Shown here one piece after another: positions 1 to 57,510 of a stretch of DNA of 57,510 nucleotides. The stretch spans positions 1-57,510 of the forward strand of contig CANKQY010000006.1 of the NCBI GenBank assembly GCA_947485745.1, in the 5' to 3' direction. Under the pieces are notes generated by a model. It saw only the letters and a list, made by a program, of their open reading frames with translations, ran no database searches and had not been told where the DNA came from. The stretch's first letter is position 1, and each line of letters starts with the position of its first letter. The DNA is from Bacteroidota bacterium. GTDB lineage: Bacteria > Bacteroidota > Bacteroidia > UKL13-3. A program made the position numbers and the translations under genes.

Positions 1-165
1 GCTCACCATGACGTAGAGGTACAAATGAACATTTGTAAGCCTGGGTCGCGTTGAGCCCGTCAAACCAATAAAAAAAACCTTGGTCCACAACGTCATGGTG
101 AGCCTGTCGAACCACAACGTCATGGTGAGCCCGTCGAACCATAGCGTCATGGTGAGCCTGTCGAA
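1..165. repeat. CGTC-tagged REP-like cluster: three tandem 27-bp units (85-111, 112-138, 139-165) plus a truncated inverted copy at 1-13
   Basis: Unit CCACAACGTCATGGTGAGCCTGTCGAA repeated three times with 1-2 substitutions; GCTCACCATGACG at 1-13 is the reverse complement of CGTCATGGTGAGC. Confidence 0.9.
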
Positions 166-603
166 CTATTCTTCAGTAACAACCACCTTGGTCATCACAT
201 CTCCTTGACGGATATCATCTATCACATCTATACCATCAACAACTTTTCCAAAGCAGGTATGGTTGCGGTCTAAATGTGCGGTATTGTTTCTGCTATGGCA
301 AATAAAGAATTGTGAACCACCTGTATTTCTTCCAGCATGAGCCATTGACAGAACGCCACGGTCATGGTATTGATTTTCACCTGTTAACTCACAGTCGATT
401 TTATAACCCGGACCACCAGCGCCAGTGCCAGTTGGATCGCCACCTTGGATAACAAAATCAGGTAGTACTCGGTGAAAAGTTACGCCATCGTAAAAGCCTT
501 TTTTAGCTAAAGATAAAAAATTTGCAACTGTTTTTGGTGCATCTTTATCATAGAATTCAATTTTCATAACACCTTTGGCGGTGTGAATTTCTGCTTTACT
601 CAT
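166..603 (-). CDS. Cyclophilin-type peptidyl-prolyl cis-trans isomerase
   Basis: [27 protein letters not shown] and HLD..HT.FG.V motifs. Confidence 0.97.
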
Positions 604-636
604 TATTATTTTTGTTTAAGTGATAGTTGTTTTAAT

Positions 637-671
637 AAAAAATGCCGATTCGCTAGTGCAAATCGGCATTT
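637..671 (-). terminator. Intrinsic terminator downstream of atpG
   Basis: 11-bp stem AAATGCCGATT/AATCGGCATTT ending in a T-run on the minus strand. Confidence 0.8.
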
Positions 672-690
672 AAATTGGTTGTTATATAGA

Positions 691-1563
691 TTAAGAACCA
701 CTCAATGCAGCTGCACCACCCACAATTTCTGAAATCTCTGTTGTGATAGCACTCTGACGAGCACGGTTATATTCTAATTTCAAGGCTTTAATCAATTCAC
801 CAGCATTGTCTGTTGCTTTATCCATGGCAATCATACGAGCACCATGCTCTGAGGCAAATGAATCTAAGAGGCTTTTGAAAATTTGTGTTTTCAAAATTCT
901 AGGAATCAATGTCTCTAAAATCTCTGCTTTACCCGGCTCATAAATAAAATCATTCTTACTAGTATTCCCTACAACTGGCTTTGAAACAATTGGCAAGAAA
1001 GGTTCATTCACTAAAATTTGGGTTGCTGCATTTTTAAATTGGTTGTAAACCACTTCCACTTTATCAAATTTACCCGCTTTAAATTGGTTCAAAACGTACT
1101 CTCCAATTGCAAAACCTGTTTCAGCATTTAAGTGATGATAAGTATCTTTAAAATCAGGAATTATACTTAAGTCGGTTTTGGCATAAAATTCAAATGCTTT
1201 TCTACCAATAGCTAAGATGGTAACTTTTTTACCAGCATACTCCCCTTTTATTAAACTATTGGTTAGCTTGATAACATTGGCATTAAAACCTCCACACAAT
1301 CCCCTATCTGATGTAATTACAACAAGCAACACATTGCTTATAGGGCGGCGTTGGTGAAAAAACACTTTCAATGAATCTACATCCATCGAATCTGAAAGGT
1401 TAGCTAAAATACCATTCAATTTTTGAGCATAAGGTCTCATTTGAATGATGGCATTCTGTGCTTTTCTCAACTTAGTTGAACTCACCAGCTTCATAGCTTT
1501 AGTGATCTGTTGGGTTGAGCCTACAGAAGTAATACGAATTCGAACTTCTTTTAAATTAGCCAT
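691..1563 (-). CDS. atpG: F1 ATP synthase gamma subunit
   Basis: QITKAMKLVS, SDRGLCGGFN, ASEHGARMIAMDKATDNA, RQSAITTEISEIVGGA. Confidence 0.99.
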   Translation of the reverse strand: MANLKEVRIRITSVGSTQQITKAMKLVSSTKLRKAQNAIIQMRPYAQKLNGILANLSDSMDVDSLKVFFHQRRPISNVLLVVITSDRGLCGGFNANVIKLTNSLIKGEYAGKKVTILAIGRKAFEFYAKTDLSIIPDFKDTYHHLNAETGFAIGEYVLNQFKAGKFDKVEVVYNQFKNAATQILVNEPFLPIVSKPVVGNTSKNDFIYEPGKAEILETLIPRILKTQIFKSLLDSFASEHGARMIAMDKATDNAGELIKALKLEYNRARQSAITTEISEIVGGAAALSGS

Positions 1564-1587
1564 TTTTTAATATACCCTACCGGTTGA

Positions 1588-3168
1588 TTAAGCGCTATAT
1601 TTTGCAGTTAGGTCTTTAGCAACAGCCTCTAAAACGCTGGTTACATCATCTCCAATGCCACCTTTTTTAATGGCATCCAAAACTGCTTTGTGTTTATTTT
1701 CTAGGAAATTTAGGAACTCAGCTTCAAACTCACGAATTTTATTTACAGGTACTTTAGATAATAAACCTTTGGTTCCAAGATAAATAATTGCAGTTTGCTC
1801 TTCCACTCTTAGTGGTGAAAACTGACCTTGCTTCAAAATTTCTACGTTACGGGCACCTTTTGCCAATACAGATTTAGTAACAGCATCTAGGTCTGAACCA
1901 AACTTTGAAAAAGCTTCCAATTCGCGGTATTGTGCTTGGTCTAACTTTAAAGTACCAGCAACCTTTTTCATAGATTTAATCTGAGCATTACCACCCACAC
2001 GAGATACCGAGATACCCACGTTAATTGCGGGACGGATACCAGAGTTAAACAAGTTAGCCTCCAAAAATATCTGACCATCAGTAATAGAAATTACGTTAGT
2101 TGGAATATAAGCAGATACATCGCCAGCTTGTGTTTCAATAATTGGTAATGCTGTTAAAGAACCACCGCCTTTTACTAAATGTTTGATTGACGGCGGTAGG
2201 TCGTTCATTTGCTGAGCAATTGAATCGGTACCAATAATCTTTGCAGCTCTTTCTAGTAAACGACTATGCAAATAAAACACATCTCCGGGATATGCTTCAC
2301 GTCCTGGTGGTCTTCTAAGTAATAAAGAAACCTCACGGTAAGCAACTGCTTGCTTTGATAAATCATCATAGATAACTAAAGCTGGGCGGCCAGTATCGCG
2401 GATAAACTCACCAATTGCAGCACCCGCCATTGGAGCAAAGAATTGCATTGGAGCAGGATCTGAAGAAGTAGCAGAAACAATAACGGTATAAGCCATTGCA
2501 CCACGTTCTTCTAAAGTTTTTAATACTTGCGCAACAGTAGAAGCTTTCTGACCACAAGCTACGTATATGCAATATACAGGGTTACCTGCATCATAAAATT
2601 CTTTTTGATTGATAATGGTATCAATACAAACTGCAGTTTTACCAGTTTGGCGATCACCAATAACCAATTCGCGTTGACCACGACCAATAGGAATCATGGC
2701 ATCAATGGCCTTGATACCTGTTTGCAATGGTTCTTTTACTGGTTCGCGATAGATAACACCAGGAGCTTTGCGCTCTAAAGGCATTTCATATAATTCGCCA
2801 GCAATTGGGCCTTTACCATCTATTGGCTTGCCCAAAGTGTTAATAACACGACCCATCAATCCTTCTCCTACTTTAATAGAAGCGATACGACCAGTACGTT
2901 TTACTGTATCCCCTTCAATAATCTGCTCAGCAGAACCTAATAACACCGCTCCCACGTTGTCTTCCTCTAGGTTCAAAACAATGCCTTGCACACCATTTGC
3001 AAATTCAATCAGCTCACCCGACTGAACTTTAGTTAATCCATAGATACGTGCGATACCATCACCCACTTGGAGTACGGTTCCCACTTCTTCTAGTTCGGTC
3101 TCAGACTTAAAATTGCTTAATTGCTCTCTTATAATTGCTGATACCTCATCAGGCCTAATTTCTACCAT
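1588..3168 (-). CDS. atpA: F1 ATP synthase alpha subunit
   Basis: [10 protein letters not shown], Walker [31 protein letters not shown]. Confidence 0.99.
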
Positions 3169-3177
3169 AATGAAACG

Positions 3178-3729
3178 TTATTTTGAAATGTAAGTATTTA
3201 ATAATTTATGTTTTGCTTTCCTAAGCTTTCCAGAAATGCTGGCATCATAAAGTTTATCTTCCATCTGTATTATCAGACCTCCAATAATTTCAGTATCTAC
3301 CGTAGTTTCAAGGATTACTTTTTTACCAGTTTGTTTTTCAAGAAATGATTTTACCTCATCAATAACTTTGCTACTAACAGTAACAGCAGTTTTAACTTTT
3401 GCGGTGGTAATTTTATTGATAACATTATACTGCGCAATGAAAGCATTGGCAATATCCAGTAAATAATATTCGCGTTTTTTATCGATAACAATTTCGAAAA
3501 ATGAAATCGTAAGTTTATTAAAGGAAGCACCAAATATTTGTTTCAGGATGGTCAATTTCTTGTCGCCTTTAACAATTGGATTTCTAAACAAACTTTCCAA
3601 TGCGTGATTTTGTTCAATCGCAGCCTTGAACGCCAAAATATCGGCATTGATCGCCTCGAGCAAGTTTTGCTTAATCGAAAGATCGATCAGTGATTTGGCA
3701 TACCTGCCGGATACTCTTTGTTCAGACAT
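3178..3729 (-). CDS. atpH: F1 ATP synthase delta subunit
   Basis: RYAKSL N-terminus, IIGGLIIQ..DKLYDASI C-terminus, operon position. Confidence 0.97.
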   Translation of the reverse strand: MSEQRVSGRYAKSLIDLSIKQNLLEAINADILAFKAAIEQNHALESLFRNPIVKGDKKLTILKQIFGASFNKLTISFFEIVIDKKREYYLLDIANAFIAQYNVINKITTAKVKTAVTVSSKVIDEVKSFLEKQTGKKVILETTVDTEIIGGLIIQMEDKLYDASISGKLRKAKHKLLNTYISK

Positions 3730-3730
3730 G

Positions 3731-4225
3731 TTAATTTAAAGTGATTGATTTTAAATTTTCGTTTACGAAAGACTCTTGCTGAGCACGGTCCTCCATTTTC
3801 TTGCGCAAAACCTTTTCGGCTAAGTCAACCGAAAGCACAGCAACTTGAGTTTTCAACTCATTTAATGCTTTAATTTTGGCGGATTCAATAGATTCGTTGG
3901 CCTTGGCAATAATTTTTCGACCTTCTTCATCGGCAGATTTTTTTGCTTGGGCAATGATATTTTCTTTGATATCATTGGCTTCCTTCAGCATTAAATCGCG
4001 CTCAGCACGTGCTTGGTTCAAGAGTTTTTCGTTATCTGCCTTTAATGCACTCATTTGAACACGAGCTTCTTCAGCGGAATTCAAAGCATTATTGATTGAT
4101 TCTTCTCTCTCTCTAATCGAATTTAAGATAGGCTTCCAGGCAAATTTTGATAAGATAAACAATACGATACTAAACGTAATGGTCATCCAAAAAAGTAGTC
4201 CTAAACCAGGTTTTACTAATTCCAT
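3731..4225 (-). CDS. atpF: F0 ATP synthase subunit b
   Basis: N-terminal TM helix, KFAWKPIL..I.ERE, long coiled coil. Confidence 0.97.
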   Translation of the reverse strand: MELVKPGLGLLFWMTITFSIVLFILSKFAWKPILNSIREREESINNALNSAEEARVQMSALKADNEKLLNQARAERDLMLKEANDIKENIIAQAKKSADEEGRKIIAKANESIESAKIKALNELKTQVAVLSVDLAEKVLRKKMEDRAQQESFVNENLKSITLN

Positions 4226-4267
4226 GCTATTTTATTTTTAATGAATAATGGGTAATAGTGATACAAT

Positions 4268-4306
4268 AATTAGAACACAAAAGGTAAAACCCTCTGTGTT
4301 CTAATT
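4268..4306 (-). promoter_or_regulatory. Stem-loop between atpE and atpF
   Basis: 12-bp inverted repeat AATTAGAACACA/TGTGTTCTAATT just downstream of the atpE stop. Confidence 0.6.
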
Positions 4307-4316
4307 GGTATTACGA

Positions 4317-4607
<291 letters not shown>

Positions 4608-5798
4608 TTAATGATGTTCTTCGTGAGCATGCTCTTCTACTGCTGAACCAAAATACAAAGCAGAAAGCAAAGTGAATACATAAGCTTGCAGGAATGCAAC
4701 AAGCAATTCAAGGAAATTCATAAAGGTTGTAAAGGCTACAGATAAAACTGAAACTCCTAAGCCCAAACTTGTGTTAATAGCACCAAAAATGAATATTAAA
4801 CTAAGGAATCCTAAAATGATAATATGGCCTGCTGTGATATTAGCGAACAAACGTATCATTAGTACAATTGGTTTGTTTAACATACCAATGATTTCAATTG
4901 GTATCAATAATATCCATAATCCTTTGGGAACTCCCGGTGGCATAAAAATATGACCCCAGTAGCTTTTATTACCGTTTACCGAAGTGATAACGAATGTAAA
5001 CAAAGCTAATACCATAGTAACTGCAATATTACCAGTTACATTGGCTCCACCCGGAAAAAATGGGATCAAACCGAATAAATTATTGATAAATATGAAAAAA
5101 AATATGGTTAATAAATATGGCAAGAACTTAGCATATTTGGGTCCAATGGAAGGTTTTGCTATTTCATCTCTGATGAAAATGATTAAAGTTTCAATCAAAT
5201 TGGCCAGACCTTTAGGCGCTTTACCTTTATTTTTATTATAACGATTGGCAACAGATAGCATGATCCAACACAAGAAAAATACTGAGATAAATAAACTCGC
5301 AACATTTTTAGTAATGGATAAATCATAAAATGAAGCTTCTTGGTTGATGCTGCCATCGGCATTTACTGCCACAATTTTACCTTCTTCTAATCTGTAACCT
5401 TCATAAGTTTCATGACCATGCTCAAATTTTGAGGAAAGAAAAGCCTTCACACCGGAATCATCCTTAATAATGATTGGAAGTGGAATAGAAATATGCGTAT
5501 GACCGATGGTTGCTATATGCCAATCATGCGCATCTGCAATATGTTCCATGATTAATTTACCTGCATCTAATTTTCCGTTTTCTGCTCCAACAACTTCATG
5601 TTTATTAGCATCATGTGCAGTAGCACCATGATTTTCTAACTGAGCGTGAGCACTTTCTGCAGCCAATGAATTAGTATCAACCTCTGCATGATGCTCCTGC
5701 CCTAAAACTGAATAACTGGTGTAGGCTACACAAATTAACAACAAAAATACCGGGATTAAATACTTGGAAATCTTTCTTTTATTTGGCTGCATGAACAA
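4608..5798 (-). CDS. atpB: F0 ATP synthase subunit a with long N-terminal extension
   Basis: IRLFANITAGH, LELLVAFLQAYVFTLLS. Confidence 0.98.
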   Translation of the reverse strand: MFMQPNKRKISKYLIPVFLLLICVAYTSYSVLGQEHHAEVDTNSLAAESAHAQLENHGATAHDANKHEVVGAENGKLDAGKLIMEHIADAHDWHIATIGHTHISIPLPIIIKDDSGVKAFLSSKFEHGHETYEGYRLEEGKIVAVNADGSINQEASFYDLSITKNVASLFISVFFLCWIMLSVANRYNKNKGKAPKGLANLIETLIIFIRDEIAKPSIGPKYAKFLPYLLTIFFFIFINNLFGLIPFFPGGANVTGNIAVTMVLALFTFVITSVNGNKSYWGHIFMPPGVPKGLWILLIPIEIIGMLNKPIVLMIRLFANITAGHIIILGFLSLIFIFGAINTSLGLGVSVLSVAFTTFMNFLELLVAFLQAYVFTLLSALYFGSAVEEHAHEEHH

Positions 5799-5800
5799 TG

Positions 5801-6223
5801 TTATTTCTTTGAATCGGGGCGCAAGTTAACAACTAGGTAATAAATTTCAAAAGCTGTGTAAAAGAAATATAATAAAAGATACACAACTACAAAGGATAAC
5901 TCGCGGATTGGTGAAAAAATTAGATAAATAAAAAGCGGGAAAATGGAAAAGATAAATCGTATTCCAATTGCACTGTAGGTTCTAGTTATAAATGTTTTAT
6001 TGTCTTTTGGCAACCCCGAATTGGTTATTTTATAAGTGAACAATGTGAGCATTAAAAAATAAACTAAGGCAATCCAAACAAAATTATTTAATAAAATACT
6101 ATTTTGAAATTGTTGAAAACAAAAAATCAAAACAGCCATCACCAAGGTGTAGATTGATAGGCTTAAATAAAATTTATTTTTAATTATTTTCAAAATTTTA
6201 CACTGTAAATAACTGTAAATCAA
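5801..6223 (-). CDS. Four-TM membrane protein in the AtpI position (start codon uncertain)
   Basis: About four hydrophobic segments; lies immediately upstream of atpB. Confidence 0.7.
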   Translation of the reverse strand: MIYSYLQCKILKIIKNKFYLSLSIYTLVMAVLIFCFQQFQNSILLNNFVWIALVYFLMLTLFTYKITNSGLPKDNKTFITRTYSAIGIRFIFSIFPLFIYLIFSPIRELSFVVVYLLLYFFYTAFEIYYLVVNLRPDSKK

Positions 6224-6269
6224 TAGATAAATGTTCTTTTATCTAGAGACAATTATTTTTTTGGTGGCA

Positions 6270-6277
6270 CAAAAGTA
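6270..6277 (-). promoter_or_regulatory. Bacteroidota sigma-A -7 element upstream of the atp operon
   Basis: TACTTTTG on the minus strand matches TAnnTTTG. Confidence 0.55.
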
Positions 6278-6310
6278 CTCATTAATTTGAAATAATAAGT
6301 ACCAAATTAA

Positions 6311-6526
6311 TTATTTTTTAAGAAAATCTCTGATAGCCAGATATAAAGAAGCAAAAATAGAAAATAAAACTCCAATAAGGGTAAAAATGGGGAATTTAAA
6401 CTGAAAATATTCGTCGGTGTATTTTCCACCTAAACTACCTGCAACAATTACTACAATCATTTGAGCAGCTTGGGAGCTATACTTTAGCAGGTGGTTAGGC
6501 TGTGGCTTGTTCTCTGGTGGTTTCAC
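6311..6526 (-). CDS. AtpZ/AtpI-family small membrane protein
   Basis: Two TM helices with G...G.Y.D..F...P pattern; position upstream of the atp genes; GTG start. Confidence 0.85.
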   Translation of the reverse strand: MKPPENKPQPNHLLKYSSQAAQMIVVIVAGSLGGKYTDEYFQFKFPIFTLIGVLFSIFASLYLAIRDFLKK

Positions 6527-6956
6527 TTAAAACAGGGGCTTTAGTATCTAAGGGTTTGCCTATTTTACCATTTTTATAATCTCCAAGGCCAATTGCCACA
6601 CCTGTACTCATGGTACTTTTTCCATTGAACTCAGCACCAGCCTCAATTATTAACTTGTTACAAGAAATATCACCCATAATTTTTGCTGAAGCCTTAATTG
6701 TTAATAGCTCAGAAACAAAAATATTGCCAATTACGCTTCCTGAAACATCGCAATTAATGGCTTTAATATTTCCTTCAACATTGGCTGAGGTGCCTAATAC
6801 CAGTTTAGCTTTAACATCAATATTTCCTTTTAGGTTACCATCTATTCGTAAATCCCCTTCAGAACTTAAATCCCCTTGGATTCTAGTACCAGCATTTAAA
6901 ATATTAATCTCTTGCGGATTAAAGGTGTTGTTCTTAGAAGGTTTAAAAATTGCCAT
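6495..6956 (-). CDS. Bactofilin (polymer-forming cytoskeletal protein)
   Basis: GTRIQGDL...GDLRIDG...GNI beta-helix repeats; LIIEAGAEFNG. Confidence 0.95.
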   Translation of the reverse strand: MAIFKPSKNNTFNPQEINILNAGTRIQGDLSSEGDLRIDGNLKGNIDVKAKLVLGTSANVEGNIKAINCDVSGSVIGNIFVSELLTIKASAKIMGDISCNKLIIEAGAEFNGKSTMSTGVAIGLGDYKNGKIGKPLDTKAPVLSETTREQATA

Positions 6957-7212
6957 ATTTCAATTTATTAATAATACTATCTATTAGGTTCTAGGAATCC
7001 TTCTTACCGAAATAAAAATTAAGGCAAGTAAGTTAATCCTGAGGCCTGCAAAAATTAAAAACATTTATCTATTGTAACAAATGTACCAATTTTTTTAAAA
7101 TAATTGAATTCTTCTGCGAAATACTCCCAAGAATTCTAAATAAGCAGCATTTCAGCACTATTTAACAAATATTTATATTCAAAAGTACAGTAAATAACAT
7201 AAAAAAAATGCT

Positions 7213-7578
7213 TTAGGGAGCTTTTGATAGGCTATCATTTAAACCCTCACCACCATTAACTATATTAATAATATTCTTGTAATAGAGCTCTTTAGCAACC
7301 AAAGCCTGCTCCATTGAATCTGTTTTATACAATAATTCCTGTAAGTTTCGTTTGGTTTTTGAATCAGTATATCCCGGAACATATTCTCGCAAAGAAGTAT
7401 AAAAAATGAGGGTTATTATGAGAATTGCAAATAAAACAACGGCAGAACTAAAACCAATAAAAACGTTCATAGGAGTTAGTTTGAAAGAAAGTTTCTCCTC
7501 AAACGACTCATCATTGATTAGTACTAATTTGTATTTATACCGCAGCTTGTGAATTAATTTTTTCTTTGGCTGATCCAT
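7213..7578 (-). CDS. Membrane protein resembling the N-terminal half of Bacteroidota M23 peptidases, without a catalytic domain
   Basis: KYKLVLIN.ESFEE..SF.L, one TM helix, T.LREY.PGY, coiled coil; no HxxxD or HxH. Confidence 0.7.
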   Translation of the reverse strand: MDQPKKKLIHKLRYKYKLVLINDESFEEKLSFKLTPMNVFIGFSSAVVLFAILIITLIFYTSLREYVPGYTDSKTKRNLQELLYKTDSMEQALVAKELYYKNIINIVNGGEGLNDSLSKAP

Positions 7579-7629
7579 AAGTATAGACGAATTAAAAAAG
7601 TTTTGGTTAAAATTGTACGATTAATAATT

Positions 7630-7637
7630 CAAAGATA
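7630..7637 (-). promoter_or_regulatory. Sigma-A -7 element for the 7213-7578 gene
   Basis: TATCTTTG on the minus strand. Confidence 0.5.
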
Positions 7638-7656
7638 AGTAAATTCAACGTCTCCA

Positions 7657-10317
7657 TTGTACAAGAACCATAACATCTTATTTCCGATCCTTTTAGGTAC
7701 TATTTTAATATTTGCCTGTAGTCCTACCAAAGACAAATGGTTGAACCGAAATTTCCACACCCTCACTGGTCATTATAATGTTTATTTTAATGGTGAGCAA
7801 AAGCTGTTAAATGCAATTGCTCAAATTGAAAATAGCCATGTTAATAATTTTGATAGAGTTTTAGATATATTTCCATTAGGAACAACTGAAACAGCCAAAT
7901 CTGCAGGTAATATTATTGATGAAGCCATAAAGAAGTTTTCTAAAACAATTCAAATGCATGCCATTGGTTCGTTTACCGATGATTCCTATTTTGCCATGGG
8001 AAAATGCAGGTTTTACAAGCAAGATTATTTTAGCTCTATTGAAACATTTCAATACGTAATTGGAAAATATAAAAATGGCGAATACAACGATGCAAGCGCT
8101 TGTTGGATTGCTAGGAATTATGTTGGAATGAATAAACTAGGCGAGGCTGAAGCATTAATGGGTTTGCTCCTTGCAAAAAAAGATTTAAAAATGAACGATA
8201 TCGGCTTAATTTATGCTACAGCCGCTGATATCAATATTAAACAAGAAAAATATACTGCTGCACTCGACAATTTAAACCTTGCCTTAAAGGGGAAATTAAA
8301 GAAAGATCAAAAAATTAGGTACCATTATATATTGGGTCAACTTTGCCTATTAAGCAATCGCAAACCAGAAGCTAGCTATCATTTTAACAAGGTAATTTCA
8401 TATATTCCTCCATACGAATTCGCATTCAATGCCAATATTAGTCTTACCAGAATTTATGATGTGAACGACCTGCGGTCTATTAGAAAGGTGAAAAAGAATT
8501 TGAAAAAAATGGCTACAGATGAAAAAAATATTGATTATTTAGACCAAATTTATTTTGAATTAGGTAAGATAGATTTAGCTATAAAAAACTACCCTGAGGC
8601 CATTAACAACTTTAAAAAATCTGTAGCCTATAATAGTAAAAATAAGAATCAAAAAGGATTAAGCTATTATGAATTGGCCAAATTGTATTTCGATCAAAAA
8701 GAATTCAAAAATGCACAAGCATATTACGACAGTACCGTTCAAAACATTGACCAAAAAAACAAACAATACAATCAAATAAAAGAAATAAAAGTGGTTTTAT
8801 CTGATTTGATCAATAACTTACTTGTTTATGAAACAGAGGATTCATTGCAAAGGCTAGCCATGCTTAGTAAAGATGAAATTGATAGAAAAGTAACTGCTTG
8901 GAATATAGAAGAAAAAAGGAAACAAGATTTAATGGCTAAAGAGGCGAAGAAAAATGCAAAAGCAAAGTCAAGTGCTGCCAACAACATCAGTATCATTCCT
9001 ACTGGGCAAACTTCATTGCCTGGATCAGGCGATAATTCTTGGTATTTTTACAACACCAATTTAGTAAACACTGGTGCAGCAGAATTCTTTTCAAATAAAA
9101 AATGGGGCCAAAGACAAAATGAAGATTATTGGAGGTTTGCTGCTAAAGAAAAGTCAAGAGTTGAAACACCAAATTACATAAAAGATAGCCTAGCAAGTAA
9201 CAATGCTGCAAATGGAAAAAATGGTGTTGAAATTAAACCTGAACCTAATCAAGTTGCTTTGTCAGGAGATGCAGAAAAAGATAAATGGATCAAGAATATT
9301 CCATTAACTGTAGCTCAAAAAGAAAGGTCGAATCAAAGGATGTTGGAAGCTTTGCACAATCTTGGCATCATCTATTATTTGCGACTAAAAAATGCTGTAG
9401 AATCCAAAAAATATTTTGGTTTAATGCAAAGTAAATTCCCCCAAAGCGAATATGAACCTGAAGCATTATTTTATTTGTGCAGAAGCAATGCTGATTTAAA
9501 TAACAAACTTGTTGCAGAAGAAAACAAACAAAAATTAATAGCTAATTATCCTACCCACCCACTTAGTTTATTGCTGCAAAACAAAACAGTTCAATCATCT
9601 GAGAATACTAGTAATGAGGAACTACTAGCTGCTTATGAAAAAATGTATAACGCATATGCTATTGGCAATTATCAAGATGCAATGAATTTAAAATCTGAAA
9701 TAGACAAACGCTATCCTGGAAATAACTTAAAGCCTAAAATTGATTTATTATATGCATTCTGTATAGGCAAAACGCAAAACAAAGAAGCCTTTAAAAAAGC
9801 ATTAGAAGAAGTTAGTTCAACGCATAAAGGATTAGATGTTGCAAAAACAGCCGACGATTATTTGGAGATAATTAATAGACAAGATAAAAAAGTAGCCTTT
9901 GCAGGCAAAGATAGCAGTGTAACAGGGTTAGAATTTGACCTTGAAACCGAGACTCCTTTTTATTATGTTTTTGCTATAAAAGACAGTAAAATTGACCTAA
10001 CAGATTTTACTTCTCAGTATGCAAATTTCAATGAAGCCTATTCTGAAGAAAATAATTTAAAAGTCAATGCCATTATGAGTAATGAGGGATTTCAATTAAT
10101 TACTGTTCGCGAATTTCCTAATTATAAAAGTGCCTCTGATTATATAAAAACCTTGCAATCAACCGACTTTAAAAACAAAAAGTTAAAATATTCTTTGGTA
10201 ACACCAGAATATATTATCTCTACCAAAAACTTTAAAAAGGTGCTGAAAGAAAATAAAGTTGAAAAATTTGTTGAATTTTACAAAAACCAAGAAGAACAAC
10301 TTAAACCAAAAAAATGA
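7657..10317 (+). CDS. sprE: T9SS/gliding TPR lipoprotein SprE/PorW
   Basis: Lipobox LIFAC, NRNFHTLT.HYNVYFNG, many TPRs, WYFYN....G..EF...WG.R.NED.WR. Confidence 0.85.
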   Translation: MYKNHNILFPILLGTILIFACSPTKDKWLNRNFHTLTGHYNVYFNGEQKLLNAIAQIENSHVNNFDRVLDIFPLGTTETAKSAGNIIDEAIKKFSKTIQMHAIGSFTDDSYFAMGKCRFYKQDYFSSIETFQYVIGKYKNGEYNDASACWIARNYVGMNKLGEAEALMGLLLAKKDLKMNDIGLIYATAADINIKQEKYTAALDNLNLALKGKLKKDQKIRYHYILGQLCLLSNRKPEASYHFNKVISYIPPYEFAFNANISLTRIYDVNDLRSIRKVKKNLKKMATDEKNIDYLDQIYFELGKIDLAIKNYPEAINNFKKSVAYNSKNKNQKGLSYYELAKLYFDQKEFKNAQAYYDSTVQNIDQKNKQYNQIKEIKVVLSDLINNLLVYETEDSLQRLAMLSKDEIDRKVTAWNIEEKRKQDLMAKEAKKNAKAKSSAANNISIIPTGQTSLPGSGDNSWYFYNTNLVNTGAAEFFSNKKWGQRQNEDYWRFAAKEKSRVETPNYIKDSLASNNAANGKNGVEIKPEPNQVALSGDAEKDKWIKNIPLTVAQKERSNQRMLEALHNLGIIYYLRLKNAVESKKYFGLMQSKFPQSEYEPEALFYLCRSNADLNNKLVAEENKQKLIANYPTHPLSLLLQNKTVQSSENTSNEELLAAYEKMYNAYAIGNYQDAMNLKSEIDKRYPGNNLKPKIDLLYAFCIGKTQNKEAFKKALEEVSSTHKGLDVAKTADDYLEIINRQDKKVAFAGKDSSVTGLEFDLETETPFYYVFAIKDSKIDLTDFTSQYANFNEAYSEENNLKVNAIMSNEGFQLITVREFPNYKSASDYIKTLQSTDFKNKKLKYSLVTPEYIISTKNFKKVLKENKVEKFVEFYKNQEEQLKPKK

Positions 10318-12521
10318 ACTGGAAAGATTACTTTTTTAAAAGCCCGTATTGGAAATTCATCAAATGGATTTGGGTAGGAGCCTTTGCGGGCCTATTCCTG
10401 CTAGCCTCATTGGTTACTGTAATTGCCATGGGTTGGTTTGGACAATTGCCACCAATTGAAGAATTAGAAAATCCTACCACTCAGCTTGCAAGTGAAATTT
10501 ATGCCGATGATGGCAGCATTTTAGGTAAGTACTATTTACAAAATAGAAGTAATGTAAACTATGAAGAGTTAAGTCCTCAACTTATTAATGCCCTTATTGC
10601 TACAGAAGACATTCGATTTTACGAACACAGTGGGATTGATAACAGTAGGCTTTTTACCATGATTTTGTATAATTTAATTGGAAAGCAACAAGGAGGCAGT
10701 ACCATTTCGCAACAGCTTGCAAAAAACTTATATCCTAGAAAACGTTTTAGAAGTATCGTAGACAAAGCAGTTACTAAAATTCAAGAATGGGTCACAGCCG
10801 TTTTAATTGAGCAACGCTATACCAAAGATGAAATACTCACCATGTATTTGAATACGGTTGAATTTGGGAGCAATTCATTTGGTATTGGAAGTGCTTCTAA
10901 AACTTTTTTCGGCAAAACACCTCAAGCACTCAATGCACAAGAATCTGCCTTATTGGTTGGCATGCTTAAAGCGCCAACATTATATAGCCCAATAAGAAAT
11001 CCTGCAAATGCTTTAAGAAGAAGAAATACCGTTTTGAACCAAATGGGAAAAGCAAATTTCATCAGCAGTGATTCTTGCACCATTATGAAATCGCAGCCTA
11101 TTGAACTCACTTTCCAAGAAGAAAGTCATAATGAAGGTTTGGCCACCTATTTTAGAGAGACCCTTCGAATTGAATTAATGGATTGGTGCGAAGAAAATGG
11201 TTACAACCTTTATAAAGATGGATTAAAAATTTATACAACCATCAACCCTACTATGCAGTTAATAGCAGAACAAACTGTGGAGGCTCAATTAAAAGAACAG
11301 CAAAAGAAATTCCTCGCACATTGGAAAGGAAGAGCCCCGTGGGGTGAATTCAAGGAGGTATTGGTTAGTGGCATGAAACGCAGTGATAGATACCGTATTG
11401 CAAAGGAGCTTAAAAAATCGGATGCTGAGATTCAACGTGAATTTAATACCCTAGTTAAAATGAGGGTATTCTCCTATACCAGAGGTGAAATTGATACCGT
11501 AATGACTCCAATGGACAGCATAAAATATTACAAATACTTTATGCAATGTGGCTTTATGAGTATGGATCCTCAAACAGGCAAAATTAAAGCTTGGGTTGGG
11601 GGTCAAAACTACAATTATTTTAAATACGACCATGTAAATTCATCGGCTAAAAGACAAGTAGGTTCAACCTTTAAGCCATTTGTTTATACTGTTGCAGTAG
11701 ACAATGGGTTTTCTCCATGCATGATGATTCCAGATAAACCTGTTAGTTTTGCAGGGTATCCAGATTATAACCCGGGCAATGCAGATACCAAGTATGATTT
11801 ACCTGAAATGACCATGTACAGAGGCTTGCAATTATCTATTAACTTGATTTGTTTAAATGTTTTGAAAATGCTTGGCGACGATGGTATTAAGAACGTAATT
11901 GAAATGGCGCACAAAATGGGCGTAACAAGCAAAATTGAACCCTACCCTTCCTCTGCATTGGGTACGGCGGATATTTCGGTTTATGAAATGGTAGGTGCCT
12001 TCTCAACATTTGCTAACAAAGGCGTTTGGATCAAACCGAATTACCTGAGCAGAATTGTAGATAAAAATGGCAATGTAATTTTTGAAAACCTGCCAATTAC
12101 ACAAGAAGCTTTAAGCGAACAAACAGCTTACGTGATGTGCAAAATGCTTGAGAAAGTTACCACCAATGGAACGGCTGCAAAAATTAAATATCAATATAAA
12201 ATTCCAGGTGCAGTGGGTGGCAAAACAGGTACTACCCAAAACTACAGTGATGGTTGGTTTATTGGTATTACACCTACTTTGGTTTCTGGTTGTTGGGTTG
12301 GATGGGAAGATAGAGCCATTCACTTTAGAACCATGGAACTTGGCTCGGGCTCTGCAATGGCTATGCCTATTTGGGCAAACTATATGCAAAAGGTTACCTC
12401 AACCCCAAATTTAATTCAAATAATCAATGAATGGACACCTCCTCAAAGTCCAATAAGTATAGAAATGGATTGTGCGAAATTTTCGAATGGGCAGGTTGAA
12501 AAGGAAGACTTTGTTGAGTAG
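10314..12521 (+). CDS. Class A penicillin-binding protein (PBP1A-like)
   Basis: Transglycosylase EDIRFYEHSG and GGSTISQQLAKN; transpeptidase GSTFK, SIN, KTGT. Confidence 0.96.
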   Translation: MNWKDYFFKSPYWKFIKWIWVGAFAGLFLLASLVTVIAMGWFGQLPPIEELENPTTQLASEIYADDGSILGKYYLQNRSNVNYEELSPQLINALIATEDIRFYEHSGIDNSRLFTMILYNLIGKQQGGSTISQQLAKNLYPRKRFRSIVDKAVTKIQEWVTAVLIEQRYTKDEILTMYLNTVEFGSNSFGIGSASKTFFGKTPQALNAQESALLVGMLKAPTLYSPIRNPANALRRRNTVLNQMGKANFISSDSCTIMKSQPIELTFQEESHNEGLATYFRETLRIELMDWCEENGYNLYKDGLKIYTTINPTMQLIAEQTVEAQLKEQQKKFLAHWKGRAPWGEFKEVLVSGMKRSDRYRIAKELKKSDAEIQREFNTLVKMRVFSYTRGEIDTVMTPMDSIKYYKYFMQCGFMSMDPQTGKIKAWVGGQNYNYFKYDHVNSSAKRQVGSTFKPFVYTVAVDNGFSPCMMIPDKPVSFAGYPDYNPGNADTKYDLPEMTMYRGLQLSINLICLNVLKMLGDDGIKNVIEMAHKMGVTSKIEPYPSSALGTADISVYEMVGAFSTFANKGVWIKPNYLSRIVDKNGNVIFENLPITQEALSEQTAYVMCKMLEKVTTNGTAAKIKYQYKIPGAVGGKTGTTQNYSDGWFIGITPTLVSGCWVGWEDRAIHFRTMELGSGSAMAMPIWANYMQKVTSTPNLIQIINEWTPPQSPISIEMDCAKFSNGQVEKEDFVE

Positions 12522-12649
12522 ATTAAATTGGTTATTGAATATTAGACTTCCGTCTAAATTTTAAGATAATTTTATTGGAAATCAGCTAAATAAATATTAT
12601 CTTGCTTTATATTTTAGTTTAATTTCTACATGTTTATTTTATAAAACTC

Positions 12650-14518
12650 ATGAAAAAACTCTTGTCACTCAAATTTTTATTATTTCTTTTAGCACTTATT
12701 TGGTTCAGCAACAGCGGTGCTCAAAATCCTTGCAATGCCACTTGGACAAAACAAAAAGATCCAAATTCTGCCTTAAAATATTATTTCATGGCTAACTTAA
12801 ACGACACCAATTATAGATACATATGGACTTTTGGTGATGGAACGGGATCAGATGCTAGGGTTACCTTTCACACCTTTCCGCATACTGGTGCTTATATTGT
12901 TTGTTTAAAGGTGACCAAAAAAGATACAACTTGCACCCAAACCTTCTGCGATACGATTGTTTTTGGCTCGAACATAACTTGTAATGCAGCTTGGACAAAA
13001 CAAAAAGATCCTGCAATTACCTTGAAATATTATTTCTCGGCAACGCTAAACGATACCAATTATAGATACTTATGGACCTTTGGAGATGGAACAGGATCAG
13101 ATGCTAGGTTAACTTTCCGTAACTATGCACATACAGGTAAATATTATGTTTGTTTAAAGGTAATGAAGAAAGATTCTAGTTGCCAGCAAACAAAATGTGA
13201 TAGCATCAAGGTAGGTACAATTTGCACCGCATCTTTCACTAGAATTGCCAGCAATACTTTGGCTCGAACCTACAGTTTTGAAGCCAATACCAGTGATACT
13301 AATTATATTTACAAATATACATTTGGTGATGGGTCTGCAGCTACTTATGGTAGGTTCAAAACACATACTTATGCAAATAATGGCACTTATACTGTTTGCC
13401 TAACTGTAACAAGAAAGGATTCTAGTTGTGCAGAAACGCAATGCCAAACCATCAAAATTGATACACATTCTCCCTGCAATGCAAATTTTAATATTATTAA
13501 AAGTGATAGTATTGGATCAAATCCTCATTATGTAAGATTTGCAGACGTATCTCCAGGCACTCATACTAGATGTGTTTATAACTTTGGAGATGGAACTTCT
13601 TCCGACAATTGTAATCCAATTCATTACTTTGCTTCTTTGGATTCAAAAACTATTTGTTTAACCATATACAATATTAACAGCAACAAAGACACACTTTGTA
13701 AAAGCACCACTTGCAAAACCTTTAATACAGGCAATAATAAATCAATTACTTGCGTAGCTGTTTTTGATTATGAGCGCATTGGTACCAGTAGTAATTACCG
13801 TTTTATCAATCATTCACTTGGTAGTCCTTTACAATACCGTTGGGTATTTGATGGCGGAGCACCCGTTACTACCACTAATGCGGAGCATAATTTTGTAACA
13901 CCCGGCTTGCACCTTGCCTGCCTTTATGTTGTAAATACATTAGATACCAATTGCAGCAGTTCATTTTGTGTAAATATTTTATTTCCTGGAAATGTAACCC
14001 AACAACAATGTAATGCTGATTATTCATATACACCAGATGCCACAAACCCGGGCAATTTTGAATTCACTAGCTTTTCAGGTTCAGGTGTTATCAATAATTG
14101 GAATTTCGGAGATGGCTCATATAGCAACGATGAAAGTGGGCAACATACTTATTTGCAAAATGGCACCTATAGTGTTTGTTTAAGTGTATTAAATAGCATT
14201 GATTCTTGTTCGGATATGCATTGCGATTCTATTGTGGTGAGTAATGCAACTGGTGTAAAAACAAACCAGATATCCATTGGTTCAATTTATCCTATTCCAG
14301 TGGAACAGGTTTTACAAATAGATCTTCAAAGTAAAATTTCTCAGCCTGCTTGCTTGCGGTTAATAGATGTAACTGGTAAAATTATTTTTGAAGAAAACAC
14401 TCAACTACAAAAAGGTATTAACCCGTTAAAACTCGACATGGTGCAATATCCTCAAGGAATTTACTTATTGCAAATACAAAGTGGCAACGAGCAAATTGTT
14501 CGAAAGATTGTTAAATAA
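12650..14518 (+). CDS. Secreted protein with six Cys-rich PKD domains and a T9SS type A C-terminal domain
   Basis: Signal peptide; repeated W.FGDG....H.Y...G.Y.VCL; C-terminal IYPIP...D.TGK...GIYLLQI...RKIVK. Confidence 0.9.
   Translation: MKKLLSLKFLLFLLALIWFSNSGAQNPCNATWTKQKDPNSALKYYFMANLNDTNYRYIWTFGDGTGSDARVTFHTFPHTGAYIVCLKVTKKDTTCTQTFCDTIVFGSNITCNAAWTKQKDPAITLKYYFSATLNDTNYRYLWTFGDGTGSDARLTFRNYAHTGKYYVCLKVMKKDSSCQQTKCDSIKVGTICTASFTRIASNTLARTYSFEANTSDTNYIYKYTFGDGSAATYGRFKTHTYANNGTYTVCLTVTRKDSSCAETQCQTIKIDTHSPCNANFNIIKSDSIGSNPHYVRFADVSPGTHTRCVYNFGDGTSSDNCNPIHYFASLDSKTICLTIYNINSNKDTLCKSTTCKTFNTGNNKSITCVAVFDYERIGTSSNYRFINHSLGSPLQYRWVFDGGAPVTTTNAEHNFVTPGLHLACLYVVNTLDTNCSSSFCVNILFPGNVTQQQCNADYSYTPDATNPGNFEFTSFSGSGVINNWNFGDGSYSNDESGQHTYLQNGTYSVCLSVLNSIDSCSDMHCDSIVVSNATGVKTNQISIGSIYPIPVEQVLQIDLQSKISQPACLRLIDVTGKIIFEENTQLQKGINPLKLDMVQYPQGIYLLQIQSGNEQIVRKIVK
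12731..13200 (+). repeat. Intragenic tandem duplication of PKD domains 1 and 2 (249-bp period)
   Basis: TG(C/T)AATGC..CTTGGACAAAACAAAAAGATCC begins at 12731 and 12980, and further identical blocks follow. Confidence 0.85.
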
Positions 14519-14535
14519 CTAAGATATAATATTTT

Positions 14536-14567
14536 AAAAACTGAGTCAAAATGACTCAGTTTTTTTT
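14536..14567 (+). terminator. Intrinsic terminator after the PKD gene
   Basis: AAAAACTGAGTCA-aaa-TGACTCAGTTTTT followed by further Ts. Confidence 0.85.
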
Positions 14568-14656
14568 GTTTAATTTTAAAGTAAAACGTTATTTTTTTAT
14601 GTTTTTACCATTTTTTCTAAATTTGATTATATTGCCCTACAAATTAGTTTAAATCT

Positions 14657-16249
14657 ATGTCAAGTTTCTTTTATACCAAATCATTACAAGATCTTTTAAA
14701 GCACCACGATGGGTCGCAATTAAAACGCACACTTACCGCGGCCAATTTGGTTGCCTTAGGAGTGGGAGCAATTATAGGTGCAGGCCTTTTTGTTAGAACC
14801 GCGGCAGCCTCAGCAGAAGCAGCAGGTGCAGCGGTTACTATGAGTTTTATAGTAGCGGCAGTTGGCTGTGCATTTGCTGGTATTTGTTATGCAGAATTTG
14901 CGGCAATGATTCCAATTGCAGGAAGTGCCTATGCATACTCTTACGTTACAATGGGAGAGTTAATGGCATGGATTATTGGCTGGGCTTTAATTATGGAATA
15001 TGCCTTAGGAGCGGCAACGGTAGCAATTGCTTGGAGCGAATATTTAAATAACCTGCTTGGAGGGGTCATACCTTATGAATGGTGCCACTCACCCTTTGAA
15101 ACCTTAAAGAAAGTAGTTGACCAAAGTAGCATAGACCAATTAATTGCAAGCAATGCAGATTTAACGCATCATTTAAAGAATGGCGAATTATTTATAACAG
15201 AGGAAGTTTATGAAAATTTAGGCAGTGCCCAACAAGGTTTGGTTCAAGTGACTCATGGATTTATCAATGCACCAGCATTAATAATTTTATTGGCACTTAC
15301 TTTATTGCTCATTAAAGGAACCCAAGAATCGGCTATGGTTAATACCATTATTGTATTTATAAAAGTTGCCATCGTTTTGCTTTTTATTGTTTTAGGATGG
15401 CAGTTTATTAAACCAGAAAACCACACACCATTTATGATACCAGAAGGAACATTGGGGCATGAAGGATTCTTTAAACATGGCTGGGGCGGTGTATTAGGTG
15501 GAGCTGCAATTGTGTTCTTTGCTTTCATTGGATTTGATGCAGTAAGTACCGCTGCCCAGGAGGCAAAAAATCCTAAACGCGATATGCCAATTGGAATCTT
15601 GGGATCATTGGTTATTTGTACCATACTTTATATTTTATTCGGACACGTTTTAACAGGTGTTGCAAATTGGCAAGAATTTAAAACAGCTGGAAAAGAGGCC
15701 TCAGTAATTTATGCTATTCAAACTTACATGAAAGGCTATGAATGGCTTGGAACTAGTGTTACTGTTGCTATTTTGGCAGGTTTTTCTTCGGTAATTTTGG
15801 TGATGTTGATGGGGCAAAGTAGGGTATTTTTTAGTATGAGTAAAGATGGTTTACTACCAAAAGCTTTCAGCGAATTACATCCAAAATTCAAAACTCCTTA
15901 TAAAGCAAATTGGATATTATTAATATTTGTAGGTGCATTTGCTGCATTTATTCCAGGCTCCGTTGCAGGTGATTTAACCAGCTTTGGAACGCTGTTTGCA
16001 TTTGTTCTGGTTTGCCTTGGTATTATTATTATGCGTAAGAAGGAACCTACTATGGAACGTCCATTCAAAACGCCATTAGTTCCGTTGGTTCCTATTCTTG
16101 GGATGGTAATTTGTTTGGCAATGATCATTAGTTTGCCATTGCCTACCTTATTAAGTGCTGGAATTTGGTTGGTTTTAGGCTTGCTAATATACTTTGGCTA
16201 TTCTGCAAATCATGCCCGCAAAATGCGTGAGAACTTAACCAAGTATTAA
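14657..16249 (+). CDS. APC-family amino acid permease
   Basis: GVGAIIGAG, YAEFA.MIP.AGSAY.Y, FFAFIGFDAVST.AQEAKNP. Confidence 0.95.
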   Translation: MSSFFYTKSLQDLLKHHDGSQLKRTLTAANLVALGVGAIIGAGLFVRTAAASAEAAGAAVTMSFIVAAVGCAFAGICYAEFAAMIPIAGSAYAYSYVTMGELMAWIIGWALIMEYALGAATVAIAWSEYLNNLLGGVIPYEWCHSPFETLKKVVDQSSIDQLIASNADLTHHLKNGELFITEEVYENLGSAQQGLVQVTHGFINAPALIILLALTLLLIKGTQESAMVNTIIVFIKVAIVLLFIVLGWQFIKPENHTPFMIPEGTLGHEGFFKHGWGGVLGGAAIVFFAFIGFDAVSTAAQEAKNPKRDMPIGILGSLVICTILYILFGHVLTGVANWQEFKTAGKEASVIYAIQTYMKGYEWLGTSVTVAILAGFSSVILVMLMGQSRVFFSMSKDGLLPKAFSELHPKFKTPYKANWILLIFVGAFAAFIPGSVAGDLTSFGTLFAFVLVCLGIIIMRKKEPTMERPFKTPLVPLVPILGMVICLAMIISLPLPTLLSAGIWLVLGLLIYFGYSANHARKMRENLTKY

Positions 16250-16289
16250 CTACAAGGAGAAATCAATACCTACAAAAGGTTTTTATGCA

Positions 16290-17207
16290 TTAAGGTTGAA
16301 GCAAAAATCTGAGTGGAATGGCTGCTCTTTTGCGCCAGGCTATTTCATTATGAGGTTCACCAGGAAAACTTAAACTCATAAAATCTTTGGGGGGTTCATA
16401 ACCACTTTCTCTGCATAAACTATCCATGTATAATTGGTAGGGTTCATACCAAGCATCTAAGGTGCTTGTTCCATGATCAAAGTACAATTTATGCTGTTTA
16501 GGATTTGGCAAATGTCGAGCAAAATAATTTATGTACGACTGAGCTATGCTTGCATTATTTTCTTTTAAACTAACAGGCCAATGGGTGGAAATACATGCAA
16601 CACCTTTTAATTGATCAGAACGTTTGCATAAGGCATACAAAGAAATTAATCCTCCCATGCTTGATCCCATCATAAAGGTGTTTTTCATTTCTGGCTTGGT
16701 GGGGAATGTACTATCTATTATGGGTTTGAGCTCATCAAAAATAAATGACAAATAAATATTTGCCAAAGTACTACCCCCTCTCTCTCTTGCTAGTTTACTT
16801 TTATTTAAACTATCTAACTTTTTAAATGCATCTTCAGGATTGTATTCTAGGAATCTTTTTGGCGAGTTCCATATACCCACCACAATGGTTCGTTTGATAA
16901 TGTTATTCCTCATCAAACTATCCATTATTTCATCAATACCCCATTCCATGCCGCCAAATGAATTACCGGGTAAAAATAAGTTTTGACCATCATGCATGTA
17001 GAGCACCGCATACCGGGTTTTTCCAGATGAATCAAAATCATGAGGAACCCAAACATCCACATTTCTTGGATCAAGCCATTGGCCCTTTACCTTCTCAAAA
17101 CGAAACAACCTTCCCTTTAGGTTTATATCCATTATTTCCTTTTGAGCACTTAGGTTTAAACACAACAAAAGGCAAATTGGCAAAAACAACATCCTAGTCT
17201 TAATCAT
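16290..17207 (-). CDS. Exported alpha/beta hydrolase (putative esterase); start moved from 17252 to 17207
   Basis: VLYMHDGQNLF, nucleophile GSSMGG, H in HNEIAW; signal peptide follows MIKTR; a TATTTTTG promoter box at 17242-17249 lies inside the longer ORF. Confidence 0.88.
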   Translation of the reverse strand: MIKTRMLFLPICLLLCLNLSAQKEIMDINLKGRLFRFEKVKGQWLDPRNVDVWVPHDFDSSGKTRYAVLYMHDGQNLFLPGNSFGGMEWGIDEIMDSLMRNNIIKRTIVVGIWNSPKRFLEYNPEDAFKKLDSLNKSKLARERGGSTLANIYLSFIFDELKPIIDSTFPTKPEMKNTFMMGSSMGGLISLYALCKRSDQLKGVACISTHWPVSLKENNASIAQSYINYFARHLPNPKQHKLYFDHGTSTLDAWYEPYQLYMDSLCRESGYEPPKDFMSLSFPGEPHNEIAWRKRAAIPLRFLLQP

Positions 17208-17255
17208 TCTCACAATCAAAAATTTGTTTCTATTATTTAAACAAAAATACAATTA

Positions 17256-17984
17256 TTAATTTAACACCTCATGTAAAACCGCAGGTGATTTTAGTTCACT
17301 AAATAGCATCAAGTGTAATTGGTAATACCGAATCATTTTATTCAACAATTCTCTGCGCAAATTGGCAGGTAATTCTACCAATTGAATCTCTTCAAAATTC
17401 ATGTCAATAAACTGAGCCAAAACCCCTGCCAATGGCTCTCTGCAATAATCACTCGCATTTGGCGCATCTGCAACAAATAGGCCTTCTTGCAAACTAAACA
17501 CGGGTGTGTCCAAACCATAATTAGCTTTAGGAAAAAAGCCCAAATATTTGCTTAATTGTACCATAAAATACACGGGGAAATTGCGCAAAGACCCTTGCGT
17601 TAAATCGGCTATTTGAACCGAATGAAATAAGAACCCAAACATTTGTGCATCAATTTGATCTTCTTCTCTTAAACTTTTGGTAAGCAATTCGGCCATAAAT
17701 AATGCTAAGGTACTTTTATGCAGTTCGAAATGAAGATGATTTAAAACAGGGATGCATCTCAATTCTTTAATTCGTTGCAAATTTTTATTCTGCTGGTGAT
17801 AAACCTCTAATTCTAGTAATGACAGTGGCAACAAATGAGATGGTTTAATTGCACCCTTTTTCCCCTTAACGCCATTGATTAAATAGCTTTGCATGCCAAA
17901 TAAATCGGTATAGCATTTTAGCACTACACTGTTCTCTGAATAATTGATTGTATTAAGCACAATGCCGCGGCATTTCTGAAGCAT
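17256..17984 (-). CDS. recO: DNA repair protein RecO
   Basis: GIVL..INYSE.S..L..YT...G N-terminal OB fold; L..YLGFFP; ELKS..VL.EV. Confidence 0.92.
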   Translation of the reverse strand: MLQKCRGIVLNTINYSENSVVLKCYTDLFGMQSYLINGVKGKKGAIKPSHLLPLSLLELEVYHQQNKNLQRIKELRCIPVLNHLHFELHKSTLALFMAELLTKSLREEDQIDAQMFGFLFHSVQIADLTQGSLRNFPVYFMVQLSKYLGFFPKANYGLDTPVFSLQEGLFVADAPNASDYCREPLAGVLAQFIDMNFEEIQLVELPANLRRELLNKMIRYYQLHLMLFSELKSPAVLHEVLN

Positions 17985-17995
17985 AGTATTAAAAT

Positions 17996-18268
17996 TTACC
18001 TTGAGTTATGCGCCAACAAGCCTTCTTTGGTTGCCAAATAGGAAAATGCACGCATGTTATCTGTATCATAAATAAAGCTGCGCCTATAATCACCAAATTC
18101 CTCCTCCCATTTCATCACAGAAACCATTTTTTTATGGATCAAAGTTTTAAGTGCATCTGCAACCACATTAGGGGGATAAGATACTTCCTCTAAAATTTTA
18201 TCGAATGGTTCAACAAAATACAGGCAGTTTAAAATATCAAACTCCAAATCATCTATTTCTGGTATCAT
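17996..18268 (-). CDS. Small hypothetical protein, possibly winged-helix; likely start at 18268
   Basis: ATGA overlap with the glycosyltransferase stop; EFDIL..LYF...F..I..E......V...LK.L..K..V and YLATKEG resemble a wHTH. Confidence 0.65.
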   Translation of the reverse strand: MIPEIDDLEFDILNCLYFVEPFDKILEEVSYPPNVVADALKTLIHKKMVSVMKWEEEFGDYRRSFIYDTDNMRAFSYLATKEGLLAHNSR

Positions 18269-19398
18269 TTTAATTCTCTCTCCTTCCAAGTATAAGTGTT
18301 TACATTAGCCCAAATACCAATAATAATAACATATAAAATATGAAATGGCTGAACCAATGGCATCAATAAAAGTAATTGTTTACGTTTAAAAAAGTGTAAG
18401 ATAGATCCCAATATCAATCCTTCTGCAAACATTTTTATCAAAAGTTGGGTCAAACCTACCTGCCAAAATCCTTCATAAAAAATGCTCATAATAACATTTA
18501 ATAACATGCTTAAATTAAAGAAATAAGCCCCAACCAAAATGGCAGTAATATGGCGTTCTTCATACTTTGTACTCTTTGAAACCCACCGACGCCTTTGTTG
18601 GGTTAATTGCTCCATACTTCCATTAGGTGAAGTATAAACAATTGCCCTTTCATCTTTTAAAAAATACACATCATCAGGATATTTTTTAAAAATCTTGTGC
18701 AACAAAAACTCATCATCGCCACTGGCAACATGTTCATTATTTAAATACCCCCCAACTTCATTAAAAGCATCCTTGGTAAAAATTAAATTGGCCGCACTAC
18801 ACATATTGGGATTCTTTAATTGTATAGCAGCTCCTCCAATGCCTACTAAACCGGCAAACTCCAAAGATTGAAACTTTTCAAACATGGTGGCTGCATGAAA
18901 GAAAACTGGCGCATATATCATTTTTACTGATTTCTGTTGAACAAAACTGTCCAGGCTACTTAACCATAAATTACCTCGCGTGCAATCTGCATCGGTAAGC
19001 ACTATCAAATCGAAATTGGCTATTGAAATACCCGCCGTTATTGCATTTTTTTTACCCGAAAAACCTGCCAATTCCGCGTCTATTAACCGAATATTTATGA
19101 TAGGATTGGAGGCAATTATCTCTTCTACAATTTTTGCTGTTTTATCATTTGAATGATCATTTATAACAATGATTTCAAAAAGCGAAGATGGGTAATTTTG
19201 TTGAATGATAGATCCTAAACAATTTTGGATTGAAGCTTCCTCGTTTCTCGCTGCAACTAAAATACTAAAAGCTATTTTTGGTTCAAACAAAACACTTGCT
19301 TTTTGTTTAGGGATGAGTAACCAACCCATATAATAAAAAATAATGAGGCAGGCATATCCTATTGCTAAAATATAACAAGAAATTTCCCAAATACTCAT
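18265..19398 (-). CDS. Membrane GT2 glycosyltransferase
   Basis: AARNEE, DHSND, TDAD, GDD, QRRRW motifs with N- and C-terminal TM helices. Confidence 0.93.
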   Translation of the reverse strand: MSIWEISCYILAIGYACLIIFYYMGWLLIPKQKASVLFEPKIAFSILVAARNEEASIQNCLGSIIQQNYPSSLFEIIVINDHSNDKTAKIVEEIIASNPIINIRLIDAELAGFSGKKNAITAGISIANFDLIVLTDADCTRGNLWLSSLDSFVQQKSVKMIYAPVFFHAATMFEKFQSLEFAGLVGIGGAAIQLKNPNMCSAANLIFTKDAFNEVGGYLNNEHVASGDDEFLLHKIFKKYPDDVYFLKDERAIVYTSPNGSMEQLTQQRRRWVSKSTKYEERHITAILVGAYFFNLSMLLNVIMSIFYEGFWQVGLTQLLIKMFAEGLILGSILHFFKRKQLLLLMPLVQPFHILYVIIIGIWANVNTYTWKERELK

Positions 19399-20339
19399 GA
19401 CCGAACCTTATAAATAAAATACATGCCCAATATAGCGGGAAACAACATGTTTACTATCCACAAACAATATGCAGCAAGTAAAATTCCTTCTTGGTTCATA
19501 CTATATAAACTAAAAAACATCAAAGCAGTTGCCCCGCGCAAGCCTATTTCTAATAGCAGAAATGAAGGCACTACCGACTGAACACAAAATGTGGCGATGA
19601 TACAAGCCAAAGCAGAAAAAAAATCAATATCAACTTTAAAAAACCGCAGCAACAAATAATATTGGGTTAAAAAAACAGTGTAACGCAGAAACGACAACAA
19701 TAATAATAAGCCCAATTCTTGGCGATTATAGGCACCAAAAACATTTACATATTGTTCAAACCTTACAAACCATGTAAGCTTTTTTATTTTGTTGTAAACT
19801 AAACTTAGATTTAAGTACACCAAAATCAACAGAAAAATAATTCCATAACCCAAAGGCAATAAATACCGGTAGCCCAAGAGTTGCTCACTAAAAAACGATA
19901 AAGAGAAAAGTCCAAAAAACAAGGTAATAATAACTTGAGCAGTATGACCAATTACAGCAACCAATGAACCTTTAATCTTATTTAGCACCTCCAAATGAAT
20001 CACTCTTCCTGCAAAATCTCCAATTTGATTTGGGGTAATAACACTCAGAGTAACGCCAGATAGGATGGCTTTTATGGCAGTTTTATAATCAATAGGTTCA
20101 TATTTTTGAATGAGCAATTTCCATTTCAATGCCTCTATACCCCAATTAAAAATGAGCAAAAATGAGGCTACAAGCAACCAATAAATTGACCCAATTTGCT
20201 GTTTGAGCTCAAAGCGTTGAAAAAGCGAATTGATATGATAAGCGTAAATTAATTTGTAAAAAATAAATACCGTTAGTACCAGTACTAAAACATTTTTCGC
20301 AATTTTAATTGCTTTTTGATATTGGGTTGTTTGAAACAA
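19395..20339 (-). CDS. Lysylphosphatidylglycerol-synthase-TM (flippase-like) membrane protein
   Basis: NWGIEALKW, TPNQIGDFAGR, EIGLRG, multi-TM; start codon uncertain. Confidence 0.85.
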   Translation of the reverse strand: MFQTTQYQKAIKIAKNVLVLVLTVFIFYKLIYAYHINSLFQRFELKQQIGSIYWLLVASFLLIFNWGIEALKWKLLIQKYEPIDYKTAIKAILSGVTLSVITPNQIGDFAGRVIHLEVLNKIKGSLVAVIGHTAQVIITLFFGLFSLSFFSEQLLGYRYLLPLGYGIIFLLILVYLNLSLVYNKIKKLTWFVRFEQYVNVFGAYNRQELGLLLLLSFLRYTVFLTQYYLLLRFFKVDIDFFSALACIIATFCVQSVVPSFLLLEIGLRGATALMFFSLYSMNQEGILLAAYCLWIVNMLFPAILGMYFIYKVRS

Positions 20340-20361
20340 AGGTTAGCATTAACTATGTTTG
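20330..20361 (+). promoter_or_regulatory. Sigma-A promoter for ruvC
   Basis: TTTG (20330-20333), 20-bp spacer, TATGTTTG (20354-20361). Confidence 0.7.
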
Positions 20362-20401
20362 ACAAAATAACGCATACATTCACCGTAAACCAAATGAGAT
20401 T

Positions 20402-21010
20402 TTGACAGAAAGCAAATCCATACAAGAAAGAATCATCCTTGGCATAGATCCAGGCACTACGGTTATGGGGTATGGCGTTATCCAAACCACAGGAAAAAAG
20501 GCAGTTGTACTTAGCTTGGGTGTTCTTAAACTGGATAAATATGATGACTATGCGCTAAAATTAAAAAAGATATTTGAGCGCACAGTTGGGCTAATTGATG
20601 AATACCACCCAGATGAACTAGCTATTGAGGCACCCTTTTATGGCAAAAATGTACAAAGTATGCTCAAATTAGGCAGGGCTCAAGGAGTAGCAATTGCAGC
20701 CGCTATGAGCAGAGAATTAGCTGTGGTGGAATATGCGCCTAAAAAAATAAAATTGGCCGTTACAGGTAATGGAAATGCTTCAAAAGACCAAGTTGCTGCC
20801 AGCTTAATGCAACAACTAAAATTTGAATACAATAATGAATACTCTGATGCAACAGATGGCTTAGCGGCAGCTTATTGCCATTTTATGCAAAAGAGTTTAA
20901 AGATACCAGCATTAGAAAGTAAAGGGAAAAGCAAAATTCCTAGCAAGAAAAAAAACTCCTCATGGGAAGCTTTTGTTACACAAAATCCAACTAAAATAAA
21001 GAAAAAATAG
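20402..21010 (+). CDS. ruvC: Holliday junction resolvase RuvC
   Basis: ILGIDPG, AIEAPF, LKLGRAQG, VTGNGNASKDQV, DATDGLA. Confidence 0.97.
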   Translation: MTESKSIQERIILGIDPGTTVMGYGVIQTTGKKAVVLSLGVLKLDKYDDYALKLKKIFERTVGLIDEYHPDELAIEAPFYGKNVQSMLKLGRAQGVAIAAAMSRELAVVEYAPKKIKLAVTGNGNASKDQVAASLMQQLKFEYNNEYSDATDGLAAAYCHFMQKSLKIPALESKGKSKIPSKKKNSSWEAFVTQNPTKIKKK

Positions 21011-21014
21011 CTCG

Positions 21015-21413
21015 TTATTTTGGCAATTGCAGCGCTATTTCATCGGCAATGGCTGCCATTTCTTCATTAGTAAACACCAACTTTGGGTTGGCAAAATTCA
21101 TCTCTTCCAAATTAGAAAATGGTATCAAATGAATGTGCGCATGCGGCACTTCTAATCCCATCACACACACGCCAACTCGTATACAAGGCACTGCTTTTTT
21201 AATACCCTCGGCAACTATCTTAGAAAATAAATGTAATCCAGCAAATTCGGTTTGATCCAAATCAAAAATGTAATCAACTTCCTTTTTAGGGATGACTAAA
21301 GTGTGCCCTTTGGTAAGTGGACGTATATCTAGAAAGGCTAAAAATTCAGAAGTTTCTGCAACTTTAAAACAAGGTATTTCTCCATTGATTATTTTGGTAA
21401 AAATACTTGGCAT
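21015..21413 (-). CDS. HIT family nucleotide hydrolase
   Basis: IFTKIINGEIP, GHTLVIPK, HAHIH triad. Confidence 0.95.
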   Translation of the reverse strand: MPSIFTKIINGEIPCFKVAETSEFLAFLDIRPLTKGHTLVIPKKEVDYIFDLDQTEFAGLHLFSKIVAEGIKKAVPCIRVGVCVMGLEVPHAHIHLIPFSNLEEMNFANPKLVFTNEEMAAIADEIALQLPK

Positions 21414-21416
21414 AAA

Positions 21417-21890
21417 TTATAAGGTTATTTCTAAAACTTCCAATTTGATTTGACCTGCAGGCACCATCACATCACAAAACTCCCCTACTTTTTTATTCAT
21501 CAAACCCAGTCCAATAGGCGATTTAAAGGATATCTTACCCGACTTAAGGTCTGCTTCTTTTTCATTAACCAAAGTGTACCAGATTTCTTTTTTTGAATTG
21601 TGATTGAGTACACGCACCCTTGTAAGCATCATTACCTTGCTAGTATTTAATTTGGTTTCATCAATGATTCTTGAAACAGAAACTAAATTTTCCATTTTTG
21701 AAATCTTCGCTTCCAATAAACCTTGATCTTCTTTGGCTGCATGGTATTCTGCATTTTCACTTAAATCTCCTTTATCTCTTGCATCGGCAATTTGCTTAGT
21801 TATAAAAGGACGTTGAACCTTTTTAAGATCGTTTAATTCGGCTTTCAATTTCTCTAAACCTTCTTTGGTTACAAAATTAATATCTGACAT
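21417..21890 (-). CDS. greA: Transcription elongation factor GreA
   Basis: GDLSENAEYHAAKE, ISFKSPIG. Confidence 0.97.
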   Translation of the reverse strand: MSDINFVTKEGLEKLKAELNDLKKVQRPFITKQIADARDKGDLSENAEYHAAKEDQGLLEAKISKMENLVSVSRIIDETKLNTSKVMMLTRVRVLNHNSKKEIWYTLVNEKEADLKSGKISFKSPIGLGLMNKKVGEFCDVMVPAGQIKLEVLEITL

Positions 21891-21917
21891 AAAATTCGAT
21901 TTTGTTATAGTGATATA

Positions 21918-21954
21918 AAATAAAAGAAACGTTTAGCACGAGGCCAAACGTTCC
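21918..21954 (-). terminator. Hairpin plus U-tract between the PorV-like gene and greA
   Basis: Minus strand GGAACGTTTGGC-CTCGT-GCTAAACGTTTC followed by TTTTATT. Confidence 0.65.
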
Positions 21955-21980
21955 TTAATTAGTTTCAAATATAGTAATTT

Positions 21981-23111
21981 TTATCCCTTTTTACCTCCTA
22001 CGGTTAACCTTATTCCCAAGGTATGCATTCCATTAAAAATACGAGTTGGCGCATAAGAATAATCAATTGCCATTGCTGTACCATTTTTAGATATTGGCAA
22101 CTGAAAAGTTACACCAGTCCATAACCCATAAATGGGATCTAGGTATTGAGGATCACTCATGTTTTTGCTGAATGGTTGCGCATCATTGGTGTAGTTATAA
22201 GCAACTCTCAACATGGCCATTTCTTTGTAAGCGTATTCAAACCCTAAGCCATAAACATTAGATTGAAAGGCATTATAATTAAAGTTAAATGAACCTGTTA
22301 AACGGTGGAAATAAGTATCAGCTGATTTGTCTAAGCGCATATCATAACCTAAACCGATATTTACTAGAGTAGGTAAATTAAATTTATCGCCAGCGAAATA
22401 AGCTTTTCTATCTGCACCAGTAGCCGCATTAATAGAACGGAAAGAAAGTCCAGGACCAGAATACGTTAAATCTGGACCAATGTTTCTCATAGAAATACCT
22501 ATTCTAAAATCTTCCTTTTTAATCTTATTGCTTTGTTTCTTTGGGTTCAAAGAAGTTTGGTATTGAATACCAAAATCAAAGGCCACACCGGTGGCTTTTA
22601 CGTCTTGTAAACCCTCAGAAATAATTCTCAATAAAAATCCACCAGTAATACTATTTGAGAATTTTTTTGCATAAGCAGCACCAACGTTTAACACAACAGG
22701 ACTAAAAGTTGGCAAGGTGCCGTTAGGGTTATCAAAGGTTGTAATTGGAATACTTCCAAAATCCCATGAAGCAAAACCCAAACCAATAACTCCACCATCG
22801 CCATTTTCACCTAATACTTGGGAAAATCCAAAGTTATTTATGTTTACACCTGCGCCTTGCAAATAACTCATTCTTGAGAAAACCACCTCGGTTTTTTTAG
22901 AGTAAGCTAATCCTGCTATATTTAAATTAAAGGCTTCAATTCCTCTTACTGATGCAGTGTTTGTTCCTCCGTATCCAGAACTTCTGGCATAAGGATTAAC
23001 ATTTAATTGTGTTACCCCAGCTCCACCAGAACGCTCTGGATTGCCCGCGTAGGAATTACCTGCCAACGCTAGCATCCCAAGTAAACCAAATTTTATAATA
23101 TCTTTCTTCAT
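21981..23111 (-). CDS. PorV/PorQ-family outer-membrane beta-barrel
   Basis: Signal peptide, G...L.VNP.ARS.G.G, N.AGLA, YAKKFS..ITGG, A.G.AFD.G.QY, DYSY.......H..G.R. Confidence 0.8.
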   Translation of the reverse strand: MKKDIIKFGLLGMLALAGNSYAGNPERSGGAGVTQLNVNPYARSSGYGGTNTASVRGIEAFNLNIAGLAYSKKTEVVFSRMSYLQGAGVNINNFGFSQVLGENGDGGVIGLGFASWDFGSIPITTFDNPNGTLPTFSPVVLNVGAAYAKKFSNSITGGFLLRIISEGLQDVKATGVAFDFGIQYQTSLNPKKQSNKIKKEDFRIGISMRNIGPDLTYSGPGLSFRSINAATGADRKAYFAGDKFNLPTLVNIGLGYDMRLDKSADTYFHRLTGSFNFNYNAFQSNVYGLGFEYAYKEMAMLRVAYNYTNDAQPFSKNMSDPQYLDPIYGLWTGVTFQLPISKNGTAMAIDYSYAPTRIFNGMHTLGIRLTVGGKKG

Positions 23112-23146
23112 TTTAATATGATTTCAAAGTTTGAGTGAATATTAAT

Positions 23147-26100
23147 TTAGAATGTATCAAAATCGGCAGGACGAATAATCCCAAACCATTTAACAACTCT
23201 TTCTCCAATTCCGTCTGCATAAATATGAACCAAATAAACTCCACTTGCAATTGGCACTTTAGCATCATTTTTCAAATCCCAATCCAAATAGGTATTTACA
23301 TCATCATCCTTCTTAATTCTTCTAACCAAAAATCCACTTTGGGTATAGATTGAAATAACACATTTTTGGGGAAGGTTAATGATTTTAACGCGTTGATCCA
23401 ATTGATTACCTGGATCTTCATATCCAGCATACGCATAATAAGGATTTGGTGAAACAGCTACCATATCGAGGGCAGTTTTACCAGCCTGCTTCTCACCTAT
23501 AGTTGGCGAAATGCCCGTTGTAGAGAAAGAATATAATGGTAATCCTTTATTCAAAATAGTATCAGTGGCAGATAAATTTAAGCTAGCATAAGGACGTTTC
23601 ACGTTGATGTTAATCCTAACGTCGCAAGGGATACCTCCATTAGTTGTGTTATCACCTAAGAATGTTTTTGGCGAAACCAAAGTCATACTCACCCACATAG
23701 CCTGAGAATATAATTTACGCATATTCAAAGTAACACTCTGCACTGCCTCAATTTTGTTAAGCAAATCAGTATAGCTAACACCTTCATCATAACGAGGTCC
23801 GGCATATTGAATCGGACCTGTAGGGCTTGTACGGAAATCTTTAGAGCCCATTACGTAGATGTGGTGCTTACCTCCAAATATATAATTTAACCCACCTAAA
23901 GTTCCCGAAACCAATGTGCTAGTAGGATTCCAAATCATATCCGCTCCATTTTCTAACGGCAATGAAGAGTCTTCAGCAAACATGATGTTTAAGCGCTCTC
24001 CAGTTTCCTTATTAATTGCGTAACCAGGGAACCAACCTTTTCCAAAGCCATCGCCATCTGGTTTACCATCTTTGCCAACTGAAGGAGATTTTCTTCTTTG
24101 CATTTTTATAGCTCCACCAATATTTAATGATGTATTTTCTCCCGCTTCAATTACTACGCATCTCGACCAATATCTCTTATCTGGTGTAATGAATACAGAA
24201 ACACTTCTTAAGTCTGTTAAAGGATTGTCTGTTGAATATCCTCCAGTACCTGCAGACCAAGCTGGACCATAAGTTGGGGTTGGGGTTATAACCCTTGCGC
24301 ACAATGAATAAGGAGCCCAAGTTCCATCTATCACCTTGTTATATTGCCTTCTAGGATCAATTGGTGACTTATTGGCATCTGCAAAATCATGCTCGTAAGG
24401 ATTTGCAAAATTTGGTGTGCCTGTATTACCGGCTCTAATCCAATTAAAAGGCACCTGGGATCCAATCTCATCTGGAACTCCTACTAACCACCTATTATTC
24501 GGATTACTGAATTCAATGGATGATGAAATATAACCATTTGCATCATCCGTTTCATTTGTAGGATCACCAGGAGCTATAGGTTGATTAATATTAACGCTCA
24601 AGCCCATATCTTCAAATACTTGCTCGTTTGGTGTACCAATGGTTTTTTCACTAAATGCTACCTGAACACAATTTGCTGTACCAGAATACCTATACTTATT
24701 CGAATTTACAGTTACAAACTCATTTGCATATTGTACCGTGTCATATGGCGTTAAATCTGAAGCATCAATAATTTTTATTTTTACATAACCATCCAATAAC
24801 CTGTAGGATGAATTATTCTTAAAATCAGCTATGGTTGTTGGTTTAATATTTTCCAATATCCAAATAGTGCTGTCTTTTGTTAAGCTATCTCTTTTTACAG
24901 TTGATTTAGAATTATCAATTAATTTTAATTCAAAGTCTGCTTTTGGAACCTTAAAGGGATCTATTACCTTAATGATAACCGGACCCTTAGATTTCTCATA
25001 AGTAGGTGTTGGAACAAAATAAGGAGCTATTAAAGCTTTTTCAATTGTAGCTTGAGACAAAGTAATTGCGTTTCCACCATTTCCAATACCTTCTAATTTG
25101 GTAATTTCTGGTCCATCACCCCAGGCAGCGTTTAATACGGTTCCTTGCTGATGAGGAGTAGCTTTGTGTGGTATTCCTGTCCAAACTGCAATTGCCGTTC
25201 CGTCTATCATTTTACGACCTGCCAAATATTGAGTAGCTTCATCTACGCAATTGGTAGCACTGGCATAAGCAACTAGGTAGAAATAATAACTCTGGAAGTT
25301 AACCAATGATTGATCCGATAATTTTGAAAATACGTCCTTGCTAATTTTAAAACTATGAATAATGCCTTTATCACTGCCATTAACCATAATCTTTTTAACA
25401 CTGCCAAGGTCCGCATCGTTTACAATATTTACAATCTTTGAATTTCCATCCTGAACATCACACTGAGCAATTTCAACTGCCTCGTCTAAATTATATAAAT
25501 TACTTGGCGCAGAGTTTTTCTTTAATTGAAATATTTGATACCCTTGAAATTTATATTTAGTTTTACTTGAACACAAACCTGCAGATGAATCCGAATAATT
25601 CTCGGTAACATTGTAATTTACTATGTTAAGTATAATTTCTTGATCCAATTCAACTATTTCTAACTTTGGAACCCTAGGTCCATCAACTATATTAAAGTTA
25701 TTTTTGTATAGCACATAAGCTTTATCAGATGCTTCTTTTAACAAATTGAATGATCCGGTTGCACCTCCGGTGGTACCCCTTGCCCATACAACAGCTACAG
25801 TTACTTGATTTTTTGATCCTGGTAACAAACTAAATGAACCTGCAGTTTGTAAAAACCTTCTATCCCCAGGGTTATTTCCAGCGATTCTTTCTGTCCAATC
25901 TGCTCTACCAGATGGGTCTGTTTTTCCAGGAAACATAAAGCTAGCAGTATCAGAACCTCCTCTACCATTGCCTCCATAAGAAATATTTAAACCATCTTTC
26001 CATCTTCCATTCAAGTAATTCCAGTAATGCTCTGGTCTACTTGGATTTCCTGTTACCGAAAAGTCGTTGTTATAATACACAAACTTGGTTAGGCCAATTT

Positions 26101-27142
26101 CTGAGGTATCATTTCCAACAATTCTTTGTGGTCCTTCAAAAAAATTCACACCAACACTAGGTGGGTTCAAACCGTAACCCAAAATACCCTCATCATTGTC
26201 ATCACCATTATAACATATACCCAAATTTCTTTTCACATCACACTCCACATAATCATCCGAATAATTACCCAAGTCGGCATCTACCCATTGACCAAACACA
26301 CAGCTATCAATTGTTTCGGAACTACGGTTAAAAATAGTAGTTCTATAAAATGTCATGTTATTAATTTCATCGTTGGTAGCGTAAGCAAAACTTTGGGTAT
26401 GTAATTCCAATCCAATAGGCAAACCCTCAGTTTCTGAGTGAATATTTCCTTTGTCATTATAAATGGTAAATAACATCATATCTGGGATATTAGTTATTAC
26501 GTTTTGGTCAAAGGTTGGAAAGTCTCCATCTGTAGTTTGATAATCTCCATCGTTATTACTATCATAAAAAGGAGCTAGGAATGCTGCTTCACCGAGCACC
26601 TTATCGCCATTTCCAGGCCAAGTCTTAATTGCCTCAATTGGATTTGCTTTGTCATCATTACTTTGAAACTCTTCAATTTCAGCTAAGGTTACTTTCCAAA
26701 TTTTATCATAATACTTGCACCTGTCGGCAGAAATAGAAGCATTTGCAATTTGTAAAGCACCTGGGTAATAATCACTACCACTTTGGCGATAAGTTTGTGC
26801 CGCAATCTTCAAGTTACCTTGAGTAATTCCACCAATCCACAATGCACCAGAAAATAGCGAGTGCTTTTTAGTTTGGCCAGTTTCTACTTTTGGAATTTCG
26901 TAACGTGCATTTTGCAAATTCCACCACATATCACCACCGTTTAAAATAACGGTACGTACATTGTTTAAATCCAAATCTTTTTGTTGGGTAGCTTGAGCAC
27001 ATCCAGCTCCTTTTTTTAATAAGGTTGATTTAGCAGTTTTTTGCAAACCAATATTCTCCTCTGCAAAACCTTGAAAGCCTATTAAAACTAAGCTTATTGC
27101 AAGAAAAGTGTATTTCAAAAAATAATTATTTTTCTTTTTCAT
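23147..27142 (-). CDS. Large secreted protein with a T9SS-like (FlgD-Ig-like) C-terminal domain
   Basis: Signal peptide; LD.NNVR....N.G; GALWIGG; DADLG...DD; PGDRR; C-terminal PNPY...I.NLP..C.I.IYT.SG.LVR...WDL.N....ASGVY. Confidence 0.8.
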   Translation of the reverse strand: MKKKNNYFLKYTFLAISLVLIGFQGFAEENIGLQKTAKSTLLKKGAGCAQATQQKDLDLNNVRTVILNGGDMWWNLQNARYEIPKVETGQTKKHSLFSGALWIGGITQGNLKIAAQTYRQSGSDYYPGALQIANASISADRCKYYDKIWKVTLAEIEEFQSNDDKANPIEAIKTWPGNGDKVLGEAAFLAPFYDSNNDGDYQTTDGDFPTFDQNVITNIPDMMLFTIYNDKGNIHSETEGLPIGLELHTQSFAYATNDEINNMTFYRTTIFNRSSETIDSCVFGQWVDADLGNYSDDYVECDVKRNLGICYNGDDNDEGILGYGLNPPSVGVNFFEGPQRIVGNDTSEIGLTKFVYYNNDFSVTGNPSRPEHYWNYLNGRWKDGLNISYGGNGRGGSDTASFMFPGKTDPSGRADWTERIAGNNPGDRRFLQTAGSFSLLPGSKNQVTVAVVWARGTTGGATGSFNLLKEASDKAYVLYKNNFNIVDGPRVPKLEIVELDQEIILNIVNYNVTENYSDSSAGLCSSKTKYKFQGYQIFQLKKNSAPSNLYNLDEAVEIAQCDVQDGNSKIVNIVNDADLGSVKKIMVNGSDKGIIHSFKISKDVFSKLSDQSLVNFQSYYFYLVAYASATNCVDEATQYLAGRKMIDGTAIAVWTGIPHKATPHQQGTVLNAAWGDGPEITKLEGIGNGGNAITLSQATIEKALIAPYFVPTPTYEKSKGPVIIKVIDPFKVPKADFELKLIDNSKSTVKRDSLTKDSTIWILENIKPTTIADFKNNSSYRLLDGYVKIKIIDASDLTPYDTVQYANEFVTVNSNKYRYSGTANCVQVAFSEKTIGTPNEQVFEDMGLSVNINQPIAPGDPTNETDDANGYISSSIEFSNPNNRWLVGVPDEIGSQVPFNWIRAGNTGTPNFANPYEHDFADANKSPIDPRRQYNKVIDGTWAPYSLCARVITPTPTYGPAWSAGTGGYSTDNPLTDLRSVSVFITPDKRYWSRCVVIEAGENTSLNIGGAIKMQRRKSPSVGKDGKPDGDGFGKGWFPGYAINKETGERLNIMFAEDSSLPLENGADMIWNPTSTLVSGTLGGLNYIFGGKHHIYVMGSKDFRTSPTGPIQYAGPRYDEGVSYTDLLNKIEAVQSVTLNMRKLYSQAMWVSMTLVSPKTFLGDNTTNGGIPCDVRININVKRPYASLNLSATDTILNKGLPLYSFSTTGISPTIGEKQAGKTALDMVAVSPNPYYAYAGYEDPGNQLDQRVKIINLPQKCVISIYTQSGFLVRRIKKDDDVNTYLDWDLKNDAKVPIASGVYLVHIYADGIGERVVKWFGIIRPADFDTF

Positions 27143-27175
27143 TGTCGTTTTCTTTAATAAAGTAATTAAATTAAT

Positions 27176-30100
27176 CTAGAAATATAAGGCCATTCCTAAA
27201 CGTACAATTCTTGGTGGAGCAAACCTATCTGGATTGATCATTCTCAAATTGTATAGGTCAATGTATGATTGCTGATTGGTTGCAACTTCTTTTTGTTCCT
27301 GTGAAGCCGGGGAGGCTAAGAAACCATCGTTGTATGCAGAACCAGTATACCTATATACCGAAGTAACATTAGCTGTATTTAATAAGTTTTGAACCATTAT
27401 GAATGCACGTAATCTATACATGGTGGTGCTTCCATCAATTTTCTTTTTCTTGAAAATAAAGTTTTTGTCAACGTTTAAATCTAAATTAAACTGTGCTGGC
27501 AAATTTGCTCCGTTTGGCGTTCCTTTAATCGGGCTTCTTACCACAACACCAGATTGAACACCTCCAGGAGTTGGGTTCAAATCTTGGGTGTAAGGGCGAC
27601 CAGAATAAGCAGTAAATGCTAAATTGAAACCGGCATTTTCAAAAATCTTTTTACCGTTTACAATCGGGCCATTATAATCTTTTCCTTCTTTGTAATGGTA
27701 ATCAAAAATAGTTTTTAAGGTATGGCGTGTGTCAAAATCCATTGGTGTTAGCGTACGTAATGACGGCAAACCAACTGAGATTAATGCCGCACTGGTATTT
27801 GGATTGGAACCAGTACCATCAGCAAACATCAACTGATAATTAGCTGTAATAGTAACATTACCTAAATCTCTTACTGTATATTCTAAACCAATACTTTTTA
27901 CAGTTGAAAAGTCTAAATTACCATAGGTGGTATAATCATTTGGCCACGACTGCACATATTGATACAATTGCGTCATATTTCTAATTTCACTGTAAGAAGC
28001 AATAATTGCCAAAGCTGCATCTTGACCAATTTGCTGACGGAAACCAATTTCATAATCCGTTTTGGTTTGCATTTTCAAATCAGGATTTGCAATGGCAGAA
28101 CCTTGGCGATTTTGCAAAAAGAAATAGTCATCAATTTGTCCAACGTTTGCATTAGGTCTTTGAGCCAAGATATCATAAGTACCAAAAAATTGCGAGGTAG
28201 TTGATATTGGGAATGAGAACCAAATACGTGGCAATAATTTAAGGTCGGGCTTGTAATCTGTAAAAGAGGCCGAAGTTGGTAAATTAGGATTTTTAGGATC
28301 AACTAAAATTGGTGTATTCCTATTTGTTTTTGCTTCTGATTTAATTTGAGATGGGTCGGTTATAGGGTTGCCATTTTTATCATACCATTTGGTTCCATCG
28401 CGGTAACCATAAATCTTTGATCCTGATAACCCAGCAGTTTGTTGATTTGCATCTTTATCTATATAAGGAATAAATTTATCTCCAATGGTAGTTGGTATAT
28501 TTGAAGGATCGATACCCATAGTTCCGGCTCTTACCTCCCCAACTGTATATACTGGCACAACTGAATAAGGATCTTTCAATACAGGTTGGTTTGCATCAAA
28601 ACGCTCCAAACGAACACCCACCCTTACAATTAAATCTTTGAAAACAAACTTATCCTGAACCCAAGCCGCAAAATAAGTTGGCTGATAAGCCGGCAAAGCA
28701 CGCTTAGTTGGATCATTCAAGAAATCATCAATAGTAGAACGCTTCCTTTGAACTTTACCCAAATGGTTGTATCCAGAATAACTTACAAATGAACTACCAT
28801 TGTTTAACAATTCACCTGCATTAAACATATCCAAAGAATAATCTGTAGGCTTGTAAGAGTTCACATCTAAAAAAGAATATTGGTCAATTGGTTTACCATA
28901 GGCATCTACCGCACCTTGGGCCATTAATTTGTCACGTAAATTCTTGTCGAAATTTGTTTGATCATTTATTACTATTTTTCTTTTAAAATTTACGGTATCA
29001 GAAAATACACCATTCTCATCAAATTTTAACTCATAATTACCACTATCCAATCCGGAAAACTGGCGATTGACATTTAAACGCATTAAACTCCATAGGCCAG
29101 TAGCGCCTAAACCATAATTTCTTCTAAATTGTTGTTCAAGGTTTAAGCCAACCTGAAATTCATGTTTTGCTTTAGGATTGCTTTTTGGTGCAACACTAAA
29201 CTCACTTTGAACATACAAATTGAATGTTTCTGATAAACTTTTGCTATACCCAGCTTGTTGCTGCCCAACATTACCCCACATATTTGAGTATATTCCATTG
29301 GGTGCATCACCATTAATTAATCCTCCAACCTGACGAACAGCGCCAGGATTTCTTAATGCATTTGAGCCAAAATAATCGTAAACAGCTTTGGTGTAATTAC
29401 CGCGTGTTTGATTTGCATTATCGGCTTGGTCATAAGTATAAAGGGTATCTCGGTATCCAACATGACGGTAATAGTCATTTAAATAAAGTGGATTGTTTTT
29501 ATCGCCTCCTATATAAAAGGTATCTTGAGCTTGATTAAAACCTTTAATAACACGGCTATATACAGGGGCAGTATAAGTTGTAAACTTTCCGATGTAACCA
29601 TAATCAAAAAAATCTCTTTGGAAATCTGCATCCATGGATTCGCCAAAGCCTCTTTCATAAGATAACCTTACGGTATAATAGGCATTACTGATATTTGATG
29701 CTTTTTTATTTGCTTCTTCATCCTTTTTATCAGACTTAAATGTTTGTGTAAATTGAAAATAGGTTCTTGCAGTATATCCTCTTGAAAAACCGTTTTTCTC
29801 AGGTCCAAGCAATGAATGAAAAGTATTATTTCCCCTACCTTGATTGTAATTACCATAATATCCCATGCGCACATTGATATTATTGGTTGGTTGAAAATTG
29901 AAGTTACCATTTATGTCCACATTGGTGCTATAAACATTCTGGCGAACGTTGATTTTTTGAAGGTCGTTGGCAGTAATGTATTCAGCTGCTGGAAACAATG
30001 TTCCCAATGCTCCTGGCACCAAAGGCTTTTCCTTAATTTCCTTTAATTTATCATCATTTACTTTGTATAAATCTATTACAGAAATACTTTTTCCATAGGT

Positions 30101-30961
30101 AAGTGAGCCAGATAATAGAAAACCTAATAATACTTTCTCCTCGTTGCCTCTACCTTTATTAATGGTTTTAATAGGACCAGAAACATATCCTTGAAATTGG
30201 TTGTATTGGCTATTGTCTAAATAGCCTGTAAAAGGTGAGGCGCTGGTAAATTCAAAGCCTCTAGAAAAGTTTTTAGTTGGAGCTTTGGTTGTGATACTAA
30301 TGGCACCACCCACAAAGTCGCCATATTGTGCTGGCGTACCTCCTGTGATTACTTGAATTTGATCAATGGCATTGGCAGGAATATTGGTAGCACCAGCTTG
30401 AACGCGAACCCCATCAATATAATAGGCTGTACCATCGGCACGCGCACCTCTAAAGTTAGGAGTTGCACCATTTCTACCTTCAACACCTAAAGATAAACCA
30501 GCAATACTATTCACACTCCTGGTTCCCAGTGCAAGTATTTCCTTATTGGTAACAACGTTTCCTTTAACCCCACCTGGATCAACCAACTGCTTTTTGAAGG
30601 TAACTACATATTCCTTTAAAGTAGTACCATCAGTTGATGGTTCCATGCTAAAGTTTACAAAACGATCCTCCTCTGGCGCAACATTAATTCCTTTAATAAC
30701 AGAATTGCCGTAACCAACAAAAGAAGCATACAGATCATATTCTCCAGGTTGTAAGGTTTTAATTACATAACCTCCCTCATCATCTGTAAGCGCGGTAGCC
30801 TTAGTTACACCATTTAATTTAATGGTAATACTCACATAATCCATGGCTTTCTTGGTTTTGGCATCTTTAATTGTACCACGTATGGTACCCATGCCCGATT
30901 GAGCGTGTAGCACAAATTGAAAGCCAAAAAGAACAGCTAATAGTATGTATATTTTCTTCAT
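27176..30961 (-). CDS. TonB-dependent receptor with N-terminal carboxypeptidase-regulatory-like domain (not SusC type)
   Basis: GTIRGTIKD..T; plug motifs FRGAR....YYIDGV and IQVITGG.PAQYG...GG.I.ITTK; QDKF, G.R.ERFD; terminal Phe in PPRIVRLGMALYF. Confidence 0.9.
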   Translation of the reverse strand: MKKIYILLAVLFGFQFVLHAQSGMGTIRGTIKDAKTKKAMDYVSITIKLNGVTKATALTDDEGGYVIKTLQPGEYDLYASFVGYGNSVIKGINVAPEEDRFVNFSMEPSTDGTTLKEYVVTFKKQLVDPGGVKGNVVTNKEILALGTRSVNSIAGLSLGVEGRNGATPNFRGARADGTAYYIDGVRVQAGATNIPANAIDQIQVITGGTPAQYGDFVGGAISITTKAPTKNFSRGFEFTSASPFTGYLDNSQYNQFQGYVSGPIKTINKGRGNEEKVLLGFLLSGSLTYGKSISVIDLYKVNDDKLKEIKEKPLVPGALGTLFPAAEYITANDLQKINVRQNVYSTNVDINGNFNFQPTNNINVRMGYYGNYNQGRGNNTFHSLLGPEKNGFSRGYTARTYFQFTQTFKSDKKDEEANKKASNISNAYYTVRLSYERGFGESMDADFQRDFFDYGYIGKFTTYTAPVYSRVIKGFNQAQDTFYIGGDKNNPLYLNDYYRHVGYRDTLYTYDQADNANQTRGNYTKAVYDYFGSNALRNPGAVRQVGGLINGDAPNGIYSNMWGNVGQQQAGYSKSLSETFNLYVQSEFSVAPKSNPKAKHEFQVGLNLEQQFRRNYGLGATGLWSLMRLNVNRQFSGLDSGNYELKFDENGVFSDTVNFKRKIVINDQTNFDKNLRDKLMAQGAVDAYGKPIDQYSFLDVNSYKPTDYSLDMFNAGELLNNGSSFVSYSGYNHLGKVQRKRSTIDDFLNDPTKRALPAYQPTYFAAWVQDKFVFKDLIVRVGVRLERFDANQPVLKDPYSVVPVYTVGEVRAGTMGIDPSNIPTTIGDKFIPYIDKDANQQTAGLSGSKIYGYRDGTKWYDKNGNPITDPSQIKSEAKTNRNTPILVDPKNPNLPTSASFTDYKPDLKLLPRIWFSFPISTTSQFFGTYDILAQRPNANVGQIDDYFFLQNRQGSAIANPDLKMQTKTDYEIGFRQQIGQDAALAIIASYSEIRNMTQLYQYVQSWPNDYTTYGNLDFSTVKSIGLEYTVRDLGNVTITANYQLMFADGTGSNPNTSAALISVGLPSLRTLTPMDFDTRHTLKTIFDYHYKEGKDYNGPIVNGKKIFENAGFNLAFTAYSGRPYTQDLNPTPGGVQSGVVVRSPIKGTPNGANLPAQFNLDLNVDKNFIFKKKKIDGSTTMYRLRAFIMVQNLLNTANVTSVYRYTGSAYNDGFLASPASQEQKEVATNQQSYIDLYNLRMINPDRFAPPRIVRLGMALYF

Positions 30962-31057
30962 TTACGCAGAATTAACAATTTTATAACAATATTTAAGAGC
31001 GGTAAATTAAGTAAGTAAATTTGAAATTAACAATATGTATTTACCAAATAACCTCAA

Positions 31058-32029
31058 TTATTCACCTTTTTCAATAAAAGTCAGCACTTTATCTAACAAA
31101 ATTCTAGAAATTTTAAAATAACTTTCTTTTGTCCATCCACCAATATGAGGGGTTAAAAGCACATTTTCTCCGCTTACCAAATAGGCAAATACCTCTTTTT
31201 CCTCCTCATTTAGGCTCTCCAAATCTTCATTTTCTAAAACATCCAATGCACATCCAAGCACTTTTTTTCTTTGCAATCCTGCCATTAAATGAATTGTTTT
31301 AACCACCTTTCCCCTACTTAAATTAAGCAAATAAAATGGCTTCTTAAAACGCTCAATTTTGGTTTGCTCCAAATAGTAAATGGTTTCTTTGGTAAGTGGC
31401 ACATGAAACGACAAAATATCTGCCTCTTCATATATTTCTTCCCAAGTACTTTCTTTTACAAAATCATTCCCAAAATTCTTCAAATAAGGATCATGTGCCA
31501 AAACTTTAACACCTAGTCCTGAGAGTTTTTTAGCAAAAGCACTACCAGTATTTCCAAAGCCAATAATGGCCACAGTTTTACCCGCAAGCTCTGTGCCTCT
31601 ATTCTCCTCTCTTAACCAAACCTTATTTTTAACCTGGTTGTTTGCCCTACCTAAAAAATTAAGCATCATGAGCAATAACCCTAGCGCATGCTCCCCTACT
31701 GCATCTGCATTGGCCTCACCTGCATTGATGCATTTTATCCCCTTCGTTTGAGCATAATCTAAATCTATGTTGTCTAAACCTGCTCCTGCTCTAGCAATTA
31801 ATTTTAGGTTCGAACCAACATTAATTAATGCGGCATCTACTTGAGTTTTGGCTCTTATAACAAGAATATCCTGTTCTGGCAAATGCGCTAATATATCGGC
31901 CCTAGTTGCGTTTGGTAAATAAAGAACGTGGTGTCCAACTTCACTCAACTCTTGTGGCAACAATTCATGAACATCGTCTACAATTAAGATATTCAAGCCC
32001 CTAACTGCGCTGCTTAAGTTGTCGTTCAT
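31058..32029 (-). CDS. D-isomer-specific 2-hydroxyacid dehydrogenase (SerA-like, no ACT domain)
   Basis: RAGAGLDNID, IIGFGNTG, HVPLT, N.SRG, LDV.E.E, TPHIGG. Confidence 0.92.
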   Translation of the reverse strand: MNDNLSSAVRGLNILIVDDVHELLPQELSEVGHHVLYLPNATRADILAHLPEQDILVIRAKTQVDAALINVGSNLKLIARAGAGLDNIDLDYAQTKGIKCINAGEANADAVGEHALGLLLMMLNFLGRANNQVKNKVWLREENRGTELAGKTVAIIGFGNTGSAFAKKLSGLGVKVLAHDPYLKNFGNDFVKESTWEEIYEEADILSFHVPLTKETIYYLEQTKIERFKKPFYLLNLSRGKVVKTIHLMAGLQRKKVLGCALDVLENEDLESLNEEEKEVFAYLVSGENVLLTPHIGGWTKESYFKISRILLDKVLTFIEKGE

Positions 32030-32068
32030 TTTAATAGTAATATTTTTTTTACAAAAGGTTGCACCACT

Positions 32069-33430
32069 TTATAAAGTTGTATATAACATTCTCCCCACCG
32101 AGAAATAAATAACTATTCCAAGAAGGTCGTTGCTGGTTGTTATAAACGGACCAGTAGCTATGGCAGGGTCTATTTTTATTTGGTTCAAAAACATAGGTAT
32201 AAAGGTGCCAAATATGGATGCAAAAATTATAACCGTTATCAACGCAATACTAACTGTAATAGCTAATTCATAGGAATGGTAAAAGGCCAAATTATAGGCC
32301 AATATTAAGCTAGAACAAATAATTCCGTTGATCAATGCCACCCGTATTTCTTTTAAAATTTTCTGTCCAATATTTTTTGTACCCAAAGTATCATTTGCCA
32401 AACCTTGCACCACAATTGCCGAAGATTGCACCCCAACATTGCCGCCCATTGCCGCTATCAAAGGAATAAAAAAAGCCATCTCCGGATGTATCATAATTTG
32501 ATTTTCATATACACCCAAAATTCTTGAGCTTGCTATCCCGCCTAATAAGCCAATCAACAACCAAGGCAAACGCGCCCTTGACAATACCCATACTTTATCT
32601 GTGGCGTCCACATCCGCAGTAATACCACTCATTAATTGATAGTCTTCGTCGGCCTCTTCTTTAATTAAATCTACCACATCATCCACTGTAATTCTTCCAA
32701 CCAAACGCCCCAATGGATCAACCACCGGTAGCACCACCAAATCATACTTTTTAGTGGTATTGGCCACCTCAATTATTTTGGTAGAGGTAGATACAGAAAT
32801 AACTGTTTTATTATATACATCGGCTAAATGCGCTTTTGGTTCGGCCAGAATTAAATTTTTTAAAGTTATGATCCCAACCAAACGCTCCATTTCATCTATT
32901 ACATAAACCACATAAATGCTATCAACATTCTCGGCTTGCGTTCTAATTTCTTCAATGCACTGTTTAACCGTCCAATTTAAATTAGCCTTCACCAATTCTA
33001 CAGCCATTAAGCTTCCTGCTGTTTCTTCTTCATAGCTAATTAGGCTCAACAAGCTACTGGCATACTCAATATCTTGTAACTGCCCAATTACTTCTTCCTT
33101 AACCGAATTAGGAAAATGATTCAGCACATAAGCCGCATCATCACTGTCCATGTTTTCTAAAAACTCATTGGCAATTTCGAAGGGACTATAAGTTGATAAA
33201 AATGATTCACGCGTTTGATCATCCATTTCCACCAAAACCTTTACAATGGTAATTTTATCCAAAGTATTCATCACAATCCTTGCTTCGTCATTTTCTAAAC
33301 GATCAATAACCATTGCAATATCCTGTGGATACATATTTTCTAATTGCGCACGCAAATTTTCAGTTTCATTCTGGCTGAACCAATTTCGAAACTGTTTTAT
33401 TAAGGCATTGTCAACTTGTAGCTTTTCCAT
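32069..33430 (-). CDS. mgtE: Magnesium transporter MgtE
   Basis: MgtE_N, CBS pair, RARLPWL, AMGGNVGVQS, DPAIATGPFITT.ND. Confidence 0.97.
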   Translation of the reverse strand: MEKLQVDNALIKQFRNWFSQNETENLRAQLENMYPQDIAMVIDRLENDEARIVMNTLDKITIVKVLVEMDDQTRESFLSTYSPFEIANEFLENMDSDDAAYVLNHFPNSVKEEVIGQLQDIEYASSLLSLISYEEETAGSLMAVELVKANLNWTVKQCIEEIRTQAENVDSIYVVYVIDEMERLVGIITLKNLILAEPKAHLADVYNKTVISVSTSTKIIEVANTTKKYDLVVLPVVDPLGRLVGRITVDDVVDLIKEEADEDYQLMSGITADVDATDKVWVLSRARLPWLLIGLLGGIASSRILGVYENQIMIHPEMAFFIPLIAAMGGNVGVQSSAIVVQGLANDTLGTKNIGQKILKEIRVALINGIICSSLILAYNLAFYHSYELAITVSIALITVIIFASIFGTFIPMFLNQIKIDPAIATGPFITTSNDLLGIVIYFSVGRMLYTTL

Positions 33431-34206
33431 TATTTTTTACTAGCTATTAAATTAGTGAGTTCAATAAATTTGGCTATACTTAATTCTTCCGCACGTTTGC
33501 TGGCAAATTCTCCTAACTCCTCATCGTTCAGGCCAAAAGTTGATAGGGCATTGCGCAGTTTCTTTCTTCTTTGATTGAATGCTGTTTTCACAACCGTTCT
33601 CAACATTTTTTCATCACAACCTAATTCGCCTTCTTTTCTGGTTAACCTAATTACCCCCGATTTAACTTTTGGCGGAGGGGTAAATACATGCTCATGCACG
33701 GTAAACAAATATTCAACATGATAAAATGCTTGGGTTATAACCGACATAATTCCATATTCCTTACCACCATGCGTGGCGCCAATTCTTTCGGCTACTTCCT
33801 TTTGAAACATGCCCACCATAAAAGGTATCACACTTCGGTGTTCCAAAATATGAAATACAATTTGAGAAGAAATATTATAAGGAAAATTTCCAATAATGGC
33901 TATAGATTCTGGGTACCTTTGGGTAAAATCAATGGCCAAAAAGTCTTCATTCAACAAGCGCTGACTCAATTGTGGGTAGGTAGCCATCAAATAAGTAACC
34001 GATTCGGAATCTACCTCAGTGGCCCAAGTTACCAGACCTTTTTCTGCCAATAAAAATTGGGTAAGCACGCCCATACCCGGCCCCACTTCCAATACTTGTC
34101 CGCTAGGATACACATCTACCAAGGCCTGCACAATATTGCCAGCTATGTTTTGGTCGTTTAAAAAATGTTGTCCTAGGTGCTTCTTGGCCCTTACGGTTTG
34201 TGTCAT
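33430..34206 (-). CDS. rsmA: 16S rRNA adenine dimethyltransferase
   Basis: KKHLGQHFL, LEVGPGMG, GNFPYNISS, MFQKEVAER, F.PPPKV.S. Confidence 0.98.
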   Translation of the reverse strand: MTQTVRAKKHLGQHFLNDQNIAGNIVQALVDVYPSGQVLEVGPGMGVLTQFLLAEKGLVTWATEVDSESVTYLMATYPQLSQRLLNEDFLAIDFTQRYPESIAIIGNFPYNISSQIVFHILEHRSVIPFMVGMFQKEVAERIGATHGGKEYGIMSVITQAFYHVEYLFTVHEHVFTPPPKVKSGVIRLTRKEGELGCDEKMLRTVVKTAFNQRRKKLRNALSTFGLNDEELGEFASKRAEELSIAKFIELTNLIASKK

Positions 34207-34364
34207 ACTTGCAAATAGAATGTATTTGGTGGAGAAATGAAAAAAAACAATCCTGAGATTTTCTTTTTTATAAAATAACAGGCCTTATTTTGGCAACATC
34301 AAATACAGCAAATTAGGAAATAATTATTAAAAATTACCTCATTATTAGCCTTTTTCATCATTTC

Positions 34365-34412
34365 TTAATTCTGAATTCTTTCCTATTGTTCGGAATAAGA
34401 ATTCAGAATTAA
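34365..34412. repeat. 16-bp perfect inverted repeat built from AATTCTG units
   Basis: TTAATTCTGAATTCTT ... AAGAATTCAGAATTAA. Confidence 0.8.
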
Positions 34413-34471
34413 TACCTTAATATTGCCAACAAGAATTTATACAACCCTAAATTCATTACCAATATACATAC

Positions 34472-35911
34472 ATGAGCATTCAAATAATTTCGCAAGGCAA
34501 GGCTAGCAAAGACCAATCGCAACTTTTTTTAATTAGCAAAAAAGATAAACTAGTCAGTTTTGGCTTTTCAAAAGAGGAACAAACCTATATGCAGAAAAAG
34601 CAAAAAGCAGGCGACTCCTATGTTTTATTAAATAGGTTCAGCCAGTTGGTTTTTGTGCAGTTTACCGAAGATTGGGAAAAGAAAAAAACCGCAGAGCAAT
34701 TAGAAAATTACCGCAATTTGGGTAATAAAATTTGTTCGGCTTTGAATGCCCATCAATACCAAGATGTGTTTTTAGATGCCACTCAAAATACAACTGAAGT
34801 GCTAGCTGTTGCTGAAGGGTTAGCTTTGAGTAACTACCAGTTTTTGAAATACAAATCGGATCAGAAAAAAGCACATACCTTACAAAAAATTGCCGTTGCC
34901 ATTGATGCAAAAGCTAAAAAACAATTAAGCGATTTGCAAACATTAGTAAATGCAGTTTATAAAGCCAGAACATGGGTAAATGAACCACAATCTTATTTAG
35001 ATGCAGTGGTTTTTGCTAAAGAAATGAAAGCATTTGCCACAAGTGCTGGTGTTAGTTGTGAGGTTTTAAATAAGAAACAAATTGAAGCCCTAAAAATGGG
35101 TGGTTTGTTAGCTGTAAATAAAGGAAGCATTACGCCTCCAACATTTACCATACTAGAATACAAACCTAAAAATGCTAAGAACAAAAAGCCATTGGTTTTG
35201 GTAGGCAAAGGTGTTGTTTATGATACTGGCGGTTTGAGTCTAAAGCCTACGCCAAACTCAATGGATACCATGAAATGTGACATGGGTGGTGGCGCCGCGG
35301 TGGCAAGTGCCATTGTTGCCATTGCACAAGCACAATTGCCTTATCATGTGATAGCATTAATTCCTGCAACCGATAACAGACCAGGCGGAAATGCCTATAC
35401 ACCCGGTGATGTAGTTACCATGTTCGACGGCCAAACAGTAGAGGTATTGAACACAGATGCAGAAGGCAGAATGCTGTTAGGTGATGCTTTGGCTTATGCC
35501 AAAAAATATTCACCTTCATTGGTATTAGACTTTGCAACCCTTACAGGTGCAGCCGCTGCGGCCATTGGTTCTTTTGGAACGGTTTGCATGGGTACGGCAG
35601 ATGAATCAACTAAAGCTGCTTTAAAAGAGGCTGGCAATACCGTGCACGAACGTTTGGTTGAATTTCCTTTTTGGGATGATTATGCCAAACTCATCAACAG
35701 CGATTTGGCCGACATGAAAAATATTGGTGGTCCGGTTGGAGGTGCCATTACCGCTGGTAAGTTCCTAGAAAAATTTACCGATTACCCTTGGATGCATTTT
35801 GATATTGCTGGTCCGGCCTACTTAAATTCCGCCGATAGCTACAGAGGCAAACACGGCACAGGCGTTGGCGTTAGGTTGATTGTTGAATTTGTAAAACAAT
35901 TGAGCAAATAA
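34472..35911 (+). CDS. pepA: M17 leucyl aminopeptidase
   Basis: LVGKGVVYDTGG, MKCDMGG, NTDAEGR, ATLTGA, HFDIAG. Confidence 0.96.
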   Translation: MSIQIISQGKASKDQSQLFLISKKDKLVSFGFSKEEQTYMQKKQKAGDSYVLLNRFSQLVFVQFTEDWEKKKTAEQLENYRNLGNKICSALNAHQYQDVFLDATQNTTEVLAVAEGLALSNYQFLKYKSDQKKAHTLQKIAVAIDAKAKKQLSDLQTLVNAVYKARTWVNEPQSYLDAVVFAKEMKAFATSAGVSCEVLNKKQIEALKMGGLLAVNKGSITPPTFTILEYKPKNAKNKKPLVLVGKGVVYDTGGLSLKPTPNSMDTMKCDMGGGAAVASAIVAIAQAQLPYHVIALIPATDNRPGGNAYTPGDVVTMFDGQTVEVLNTDAEGRMLLGDALAYAKKYSPSLVLDFATLTGAAAAAIGSFGTVCMGTADESTKAALKEAGNTVHERLVEFPFWDDYAKLINSDLADMKNIGGPVGGAITAGKFLEKFTDYPWMHFDIAGPAYLNSADSYRGKHGTGVGVRLIVEFVKQLSK

Positions 35912-35936
35912 ATTGCTTTAAAATAATAAAACTCAC

Positions 35937-37004
35937 ATGAGCAAACTTCCTATAATAGGCATTACAATGGGCGATATGAACAGCATTGCCACTGAGGTAA
36001 TCATAAAAGCATTGGCCGACAGCAGAATCAATGAGTATTGCGTTCCCGTTGTTTATGGCTCCCCAAAAGTAATCTCCTATTGGAAAAAAGTGATTGGGAT
36101 GCCCGATTTCCAGTTAAATATCATCAAATCTTTGGATCAAATAAACCACAAACGCTCCAATATTTTGGTTTGCTGGGAAGAAGATGTGGAGATAAAACCA
36201 GGAGAAGCAACAGAACTGGCAGGTAAGTACGCTTTTAAATCTTTGGAAGCTGCCACAAAGGATGCAGTTGCTGGTAAAATTGATGCAATAGTTACTGCAC
36301 CTTTAAATAAGAATACTGTAAACACAGCGGCATTGCCATTTGTAGGGCATACCGAATACCTTGCCCAGCAAGCAGGATCAAGTCACTTAATGGTTTTAAG
36401 CTCAGATGATTTGAAAGTGGCATTGGTAACAGGTCATATCCCAGTAAAAGACGTGGCAGCAGCATTGAGCATTGAAGGAATTCAGAAAAAAATAAAATTA
36501 TTAAACGAAAGCCTCAAAAAGGATTTTGGGATTGTAAAGCCCAGAATTGCTGTGCTTTCTTTGAATCCACATGCGGGAGACAACGGACTTTTGGGTTCGG
36601 AAGAAAAAGACATCATTATTCCAGCGGTAGAAAAAGCCAAAAATGAAAACCAAATTTTGGCCTTCGGACCATACCCAGCTGATGGCTTTTTTGGTTCAGA
36701 CCAATACAAAAAATTTGATGGCATTTTGGCCATGTACCACGATCAAGGCTTGGTGCCCTTTAAATACAGCTCCTTTGATTCTGGCGTAAACTTTACAGCT
36801 GGGCTGCCTTTTGTAAGAACCTCACCCGACCATGGAACGGCTTATGCCATAGTAGGTAAAAACGTTGCCAGCGAACAATCTATGCGCAATGCCATATTTT
36901 TGGCAATCGACATTTGGGAACAACGCAACCATTTTGCCGAAATGACCCAAAACCCACTTCCAATGAATATGGGAAAAAGGGAAAGGTTCAGGATAGATTT
37001 CTAA
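35937..37004 (+). CDS. pdxA: 4-hydroxythreonine-4-phosphate dehydrogenase
   Basis: ITMGD, TAPLNK, GHTEYL, LNPHAGD, MYHDQG, RTSPDHGT. Confidence 0.96.
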   Translation: MSKLPIIGITMGDMNSIATEVIIKALADSRINEYCVPVVYGSPKVISYWKKVIGMPDFQLNIIKSLDQINHKRSNILVCWEEDVEIKPGEATELAGKYAFKSLEAATKDAVAGKIDAIVTAPLNKNTVNTAALPFVGHTEYLAQQAGSSHLMVLSSDDLKVALVTGHIPVKDVAAALSIEGIQKKIKLLNESLKKDFGIVKPRIAVLSLNPHAGDNGLLGSEEKDIIIPAVEKAKNENQILAFGPYPADGFFGSDQYKKFDGILAMYHDQGLVPFKYSSFDSGVNFTAGLPFVRTSPDHGTAYAIVGKNVASEQSMRNAIFLAIDIWEQRNHFAEMTQNPLPMNMGKRERFRIDF

Positions 37005-37090
37005 AAAATAACTATTTCTAGGTAAATTAAGGCATTTGGAGGTGCAATTCTTAATTTAGTACATTGATTTTCAAGTAATTTTCAAAAAAG

Positions 37091-37122
37091 ATTGAGATTT
37101 TTATCTTCAATCATTATCTTTG
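37091..37122 (+). promoter_or_regulatory. Sigma-A promoter of the yceD-rpmF-plsX-fabH operon
   Basis: ATTG (37091-37094), 20-bp spacer, TATCTTTG (37115-37122). Confidence 0.65.
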
Positions 37123-37134
37123 CGAGCTATAATA

Positions 37135-37704
37135 ATGGGAACGAGGTCAAAAGAATATCTGATTGAGTTCAATAAGCTTAAAATGGGGCTTAATGAATTC
37201 AATTTTACATTAAACGATCAATTTCTTGCTGGCTTCGACTATTCGCCAGTAGAACATTGTGAGGTGGATGTTGATTTAAAATTGATAAAAACAGAGAATA
37301 TCTATGATCTGAGTTTTGATTTTAAAGGAATTTCAAGGGTAGCTTGCGACACTTGTGCGGAGGACATTGACATGCCAATTAAACAAAAATTTGGTTTGGT
37401 AATGAAACTCAGTGAAGCAAATAATTTTGATGATACCGAGATTATTTACATTGCACGCACCGAAATTGAGTTCGACCTAAAGCAGTATTTGTATGAGAGC
37501 CTTTTATTGGCGCTTCCGCAAAAAAAGACGTGCGATGGGCTGTCTGAACCAAAACCTTGTAATGAAGAAGTTTTGAGCAGGCTGGTACATGTAGAAAATA
37601 TTGAAGATGACGAGGATATTGAAAACGATGAAAATGAGGATGAGAATGGTGAAAATGGAAGCGATGATCCTCGTTGGAATAAATTAAAAGATTTACTAAA
37701 CTAA
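37135..37704 (+). CDS. YceD/DUF177 family protein (start moved to ATG 37135)
   Basis: CDTC, YLYE..LLALP, DPRW..LK; sits upstream of rpmF. Confidence 0.92.
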   Translation: MGTRSKEYLIEFNKLKMGLNEFNFTLNDQFLAGFDYSPVEHCEVDVDLKLIKTENIYDLSFDFKGISRVACDTCAEDIDMPIKQKFGLVMKLSEANNFDDTEIIYIARTEIEFDLKQYLYESLLLALPQKKTCDGLSEPKPCNEEVLSRLVHVENIEDDEDIENDENEDENGENGSDDPRWNKLKDLLN

Positions 37705-37725
37705 AAAAATAAGGAGATATATAAA

Positions 37726-37911
37726 ATGCCTAATCCAAAACGTAAGATTTCTAATTCTAGACGCGATAAGCGCAGAACACATTACAAAGGAGCTAATCCA
37801 ACAATTTCTGTAGATGCAACTTCAGGAGAAACTCATTTGCGCCACCGCGTAACCCCAAATGGTTACTACAAAGGCAAATTGGCCTTTCCTGATATGCAGA
37901 AAGATATTTAA
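37726..37911 (+). CDS. rpmF: 50S ribosomal protein L32 (cysteine-free form)
   Basis: [18 protein letters not shown]...GYYKG. Confidence 0.97.
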
Positions 37912-37938
37912 TTCTTTTTCCTCCCTAACTCCAACAAT

Positions 37939-38898
37939 ATGAAAATTGGTTTTGATATCATGGGGGGCGATTTTGCTCCCAAGGAAGCTATTGCCGGAGC
38001 TGTAATTGCTAAAAAGGAATTTGGGGAAAGCGTTACTATCGTATTAATTGGTGATAAGGAATTAGCCATTCAGCATTTGGAGAACGAGGGAGCTAATTTA
38101 GCCGATTTTGAAATAGTTCATACTACAGAAATCATTGGTATGAGTGAACATCCAACTAAGGCAATTTCCCAAAAGAAAGATTCGAGTATTTCGGTTGGTT
38201 TTGGTTTGCTAGCAAGAAAAAAAATTGATGCTTTTGTAGGTGCAGGAAATACGGGTGCCATGCTAGTAGGCGCTATGTTCTCAGTAAAACCTATTGAAGG
38301 AGTAATTAGACCCTGCGTAACCGCTCTTGTGCCAAAGGCCAAAGGGGGTGTTGGTTTGATCCTAGATGTTGGCGCAAATGCAGATTGTAAGCCAGATGTG
38401 CTTTATCAATTTGGCATACTTGGATCACTTTTATTGCAACATGTATACAAAAAAGCTGATCCAAAAGTAGGCTTACTGAGCATTGGTGAAGAAAAAGAAA
38501 AAGGTAATTTAGTAACCATTTCTGCCCATCAAATTATGGAAGATACCAACCAATTTCATTTCATAGGAAATGTTGAAGGCAGGGATATTATCTCCGATAA
38601 AGTGGATGTAGTTGTATGCGATGGCTTCACAGGAAATATAGTATTAAAGGCATTGGAATCAATGTACTTTGTGCTCAGAAAACGTGGAATCACCGACGAT
38701 TACTTAGAAAGTTTTAATTATGAAAATTTTGGAGGCACTCCCATCCTTGGTGTTAATGCTCCAGTGATAATTGGACATGGAATCTCAAATGCCAAAGCCT
38801 TCAAGAACATGTTGTTATCTGCCCGTGATGTGGTTGATTCTAAATTAATAGAAATCATACACGATGCATTTCAAAACCTTGTTCCTCCCTCACAATAA
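37939..38898 (+). CDS. plsX: Phosphate acyltransferase PlsX
   Basis: [37 protein letters not shown]. Confidence 0.97.
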
Positions 38899-39905
38899 TG
38901 ACAAAAATTACCGCAGCTATTACAGCAATCCATGGCTATGTGCCAAAAGATTTGTTGACCAATAAGGACCTAGAATTATTGGTAGATACCACAGATGAGT
39001 GGATAACTAGCAGAACTGGAATCAAAGAACGACATATCCTAAAAGGCGAAGGTCTGGGAACATCAGATATGGCCGTAGAAGCGGTAAATGGCTTATTGAA
39101 AAAACGTGGCATTTCTGCCGAGGAAATTGACTTAATTATTTTTGCTACTATTACCCCAGATATGGTATTCCCATCATCTGCGTGCATCTTAGCAGATAAA
39201 ATTGGTGCTAAAAATGCCTTTGCTTATGATTTAATGGCAGCTTGTTCTGGCTTTTTGTTTTCACTAGAAACAGCTTCAAGCTTTATAGAATCTGGCAAAT
39301 ACAAAAAAGTACTCGTGGTGGGTGGCGATAAAATGTCGGCTATCATTGATTACACAGATAGAAATACTTGCATTATATTTGGAGATGGTTGTGGAGCAGT
39401 TTTGCTTGAACCAAACGAAGAAGGATTAGGAATCATTGACGCAGTATTGAAATCGGATGGTTCTGGCCGTCATTTCTTGCATCAAAAAGCGGGAGGATCA
39501 GTAAAACCACCTACTCATGCAACTATTGATGCCAGAGAGCATTTTGTTTACCAAGATGGTAAATCGGTTTTCAAGTTTGCCGTAACCAATATGGCCGATG
39601 TTTCGGCTCAAATAATGGAACGCAATAATTTAACTGCCGACGATATTGACTGGCTAGTGCCACACCAAGCCAATCTGAGAATAATTGATGCAACAGCCGA
39701 AAGAATGGGCTTGAGCAAGGAAAAAGTAATGATAAATATAGATCATTATGGAAATACCACCAATGGAACATTGCCCCTCTGTTTGTGGGAATGGGAAAGC
39801 AGGTTAAAAAAAGGTGATAATTTAGTATTAGCAGCCTTTGGTGGCGGATTTACTTGGGGTGCCATTTACCTTAAATGGGCTTATGATGGCTCTGAGGTAA
39901 AGTAA
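38898..39905 (+). CDS. fabH: Beta-ketoacyl-ACP synthase III
   Basis: [26 protein letters not shown]. Confidence 0.98.
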
Positions 39906-39928
39906 TTTTGCATTTTTTATAAAAACAC

Positions 39929-39958
39929 TTTGCCAAAGCATTTTTTTAGATAAATTTG
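39929..39958 (+). promoter_or_regulatory. Sigma-A promoter for accBC
   Basis: TTTG (39929-39932), 18-bp spacer, TAAATTTG (39951-39958). Confidence 0.55.
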
Positions 39959-39980
39959 AGTATATAATTACGCATACATT

Positions 39981-40445
39981 ATGGAATTAAAAGAAATAAA
40001 AGAACTAATCAAACTTGTGTCAGAAGCTGGGGTTTCTGAAGTAGAAGTTGAACGTGGCGATTTTAAAATTGCCATTAAGAAAGTAGATGGCAGAACGATG
40101 GTGATTAATCAAACTCCGCAATACATTGCTCAAGCGCCTGCCCCAGTAATGAGTTCAGCACCAACAGGGGTAGCAGTAGTTACAGAAACTCCAGCTGCTA
40201 GTAATTTTATTACGGTAAAATCTCCAATGATTGGAACCTACTATAAATCTTCATCTCCAGACAAAGCTCCTTTCTTGCAAGTTGGCGATGAAATTAAGCC
40301 AGGCCAGGTTTTATGTATCATTGAAGCCATGAAATTATTCAATGAAATTGAGTCGGAAATCTCTGGTAGAATTGTAAAAATATTGGTTGAAAATGCTTCT
40401 CCAGTTGAATACGATCAACCATTGTTTTTGGTTGAACCCAAATAA
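39981..40445 (+). CDS. accB: Acetyl-CoA carboxylase biotin carboxyl carrier protein
   Basis: SPMIGT.Y, EAMK biotinylation motif. Confidence 0.98.
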   Translation: MELKEIKELIKLVSEAGVSEVEVERGDFKIAIKKVDGRTMVINQTPQYIAQAPAPVMSSAPTGVAVVTETPAASNFITVKSPMIGTYYKSSSPDKAPFLQVGDEIKPGQVLCIIEAMKLFNEIESEISGRIVKILVENASPVEYDQPLFLVEPK

Positions 40446-40509
40446 TTTGAGTCACAATAAATAATCTATTGTAACTTATTTTCTAGGTCTTTAAAAACTC
40501 AATTTTCAC

Positions 40510-41856
40510 ATGTTCAAAAAAATACTCATAGCTAATAGAGGAGAGATTGCGTTAAGGATAATTCGTACTGCGCGCGAAATGGGAATTAAAACTGTTGCAG
40601 TTTATTCAACTGCTGATAGAGATAGTTTACATGTTAGGTTTGCAGATGAAGCCGTTTGTATTGGGCCTCCGCCTTCTTCTCAATCATACTTAAGTATTCA
40701 AAATATTATTGCTGCTGCAGAAATTACCAATGCGGATGCCATACACCCTGGTTATGGCTTTCTTTCAGAGAATGCAAAATTCTCCCAAGTTTGCCGCGAT
40801 CATGGTATTAAATTCATCGGCGCTAGTCCAGAAATGATCAATAAGATGGGTGATAAGGCCAATGCAAAAGATACCATGAAAAAGGCTGGGGTTCCTGTAG
40901 TACCTGGTTCTGATGGACTTATCGCTAGTGCAGCTGAAGGCATAGAATTAGCCAAAACCATTGGATACCCTGTTATCATTAAAGCAACTGCTGGTGGTGG
41001 TGGACGAGGTATGCGTATCATTTGGAAAGACGAAGAATTTGAAAAGAACTGGGACAGTGCCAAACAAGAATCTGCCGCTGCCTTTGGTAATGATGGTATC
41101 TACATGGAAAAATATGTAGAAGAACCTCGCCACATAGAAATTCAATTGGCAGGAGATCAATACGGAAAAGTATGTCACCTATCAGAACGCGATTGCTCTA
41201 TACAACGTCGTCACCAGAAATTAGTAGAAGAAAGTCCTTCTCCATTCATGACGGACGAGTTGCGCGAAAAAATGGGTAATGCTGCCATTGCTGGTGCCAC
41301 TTCCATTGGATATGAAGGTCTGGGAACCATCGAATTCTTGGTCGACAAACACCGTAACTTCTACTTTATGGAAATGAATACCCGTATTCAGGTAGAACAT
41401 CCAGTTACAGAAGAAGTAATCAATTTCGATTTGGTAAAAGAGCAAATATTAATTGCAGCTGGCGTGCCAATTAGTGGAAGAAATTATTACCCTACCCGCC
41501 ACTCAATTGAGGTACGTATCAATGCAGAAGATCCATACAATAATTTCCGTCCTACTCCAGGTAGAATCGACTACTTGCACAAGCCAGGTGGGCACGGAGT
41601 GCGCGTTGATACGCATATATACGCTGGTTATACTATTCCTAGTAATTATGATAGCATGATTGCCAAAATGATTGTAACAGCTCAAACCAGAGAAGAAGCA
41701 ATTATTAAAATGGAACGTGCCTTAGGTGAATTTATCATTGAAGGACCAGGTTTAAAAACCACCATTCCACTTCAAATGAAATTGATGCAAAACGAGGATT
41801 TCAAAAAAGGCAATTTCACCACTGCTTTTATGAATACTTTTGATATTAACGCATAG
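40510..41856 (+). CDS. accC: Biotin carboxylase
   Basis: [36 protein letters not shown]. Confidence 0.98.
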
Positions 41857-41916
41857 GTATGAATTATGAGGTATGAGTTATAAATTTAATTAAGACCTAA
41901 TTCAGAATTCTGAATT
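41857..41916. repeat. Heptamer repeats and an 18-bp palindrome after accC
   Basis: GTATGA ATTATGA GGTATGA GTTATAA, then AATTCAGAATTCTGAATT (41899-41916). Confidence 0.6.
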
Positions 41917-42034
41917 TCTTTATTTTCGTTACCGCTTATCTCTTCCCGCTCATAGCGCTTTTAAGTGAATGAAGTAGCAATCTTAATTTTGGATTTTTTT
42001 TGTTGAAATAAAAATTATAACAATCCAAACATGG

Positions 42035-43453
42035 CTACTTATGAAGAACCATTAATTTCTTGGTAATTTTAGAACGGCCAAAATCAAACTCCACATAATA
42101 AGTGCCATTTTCAAAACCACTTACATCCAATTTATAATAGCTTGCATTTACCTCAGCTGTAAATACTTCTTTTCCATTATCGGTAAGCACTTTAATTTTA
42201 TTAAATGGCCATGTTTTAATTTCAGTATAGTCGGAAGCCGGGTTAGGAACCAAGTTTGTATTTCTATTTAACCTACCCTCAAACTCTTTTAAATTTGCAG
42301 GGTTCACATCATTGAATAAATATTGATAAGCCTGAGCAAATTCACGTTTCCAATACCATTCACTATGCGCACCATCGGCATGTATAATTACTGAGGAATT
42401 GTATGCTAAAAATCCTTTGCGCCTAAGCATATCATCATATTTATTGATGTTACTTACCATAGTAGCACTTTCATTTGAACCAGCAACATAATAGGCCAAA
42501 ATTCCAGGATCGATTGCAGCCTTTTGAGCAAAATCGTATAATGAATCACTGATATACAAAGCAGGTGAAAATAAACCTACTTTACCAAATACCTGTGGAT
42601 TTGATAAAGCAGCGAATAGCGAAATATTAGCCCCTAAAGAACTTCCTGCTATAGCAGTGTGCTTTGGATCGGAGTAGGTTCTATAAACAGAATCAATAAA
42701 TGGCTTCAAGGTTTGAGCCAAAAAATTTACATACGCTTTACCCTCTCCACTTCCATATTGAGGGTGCCCGTAAGGACTATATTCATTGATACGCTTTACC
42801 CCACCATTATCAATACCTACTATTATACACCCCAAATCACCTGATTTTTCTAATTTCACCAACGATTCATCTACGCCCCATTCGCCAGAAAAAGAGGTTT
42901 TGGCATCAAACAAATTCTGCCCGTCTTGCATGTACATCACAGGATATCTTTTGGTGGTTGTATTTTTGTAATCAGATGGCAGATAAATCCATACTCTCCT
43001 GCTCCTATTTAACTGAGGCATGTAAAATGAATTGGAGATTATTGAAACATTGTTAAGCGCTGTAGAACCTGTATCTGCCGGACTATTCAGCAAATCTATC
43101 CATCCCGCAATATTGTTTTCAATGCTTAAATTTGCACTATAGGTAAAAGTTCTATTGGCAATATTTGCGCCAGCACTAGTTGATTCAACTTTTGGCCAAC
43201 TACCCCGAGTAAATTTATATTGGGCTTCACCATTTCTGCTTGGCAAGGTAATAGTATAGCTTGAGCCTGTTTTAACAAGTTTATACGTCGCATCACCTGG
43301 GTTCCAATTATTGAAATCCCCTGCAATATAAATATCATCTGAAATTGGCGTATTGGCTGGTAAATTATTAACAGTAATGGTAACTTGTGCAAATGAAACC
43401 TGCATGAATAATGACATAAAAACAAGTTGAAACCCTAATAATTTATTTTTCAT
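42035..43453 (-). CDS. Secreted esterase: starch-binding-like (CBM20/48-like) domain, alpha/beta hydrolase and T9SS type A CTD
   Basis: IYIAGDFNNW, YKFTRGSW..VE; YPVMYMQDGQNLF, GSSLG, HSE.YW; PNPA...G.Y......KKL. Confidence 0.88.
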   Translation of the reverse strand: MKNKLLGFQLVFMSLFMQVSFAQVTITVNNLPANTPISDDIYIAGDFNNWNPGDATYKLVKTGSSYTITLPSRNGEAQYKFTRGSWPKVESTSAGANIANRTFTYSANLSIENNIAGWIDLLNSPADTGSTALNNVSIISNSFYMPQLNRSRRVWIYLPSDYKNTTTKRYPVMYMQDGQNLFDAKTSFSGEWGVDESLVKLEKSGDLGCIIVGIDNGGVKRINEYSPYGHPQYGSGEGKAYVNFLAQTLKPFIDSVYRTYSDPKHTAIAGSSLGANISLFAALSNPQVFGKVGLFSPALYISDSLYDFAQKAAIDPGILAYYVAGSNESATMVSNINKYDDMLRRKGFLAYNSSVIIHADGAHSEWYWKREFAQAYQYLFNDVNPANLKEFEGRLNRNTNLVPNPASDYTEIKTWPFNKIKVLTDNGKEVFTAEVNASYYKLDVSGFENGTYYVEFDFGRSKITKKLMVLHK

Positions 43454-43511
43454 TTAGCTAACATTTGAATTTATTACGAACTTAAGCATTACATTCCTAT
43501 TTTTGCCTTTC

Positions 43512-44066
43512 ATGCAAGCAATATTATTGTTTATTCAACTCTTTCTTATCAGCGCATCCAATCCGCTTGAGAAGATTCCCTTAACAGATTTAATGGGCAA
43601 ACTAACCTATATTCAATTAAGCGCGGCAAGCAAAGGAACAGTCATTTATTTCCTGTCTCCAGAATGTCCTTTATGCCAGAGCTATTCCTTAACCATCAAA
43701 GAAATTGAAATAGCTTATTCAAAAAAAGGATTTCAATTTTATGCCATTATTCCTGGAAAAGAATTTACAAAAAACGAGGTAATTATTTTTAAAAATAAAT
43801 ATAAACTATCAGCGCTTCCATTTCTGTTTGATCCAAACCTAGCGTTAGCAAAATATACCAAAGCAAGCATTACTCCTGAAGTGTTTGTTTATGCGCCATC
43901 AGGGCAAAAAGTATACAATGGCAGAATCGACAACTGGGCCTATGAACTGAGCAAAAAAAGAACAGTAATAACTGAAAATGACCTCAGAAATGTTCTTAAA
44001 AAATTGGATCAAAACGTTTCCATAAAACCTTACCAAACCAAAGCAGTAGGATGTTTTATCAATTAA
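43512..44066 (+). CDS. Exported redoxin (thioredoxin fold, AhpC/TSA-like); likely start ATG 43512
   Basis: CPLC, cis-Pro motif ITPEV, YNGRID, C-terminal AVGC; the track's TTG at 43503 lies inside a TATTTTTG promoter box. Confidence 0.85.
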   Translation: MQAILLFIQLFLISASNPLEKIPLTDLMGKLTYIQLSAASKGTVIYFLSPECPLCQSYSLTIKEIEIAYSKKGFQFYAIIPGKEFTKNEVIIFKNKYKLSALPFLFDPNLALAKYTKASITPEVFVYAPSGQKVYNGRIDNWAYELSKKRTVITENDLRNVLKKLDQNVSIKPYQTKAVGCFIN

Positions 44067-45415
44067 GTAAAATAACCTTATTCGCATGCTTATTAGCAAT
44101 GCTTGCATGTAATAACAACTCCAATATTCCTAAGGAAGACGAAGCTGTTTTATTTGCAGAACACATAGCTCCTATAATCTATACCAATTGCAGCAAATGC
44201 CATAGCCAAGATGGTGCTGCTCCATTTCCACTTTTGAGTTTCCAAGACATTGCCAGCAAGGCTAAATTGGTGGCCTATGTTACAGAAAAAAGGTTAATGC
44301 CACCATGGCCTGCCGACCCAACATACACGCACTTTGCCAATGAAACGTATCTAAGCGCTGAACAAATACAATTAATCCAAAGATGGGCTGCAGGCAATTG
44401 TTTACCCGGCGACACTGCCTCCTTGGTTCAGCCCGAAAATTTATTAAAATCATTGAATTTAGGGAAGCCCGACCTAATAGTAAAAATGCCAAAACCTATC
44501 AAGGTTCCAGGCAATAATACCGATTTGTTTATGGTGGTAAAAGTACCTTTTGAATTGCCACAAGATACCTTCATCAAAGCCATTGAATTTGTGCCTGGAA
44601 AAAAGCGTTTGGTACACCACATGAATGCGCATATCATTCAGTTTGAACCTAACAAAAAATCCAATTTATGGAGCGGTCAATTTGCCGTGAACCAAGATCA
44701 AACAAAGAGTGAAACCATACACAAAGAGCTCAATTTATTGAACGACGATGGCAGCTATGCACCCATGACACCTTCTGTTTGCAATTACTTACCAGGCTCT
44801 CAATTTAGTTTGTATCCTGAGGAAATTGGTGGTTATAAAATTGGCAAAAAGAATGCATTTTACTTAAACGACATGCATTTTGGTCCAAGTGCAATTGACG
44901 AAGTTGATAGCTCTTATTTTAAAATTTACTATGCAGACAAGGCTCCAAAAAGGCCAGTGGCAGAATTCCAAATTGGCACCTTAGGATTGGCTCCAGTTGA
45001 GCCTAAACTAATTGTTCCAGCTAGAGAAGTAAAGAAGTTTACCATTGATTTTCGAGTGCCAGCCGACATCTCAATTCTAACCATTGTGCCACATATGCAC
45101 CTCATTGGCAAAACCTATTTAGCCTATGCCATTAAACCAAGCGGAGATACCATTCGCTTAATACGCATCAACAATTGGGACTTTAGGTGGCAATATTTCT
45201 ATCAACCCAAAACACTCCTAAAAATCCCAAGAGGCTCGGTTATTCATGTAGAAGGAACATTTGATAATACCGCCAATAACCCCAACAACCCATTTAGTCC
45301 GCCAAGGGAAATTGCAGAAAAAAATGGCAGCATGAAAACTACGGATGAAATGTTTCAGCTTATTGTCACGTACTTGCCTTGGCAGAATGGGGATGAGCAG
45401 ATTTCGCAGGAATAG
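44051..45415 (+). CDS. Lipoprotein: cytochrome c domain fused to a copper type II (PHM/DBH-like) monooxygenase-like domain
   Basis: Lipobox MLAC (C20); CSKCH (47-51); MPPW; VHH, MHF, PHMH, WDFRWQ..Y, DEM. Confidence 0.8.
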   Translation: MFYQLSKITLFACLLAMLACNNNSNIPKEDEAVLFAEHIAPIIYTNCSKCHSQDGAAPFPLLSFQDIASKAKLVAYVTEKRLMPPWPADPTYTHFANETYLSAEQIQLIQRWAAGNCLPGDTASLVQPENLLKSLNLGKPDLIVKMPKPIKVPGNNTDLFMVVKVPFELPQDTFIKAIEFVPGKKRLVHHMNAHIIQFEPNKKSNLWSGQFAVNQDQTKSETIHKELNLLNDDGSYAPMTPSVCNYLPGSQFSLYPEEIGGYKIGKKNAFYLNDMHFGPSAIDEVDSSYFKIYYADKAPKRPVAEFQIGTLGLAPVEPKLIVPAREVKKFTIDFRVPADISILTIVPHMHLIGKTYLAYAIKPSGDTIRLIRINNWDFRWQYFYQPKTLLKIPRGSVIHVEGTFDNTANNPNNPFSPPREIAEKNGSMKTTDEMFQLIVTYLPWQNGDEQISQE

Positions 45416-45416
45416 C

Positions 45417-45451
45417 TTATGGCTTCTGGCAGCTGGCTTCTAGCTGCTGGC
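45417..45451. repeat. Heptamer tandem array nnnTRGC (five units); more units at about 45882-45902 and inverted at 45930-45957
   Basis: TTATGGC TTCTGGC AGCTGGC TTCTAGC TGCTGGC; inverse GCCAGAA GCTAGAG GCTACAA GCCAGTT. Confidence 0.75.
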
Positions 45452-45479
45452 AATAGCAGGTCATTGCTTGTACATCGTA

Positions 45480-45794
45480 CGTCACCCTGAGCCTGCCGAA
45501 GGGCGGTCACCCTGAGCCTATTACCGGTAACTGAGCTTGTCGAAGTACGGTCACCCTGAGCCTATTACCGGTCACTGAGCCTGTCGAAGTGCGGTCACTG
45601 AGCCTATTACCGGTCACTGAGCCTGTCGAAGTGTTGTGCGGGAGTGCAGAAATTTATCTGTTAAGGAATAGCTGGTGCTTTCATTGAAGCAGGCTTCGAC
45701 AAGCTCAGCCACCGGTTATTCGACAAGCTCAGCCATCGGTGCTTCGACAAGCTCAGCCGCCGGTTATTCGACAAGCTCGGACACCGGTTATTCC
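45480..45794. repeat. REP-like cluster of the same family as 1-165: forward array 45480-45633 and inverted array about 45692-45794
   Basis: Repeated GTCAC(CC)TGAGCCT(GTCGAAG/ATTACC); four copies of TTCGACAAGCTC on the other arm. Confidence 0.9.
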
Positions 45795-45963
45795 ATAAGC
45801 TAAAACACCCATCAAATAATATTCAACAGGCGTTTGGTTCAAACCGAAAAATTAACGAGAGAATAGAAAAAAGCTGCTTGCCTCTGGCTTCTGGCTGCAG
45901 GCAATAAGAAATAAAATATTTATAATTTTGCCAGAAGCTAGAGGCTACAAGCCAGTTGCATTT

Positions 45964-46383
45964 TTAACAATATTCTTCGAAAGCTGCTTTCAAGTTTTGT
46001 GAAATCATTTCAGCGCTGCGTCCTTCAATGTTGTGGCGTTCGATGAAATGTACCAAATTGCCATCTTTAAATAAGGCTATGGCAGGAGATGATGGAGGAT
46101 AAGGCAAAGTGAACTCGCGGGCTCTGGCAACAGCGTCTGCTTCTTGGCCTGCAAATACAGTTAATAATTCGCTTGGCTTTTTTACAGTAGTGTTAATAGC
46201 ATCAATAACACCCGGGCGACAAGTACCAGCGGCACAACCGCAAACACTGTTGAATACCAATAATTGAGTACCTTGTTTGCTGTTCATGGCGTTTTCAACT
46301 TCAGTAGCATTCATCAAAGAAGTAAAACCTACGGTTTCTAATTGTTGTCTCATTGGAGCAACCAACATTTCTGGATATGGCAT
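45964..46383 (-). CDS. BrxA/BrxB-family bacilliredoxin
   Basis: NSVCGCAAG..RP, TVFAGQ, PPSSP.IALFKDG, ERH.IEG. Confidence 0.93.
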   Translation of the reverse strand: MPYPEMLVAPMRQQLETVGFTSLMNATEVENAMNSKQGTQLLVFNSVCGCAAGTCRPGVIDAINTTVKKPSELLTVFAGQEADAVARAREFTLPYPPSSPAIALFKDGNLVHFIERHNIEGRSAEMISQNLKAAFEEYC

Positions 46384-46542
46384 AGTATTATTTTAATTAA
46401 ATTTAGAAATACAAAAGTGGACTATTTTTATTGTAATCTCAAGAACTAAACCAAAACAGACAAATCTGCATAATTGGCAGTATAACAATGAAAAATACAA
46501 AAAGTTTACCTAAAATAAATTTTTAAATAGGATTCTTAAGCC

Positions 46543-46550
46543 TACATTTG
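46543..46550 (+). promoter_or_regulatory. Sigma-A -7 element for ahcY
   Basis: TACATTTG ending 27 bp before the ATG. Confidence 0.6.
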
Positions 46551-46577
46551 CAAACTTAATTTTATTTAAACTACTAT

Positions 46578-47891
46578 ATGTCAGACGCAAAAAGTGCTCT
46601 ATCCTACAAAGTAAAGGATATTACCCTAGCAGAATGGGGAAGAAAAGAAATCCGTTTAGCCGAGGCAGAGATGCCAGGTTTGATGACCATCCGCAAAGAA
46701 TATGGCGATGCGCAACCTTTAAAAGGTGCTCGTATTGCTGGTTGTTTACACATGACCATCCAAACTGCAGTATTAATTGAAACCTTAAAGCATTTAGGTG
46801 CAGAGGTTACTTGGAGTTCTTGCAATATATTCTCAACCCAAGATCATGCTGCTGCTGCTATTGCTGCTGCAGGTACTCCAGTTTTTGCTTGGAAAGGCCA
46901 AAACGAAGAAGAATTTGATTGGTGTATTGAGCAAACTTTGAAAGCATTTGAAGGTGGCAAGCCTTTGAACATGATTTTAGATGATGGTGGAGATTTAACC
47001 AACATGGTTTTTGATCGTTACCCAGAATTAACAGCTGAAATTAAAGGTTTATCTGAAGAAACAACTACTGGCGTTCACCGCTTGTATGAGCGCATGAAAA
47101 AGGGAACTTTGGTTGTGCCAGCTATCAATGTAAACGATTCGGTTACTAAATCTAAATTTGATAACAAATACGGATGTAAAGAATCTTTGGTAGATGCAAT
47201 CAGAAGAGCTACAGACATTATGATGGCTGGTAAAGTGGCTGTTGTTGCTGGTTACGGTGATGTTGGAAAAGGTTCAGCAGAATCTTTGCGTGGTGCTGGT
47301 GCGCGTGTTTTGGTGACAGAAATTGATCCAATTTGTGCATTACAAGCTGCAATGGATGGTTTTGAAGTAGTAACAATGGAAGAAGCTTGCAAGCGTGCAA
47401 ACATTTTCGTAACAGCTACAGGAAACTTGAAAATTATTACTGAGCGTCATTTCAGAGCAATGCGCGATAAATCTATCGTATGTAATATTGGTCACTTCGA
47501 CAACGAAATTGACATGGCTTGGTTAAACGGTAATTATGGTTCAACCAAAAACACCTTGAAACCACAAGTTGATATTTATGATATTGATGGAAATGATATC
47601 ATCGTATTGGCAGAAGGACGTTTAGTGAACTTAGGTTGTGCTATGGGGCACCCAAGTTTTGTAATGAGTAATTCATTCTCGAACCAAACTTTGGCTCAAA
47701 TAGAATTGTGGAACCACAGTGCTAATTATGAGAACAAAGTATACGTTCTTCCTAAACATTTAGATGAGAAAGTTGCCTATTTACACTTAGCACATATTGG
47801 TGCTACTTTAACTGTACTAGAAAACGAACAAGCAGATTATATCGGCGTAAAGGTTGAAGGACCATTTAAAGCTGAGATGTACAGGTACTAA
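46578..47891 (+). CDS. ahcY: Adenosylhomocysteinase
   Basis: [42 protein letters not shown]. Confidence 0.99.
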
Positions 47892-47896
47892 TTCTG

Positions 47897-47952
47897 AACA
47901 TGAATAAATAAAAAAAGCCAGGCTAGCCTGGCTTTTTTTATTTATTCATGTT
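47897..47952. terminator. Bidirectional terminator; perfect 56-bp palindrome
   Basis: AACATGAATAAATAAAAAAAGCCAGGCT|AGCCTGGCTTTTTTTATTTATTCATGTT between convergent genes. Confidence 0.85.
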
Positions 47953-47955
47953 TGC

Positions 47956-48101
47956 CATTGGCTTTTGGCTATTAGCCTTTGGCAGTATTGATTAAATGGC
48001 TGTTTGTTCCATAGCAACTTGAAACCACCTAGCTATAGGCATGTAGCAATTGGCTTAAAGCTAAAGGCTAGCAGCCAAAGACTAACGGCCAACAGCTGAA
48101 G
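47956..48101. repeat. Heptamer arrays in both orientations
   Basis: CATTGGC TTTTGGC TATTAGC CTTTGGC ... GCTTAAA GCTAAAG GCTAGCA GCCAAAG ACTAACG GCCAACA GCTGAAG. Confidence 0.78.
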
Positions 48102-48111
48102 GCCTTCTTCC

Positions 48112-48579
48112 TTACTTCGCGTCTGCAATTACCTTATCTAGTATTTGAAGAAAGGATGCGGCATCATGGTAACCGGCATCTATCATCAATGATTTCTTTT
48201 GCGGATCAATGAAATAGGTGGTTGGAAAACCAGTGCTTTCACCTCTGCTTAATTGTGCAAAGAAATCTCTGGCAGTGAAGGTTTGTCCGTCTATATCGTA
48301 GGTTAAATCTCTGAGCTCAGGATTAAATTTTATGACCACAAAATGCTTGTTCAATTTTTTAATTACCTCTGCATTTGAATAAGTATCCCTATCCATCTTT
48401 TTGCACCAACCACACCAATCTGTATAAGCATCTACCAATACAATTTTCTTTTCTTTAATGGCAGCTGGGTAGCCTTCATTCCACTTATACCATTTTAATT
48501 CATCTGCTTTTGGCTTGGTAAATGAACTCAAAAAAATGAATCCCAATACCATGATAAAAATATTTCTCATTTGCTTCAA
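48112..48579 (-). CDS. Exported thioredoxin-family protein
   Basis: Signal peptide, YTDWCGWCKKMD, cis-Pro GFPT. Confidence 0.9.
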   Translation of the reverse strand: MKQMRNIFIMVLGFIFLSSFTKPKADELKWYKWNEGYPAAIKEKKIVLVDAYTDWCGWCKKMDRDTYSNAEVIKKLNKHFVVIKFNPELRDLTYDIDGQTFTARDFFAQLSRGESTGFPTTYFIDPQKKSLMIDAGYHDAASFLQILDKVIADAK

Positions 48580-48835
48580 TTTATTGATAATCTACAATAA
48601 TTATTCCATCCTTTTTTAAATGCGTGTTTTGGTTCAGCCCGAAAACTTATAGATTTGATTGCTAATATATTAAAAAACTATTTTGCAAAAAAGTTTTTAG
48701 CCATTATTGATTGAAATCAATGCACTCGAAAGGGCGCGTATTGCATGATAGAATCCACATTTGTACTTTTTGCACTTTTTTAAAAATTCTTAGGATATAT
48801 TCAAAATACTTATTTTCGTTGCTCAATTTTGCCCT

Positions 48836-50857
48836 ATGCTAATTTTTAATAAAAAACAATACAGCAACGAACTGCTAATTTCCTTATACGAGGCCTTAGT
48901 TAAGCCGAGAATGATTGAGGAGAAAATGCTCATACTTCTTCGTCAGGGTAAGGTAAGCAAGTGGTTTAGCGGCATTGGCCAGGAAGCAATTAGTGTGGGT
49001 TTGGTTCAAGCATTACATGCAGATGAGTATATTTTGCCATTGCATAGAAACTTGGGTGTATTTACAGGAAGAAAAATTCCATTTGCCAAATTATTCTCGC
49101 AATGGCAGGGCAATATGAATGGTTTTTCTAAAGGCAGGGAACGATCTTTTCACTTTGGCACCAATGAATACCATATTGTTGGGATGATTTCTCAATTGGG
49201 TGCCATGTTAGGTGTAGCCGACGGGATTGCATTGGCGAACATACTCAAGGGCGAAAAAAAGGTCACTGTTGTATTCAGTGGAGATGGTGGTGCAAGTGAA
49301 GGGGATTTCCATGAAGCATTGAATACTGCTGCAGTTTGGAGTTTACCGGTTATATTTTTAATTGAAAACAATGGCTATGGTTTGTCTACCCCATCTAATG
49401 AGCAATTCAAATTTAAAAGCTTTACAGATAAAGGCGTAGGTTATGGAATGGAGGCTTATAGTATTGATGGTAATAATATTTTAGACGTTTATGATACCAT
49501 TAATAACCTGAGTGAATCTATCCGCAATAACCCAAGACCAGTGATATTGGAGTGCATGACATTTAGGATGCGCGGACATGAAGAAGCCTCTGGAACTAAA
49601 TATGTACCTCAAGAATTGTTTGAAATTTGGGGCAAAAAAGACCCGGTGAGTAATTATGAAAATTACCTTTTAAATGAAGGAATTCTTACGCAAGAAAAAA
49701 TTGCTGGTATAAGGGAAATCATCAAAAAAGAAATTGATGAAGGTATTGAAACGGTAGAAAATGAAGCAGATATTATTCCTAATACTGCCTTTGAACTAAA
49801 CGACATATACATGCCAGCTAGTGTGGCAGATTCGGTTGCAAATTACCATGAATTGCAACATGTAGTTGTTAAGCCTGCAAGTGAGAATAAAAGCAGGAAA
49901 CGTTATGTAGATGCAATAAGCGACGGACTTAGACAGGCTATGGAAAAACATCCTGAGCTAGTTTTGATGGGACAAGACATTGCAGATTATGGAGGTGTAT
50001 TTAAAATTACCCAAGGCTTTTTGGAACAATTTGGTAAAGGAAGGGTGCGCAATACTCCATTATGCGAATCGGCTATACTTGGCGCAGGCTATGGGCTTGC
50101 CATAAAAGGCATGAAAGCGATGGTAGAAATGCAATTTGCAGATTTTGTGAGTGTTGGGTTCAACCAAATTGTAAATAATTTGGCAAAGAGTTATTACCGC
50201 TGGGGACAAAATGCAGATGTGGTGGTGCGCATGCCAACCGGCGCAGGTGTGGGTGCCGGACCATTCCATTCGCAGAGTAATGAGGCATGGTTTTTCCACG
50301 TACCTGGATTAAAAATTGTTTATCCTGCTAGTCCGGCCGATGCCAAAGGATTGCTTATTGCAGCCATTAATGACCCAAATCCAGTGTTGTTTTTTGAACA
50401 CAAAGTACTTTATAGAATGGTTGAATTGGAAGAAGAAGTATATGATGATTATTATATGCTAGATCTCCATAAAGCGAGATTGGTTCAGGCAGGAAATGAA
50501 ATAAGTATTATTACTTATGGAGCCGGAGTGCACTGGGCCAAAGCTTATGTAAAAGAGCAAGGCATAGATGCCGAAATTATAGATTTACGTTGTTTATTGC
50601 CATGGGATAAGGAAACTGTTGAGGCAAGTGTGAAGAAAACAGGAAAGGCTATTGTATTACATGAAGATACCTTAACAGGCGGTATAGGAGCAGAAATTGC
50701 AGCACATATTGCAGAGCATTGCTTTAGCTTTTTGGATGCACCTGTTAAACGCGTTGGAAGCTTAGATACACCTGTTCCTTTTAACATGGACCTGGAGCAA
50801 AATTTTCTGCCAAAAGAACGTTTCAAATCAGCCTTACAGGAGCTTTTGAGGTTTTAA
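48836..50857 (+). CDS. 2-oxoacid dehydrogenase E1, fused alpha and beta subunits (branched-chain-like)
   Basis: TPP motif GDG...EG..HE..N.A......V....ENN, RMRGH, NTPLCE, EMQFADF, GPFHSQ. Confidence 0.93.
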   Translation: MLIFNKKQYSNELLISLYEALVKPRMIEEKMLILLRQGKVSKWFSGIGQEAISVGLVQALHADEYILPLHRNLGVFTGRKIPFAKLFSQWQGNMNGFSKGRERSFHFGTNEYHIVGMISQLGAMLGVADGIALANILKGEKKVTVVFSGDGGASEGDFHEALNTAAVWSLPVIFLIENNGYGLSTPSNEQFKFKSFTDKGVGYGMEAYSIDGNNILDVYDTINNLSESIRNNPRPVILECMTFRMRGHEEASGTKYVPQELFEIWGKKDPVSNYENYLLNEGILTQEKIAGIREIIKKEIDEGIETVENEADIIPNTAFELNDIYMPASVADSVANYHELQHVVVKPASENKSRKRYVDAISDGLRQAMEKHPELVLMGQDIADYGGVFKITQGFLEQFGKGRVRNTPLCESAILGAGYGLAIKGMKAMVEMQFADFVSVGFNQIVNNLAKSYYRWGQNADVVVRMPTGAGVGAGPFHSQSNEAWFFHVPGLKIVYPASPADAKGLLIAAINDPNPVLFFEHKVLYRMVELEEEVYDDYYMLDLHKARLVQAGNEISIITYGAGVHWAKAYVKEQGIDAEIIDLRCLLPWDKETVEASVKKTGKAIVLHEDTLTGGIGAEIAAHIAEHCFSFLDAPVKRVGSLDTPVPFNMDLEQNFLPKERFKSALQELLRF

Positions 50858-50872
50858 AGATTATTTTTTTAC

Positions 50873-51037
50873 ACAAAGCAACTAAGGAACAATTTTTAAA
50901 AAAATATTTTTTTTAAATACTTTTTTTTTATTGCTTTGGTATTAATAACCCTAAAAAAAAATAGTTGCTTTGTTTCGTGGTAGTAAAAACCTTTCATAAA
51001 AAACAAATAGTTGCTTTGTTTCTTTGTAGTAAAAACC
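50873..51037. repeat. Two 33-bp direct repeats (50959-50991, 51005-51037) and a 12-bp inverted copy (50873-50884)
   Basis: AAATAGTTGCTTTGTTTC(G/T)T(G/T)GTAGTAAAAACC twice; ACAAAGCAACTA inverted. Confidence 0.8.
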
Positions 51038-51040
51038 ATC

Positions 51041-51934
51041 CTACTTAACGATAAATTTATATAGTGTTTCGTTATAGTTTTGGAAGCCGAAGGTGGTGGG
51101 CACCTGCCCGTGGTCTGCGCCTTCAATGCGATGCGCTTCTTTGTAATTACCCCCATGATTTTTATAGACTACCTCGCCATGAGTTTTGATACCTAAGAAA
51201 TTATCTTGGGTACCATGTATCCAACAAAAATCTTGCTTTACTTTCTTTATTTCTTCGGCATTATCTATCTTTAAATTTGTGGTATAAGAAGCAGGCACAT
51301 TGAGACCGGCACCATCAGCGCTCATTACAGCTGCGCTGGCAAAAGGAGCCTCAAGTATTAATTTATGCGGCCTCATGCTGCGAGGGTTTGCGCTTAATTC
51401 TGTTGCCGCAGAAGTACCCATGCTAAAACCATAAATTATCAATCTTTGATCACTTAAGCCTTTACTTTTTAACCATTGCATAGCTGCATCGGCATCGTTG
51501 TATAATCCTTCTTCGGAACTAGGACCATCACTTAAACCATAACCTCTGTAATCAATCATTAGCACACCAAAACGATGCTTACCACCAGTATGTGCAATAA
51601 GCTTGGCACGTTGCCAATAGAAGTCCATGTGCCATTTATTTCCATGGCAATATAAAATAACAGTATCAGTTGCAATTCGGTTCAAATCGCCAATATAAAT
51701 GCCATAAATTTTATAGGATTTAGTATCGCCATTTCCTTTCGAATCCATTGTAAATTGATACATCATACTATCTTGAATTTTATAAGATGCATCCAATTTA
51801 AAATCTTGCTCGCCGGTATAATTGTCCCACTTGTATTCGGTAATCTTTTCGCTAACATTAAACAAATTACTATCTAAGCGCAAACAGGAGGTAAATAGCA
51901 ACAAAAATGAAGTAAAAAACAATACTTTATACAT
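51041..51934 (-). CDS. Alpha/beta hydrolase lipoprotein (ABHD17/Bem46-like); start moved to 51934
   Basis: Lipobox FTSC after MYKV; LYCHGN, DYRGYGLS.G, GFSMG, HG..D, GADH. Confidence 0.88.
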   Translation of the reverse strand: MYKVLFFTSFLLLFTSCLRLDSNLFNVSEKITEYKWDNYTGEQDFKLDASYKIQDSMMYQFTMDSKGNGDTKSYKIYGIYIGDLNRIATDTVILYCHGNKWHMDFYWQRAKLIAHTGGKHRFGVLMIDYRGYGLSDGPSSEEGLYNDADAAMQWLKSKGLSDQRLIIYGFSMGTSAATELSANPRSMRPHKLILEAPFASAAVMSADGAGLNVPASYTTNLKIDNAEEIKKVKQDFCWIHGTQDNFLGIKTHGEVVYKNHGGNYKEAHRIEGADHGQVPTTFGFQNYNETLYKFIVK

Positions 51935-51969
51935 TGAAACCTTAAAGAAAATACCAATTAAAAAAAACA

Positions 51970-51993
51970 CTCTGTGCCTCAGTGACTCGGTGG
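51970..51993. repeat. Octamer triple repeat CTCnGTGn
   Basis: CTCTGTGC CTCAGTGA CTCGGTGG in the true intergenic gap. Confidence 0.6.
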
Positions 51994-52015
51994 CAAATTG
52001 AATTCTCTTAATCAT

Positions 52016-52684
52016 TTAAAACCTCCTTATAAATTGAAAATAAACACCAATAGCACCTTTGTGATTTGGCCCTAAATAATCAACCACATTCGGTTGATTT
52101 TTTACACCTGGTGCTACCCATTTTGATTCGACACCATATATCCATTTTTTTGGCGAATATTGAAATCCAATTTGAGGACTCATGAACCAATTTTTAGATT
52201 GTTCTTCCCCGTGTGGGCGTATTCCGCTTAATTCAAACCAATTACATAAACCTAAATAAAGCAATTTGTTTGAACCAAACTCTTTATGCAAATTCAAATC
52301 TAATTGGGGCCATAATTTTGCTTTCCACTCCCACCTATCCAATGCAAAATTGATAGCTGGGTTGGCACTTAAACCGAGTTTATTTTTGGGATTATGCCAA
52401 AGCTCTCTACAAATTCCTATATCCGTTTGAAAGACACCATAGCTCAATGCAGTAAGGTGCAATGAACCAAATACGGTGGTTTTCTCGCTCATTCCTTTGG
52501 CATAAAATGCACTGGTGTAAGGTATAAAAATAGGCAAGCCCCCGAAATTAATTAATGGTCCACCAATATTAGCCCCTACAGCCTGCTCCCCTTTAGCAAG
52601 TGGCTTTATGATCCTCGAAGGAGCACAGGCAATAAGCAAACTCATTGTTACAATTAAAAGAAATGAACTTCGTATTTGTACCAT
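52016..52684 (-). CDS. Hypothetical lipoprotein, possibly an outer-membrane beta-barrel
   Basis: Lipobox LIAC; amphipathic beta-strand pattern; C-terminal Phe. Confidence 0.65.
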   Translation of the reverse strand: MVQIRSSFLLIVTMSLLIACAPSRIIKPLAKGEQAVGANIGGPLINFGGLPIFIPYTSAFYAKGMSEKTTVFGSLHLTALSYGVFQTDIGICRELWHNPKNKLGLSANPAINFALDRWEWKAKLWPQLDLNLHKEFGSNKLLYLGLCNWFELSGIRPHGEEQSKNWFMSPQIGFQYSPKKWIYGVESKWVAPGVKNQPNVVDYLGPNHKGAIGVYFQFIRRF

Positions 52685-52766
52685 AACCTATATTTATGAA
52701 ATGCAATTTAGCATTAAATTCCTAAAACAGTATTTTTAGCCTATTTTCGTATTGAACCAAAATTAA

Positions 52767-53258
52767 ATGAATAACAACGATATTATACGCAGGCTTAGAT
52801 ACGCATTTGATTACAATGATGCCAAAATGGTAGAAATTTTTGCGCATGCAGGATTTAAAGTTTCAAAGGAACAAATAAATGATTGGCTAAAAAAGGAAGA
52901 TGATTTAGCATACCAGGACATAGTAGACTTACAATTGGCTATTTTTTTAAATGGATTTATCATAGAAAAAAGAGGTAAGAAGGAAGGCGAACTGCCAAAG
53001 CCCGAAAAAAGTTTGAACAACAATGCAATCTTAAGAAAATTAAAAATTGCCCTTAACCTCAAAGATGATGATATCTTGGCTATTTTAAAACTAGCCGATT
53101 TTCAATTTGGCAAACATGAGCTTAGCGCCTTATTTCGTAAGCCAGACCAAGACCAATATAGACCATGCAAAGACCAAATACTCAGAAACTTTTTACAAGG
53201 ATTGCAATTAAAATTTAGGCCAGAAAAAAAAACGCCGAGTGCAATTGAAAAAATGTAG
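52767..53258 (+). CDS. DUF1456 (YehS) family protein
   Basis: NNDI.RRLRY, FLNGFI..KRG, NN.ILRKLKIA, ELSALFRK...Y..C.DQ.LRNFL.GL. Confidence 0.92.
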   Translation: MNNNDIIRRLRYAFDYNDAKMVEIFAHAGFKVSKEQINDWLKKEDDLAYQDIVDLQLAIFLNGFIIEKRGKKEGELPKPEKSLNNNAILRKLKIALNLKDDDILAILKLADFQFGKHELSALFRKPDQDQYRPCKDQILRNFLQGLQLKFRPEKKTPSAIEKM

Positions 53259-53301
53259 ATTAAGAAAACAAAACAACAATACCAAATTGTTAGCTGCTAA
53301 A

Positions 53302-53374
53302 TTTGACCCCTTCGGGGTCACATGTTTGTAGCAGGATAATTAGTCTATAAACATGCGACCCCGAAGGGGTCGAA
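53302..53374. repeat. REPIN-like doublet: 30-bp inverted arms, each with an internal GACCCC/GGGGTC hairpin, and a 13-bp spacer
   Basis: TTTGACCCCTTCGGGGTCACATGTTTGTAG ... CTATAAACATGCGACCCCGAAGGGGTCGAA (3 mismatches). Confidence 0.85.
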
Positions 53375-53476
53375 CAATAATTAAATAGATACTACAACAA
53401 AACTTCAATAGAACTTAATAATAAATCGAACCAATCCTTAAGTTATTCATTATCTTCCTTAATAATTATTTTTATC

Positions 53477-53905
53477 ATGAAAAACTTGGTATTATTAGTA
53501 GCATTTGCATTGGTTTCGAATTTGGTATTTGCCCAAAAGAAACAAAAAATAGAGGTGCCAACTGAAGTTAAAAAAGCATTTGCAACAAGGTTTACTGATG
53601 CAAAAGTTGAGGAATGGCAGAAGGAAGGTGATTATTATGAAGCAGAATTTGAGTTAAACAATATAGAACAATCCGTTTTAATAGATGCCAAAGGCGATAT
53701 ATTGGAGGTTGAAGAAGAAATAAAAGTTAAGCAGTTACCTAGCGCAATATTTACTTATGTAGCTAAGAATTATCCCAAACAAAAAATCAAGGAAGCAGCT
53801 AAAATCACCAATGCGGCTGGCATTATTAGCTATGAAGCAGAAATTAAAAGTAAGGACTTGTTATTTGATGCTGCTGGAAACTTTTTGAAAGAAGACAAAT
53901 TATAA
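53477..53905 (+). CDS. Periplasmic PepSY-like (BLIP-like) protein
   Basis: Signal peptide; two repeats VP..V..AF...F...K..EW and LP.AI..YV..NYP..KI.E; FDA.GNF. Confidence 0.85.
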   Translation: MKNLVLLVAFALVSNLVFAQKKQKIEVPTEVKKAFATRFTDAKVEEWQKEGDYYEAEFELNNIEQSVLIDAKGDILEVEEEIKVKQLPSAIFTYVAKNYPKQKIKEAAKITNAAGIISYEAEIKSKDLLFDAAGNFLKEDKL

Positions 53906-53950
53906 TTGGTTCACTAAAAACAATAAGCCTACTTTTTGAGTTTTCTAATC

Positions 53951-55303
53951 ATGCAAATAAAATCTGTTATTTTTTGGTTTAGGCGTGATTTAAGGCTAAA
54001 CGACAATGCTGGATTATACCATGCTTTGAAATCTGGTTTTCAAGTAATGCCAATTTTTATTTTCGACCAAGATATCTTGGATAAAATTGAAGATAAAACC
54101 GACTTAAGGGTCAACTTCATTCACCAACAAATTGAGCAATTAAATACTGATTTATTAGCGCTTGGTTCAGGCCTAATGGTTAAATATGGCAAGCCATTGG
54201 AGGTTTTTCAGCACTTATTGTTGAACCAAACCGTTGAGGCAATTTACACCAACCATGATTATGAACCTTACGCCATTAATAGAGACCAAAACATTGCTGA
54301 TTTTTTATTGACAAAAGGCGCAAAATTCCATTCATTTAAAGACCAATGTATTTTTGAAAAAGACGAGGTTACCAAAGACGATGGGAAGCCCTATACAGTA
54401 TTCACTCCCTATTCAAAAAAATGGAAAGCAAAGTTAGCTGGCCAAGAAAATTGGAGTTTATCAAATGAGCATATTGCCCAATCTTATTTTATTAAATCTT
54501 ACCATACAGAAAAATATTTCACCAATTTTATTCAAAAATTTCTGTTTGAACCCATACCCAGTTTACAGGCAATGGGATTTGAAAAAGTTGAATTTGAATT
54601 CCCTAAAAAGGAAGTGGCAAGTGGTATTATAAAAAACTATACTGAACAAAGAAATTTCCCCGCAAAGCCCGGTACTAGCCATTTAGGCATACACTTTAGG
54701 TTTGGCACTATTAGCATTAGGGAAAAAGCAAGGAAAGCATTTTCATTGAACGAAACATTTTTAAACGAATTGATTTGGCGCGATTTTTACATGCAAATAT
54801 TGTATCACTTTCCTCATGTGGTAACAGGACCATTTAGACCAGAATACGAAAAAATAATATGGCGTAATAATGAGGTAGAATTTGAAAAATTTTGTGCAGG
54901 AAAAACTGGTTATCCAATTGTAGATGCCGGCATGCGCGAACTTAACACAACTGGTTTTATGCACAACAGAGTTCGCATGATTGTTGCCAGTTTTTTAACC
55001 AAACATTTGTTGATAGATTGGAGATGGGGAGAAGCCTACTTTGCCAATAAATTATTAGATTTTGATTTGAGTGCAAATAACGGAGGATGGCAATGGGCAG
55101 CAGGATGTGGCACAGATGCAGCTCCCTATTTTAGGGTATTTAATCCAACGCTTCAAACAGAAAAATTCGATAAACAATTGGCATACGTAAAAAAATGGGT
55201 ACCAGAGTTTGGTTCGAACCAATACACTGCACCAATAGTAGTGCATGATTTTGCTAGAAAAAGATGTTTAGAGGCTTATAAATCAGCACTCAGCCAAAAA
55301 TAA
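53951..55303 (+). CDS. phrB: Deoxyribodipyrimidine photolyase (class I CPD photolyase/cryptochrome family); likely start 53951
   Basis: WFRRDLRL.DN, ELIWRDFY, G.TGYPIVDAGMR.L..TG.MHNRVRM, N.GGWQW. Confidence 0.93.
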   Translation: MQIKSVIFWFRRDLRLNDNAGLYHALKSGFQVMPIFIFDQDILDKIEDKTDLRVNFIHQQIEQLNTDLLALGSGLMVKYGKPLEVFQHLLLNQTVEAIYTNHDYEPYAINRDQNIADFLLTKGAKFHSFKDQCIFEKDEVTKDDGKPYTVFTPYSKKWKAKLAGQENWSLSNEHIAQSYFIKSYHTEKYFTNFIQKFLFEPIPSLQAMGFEKVEFEFPKKEVASGIIKNYTEQRNFPAKPGTSHLGIHFRFGTISIREKARKAFSLNETFLNELIWRDFYMQILYHFPHVVTGPFRPEYEKIIWRNNEVEFEKFCAGKTGYPIVDAGMRELNTTGFMHNRVRMIVASFLTKHLLIDWRWGEAYFANKLLDFDLSANNGGWQWAAGCGTDAAPYFRVFNPTLQTEKFDKQLAYVKKWVPEFGSNQYTAPIVVHDFARKRCLEAYKSALSQK

Positions 55304-55333
55304 TTCTGAATTCAGAATTTTGAATTCAGAATT
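55302..55333. repeat. AATTCAG-type heptamer tandem/palindrome after the photolyase gene
   Basis: AATTCTG AATTCAG AATTTTG AATTCAG AATT. Confidence 0.7.
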
Positions 55334-55450
55334 ATTTGCTTTTTAATTTTAATTGATTAGTATTGCATACACAATCAACTCCCCCCAAGGATTTATCAGT
55401 AATTAAAAACAAGCCAAACTCCGGTTGATTGATTTATTTAAATCATTTAC

Positions 55451-57238
55451 ATGCACGATCTTACTTCGTTAACATCCATGCTCGTTTCAGAGCTAAAAGA
55501 AATTGCAAAAAATCACAGTGTCAACACAACTGGATTAGACAAACAAGGACTTATTTCGGCCATTATTCAAAACCAATCTGGCAACCCTGCTCCAGCAGAA
55601 GAAGATGGTTCAGCAATTAAGAAAAGAGGTCGCCCAAGGGTTGCCAAAGGCACCATTATTGATGAGCCAATTGTTCATGGTAAGGCGAAAGAAAAAATTA
55701 CTCAAAAGGTAATGGCATTATCACCAATTGTTGAAACCAATGCGCCGGTTGTAGAAAACAATGTACCCATTGTTGAAGAAATAAAAATAGTAGAACCAAT
55801 CATCCAAAATCCTTCTTTTGAAGCTCCGGTAGTTGTTTTGAACCCAATTGTTCCTACCAATACGGAAATTCAACCTGAAAAACGCCCAAATCATCCCAAC
55901 CCTAATCAAAATCAAGATAGGAAGGATAAATGGCGCAATGACAGAAATGACCGCAATGATAATAGAGGTGAAAGGGACGACAGAGGTGAACAAAGGCCTC
56001 AAGATAGAAACGACAATAACCGCAATCAACAAAATCAGCAAAACCAACAGCCAAGGCCACCAAGACCAGAGAATGGTAATAACAACCAAGAGCGCCAACC
56101 AGAAAGAACATCCTACCAAGAATTAGAAGCATTAGTAAGTTCGGAAGGTGTATTAGAAATGATGGCAGATGGTTATGGCTTCTTGCGTTCTTCAGATTAT
56201 AACTACATGCCTTCTCCGGATGATATTTATGTATCACCATCCCAAATAAAACTATTCGGATTAAAAACAGGCGACACTACTTTTGGCACGGTTCGTCCGC
56301 CAAAGGAAGGTGAAAAATATTTTGCCTTGGTTAAAGTAGAATCTATTAATGGAAGAATACCCTCAGAGGTTCGCGACCGTGTTGCCTTTGAACATTTAAC
56401 ACCACTTTTCCCTGATGAAAAATTAAGATTAGCAGATAATTCAAGCAATTATTCAACACGTATAATTGATCTTTTAGCACCTATAGGAAAAGGTCAGCGT
56501 GGCTTAATTGTGGCACAACCTAAAACAGGTAAAACAATTTTACTAAAAGACATTGCCAATGCCATTGCCAAAAATCATCCTGAAGTATATTTATTGATTT
56601 TATTGATTGATGAAAGACCAGAAGAGGTTACAGATATGCAGCGTAGTGTGCGCGCAGAAGTGGTGGCTTCTACCTTTGACGAACCTGCCGAAAAGCATGT
56701 AAAATTAGCCAATATTGTTTTAGAAAAAGCCAAGCGTTTGGTTGAATGTGGTCATGATGTGGTGATACTACTAGATTCTATTACACGCATGGCTAGGGCA
56801 TTTAATACTGCGCAGCCAGCCTCTGGAAAAATACTTTCGGGTGGTGTTGATGCCAACGCATTGCACAAGCCAAAAAGATTCTTTGGTGCAGCCCGTAAAA
56901 TTGAAGATGGCGGATCATTAACCATCATTGCAACTGCCCTTACTGAAACAGGTTCAAAAATGGATGAGGTAATTTTTGAAGAATTTAAAGGAACAGGAAA
57001 CATGGAATTGCAATTGGATAGAAAGTTAGCCAACAAACGCATTTTCCCTGCAATAGACATTGTTTCATCAAGTACTAGAAGAGATGACTTATTACTCGAA
57101 AAAACCGCCTTACAGCGCATTTGGGTGCTCAGAAATCACTTAGCAGATATGAACCCTGAAGAGGCCATGGATGTAATGTTAAAAAACATGCGCTCAACGA
57201 AGAACAACGAAGAGTTTTTGGCCTCGATGAACGGGTAA
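55451..57238 (+). CDS. rho: Transcription termination factor Rho with a long N-terminal insert
   Basis: [51 protein letters not shown]. Confidence 0.99.
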
Positions 57239-57291
57239 AGAGGGAGACTTGGAAAAGGGGAAACTTGGAGAAGAGGTGAGAAAATATAAAG

Positions 57292-57325
57292 CATAAAAAA
57301 AGTGGGCTAGCCCACTTTTTTTATG
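57292..57325 (+). terminator. Intrinsic terminator after rho; perfect 34-bp palindrome
   Basis: CATAAAAAAAGTGGGCT|AGCCCACTTTTTTTATG. Confidence 0.85.
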
Positions 57326-57372
57326 TCTCGTATATAATTTGTTTTCTTCTTCTCCACATCTTCCCTTTAAAC

Positions 57373-57510
57373 ATAATTTCGTTTCCATCCCGGGTGAGGG
57401 CGAAATATTTTTCGCCCCTACGATAAATCACATAATCTCCACATCACCAAATCTCCCCTTCAAAAATAATTTCCTTTCCATCCCGGGTGAGGGCGAAATA
57501 TTTTTCGCCC
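57373..57510 (-). repeat. GTAG-tagged REP within about 45-bp direct repeats (93-bp period), truncated by the window end
   Basis: GGGCGAAATATTTTTCGCCCCTAC (57398-57421) reads GTAGGGGCGAAAAATATTTCGCCC on the minus strand; second copy at 57491-57510. Confidence 0.85.

Follow-up and report, generated by a model that had tools for sequence, protein, structure and literature searches.

A conserved three-gene unit of Bacteroidota encoding a TonB-dependent transporter, a predicted type IX cargo protein and a PorV-family barrel: a candidate cell-surface uptake unit

[quoted passage not shown] The same source describes type B CTD cargo, such as SprB, whose gene adjoins that of its cognate PorP/SprF-type barrel, SprF. 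In the SusC/SusD (RagA/RagB) systems, a transporter with an N-terminal carboxypeptidase-regulatory-like domain adjoins a large surface protein that serves as its lid and could bind the substrate. Every lid in the passages of Price et al. (2023, bioRxiv 10.1101/2023.03.17.533168) considered here is a lipoprotein, and neither the T9SS nor PorV is mentioned in the main text of that preprint. Other systems tie a barrel to surface proteins or to secretion. PorF (PG0534) of P. gingivalis, a TonB-receptor-type barrel of ~92 kDa, is functionally linked to the T9SS; no partner of it is known, and the accounts considered here describe no adjoining cargo or barrel gene. In BamG-BamH, a component of the Bacteroidota BAM, a FadL/PorV-like 14-strand barrel uses its extracellular loops to grip a large surface protein (PMC12578637). 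Here, we describe a three-gene locus that resembles each of these systems in part.

The locus lies in a stretch of 57,510 nt of a Bacteroidota genome (contig CANKQY010000006.1, assembly GCA_947485745.1), which we call the window. Three tightly packed ORFs of the minus strand encode proteins of 1261, 1331 and 376 aa (P0001, P0002 and P0003, Table 1), separated by 33 nt (27143-27175) and 35 nt (23112-23146). A terminator-like hairpin (14-bp stem with 5 G-C pairs, 5-nt loop, then a T-run) lies 25 nt past the stop codon of P0003. Since the region has 3 terminator-like sites against 6.6 +/- 3.1 in shuffled sequences, only the position and the stem length of this hairpin count as evidence. The N-termini of the three proteins carry Sec type-I signal peptides (aa 1-20 in P0001, aa 1-27 in P0002) with no lipobox cysteine, as judged by eye. 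Downstream of the unit are greA and a HIT-family gene, and upstream are genes for a 2-hydroxyacid dehydrogenase, mgtE and an rRNA adenine dimethylase. We found no SusD, glycoside hydrolase or regulator gene adjoining the unit, and Pfam identified no SusD family in P0002, P0003 or the 19 flanking ORFs (12650-21890 and 31058-41856). A previous sequence-only reading had noted the three co-oriented genes, their spacing and the closing hairpin, with coordinates that agree with ours to the base; its claims of non-lipoprotein signal peptides, of a location among core genes and of the lack of adjacent SusD, hydrolase or regulator also hold. We tentatively propose that the three genes are one operon building a cell-surface uptake unit, in which a T9SS-anchored glycan binder would feed a TonB-dependent transporter. 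We regard this reading, including its presumed role in nutrient capture, as plausible but a little short of probable.

Table 1. Features of the three-gene unit, in positions of the window
Feature	Position	Strand	Basis
P0001, 1261-aa TonB-dependent transporter	27176..30961	-	ORF and translation
Carboxypeptidase-regulatory-like domain of P0001, N-terminal extension, aa 26-107	30641..30886	-	PF13620, PF13715
TonB-box-like stretch of P0001, aa 115-122, LKEYVVTF	30596..30619	-	read from translation
Plug domain of P0001, aa 135-219	30305..30559	-	PF07715, 39.6 bits (cut-off 23.9)
P0002, 1331-aa predicted secreted protein	23147..27142	-	ORF; without Pfam family
N-domain of P0002, aa 48-486, predicted galactose-mutarotase-like beta-supersandwich	25685..27001	-	AF2 model and fold search
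Beta-rich middle region of P0002, aa 487-760, Ig/fn3-like look	24863..25684	-	DSSP of model
Insertion of ~75 aa in P0002, aa ~755-830, close kin only	24653..24880	-	alignment gap fraction 0.4-0.97
C-domain of P0002, aa 840-1215	23498..24625	-	model, pLDDT mostly >90
CTD of P0002, aa 1218-1331, predicted divergent type-A T9SS CTD	23150..23491	-	hhalign and fold
12-residue tail past the canonical CTD end, aa 1320-1331 of P0002	23150..23185	-	family alignment
P0003, 376-aa PorV/PorQ-family outer-membrane barrel, separate clade	21981..23111	-	ORF and NF033709
Terminator-like hairpin at the end of the unit	21924..21956	-	stem-loop and T-run

Sequence comparisons identify P0001 as a TonB-dependent transporter that is not of the SusC type and has no SusD neighbour. 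Its N-terminal extension matches PF13620 with 55.4 bits (cut-off 32.3) and PF13715 with 42.2 bits, and its last residue is F. The TonB-box-like stretch, assigned by eye, may be the TonB box; the profile of the family (A4) has the consensus L-x-E-V-x-V-V at this place. In the PDB, this profile picks out the plug of CirA (E 1e-11) and that of PfeA; the single sequence of P0001 gave no match to solved structures at E<=0.01. No TonB-receptor barrel family of Pfam matched P0001 itself at E<=0.1; among 14 orthologues, PF00593 exceeds its cut-off in 7 and PF25183 in 3. No NCBIfam family matched P0001 at E<=0.1, and hence there is no match to TIGR04056 (SusC/RagA). Given the absence of this match and of an adjoining SusD, we dropped the reading of the locus as a SusCD pair. 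The unit thus differs from SusC/SusD systems, and the partner of the transporter would be a T9SS substrate with its own barrel instead of a lipoprotein.

The layout of P0001, with a carboxypeptidase-regulatory-like domain followed by a plug, and the PF25183 matches of its orthologues are reminiscent of Oar, the TonB-dependent transporter that Myxococcus xanthus requires to secrete the protease PopC (PMC6434023). By this precedent, P0001 might move P0002 outward. We consider this very unlikely because P0002 has a predicted T9SS CTD in a genome with a complete T9SS, and because the dedicated barrel and the predicted docking of the CTD described below already account for export and anchoring. Furthermore, the 1331 aa of P0002 are far above the size expected to pass through a plug-gated channel.

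The C-terminus of P0002 is, by profile and fold comparisons, a divergent type-A T9SS CTD that is structurally closest to those of PorZ and PorU. The PorZ C-terminus family NF052228 matches it with an E-value of 7e-6, TIGR04183 stays under its cut-off of 23 (13.2 bits, and 17.5 bits in the genome search), and PF18962 does not match. Aligned by hhalign with 40 of the 109 canonical CTDs of its own genome, it gives 93.8% (E 1.7e-7). The best structural match, by VIA, is the CTD of PorZ (Z 11.9, rmsd 2.3, 92 residues aligned, 27% identity), followed by that of PorU (Z 9.9). The next ones have Z of 8.7 and 8.4, the latter for the CTD of the cargo mirolase, and other cargo CTDs range from 7.2 to 7.8 (NucA 7.8, RgpB 7.2). 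Foldseek ranks the matches in the same order. The profile of the triad CTD did not reach the PorZ of the same genome at E<=1e-3. A 712-aa protein on contig C25 with a similar CTD was taken up as a candidate PorZ and rejected: neither NCBIfam nor Pfam assigns it to a family, and PorZ itself is encoded on contig C29. The sequence-only reading had predicted a T9SS CTD on the middle protein, which the profile-profile and fold matches now support.

This CTD differs from those of PorZ and PorU by an insertion and by the 12-residue tail, which has the family pattern ...KWFG-x-x-RP-x-D-x-D-x-F. A full-length paralogue (locus L035) ends in a canonical Por_Secre_tail CTD, has no tail, and has neither transporter nor barrel alongside. 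The likeness to PorZ and PorU is confined to the CTD. Outside of it, P0002 matches neither NF052228 (PorZ) nor NF033707 (PorU), and a body like those of PorU or PorZ was dropped on this ground; the body of P0002 is unrelated to the PorZ propellers and to the PorU sortase. Relative to SprB-SprF, the unit has a CTD that looks like type A, a barrel of the PorV/PorQ family, and includes a transporter.

The barrel P0003 belongs, by sequence profile, to the PorV/PorQ family (NF033709, 118.4 bits, cut-off 90), as had been proposed, but it is neither PorV (NF033710, 52 bits, cut-off 250), nor PorQ (NF033711, 50 bits, cut-off 220), nor PorV2 (NF052325, none listed at E<=0.1). The profile of its family (A3) matches F. 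johnsoniae PorV (6h3i_F) with an E-value of 3.7e-17. In the tree, P0003 is in a clade of its own (support 100/99), apart from the PorV, PorQ and PorV2 of the genome and from a fifth type. The canonical PorV of the genome scores 479 bits and adjoins porU on contig C16; PorQ is on C72 and PorV2 on C60. The previous suggestion that P0003 is distinct from the canonical PorV is therefore borne out by the phylogeny and by the presence of the latter elsewhere, and we dropped its identification as canonical PorV. A FadL-type small-molecule channel, or a working PorV, with an accidental tie to P0002, is the reading to which we give the least credence. It would draw on the homology of PorV and FadL (PMC12578637) and on faint matches of A3 to TbuX and TodX in the PDB (E 0.013-0.048). 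However, P0003 has no Pfam match at E<=0.1, FadL-type families included, and it falls into a separate PorV-family clade, for which reasons we dropped the FadL-type identification. In addition, a barrel gene follows that of P0002 in 63 of 67 loci.

Models of the complex of P0003 with the CTD of P0002 support docking of the latter on the barrel: the median ipSAE is 0.85, whereas the best of 3 controls has 0.00. The docking mark is one that 58 of 80 solved complexes reach, as do 2 of 110 mismatched pairs. The three runs share at least 83% of contacts, with partner pLDDT of at least 77. The predicted interface includes the invariant K-W-F and the tail, namely residues 1318-1320 and 1322-1326 of P0002. 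As PorV-CTD complexes have already been solved, this result may partly mirror known structures. Capture of the CTD by its own PorV paralogue, which the sequence-only reading had put forward, is in line with these models, and P0003 is probably a private PorV-like barrel that holds P0002 on the cell surface. A similar grip is seen in BamG-BamH, where, in contrast to the triad, the held protein is a surface lipoprotein and neither a CTD nor a transporter is involved.

No Pfam family, glycoside hydrolases included, matched P0002, and its more than 3108 homologues are named "hypothetical" or "T9SS type A sorting domain-containing". Searches with the protein alone or with its family profile gave nothing at E<=1 among solved structures, and the ESM Atlas returned only unnamed look-alike clusters. 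Structural modelling was more informative for the N-domain, which is predicted to be a galactose-mutarotase-like supersandwich (pLDDT 84.9 for the AF2 model that covers it). Its relatives by fold are dextran dextrinase 157-466 (VIA Z 18.1, rmsd 3.2, 252 residues aligned) and the N-domains of GH15, GH94, GH65 and GH116 enzymes (Z 18; 17-18 for those of GH94 and GH15); a Foldseek-independent search gives Z 18.0. These are matches of fold only, with 8-11% identity and no matching sequence family. Carbohydrate-active enzymes fill the first 22 rows of a wide fold search and the majority of its 50 entries; the list also has two YidC entries, an NDH-complex subunit, a TPR protein and, at rank 25, one further chain, none of which is such an enzyme. 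The periplasmic domain of YidC also matches the N-domain (Z 12), and the fold alone shows no function. In the family alignment, numerous D/N/H/R/E positions of the N-domain are invariant and two pairs of Cys are conserved; the family of this domain comprises 9752 cluster representatives (E<=1e-3).

The remainder of P0002 offers fewer clues. The (alpha/alpha)6 catalytic domain that stands behind the sandwich in GH15, GH65, GH94 and GH116 enzymes is absent from its models. In these (aa 28-760 and 826-1331), beta structure prevails and helices are short; the sole longer helix, of 21 residues, is at the end of the N-domain. The fold-search lists for the C-terminal half are filled by CTD matches. 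Relatives from other classes are without profile positions ~690-1140, i.e., most of the C-domain. An internal duplication was ruled out, as hhalign gives 6.8% probability between the N-domain and the C-domain. Among 21 relatives searched with Pfam, the triad proteins gave only sub-threshold FlgD_ig or fn3 matches (one orthologue has such a weak fn3 match), in addition to one Big_9 domain in one long orthologue.

The order transporter, middle protein and barrel was found in 11 of 15 loci. It is kept in 63 of the 67 Bacteroidia loci with room on both sides, and also in 12/12 loci from other classes and 3/3 from further Bacteroidia families, these 15 having been chosen as the best-scoring matches of a phylum-wide search. 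This recurrence indicates that the arrangement is not due to chance, and confirms that the three genes are conserved together, as noted in the sequence-only reading. In 4 of the 67 loci, a copy of P0002 with the special CTD has no transporter or barrel alongside, and locus L115 lacks the barrel. RNA-library contigs from 4 runs cover parts of the triad and bridge both gene junctions; these are contigs only, mostly from a relative with ~93% identity, and may include DNA carry-over. In the same runs, no contig covers 28902-30947, i.e., two thirds of the transporter gene from its 5' side, which proves nothing.

P0002 and P0003 could also work on their own, as a surface adhesin or enzyme plus its anchor, with the transporter as a mere operon-mate that neither touches them nor depends on them. 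The orphan copies of P0002 speak for such separate functions, and so does the mobility of the N-domain, a module that other T9SS cargo proteins combine with propellers, PKD or SprB repeats and with a canonical CTD. The lengths of transporter and P0002 do not co-vary within Bacteroidia either (rho -0.11, 68 loci); one between-class difference accounts for the overall rho of 0.28. This likewise counts against the uptake reading, as do the orphan copies. Yet, the gene order and gaps of tens of bases are kept from Bacteroidia to Rhodothermia-type relatives, which would be difficult to account for if the genes were not functionally tied. Moreover, the orphans retain the special CTD, and two of them have a full triad in the same MAG. 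Hence, we find separate functions rather unlikely.

We also weighed whether the unit is a housekeeping machine of the envelope or of the T9SS, acting PorF-like on the cell's own surface glycan, on LPS-linked material or on cargo attachment, and not in feeding. A housekeeping role had been suggested by the sequence-only reading, and deep synteny hints at it. The unit is deeply conserved in several classes, mostly single-copy, sited among core genes and in a conserved position next to a serA-like dehydrogenase gene; in these respects it looks unlike the variable nutrient loci of the phylum, which argues against the uptake reading. The CTD of P0002 has its nearest counterparts in PorZ and PorU, proteins of the attachment complex, and PorF, a TonB-receptor-type barrel, is required for normal gingipain secretion (PMC5445135 and PMC12704123). 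However, the genome already encodes PorU, PorV, PorZ and PorQ. The triad was not found in most SprA-bearing Bacteroidia families of a 301-genome draw from the phylum (e.g., 0/22, 1/16 and 0/8 genomes), and the T9SS thus works without it. We therefore judge a housekeeping role improbable, to about the same degree as separate functions.

Under the uptake reading, which we still favour, the three genes would be transcribed as one operon. P0002 would cross the inner membrane via Sec and the outer membrane via the T9SS, and its PorZ/PorU-like CTD would stay uncleaved. In support of a T9SS route, the genome has SprA, PorU, PorV, PorZ, PorQ and 109 type-A CTDs over the cut-off, and proteins like P0002 occur in 154 of 237 SprA-positive and 0 of 64 SprA-negative genomes of the above draw, a co-occurrence confounded by relatedness since 63 of the 64 SprA-negative genomes are of one family. 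Its N-domain may then bind, and perhaps process, a ligand, for which we propose a glycan-type compound since the supersandwich fold is found almost only in carbohydrate-active enzymes. The co-expressed P0001 would import this ligand, possibly in contact or cooperation with P0002, which the sequence-only reading had cast as a substrate-capturing or processing lid next to the transporter. The arrangement would thus share with PorZ-PorQ and PorU-PorV a T9SS-exported protein with a CTD retained on a PorV/PorQ-family barrel, but with a barrel of a separate clade and a pair encoded with a TonB-dependent transporter.

More broadly, the triad may represent an old, undescribed transporter-partner design across T9SS-bearing Bacteroidota, a possibility that we advance with more doubt than the uptake role itself. 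The partner would be delivered by the T9SS, lipid-free and permanently docked by its special CTD in a dedicated fifth clade of the PorV family, in parallel to the lipoprotein lid of SusC/SusD and possibly as its forerunner. The tail would then be both the address of the private barrel and a shield of the CTD from the PorU sortase. Many uncultured Bacteroidia of fresh and marine waters have the triad, as do Rhodothermia-type relatives, and we found no description of it in open full text, the scope of our literature search. The families of the draw that mostly lack it presumably include the model organisms, which may be why it has escaped study. If our reading is true, the T9SS would, besides releasing cargo or linking it to LPS, also assemble fixed protein-on-barrel surface complexes beyond its attachment complex, and the TonB-dependent transporters of Bacteroidota would also have partners of a class other than lipoproteins. 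Some members of the PorV family would be cargo-specific docks, recognisable as such from sequence. Finally, the N-domain of P0002 gives a large unannotated family a predicted fold and a testable link to carbohydrates.

The triad, made up of genes for a TonB-dependent transporter (P0001), a large middle protein (P0002) and a PorV/PorQ-family barrel (P0003), has the layout described in the sequence-only reading of this DNA. The three open reading frames match its positions exactly, the intergenic gaps are 33 and 35 nt, and the terminator-like hairpin lies where it had been placed, beyond the stop of P0003. All three products begin with a hydrophobic N-terminal signal that, judged by eye, has no lipobox cysteine, in line with the non-lipoprotein signal peptides claimed, and neither a SusD nor a hydrolase nor a regulator adjoins the triad. 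The core-gene setting also held on both sides, with greA, a HIT-family gene, ruvC, recO and lipid or glycosyl-transferase genes downstream, and a 2-hydroxyacid dehydrogenase gene, mgtE, an rRNA dimethylase gene, pdxA, plsX, fabH and accBC upstream. The dehydrogenase gene stands directly upstream of P0001, a position seen in 7 of the checked loci and in several classes. Bacteroidia have a short form of its product (311-325 aa); in other classes it is a phosphoglycerate dehydrogenase of full length (529-539 aa) that includes an ACT domain. The adjacency to the transporter points either to a gene order conserved over long evolutionary distances or to a functional link. Three other-class loci have a TPR-repeat protein of 722-745 aa 3' of the barrel, which also resembles multihaem cytochromes weakly, below the threshold. 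Two ordinary T9SS cargo genes also lie in the window.

Coordinates of the triad, of related barrels and of neighbouring or similar genes
Feature	Contig or locus	Position	Strand	Remarks
P0001 gene	window	30961..27176	minus	1261 aa; ORF and translation
P0002 gene	window	27142..23147	minus	1331 aa; ORF and translation
P0003 gene	window	23111..21981	minus	376 aa; ORF and translation
Terminator-like hairpin	window	21956..21924	minus	14-bp stem then T-run; 25 bases past last stop
Dehydrogenase gene	window	31058-32029	minus	directly upstream of P0001
Dehydrogenase gene	L159	17341-18291		same position
Dehydrogenase gene	L160	16973-17908		same position
Dehydrogenase gene	L149	15865-17454		same position
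Dehydrogenase gene	L150	3190-4809		same position
Dehydrogenase gene	L152	14640-16259		same position
Dehydrogenase gene	L158	492-2081		same position
TPR-repeat protein	L150	13163-15331		3' of barrel
TPR-repeat protein	L151	7867-10092		3' of barrel
TPR-repeat protein	L153	2989-5226		3' of barrel
T9SS cargo gene	window	12650-14518	plus	622 aa; four PKD domains, canonical Por_Secre_tail
Second T9SS cargo gene	window	42035-43453	minus	472-aa ORF; end matches TIGR04183 at 28.4 bits
PorV	C16			adjoins 1284-aa PorU
PorQ	C72			
'PorV2' and preceding ORF	C60 (L119)	2068-3798	plus	barrel NF052325, 431 bits; preceded by 219-aa ORF without family
Unnamed (fifth-type) barrel	C27 (L117)	6764-7765	plus	333 aa; matches family model only; preceded by thiL
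NHL-repeat protein	C27	7753-9021	plus	422 aa; start overlaps barrel
712-aa protein	C25	1756-3894	minus	L162 1759-3894; no Pfam/NCBIfam family
Gene fragment at contig end	C109 (L121)	1-1803	minus	Reg_prop match, then N-domain half
Further P0002-like genes	L053	11713-15121		3' of barrel
Further P0002-like genes	L066	11837-15343		3' of barrel
Further P0002-like genes	L158	13663-19001		3' of barrel

P0003, which had been proposed to be a PorV-family barrel, scores 118 bits on the PorV/PorQ family model, above the cut-off of 90, and stays below the equivalog cut-offs for PorV (52 vs 250 bits) and PorQ (50 vs 220 bits). Run against solved structures, its family profile retrieves PorV of F. johnsoniae (E 3.7e-17). 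The source genome (2.75 Mb, 139 contigs, 96.5% complete) encodes five barrels of this family, P0003 included. The sequence-only reading had suggested a phylogeny against the canonical PorV beside porU, and we computed a maximum-likelihood tree of 37 barrels, comprising the family members of the source genome and five others and, from alignment A3, 8 of the 60 triad barrels, without the duplicate piece L141. The triad barrels form a single clade (support 100/99), separate from PorV (100/98), PorQ (100/100), PorV2 (99/99) and the type found on contig C27 (99/98); two long-branch rows from one genome have no placement. Given this separate clade, P0003 is not the genome's working PorV and very probably not a FadL-type outlier, and the canonical PorV of the genome lies beside PorU on another contig. 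It is extremely improbable that P0003 is a FadL-type channel or has an ordinary PorV role. On the evidence of the tree, it is a fifth orthologous group of PorV/PorQ-family barrels. The conserved C27-type clade has members in 3 of the 5 further genomes, and the C27 barrel and its NHL-repeat neighbour may be another undescribed barrel-partner pair.

The middle protein had been read as T9SS-like cargo. The last 110 residues of P0002 score below the curated cut-off for a type-A T9SS C-terminal domain (CTD; 13.2 and 17.5 bits vs 23) and are the weakest among the 113 type-A CTD matches listed for the source genome, though homology is upheld by profiles and by fold. A profile of triad tails matches one built from 40 of the 109 canonical CTDs of the same genome with 93.8% probability (E 1.7e-7), and the alignment reveals about ten residues inserted behind the PNP motif and a tail of 12 additional residues past the canonical end. 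By fold, the CTD of PorZ ranks first (Z 11.9, rmsd 2.3, 27% identity) and that of PorU second (Z 9.9), followed by a match at Z 8.7, the CTD of the cargo mirolase (Z 8.4) and other ordinary cargo CTDs (7.2-7.8); Foldseek gave the same ranking. According to passages of PMC10202324, two proteins retain their CTD: PorZ, bound to PorQ, and PorU, bound to PorV. Speaking against this likeness, the triad CTD profile did not reach the genome's own PorZ, on contig C29, at E<=1e-3; it does reach PorU (18.7 bits) and, with 41 bits, a 712-aa protein on C25 that has no annotation. The CTD of this C25 protein lacks the tail, and the protein might be another client of a PorV-family barrel; most same-genus genomes encode proteins of about 700-725 aa with a weak match to this CTD region.

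Structure prediction of the CTD with the barrel, also suggested in the sequence-only reading, returned an interface with a median ipSAE of 0.85 (runs 0.80, 0.86 and 0.85), whereas none of three controls scored above 0.00. For reference, 58 of 80 solved complexes attain that mark, as do 2 of 110 mismatched pairs. Contacts agree by at least 83% between runs and partner pLDDT is at least 77. The predicted interface involves the N-terminal stretch and conserved loops of P0003, e.g. residues 116-140, and residues 1227-1326 of P0002, among them the invariant K1318-W1319-F1320 and, in the tail, 1322-1326. Complexes of PorV with a CTD have already been solved, and therefore part of this pass may be likeness. 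The model shows that the predicted CTD and P0003 resemble a PorV-CTD pair, which does not imply binding in the cell. A natural control points in the same direction: the full-length P0002 paralogue L035 has a canonical Por_Secre_tail CTD, no tail, and neither barrel nor transporter adjoining it.

The rest of P0002 is strongly conserved, with >3108 homologues that are all unnamed or named for the T9SS tail; it matches no Pfam family, has no sequence relative that we could find among solved structures, and lacks internal duplication. We modelled it with AlphaFold2 as two pieces from 72-row alignments (aa 28-760, pLDDT 84.9, pTM 0.79; aa 826-1331, pLDDT 88.5, pTM 0.76). In the model, the N-domain (aa 48-486) is a predicted galactose-mutarotase-type beta-supersandwich. 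It aligns with the N-domain of dextran dextrinase (Z 18.1, rmsd 3.2, 252 aligned), with those of cellodextrin phosphorylase, glucoamylase and glucodextranase (Z 17-18), with GH116 and GH65 N-domains (Z 16-17) and with aldose epimerases (Z 11-12), and a Foldseek-independent search returned the same list. The top 22 rows, and most of the 50, are carbohydrate-active enzymes; the YidC periplasmic domain is also present (Z 12). The (alpha/alpha)6 catalytic domain that follows the sandwich in the matched enzymes is absent from the models, and therefore P0002 does not belong to those families. The predicted fold is thus a lead, a pointer to carbohydrate binding and no more. Many acidic, amide, His and Arg positions of the N-domain are invariant, e.g. 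H235, E246, D288, D290, D297, D317 and D427-R429, and two cysteine pairs are conserved. The domain is a mobile module, found in other T9SS cargo after propellers and ahead of PKD or SprB repeats; its family counts 9752 cluster representatives at E<=1e-3. The gene fragment on C109, with a weak propeller-type match followed by the first half of a P0002-type N-domain (148 bits), shows that the module is mobile inside the source genome too. Further along P0002 come a beta-rich middle region, a 75-residue insertion restricted to close kin and a well-modelled C-domain (aa 840-1215), for which fold searches gave no assignment.

P0002 relatives are present in 38 of 41 related genomes, and the order transporter-P0002-barrel is kept in 11 of the 15 loci fetched around them, the other four being one orphan copy and three partial paralogues. 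The wider sample took the best 80 of 541 relatives in a species-representative collection, all from uncultured Bacteroidia, and counted loci with >=400 nt of room on both sides. Both neighbours occur in 63 of these 67 loci and neither in 4; the special CTD is retained in these four and in locus L115, and two of the neighbour-less copies have a full triad elsewhere in the same MAG. The triad is also in order in 15/15 further loci, chosen as the 12 best-scoring from other classes of the phylum and three from further Bacteroidia families, which favours good matches. The sequence-only reading had mentioned similar triads in other genomes, and these counts bear that out. Other-class triads are smaller (transporter 941-1144 aa, middle protein 1007-1192 aa, barrel 340-376 aa), and their middle proteins lack most of the C-domain; relatives of one of them, in Rhodothermales and Rhodothermia MAGs, carry the NCBI name T9SS type A sorting domain. 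Some loci have one or two further P0002-like genes 3' of the barrel, and one such tandem paralogue, in L158, has a CTD end without the tail.

Of 301 genomes drawn evenly across the phylum, 154 contain P0002-like proteins (E<=1e-10, paralogues included) and 237 the T9SS marker SprA; several complete genomes in this sample carry the triad. No P0002-like protein occurs in the 64 genomes without SprA, but 63 of these are from one family. Several SprA-bearing Bacteroidia families gave next to no matches (0/22, 1/16 and 0/8), and therefore the T9SS itself can function without the triad. The core-gene setting had suggested housekeeping; such a role in the envelope or the T9SS, for which PorF is a precedent, is rather unlikely.

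In the transporter, a carboxypeptidase-regulatory-like domain (aa 26-107) and a plug (aa 135-219) score above the Pfam cut-offs, and the family consensus keeps a putative TonB-box-like segment between them. The barrel of P0001 itself matches no Pfam family. The protein matches no NCBIfam model and is therefore not SusC/RagA. Among 14 orthologues from other triads, the TonB-receptor barrel PF00593 is above cut-off in 7 and the Oar-type barrel PF25183 in 3, and a search of solved structures with the family profile retrieves the CirA and PfeA plugs. An Oar-like exporter, to which the three PF25183 matches would point, is very unlikely, and we regard P0001 as a functional, divergent TonB-dependent transporter. 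The other TonB transporters of the genome include a 979-aa one on C12. Twenty public runs contain this stretch of DNA; every labelled one is a freshwater or lake metagenome, and RNA libraries account for six of the runs. A 3.5-kb RNA-library contig, about 93% identical, covers greA, P0003 and the 3' end of P0002 (contigs of two runs), others bridge the P0002-P0001 junction, and a near-identical run has short contigs over P0002 and P0001. These contigs prove neither a single transcript nor the absence of DNA carry-over, and so lend weak support to expression in nature.

We propose that Sec would export P0001, P0002 and P0003, that the T9SS would carry P0002, and that its PorZ/PorU-like CTD and tail would then be docked permanently on P0003; taken together, these steps are probable. 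The tethered sugar-enzyme-like sandwich domain and the co-expressed transporter would capture and import a glycan-type ligand. The whole four-step chain is tentative, a little short of an even chance, because only conserved gene order links P0002 to the transporter. That P0002-P0003 and the transporter are linked genes with separate functions seems unlikely to us. A full-text literature search found no description of the triad; proteomic or fitness results for orthologues may exist in supplementary tables or subscription journals. In its main text, the preprint by Price et al. on SusCD and lipoprotein lids mentions T9SS or PorV 0 times (bioRxiv 10.1101/2023.03.17.533168). The arrangement proposed here, with P0002 docked on P0003 beside a transporter, shares with PorZ-PorQ and PorU-PorV the design of a CTD-retaining surface protein on a PorV-family barrel, and with SusCD and the lipoprotein lids of Price et al. 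that of a TonB-dependent transporter with an adjacent surface partner. The triad joins both designs, yet belongs to neither by their defining tests.

Follow-up and report, generated by a model that had tools for sequence, protein, structure and literature searches.

Introduction

The textbook non-coupled two-copper monooxygenases are the animal enzymes PHM, DBH and tyramine beta-monooxygenase, and animals use this oxygenase core for noradrenaline and for amidated peptide hormones. The PHM/DBH copper type II monooxygenases correspond to Pfam PF01082 and PF03712. A haem domain tethered to, or docked on, a copper enzyme is found in copper nitrite reductases that carry their own cytochrome c domain and in the cellobiose dehydrogenase-LPMO systems, where it delivers single electrons. 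Among such copper enzymes with a fused or partner cytochrome, we know of none whose coppers form a PHM-type pair, and of none with a thiol-redox partner. One table in a 2020 review lists PHM and DBM for eukaryotes alone (PMC7435645), and no study of a bacterial haem-fused PHM/DBH-like enzyme was found in the openly accessible literature searched.

The periplasmic PrxL of Caulobacter crescentus has two distant cysteines that form a disulfide (Cho et al. 2012, PMC3322552). According to that report, the DsbD-family protein ScsB keeps PrxL reduced, the peroxidase activity of PrxL was undetectable and its function is given as undefined; PrxL genes also lie near scsB ('suppressor of copper sensitivity') in other bacteria (PMC3322552).

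Here, we describe a gene pair in a window of 57,510 nucleotides, the whole stretch of DNA that was analysed, from a freshwater Bacteroidota bacterium. A first-pass annotation of the window had proposed that an exported redoxin reduces a PHM/DBH-like copper enzyme through a fused cytochrome c.

Results

The gene pair and the conserved candidate ligands

The upstream gene (43512..44066, + strand, open reading frame) encodes a redoxin-type partner of 184 amino acids. The frame ends at 44066 and may start at 43503 (TTG) or 43512 (ATG); the homologues begin at the methionine equivalent to 43512. The downstream gene (44051..45415, +) encodes the PHM/DBH-like enzyme of 454 amino acids. The 16-nt overlap of the two genes, noted on first annotation, was confirmed at 44051..44066 (+). 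The ATG of the enzyme (44051-44053) is embedded in GGA-TGT, which encodes the partner's invariant Gly180-Cys181, and an identical 16-nt overlap was observed at 39 of 80 related loci. An Rfam search of the window gave no match.

The enzyme is predicted to be a periplasm-facing lipoprotein. Its lipidation is suggested by an N-terminal hydrophobic stretch and an LAC lipobox, which make up the signal peptide read from the sequence (residues 1-20, ...LAMLAC20; 44051..44110, +). A predicted mono-haem cytochrome c domain follows at about residues 31-136 (44141..44458, +), delimited by invariance, profile matches and a domain model. It contains the CxxCH motif C47-C50-H51 (44189-44203, +) and, as the candidate distal haem ligand, Met83 (44297-44299, +) within an invariant MPPWPAD motif. 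The remainder of the protein consists of two beta-sandwich domains with an approximate border between them. The first, about residues 137-300 (44459..44950, +), was defined by structural and profile alignment to PHM and carries the CuH-type His189 and His190 (44615-44620, +) and His276 (44876-44878, +). The second, about residues 301-454 (44951..45412, +), was defined by invariance, structure, profile and Pfam Cu2_monoox_C, and carries the CuM-type His348 and His350 (45092-45100, +) and Met434 (45350-45352, +). Gln381 of this domain is invariant and is aligned with PHM Gln272.

The residues singled out by the first-pass annotation (C47, C50, H51, M83, H189-H190, H276, H348, H350 and M434) are all present, and all are invariant in 57/57 members of a diverse alignment (28-77% identity, mean column identity 35%). 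No more than 18 columns of this alignment are invariant, and they include every one of the ten proposed ligands. The same ten residues, together with C20, are kept in 16/16 close relatives. The full ten-residue pattern was present in 134 of 151 sequences (150 cluster representatives and the window protein); the 17 exceptions comprise 15 gaps at a truncated end and two substitutions. Judged from these alignments, the conservation of the ten ligands is far beyond chance.

Comparison of the copper core with PHM and DBH

The AlphaFold2 model of the enzyme had a pLDDT of 92.9 and a pTM of 0.87. The 27 Foldseek matches listed down to rank 31 were all DBH or PHM (E 1.1e-14 to 1.5e-8), and rank 32 was a capsid (E 7.2e-6). 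With VIA-align, DBH was matched with a Z of 19.4 (rmsd 3.6, 285 aligned) and 25 PHM entries with a Z of 15.8-19.2 (229-261 residues aligned); the next match had a Z of 7.6. Model residues 137-448 align structurally with PHM 55-328. At the sequence level, family profile A2 matched DBH (E 3.1e-9), and family profile A6 matched both DBH (E 6.2e-9) and PHM (E 7.7e-8). In the A6 alignment, the HH, H, HxH and Q of the family fall on PHM H107/H108, H172, H242/H244 and Q272, which places five of the histidines in the PHM order that had been proposed.

A narrow C-terminal profile (A4) had no PDB match at E<=10, and Met434 is therefore not alignable to PHM M314 by sequence. We infer that Met434 is the counterpart of M314 because it is invariant and because of where the structural alignment ends, not on the strength of a residue-level superposition: it sits 14 residues before that end (model 448 = PHM 328), as M314 does in PHM.

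In the Pfam searches that the first-pass annotation had called for, the window protein matched Cu2_monoox_C over residues 339-409 with a score under the cut-off (E 1.1e-3, 18.9 bits vs a cut-off of 23) and had no Cu2_monooxygen match, whereas the T9SS-type relatives exceed both curated cut-offs (35.9 and 37.4 bits; 33-45 bits). Cu2_monoox_C was matched at E<=1e-3 by 44 of the 57 members. A single-sequence phmmer search with the window protein found no solved relative. The profile alignments and the modelled fold nevertheless agree with the kinship originally claimed for the copper core, and on these comparisons the enzyme is truly, if remotely, homologous to PHM and DBH, the non-coupled two-copper monooxygenases.

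The enzyme and PHM (1phm, 1opm, 1sdw) have in common the two-domain beta-sandwich fold, the HH...H and HxH...M pattern and the equivalent of Gln272, at 13-16% identity. The enzyme differs from PHM by an insertion between the HH pair and the third histidine, where the model has a helix (residues 217-226), and by the N-terminal cytochrome c domain, a predicted lipid anchor and the lack of a PAL partner. Ascorbate, the donor of PHM, is unlikely for the enzyme. The top match by both profile (E 3.1e-9) and structure (Z 19.4) was to DBH and the DBH-like monooxygenases (4zel), at 19-20% identity. DBH, like the enzyme, has an extra N-terminal domain ahead of the copper core; this is a DOMON beta-sandwich in DBH and a predicted covalent-haem cytochrome c in the enzyme, which also lacks the dimerisation domain. 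Some DOMON relatives bind haem. The copper folds and the chemistry of the nitrite reductases and LPMOs differ from those of the enzyme.

The haem domain

Profile searches gave matches to hydrazine synthase alpha, within its haem domain (5c2v, E 1.2e-3), and to PccH (4rlr, E 0.012). The domain modelled in isolation had a pLDDT of 80.9. When this model was compared with 48,161 chains (VIA wide), the top three were all c-type cytochromes, namely PccH (Z 7.0), YhjA (5.2) and FoxE (5.1), and the next chain scored 3.3; the best Z of 7.0 is below 8. Foldseek gave no match to the isolated domain at E<=1e-3. Pfam Cytochrome_CBB3 was matched by the window protein below the cut-off (E 0.019) and by 5/57 members. 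C47, C50, H51 and M83 are invariant in 24/24 sequences of the domain alignment, as they are in the 57 members. The N-terminal c-type haem domain first read from the CxxCH motif is thus supported by invariance, by profile and by the domain model. The genome was also searched for cytochrome c maturation genes, a check that had been suggested, and assembly genes were found: two Cytochrom_C_asm matches were above the cut-off (G000:C4:66965-69204). ResB had no match in the genome, which is 96.5% complete.

The partner protein

The partner carries a CPLC motif (C52, C55) and a C-terminal C181, with codons at 43665-43667, 43674-43676 and 44052-44054 (+), respectively. It had been described as a CPLC redoxin with a C-terminal cysteine. 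Both features are present, but the conserved pair is Cys52/Cys181 and not CPLC: C52 and C181 are conserved in 62/62 partner sequences and C55 in 89%, and the second CxxC cysteine is absent from 6/22 partners and from 15/15 fused domains. The Pfam matches to Redoxin (E 1.1e-5) and AhpC-TSA (E 2.1e-5) were both narrowly below the cut-off. Against the PDB, the partner profile (A3) matched 2ywi (E 2.1e-30), 2cvb (1e-28) and 3u5r (5.9e-24), with which the partner has a CP...GCxI(K/E) signature in common, and also envelope thiol-disulfide oxidoreductases that include ResA (E 9.2e-14). The results fit an exported two-cysteine thioredoxin-fold protein of the PrxL (peroxiredoxin-like 1) type, its export being predicted. 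PrxL corresponds to CDD cd02969, to which the partner is tentatively assigned by the common signature.

Other identities were considered and rejected. A classical CxxC redoxin was ruled out, as the conserved pair is Cys52 and Cys181, as in 2ywi and 2cvb. An apocytochrome reductase of the ResA/CcmG type was set aside on the replacement of the second cysteine in 6/22 partners and all 15 fused domains, and on the profile E-value (9.2e-14 for ResA vs 2e-30 for 2ywi). A Sco1/SenC copper chaperone was rejected, as the motif is CP(L/I/F/Y)x and not CxxxC, with no invariant histidine among the eight invariant columns; the partner had no SCO1-SenC Pfam match at E<=0.1. A peroxiredoxin role for the partner family was discounted on the report of Caulobacter PrxL without detectable peroxidase activity (PMC3322552).

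Caulobacter crescentus PrxL, 2ywi, 2cvb, 3u5r and the partner share a thioredoxin/AhpC-like fold, with one cysteine at the first CxxC position and another in the C-terminal GCxI(K/E), and Caulobacter PrxL is exported, as is predicted for the partner. The partner differs from PrxL and from the uncharacterised 2ywi, 2cvb and 3u5r in its additional second cysteine (CPLC) and in its coupling to a defined client. Pfam Cu2_monoox_C had no match in 14 control genomes, Caulobacter included, and Caulobacter PrxL therefore probably serves another client. The genome of the window encodes one DsbD_TM protein.

Linkage of the partner and the enzyme

The partner is adjacent to the enzyme gene at 63 of 74 evaluable close loci (57 directly upstream, two upstream but separated by 31-300 nt, and four directly downstream). 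At one further close locus the partner is 2.7 kb away, and at 10/74 it is missing within about 4 kb. In an even phylum sample, the partner was missing within 3 kb at 14/20 loci, mostly those of T9SS-secreted forms. The linkage that the first-pass annotation had pointed to is therefore conserved in the clade but not family-wide, and the core can exist without an adjacent partner. The two proteins are also naturally fused: in 14 of 150 family representatives the partner is joined to the enzyme N-terminally, C-terminally or in doubled form, and a quick tree gave at least two fusion events.

All five partner-less genomes tested encode PrxL-type genes elsewhere; in three other genomes, the surroundings of PrxL paralogues that are unlinked were uninformative. 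The only positions separating the partner-linked from the T9SS forms were A88, G309 and I398, which were rejected as a docking signature.

Discussion

The enzyme is very probably a genuine haem and two-copper redox enzyme, and monooxygenase chemistry is probable. On balance, we lean towards the explanation, taken as a whole, of a thiol-linked haem/two-copper oxygenase. In such an enzyme, a copper at His348, His350 and Met434 (CuM type) would activate O2 and attack a C-H bond of the substrate, and a copper at His189, His190 and His276 (CuH type) would give the second electron. Ascorbate would be absent from the bacterial envelope, and the fused one-haem cytochrome c (Cys47, Cys50, His51, Met83) would serve instead as a one-electron relay, passing electrons to the copper pair. 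The co-translated PrxL-type partner (Cys52/Cys181) would most likely tie the enzyme to the reductive thiol pathway of the envelope, in the order cytoplasmic thioredoxin, DsbD-type transporter and PrxL, and would act either as the electron source or as the keeper of the reduced state. A route from thiol to haem to copper is a plausible inference, and we know of no natural precedent for a dithiol protein that reduces a c-type haem within a catalytic cycle. It is quite possible, though we hesitate to call it probable, that the partner is the reductant of the catalytic cycle. Somewhat more tentative is a self-contained, thiol-driven envelope oxygenase, in which electrons would run from thioredoxin through the DsbD-type protein, PrxL and the haem to the copper pair in order to hydroxylate an envelope or environmental substrate. 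No clue to the substrate was found in this analysis.

With the enzyme otherwise as described, the partner could instead be a dedicated maturation or repair factor and not the catalytic reductant, which we regard as rather unlikely. It might keep the CxxCH of the apo-cytochrome reduced for haem attachment, like ResA/CcmG, or it might reduce and deliver copper, like TlpA/Sco, or repair oxidised sites; a respiratory cytochrome c or some other donor would then supply the haem with the electrons for catalysis. Apart from the lipobox cysteine, the enzyme has no conserved cysteines but C47 and C50, which bind the haem and are therefore the sole possible targets of classical thiol-disulfide exchange, and this set of cysteines fits a maturation factor as well as a donor. 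The same role is in keeping with the profile match of the partner to ResA and other envelope thiol-disulfide oxidoreductases, and with three partner-less loci (L070, L074 and L075) that have DUF420, which we take to be an assembly factor for haem-copper oxidase, directly upstream. The reported position of PrxL genes near scsB elsewhere points the same way (PMC3322552). However, the same haem domain is present in T9SS-type relatives that have no partner next to them, and the second CxxC cysteine, required in chemistry of the ResA/CcmG type, is missing from some partners and from every fused domain (counts above). Neither a Sco-type CxxxC...H motif nor a SCO1-SenC match (E<=0.1) was found. Coupled translation, together with recurrent permanent fusion, is suggestive of a stoichiometric subunit.

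Electron flow could also be reversed, with the copper domain oxidising the dithiol of the partner, or a small substrate, and the haem handing the electrons on to the respiratory chain or O2; such a system would act as a copper-dependent thiol oxidase or dehydrogenase and not as a monooxygenase. The genetic coupling and the fusions are also compatible with this direction, many periplasmic dehydrogenases release their electrons by way of a c-type haem domain, and two one-electron coppers could divide the two electrons of a dithiol. We nevertheless consider it improbable, as the full His3 and His2Met set and the equivalent of PHM Gln272 are retained, as they are in enzymes that activate O2. Peptide amidation, with the enzyme as a bacterial functional counterpart of PHM acting on glycine-extended peptides, had been put forward as a candidate activity and would suit the fold and copper ligands common to both, but appears highly improbable. 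PHM Arg240, two residues before the first CuM histidine, is presumably the anchor of the substrate carboxylate, and amidation is unlikely because the window protein has Val346 aligned at this position, where the family consensus is small hydrophobic ('a'). Furthermore, DBH scores at least as high as PHM. No PAL-like lyase gene was found, and the first reading had already seen none nearby; NHL repeats (the PAL lyase fold) occur only in one giant open frame of at least 2875 aa on another contig. There is no conserved small ORF next to the gene pair, and the spacer downstream of it is repeat DNA. Caulobacter PrxL is also reported to be kept reduced, as part of a reductive pathway, which speaks against reversed electron flow (PMC3322552).

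If the thiol-driven oxygenase were correct, it would be the first ascorbate-independent non-coupled two-copper monooxygenase, and the enzyme would be the first client, with a function, assigned to the PrxL (peroxiredoxin-like 1) family; PrxL-type proteins could gain a function. The bacterial enzymes have every copper ligand intact and their own haem for electron entry, and may therefore offer copper enzymologists a genetically tractable, ascorbate-free model of long-range electron transfer between two coppers. The findings also hint that common bacteria of fresh water and soil carry out hydroxylation chemistry in their envelope. The fold known from the animal PHM/DBH enzymes has a very large bacterial branch: 10,708 clusters (50% identity) matched at E<=1e-3, or 1,306 at E<=1e-30, and the family is carried by 21 of 301 sampled Bacteroidota genomes.

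Gene Pair and Flanking Sequence

The partner, a 184-aa redoxin, is encoded on the forward strand from an ATG at 43512 (alternative TTG upstream at 43503) to a stop at 44066, and the 454-aa haem-fused PHM/DBH-like enzyme is encoded on the same strand at 44051..45415. The ORF coordinates bore out the 16-bp overlap of the redoxin and lipoprotein genes reported in the first-pass annotation, with the enzyme ATG (44051-44053) falling within the partner GGA-TGT codons for Gly180-Cys181. All of the residues named there for both proteins were found in the ORF translations. The observation was confirmed overall, but its interpretation, an intact two-copper monooxygenase fed from thiol through haem to copper, was supported in part only, with homology and the cofactor sites giving the enzyme a firm basis and the thiol to haem to copper route still a proposal. 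The enzyme begins with a hydrophobic leader running into LAMLAC20, a predicted lipobox.

Divergent from the partner gene, a reverse-strand gene (42035-43453) encodes a 472-aa secreted esterase (PF00756, E 6e-31) with a weakly CBM-like N-terminus and a C-terminal T9SS sorting domain. The spacer downstream of the enzyme gene (45415-45964) holds a 44-nt unit repeated 3.4 times (45487-45633) and a 24-nt unit repeated 4.5 times (45695-45801). The two arrays are mutually inverted and form a large imperfect palindrome (45487-45801) with arms 83-88% complementary, in the region of the GC peak of the window (0.42 in 44001-46000). An Rfam search of the window gave no match.

Predicted Copper Core

Pfam analysis of the window protein gave Cytochrome_CBB3 (E 0.019) and Cu2_monoox_C (E 1.1e-3; 18.9 bits, below the cut-off of 23). 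The Pfam evidence for a copper monooxygenase is weak for this protein taken singly; T9SS-type relatives, which carry a T9SS sorting domain, passed both Pfam cut-offs, and Cu2_monoox_C was matched in 44/57 family members. An NCBIfam search gave nothing useful, and phmmer with the single window sequence found no relative among solved structures. The family profile A2, built from diverse members, matched human DBH (4zel; E 3.1e-9); a wider profile, A6, with T9SS-type and fused relatives added, matched DBH (E 6.2e-9) and PHM (E 7.7e-8). In the A6-PHM profile alignment, the family HH corresponds to H107/H108, the single H to H172, the HxH to H242/H244, and an invariant Gln (Q381 in the window protein) to Q272. 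Equivalences were counted along the PHM alignment, in a numbering consistent with the mutant names in PDB titles.

The AlphaFold2 model of the enzyme (pLDDT 92.9, pTM 0.87) retrieved DBH or PHM in all 27 Foldseek matches shown to rank 31. The earlier proposal of a PHM/DBH-like enzyme was supported by VIA-align, in which PHM (Z 15.8-19.2) and DBH (Z 19.4) scored far above the next fold (PNGase, jelly-roll capsids; 7.6). Model residues 137-448 aligned with PHM 55-328, which places M434 where PHM M314 lies. The claimed PHM-like order of His/Met ligands is supported by the profile alignment for the proposed copper His and by the aligned range for M434.

The proposed ligands were invariant across 16 relatives of 57-77% identity. 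When 57 members with identity down to 28% were aligned, only 18 columns were invariant, among them every one of the ten residues put forward as ligands (C47, C50, H51, M83, H189, H190, H276, H348, H350 and M434), the remainder being P84, W112, G249, Q381, N406, N410, N413 and E433. The complete ten-ligand pattern was present in 134/151 sequences (150 cluster representatives and the window protein); the 17 exceptions comprised 15 truncated ends and two substitutions (representatives P0136 and P0219).

Predicted Haem Domain

The CxxCH and Met83, the latter in an invariant MPPWPAD motif, were kept in 24/24 domain sequences. Matches of the family profile extended to Geobacter PccH (E 0.012) and, in hydrazine synthase alpha, to the haem domain (E 1.2e-3). 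For the domain modelled alone (pLDDT 80.9), Foldseek returned nothing at E<=1e-3. In a comparison with 48,161 chains, each of the three highest scores belonged to a c-type cytochrome, namely PccH (Z 7.0, rmsd 2.0, 74 residues), YhjA (Z 5.2) and FoxE (Z 5.1), with the following match at 3.3. The evidence of this model for a cytochrome c fold is modest, if consistent. In agreement with the haem c proposed earlier, cytochrome c assembly genes are present in the window's genome, though a search there for ResB found none.

Partner Protein and Thiol-Redox Genes

Pfam placed the partner in the Redoxin/AhpC-TSA fold, with scores just below cut-off. Its initial description as a CPLC redoxin with a C-terminal Cys needs one correction: Cys52 and Cys181 were invariant across 62 partners, but Cys55 was found in only 89%. 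This second CxxC Cys was replaced by Ser or Val in 6/22 aligned partners and was missing from all 15 fused partner domains, most of which retained the C-terminal GC motif. The partner profile matched 2ywi (2.1e-30), 2cvb (1e-28) and 3u5r (5.9e-24), uncharacterised structures sharing its CP...GCxIK signature; ResA was a far weaker match (9.2e-14). The signature matches that of CDD peroxiredoxin-like 1 (cd02969; PrxL). The putative assignment of the partner to this type, its conserved pair being Cys52 and Cys181, is new here. The C-terminal Cys of 2ywi is remarked on in a passage of PMC3091736. As described in sections of Cho et al. 2012 (PMC3322552), the periplasmic PrxL of Caulobacter forms a disulfide between two distant Cys, needs the DsbD-family ScsB to remain reduced and has no detectable peroxidase activity; this published tie of the PrxL type to DsbD-family reduction is likewise new to the present system.

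The window's genome (G000) has one DsbD-type gene and two PrxL-like genes besides the partner. One, in G000:C23:16896-18940 (locus L087 29-2073), keeps both Cys and lies 41 nt 3' of the gene for a 466-aa YHYH protein (PF14240, E 1.7e-55) with a T9SS sorting domain. This YHYH protein may represent a further client of PrxL-type partners, again exported and rich in His. The other, at G000:C24:12704-13201 (locus L088 1456-2022), is without a signal peptide and has both conserved Cys replaced (CNSSPIS..., ...VGTPIV). Within the window, reverse-strand genes encode a Disulph_isomer protein (PF06491, E 6e-58; 45964-46383) and an exported DUF255/Thioredoxin_7 protein (E 2e-16; 48112-48579), with an S-adenosylhomocysteinase-like gene between them (46578-47891). 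All three are retained 3' of the enzyme gene in the fetched locus L038.

Linkage Across Relatives

The linkage was surveyed in the best 80 loci of 556 genomic relatives, 74 of them evaluable. The partner lay directly upstream with the identical 16-nt overlap in 39/74 and with different spacing in 18/74, upstream with a gap of 31-300 nt in two, 2.7 kb upstream in one and directly downstream in four; ten were without a partner within about 4 kb, and three of these ten had a DUF420 gene upstream instead. DUF420 membrane protein genes lay directly 5' of, and overlapped, the enzyme gene at L070 2335-2925, L074 1697-2290 and L075 3357-3947, and a CCP_MauG gene, for a di-haem cytochrome c peroxidase, adjoined it at L070 5050-6117 and L095 4328-6271. 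At L035 (about 3726-4001) and L023 (about 3720-3947), the partner and enzyme genes stand 226-274 nt apart with no overlap; the L035 spacer is a short-period repeat whose minus-strand frame gives CCLLFAV many times.

Fourteen of the 150 best cluster representatives carried the partner domain fused to the enzyme (N-terminal 11, C-terminal 2, doubled 1). In a quick FastTree of 109 enzyme cores, built without bootstrap and with some long branches flagged, 13/14 fusions fell in one clade and the fourteenth sat within the Bacteroidota clade, which implies at least two independent fusion events, a new finding. The loci with a downstream partner formed one clade, and the linked and unlinked states required at least eight changes.

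An evenly drawn phylum sample contained the enzyme in 21/301 genomes, with the partner within 3 kb in only 6/20 loci fetched. The predicted conservation of redoxin linkage thus held for most close loci and in the fusions, but not for the other 14 loci of this sample. Longer enzyme forms accounted for 12/14 of these partner-less loci, and a T9SS sorting domain was present in 6/8 enzyme ORFs scanned. That the family divides into lipoprotein forms linked to a partner and T9SS forms mostly without one is also new. PrxL-type genes occurred elsewhere in 5/5 tested genomes of partner-less loci, so non-adjacency is no proof of independence.

Proposed Mechanism and Alternatives

Chemistry of the PHM/DBH type is favoured by the conserved His3 and His2Met sites and by the Gln that corresponds to PHM Q272; in such chemistry the Met-bearing copper would activate O2 and the all-His copper would provide the second electron. 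With no ascorbate in the compartment, electrons would most obviously enter one at a time through the covalent haem ahead of the core. The conserved dithiol, translational coupling, repeated fusion and the Caulobacter data place the partner in a reductive pathway, and on the simplest reading it would carry electrons from the DsbD system to the enzyme. The partner may alternatively be a maturation or repair factor for the enzyme, or electrons may flow in the reverse of the thiol to haem to copper direction.

Least likely is a true peptide-amidating enzyme. Against it, PHM Arg240, the substrate-anchoring residue, is aligned with Val346 of the window protein, an absence that is new here; NHL repeats are confined to one giant ORF elsewhere in the genome; and no small ORF is conserved in the 550-nt downstream spacer, which consists of repeat DNA.

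Family Size and Novelty

Going by titles and abstract openings, a full-text literature search returned no paper on bacterial haem-fused PHM/DBH-like enzymes, and a table in a 2020 review (PMC7435645) places PHM and DBM under eukaryotic cuproproteins only. The family is large: one search gave 2,635 matches, and another, counting clusters at 50% identity, gave 10,708, with Atlas cluster labels serving as leads to its extension to Acidobacteriota and Myxococcota.
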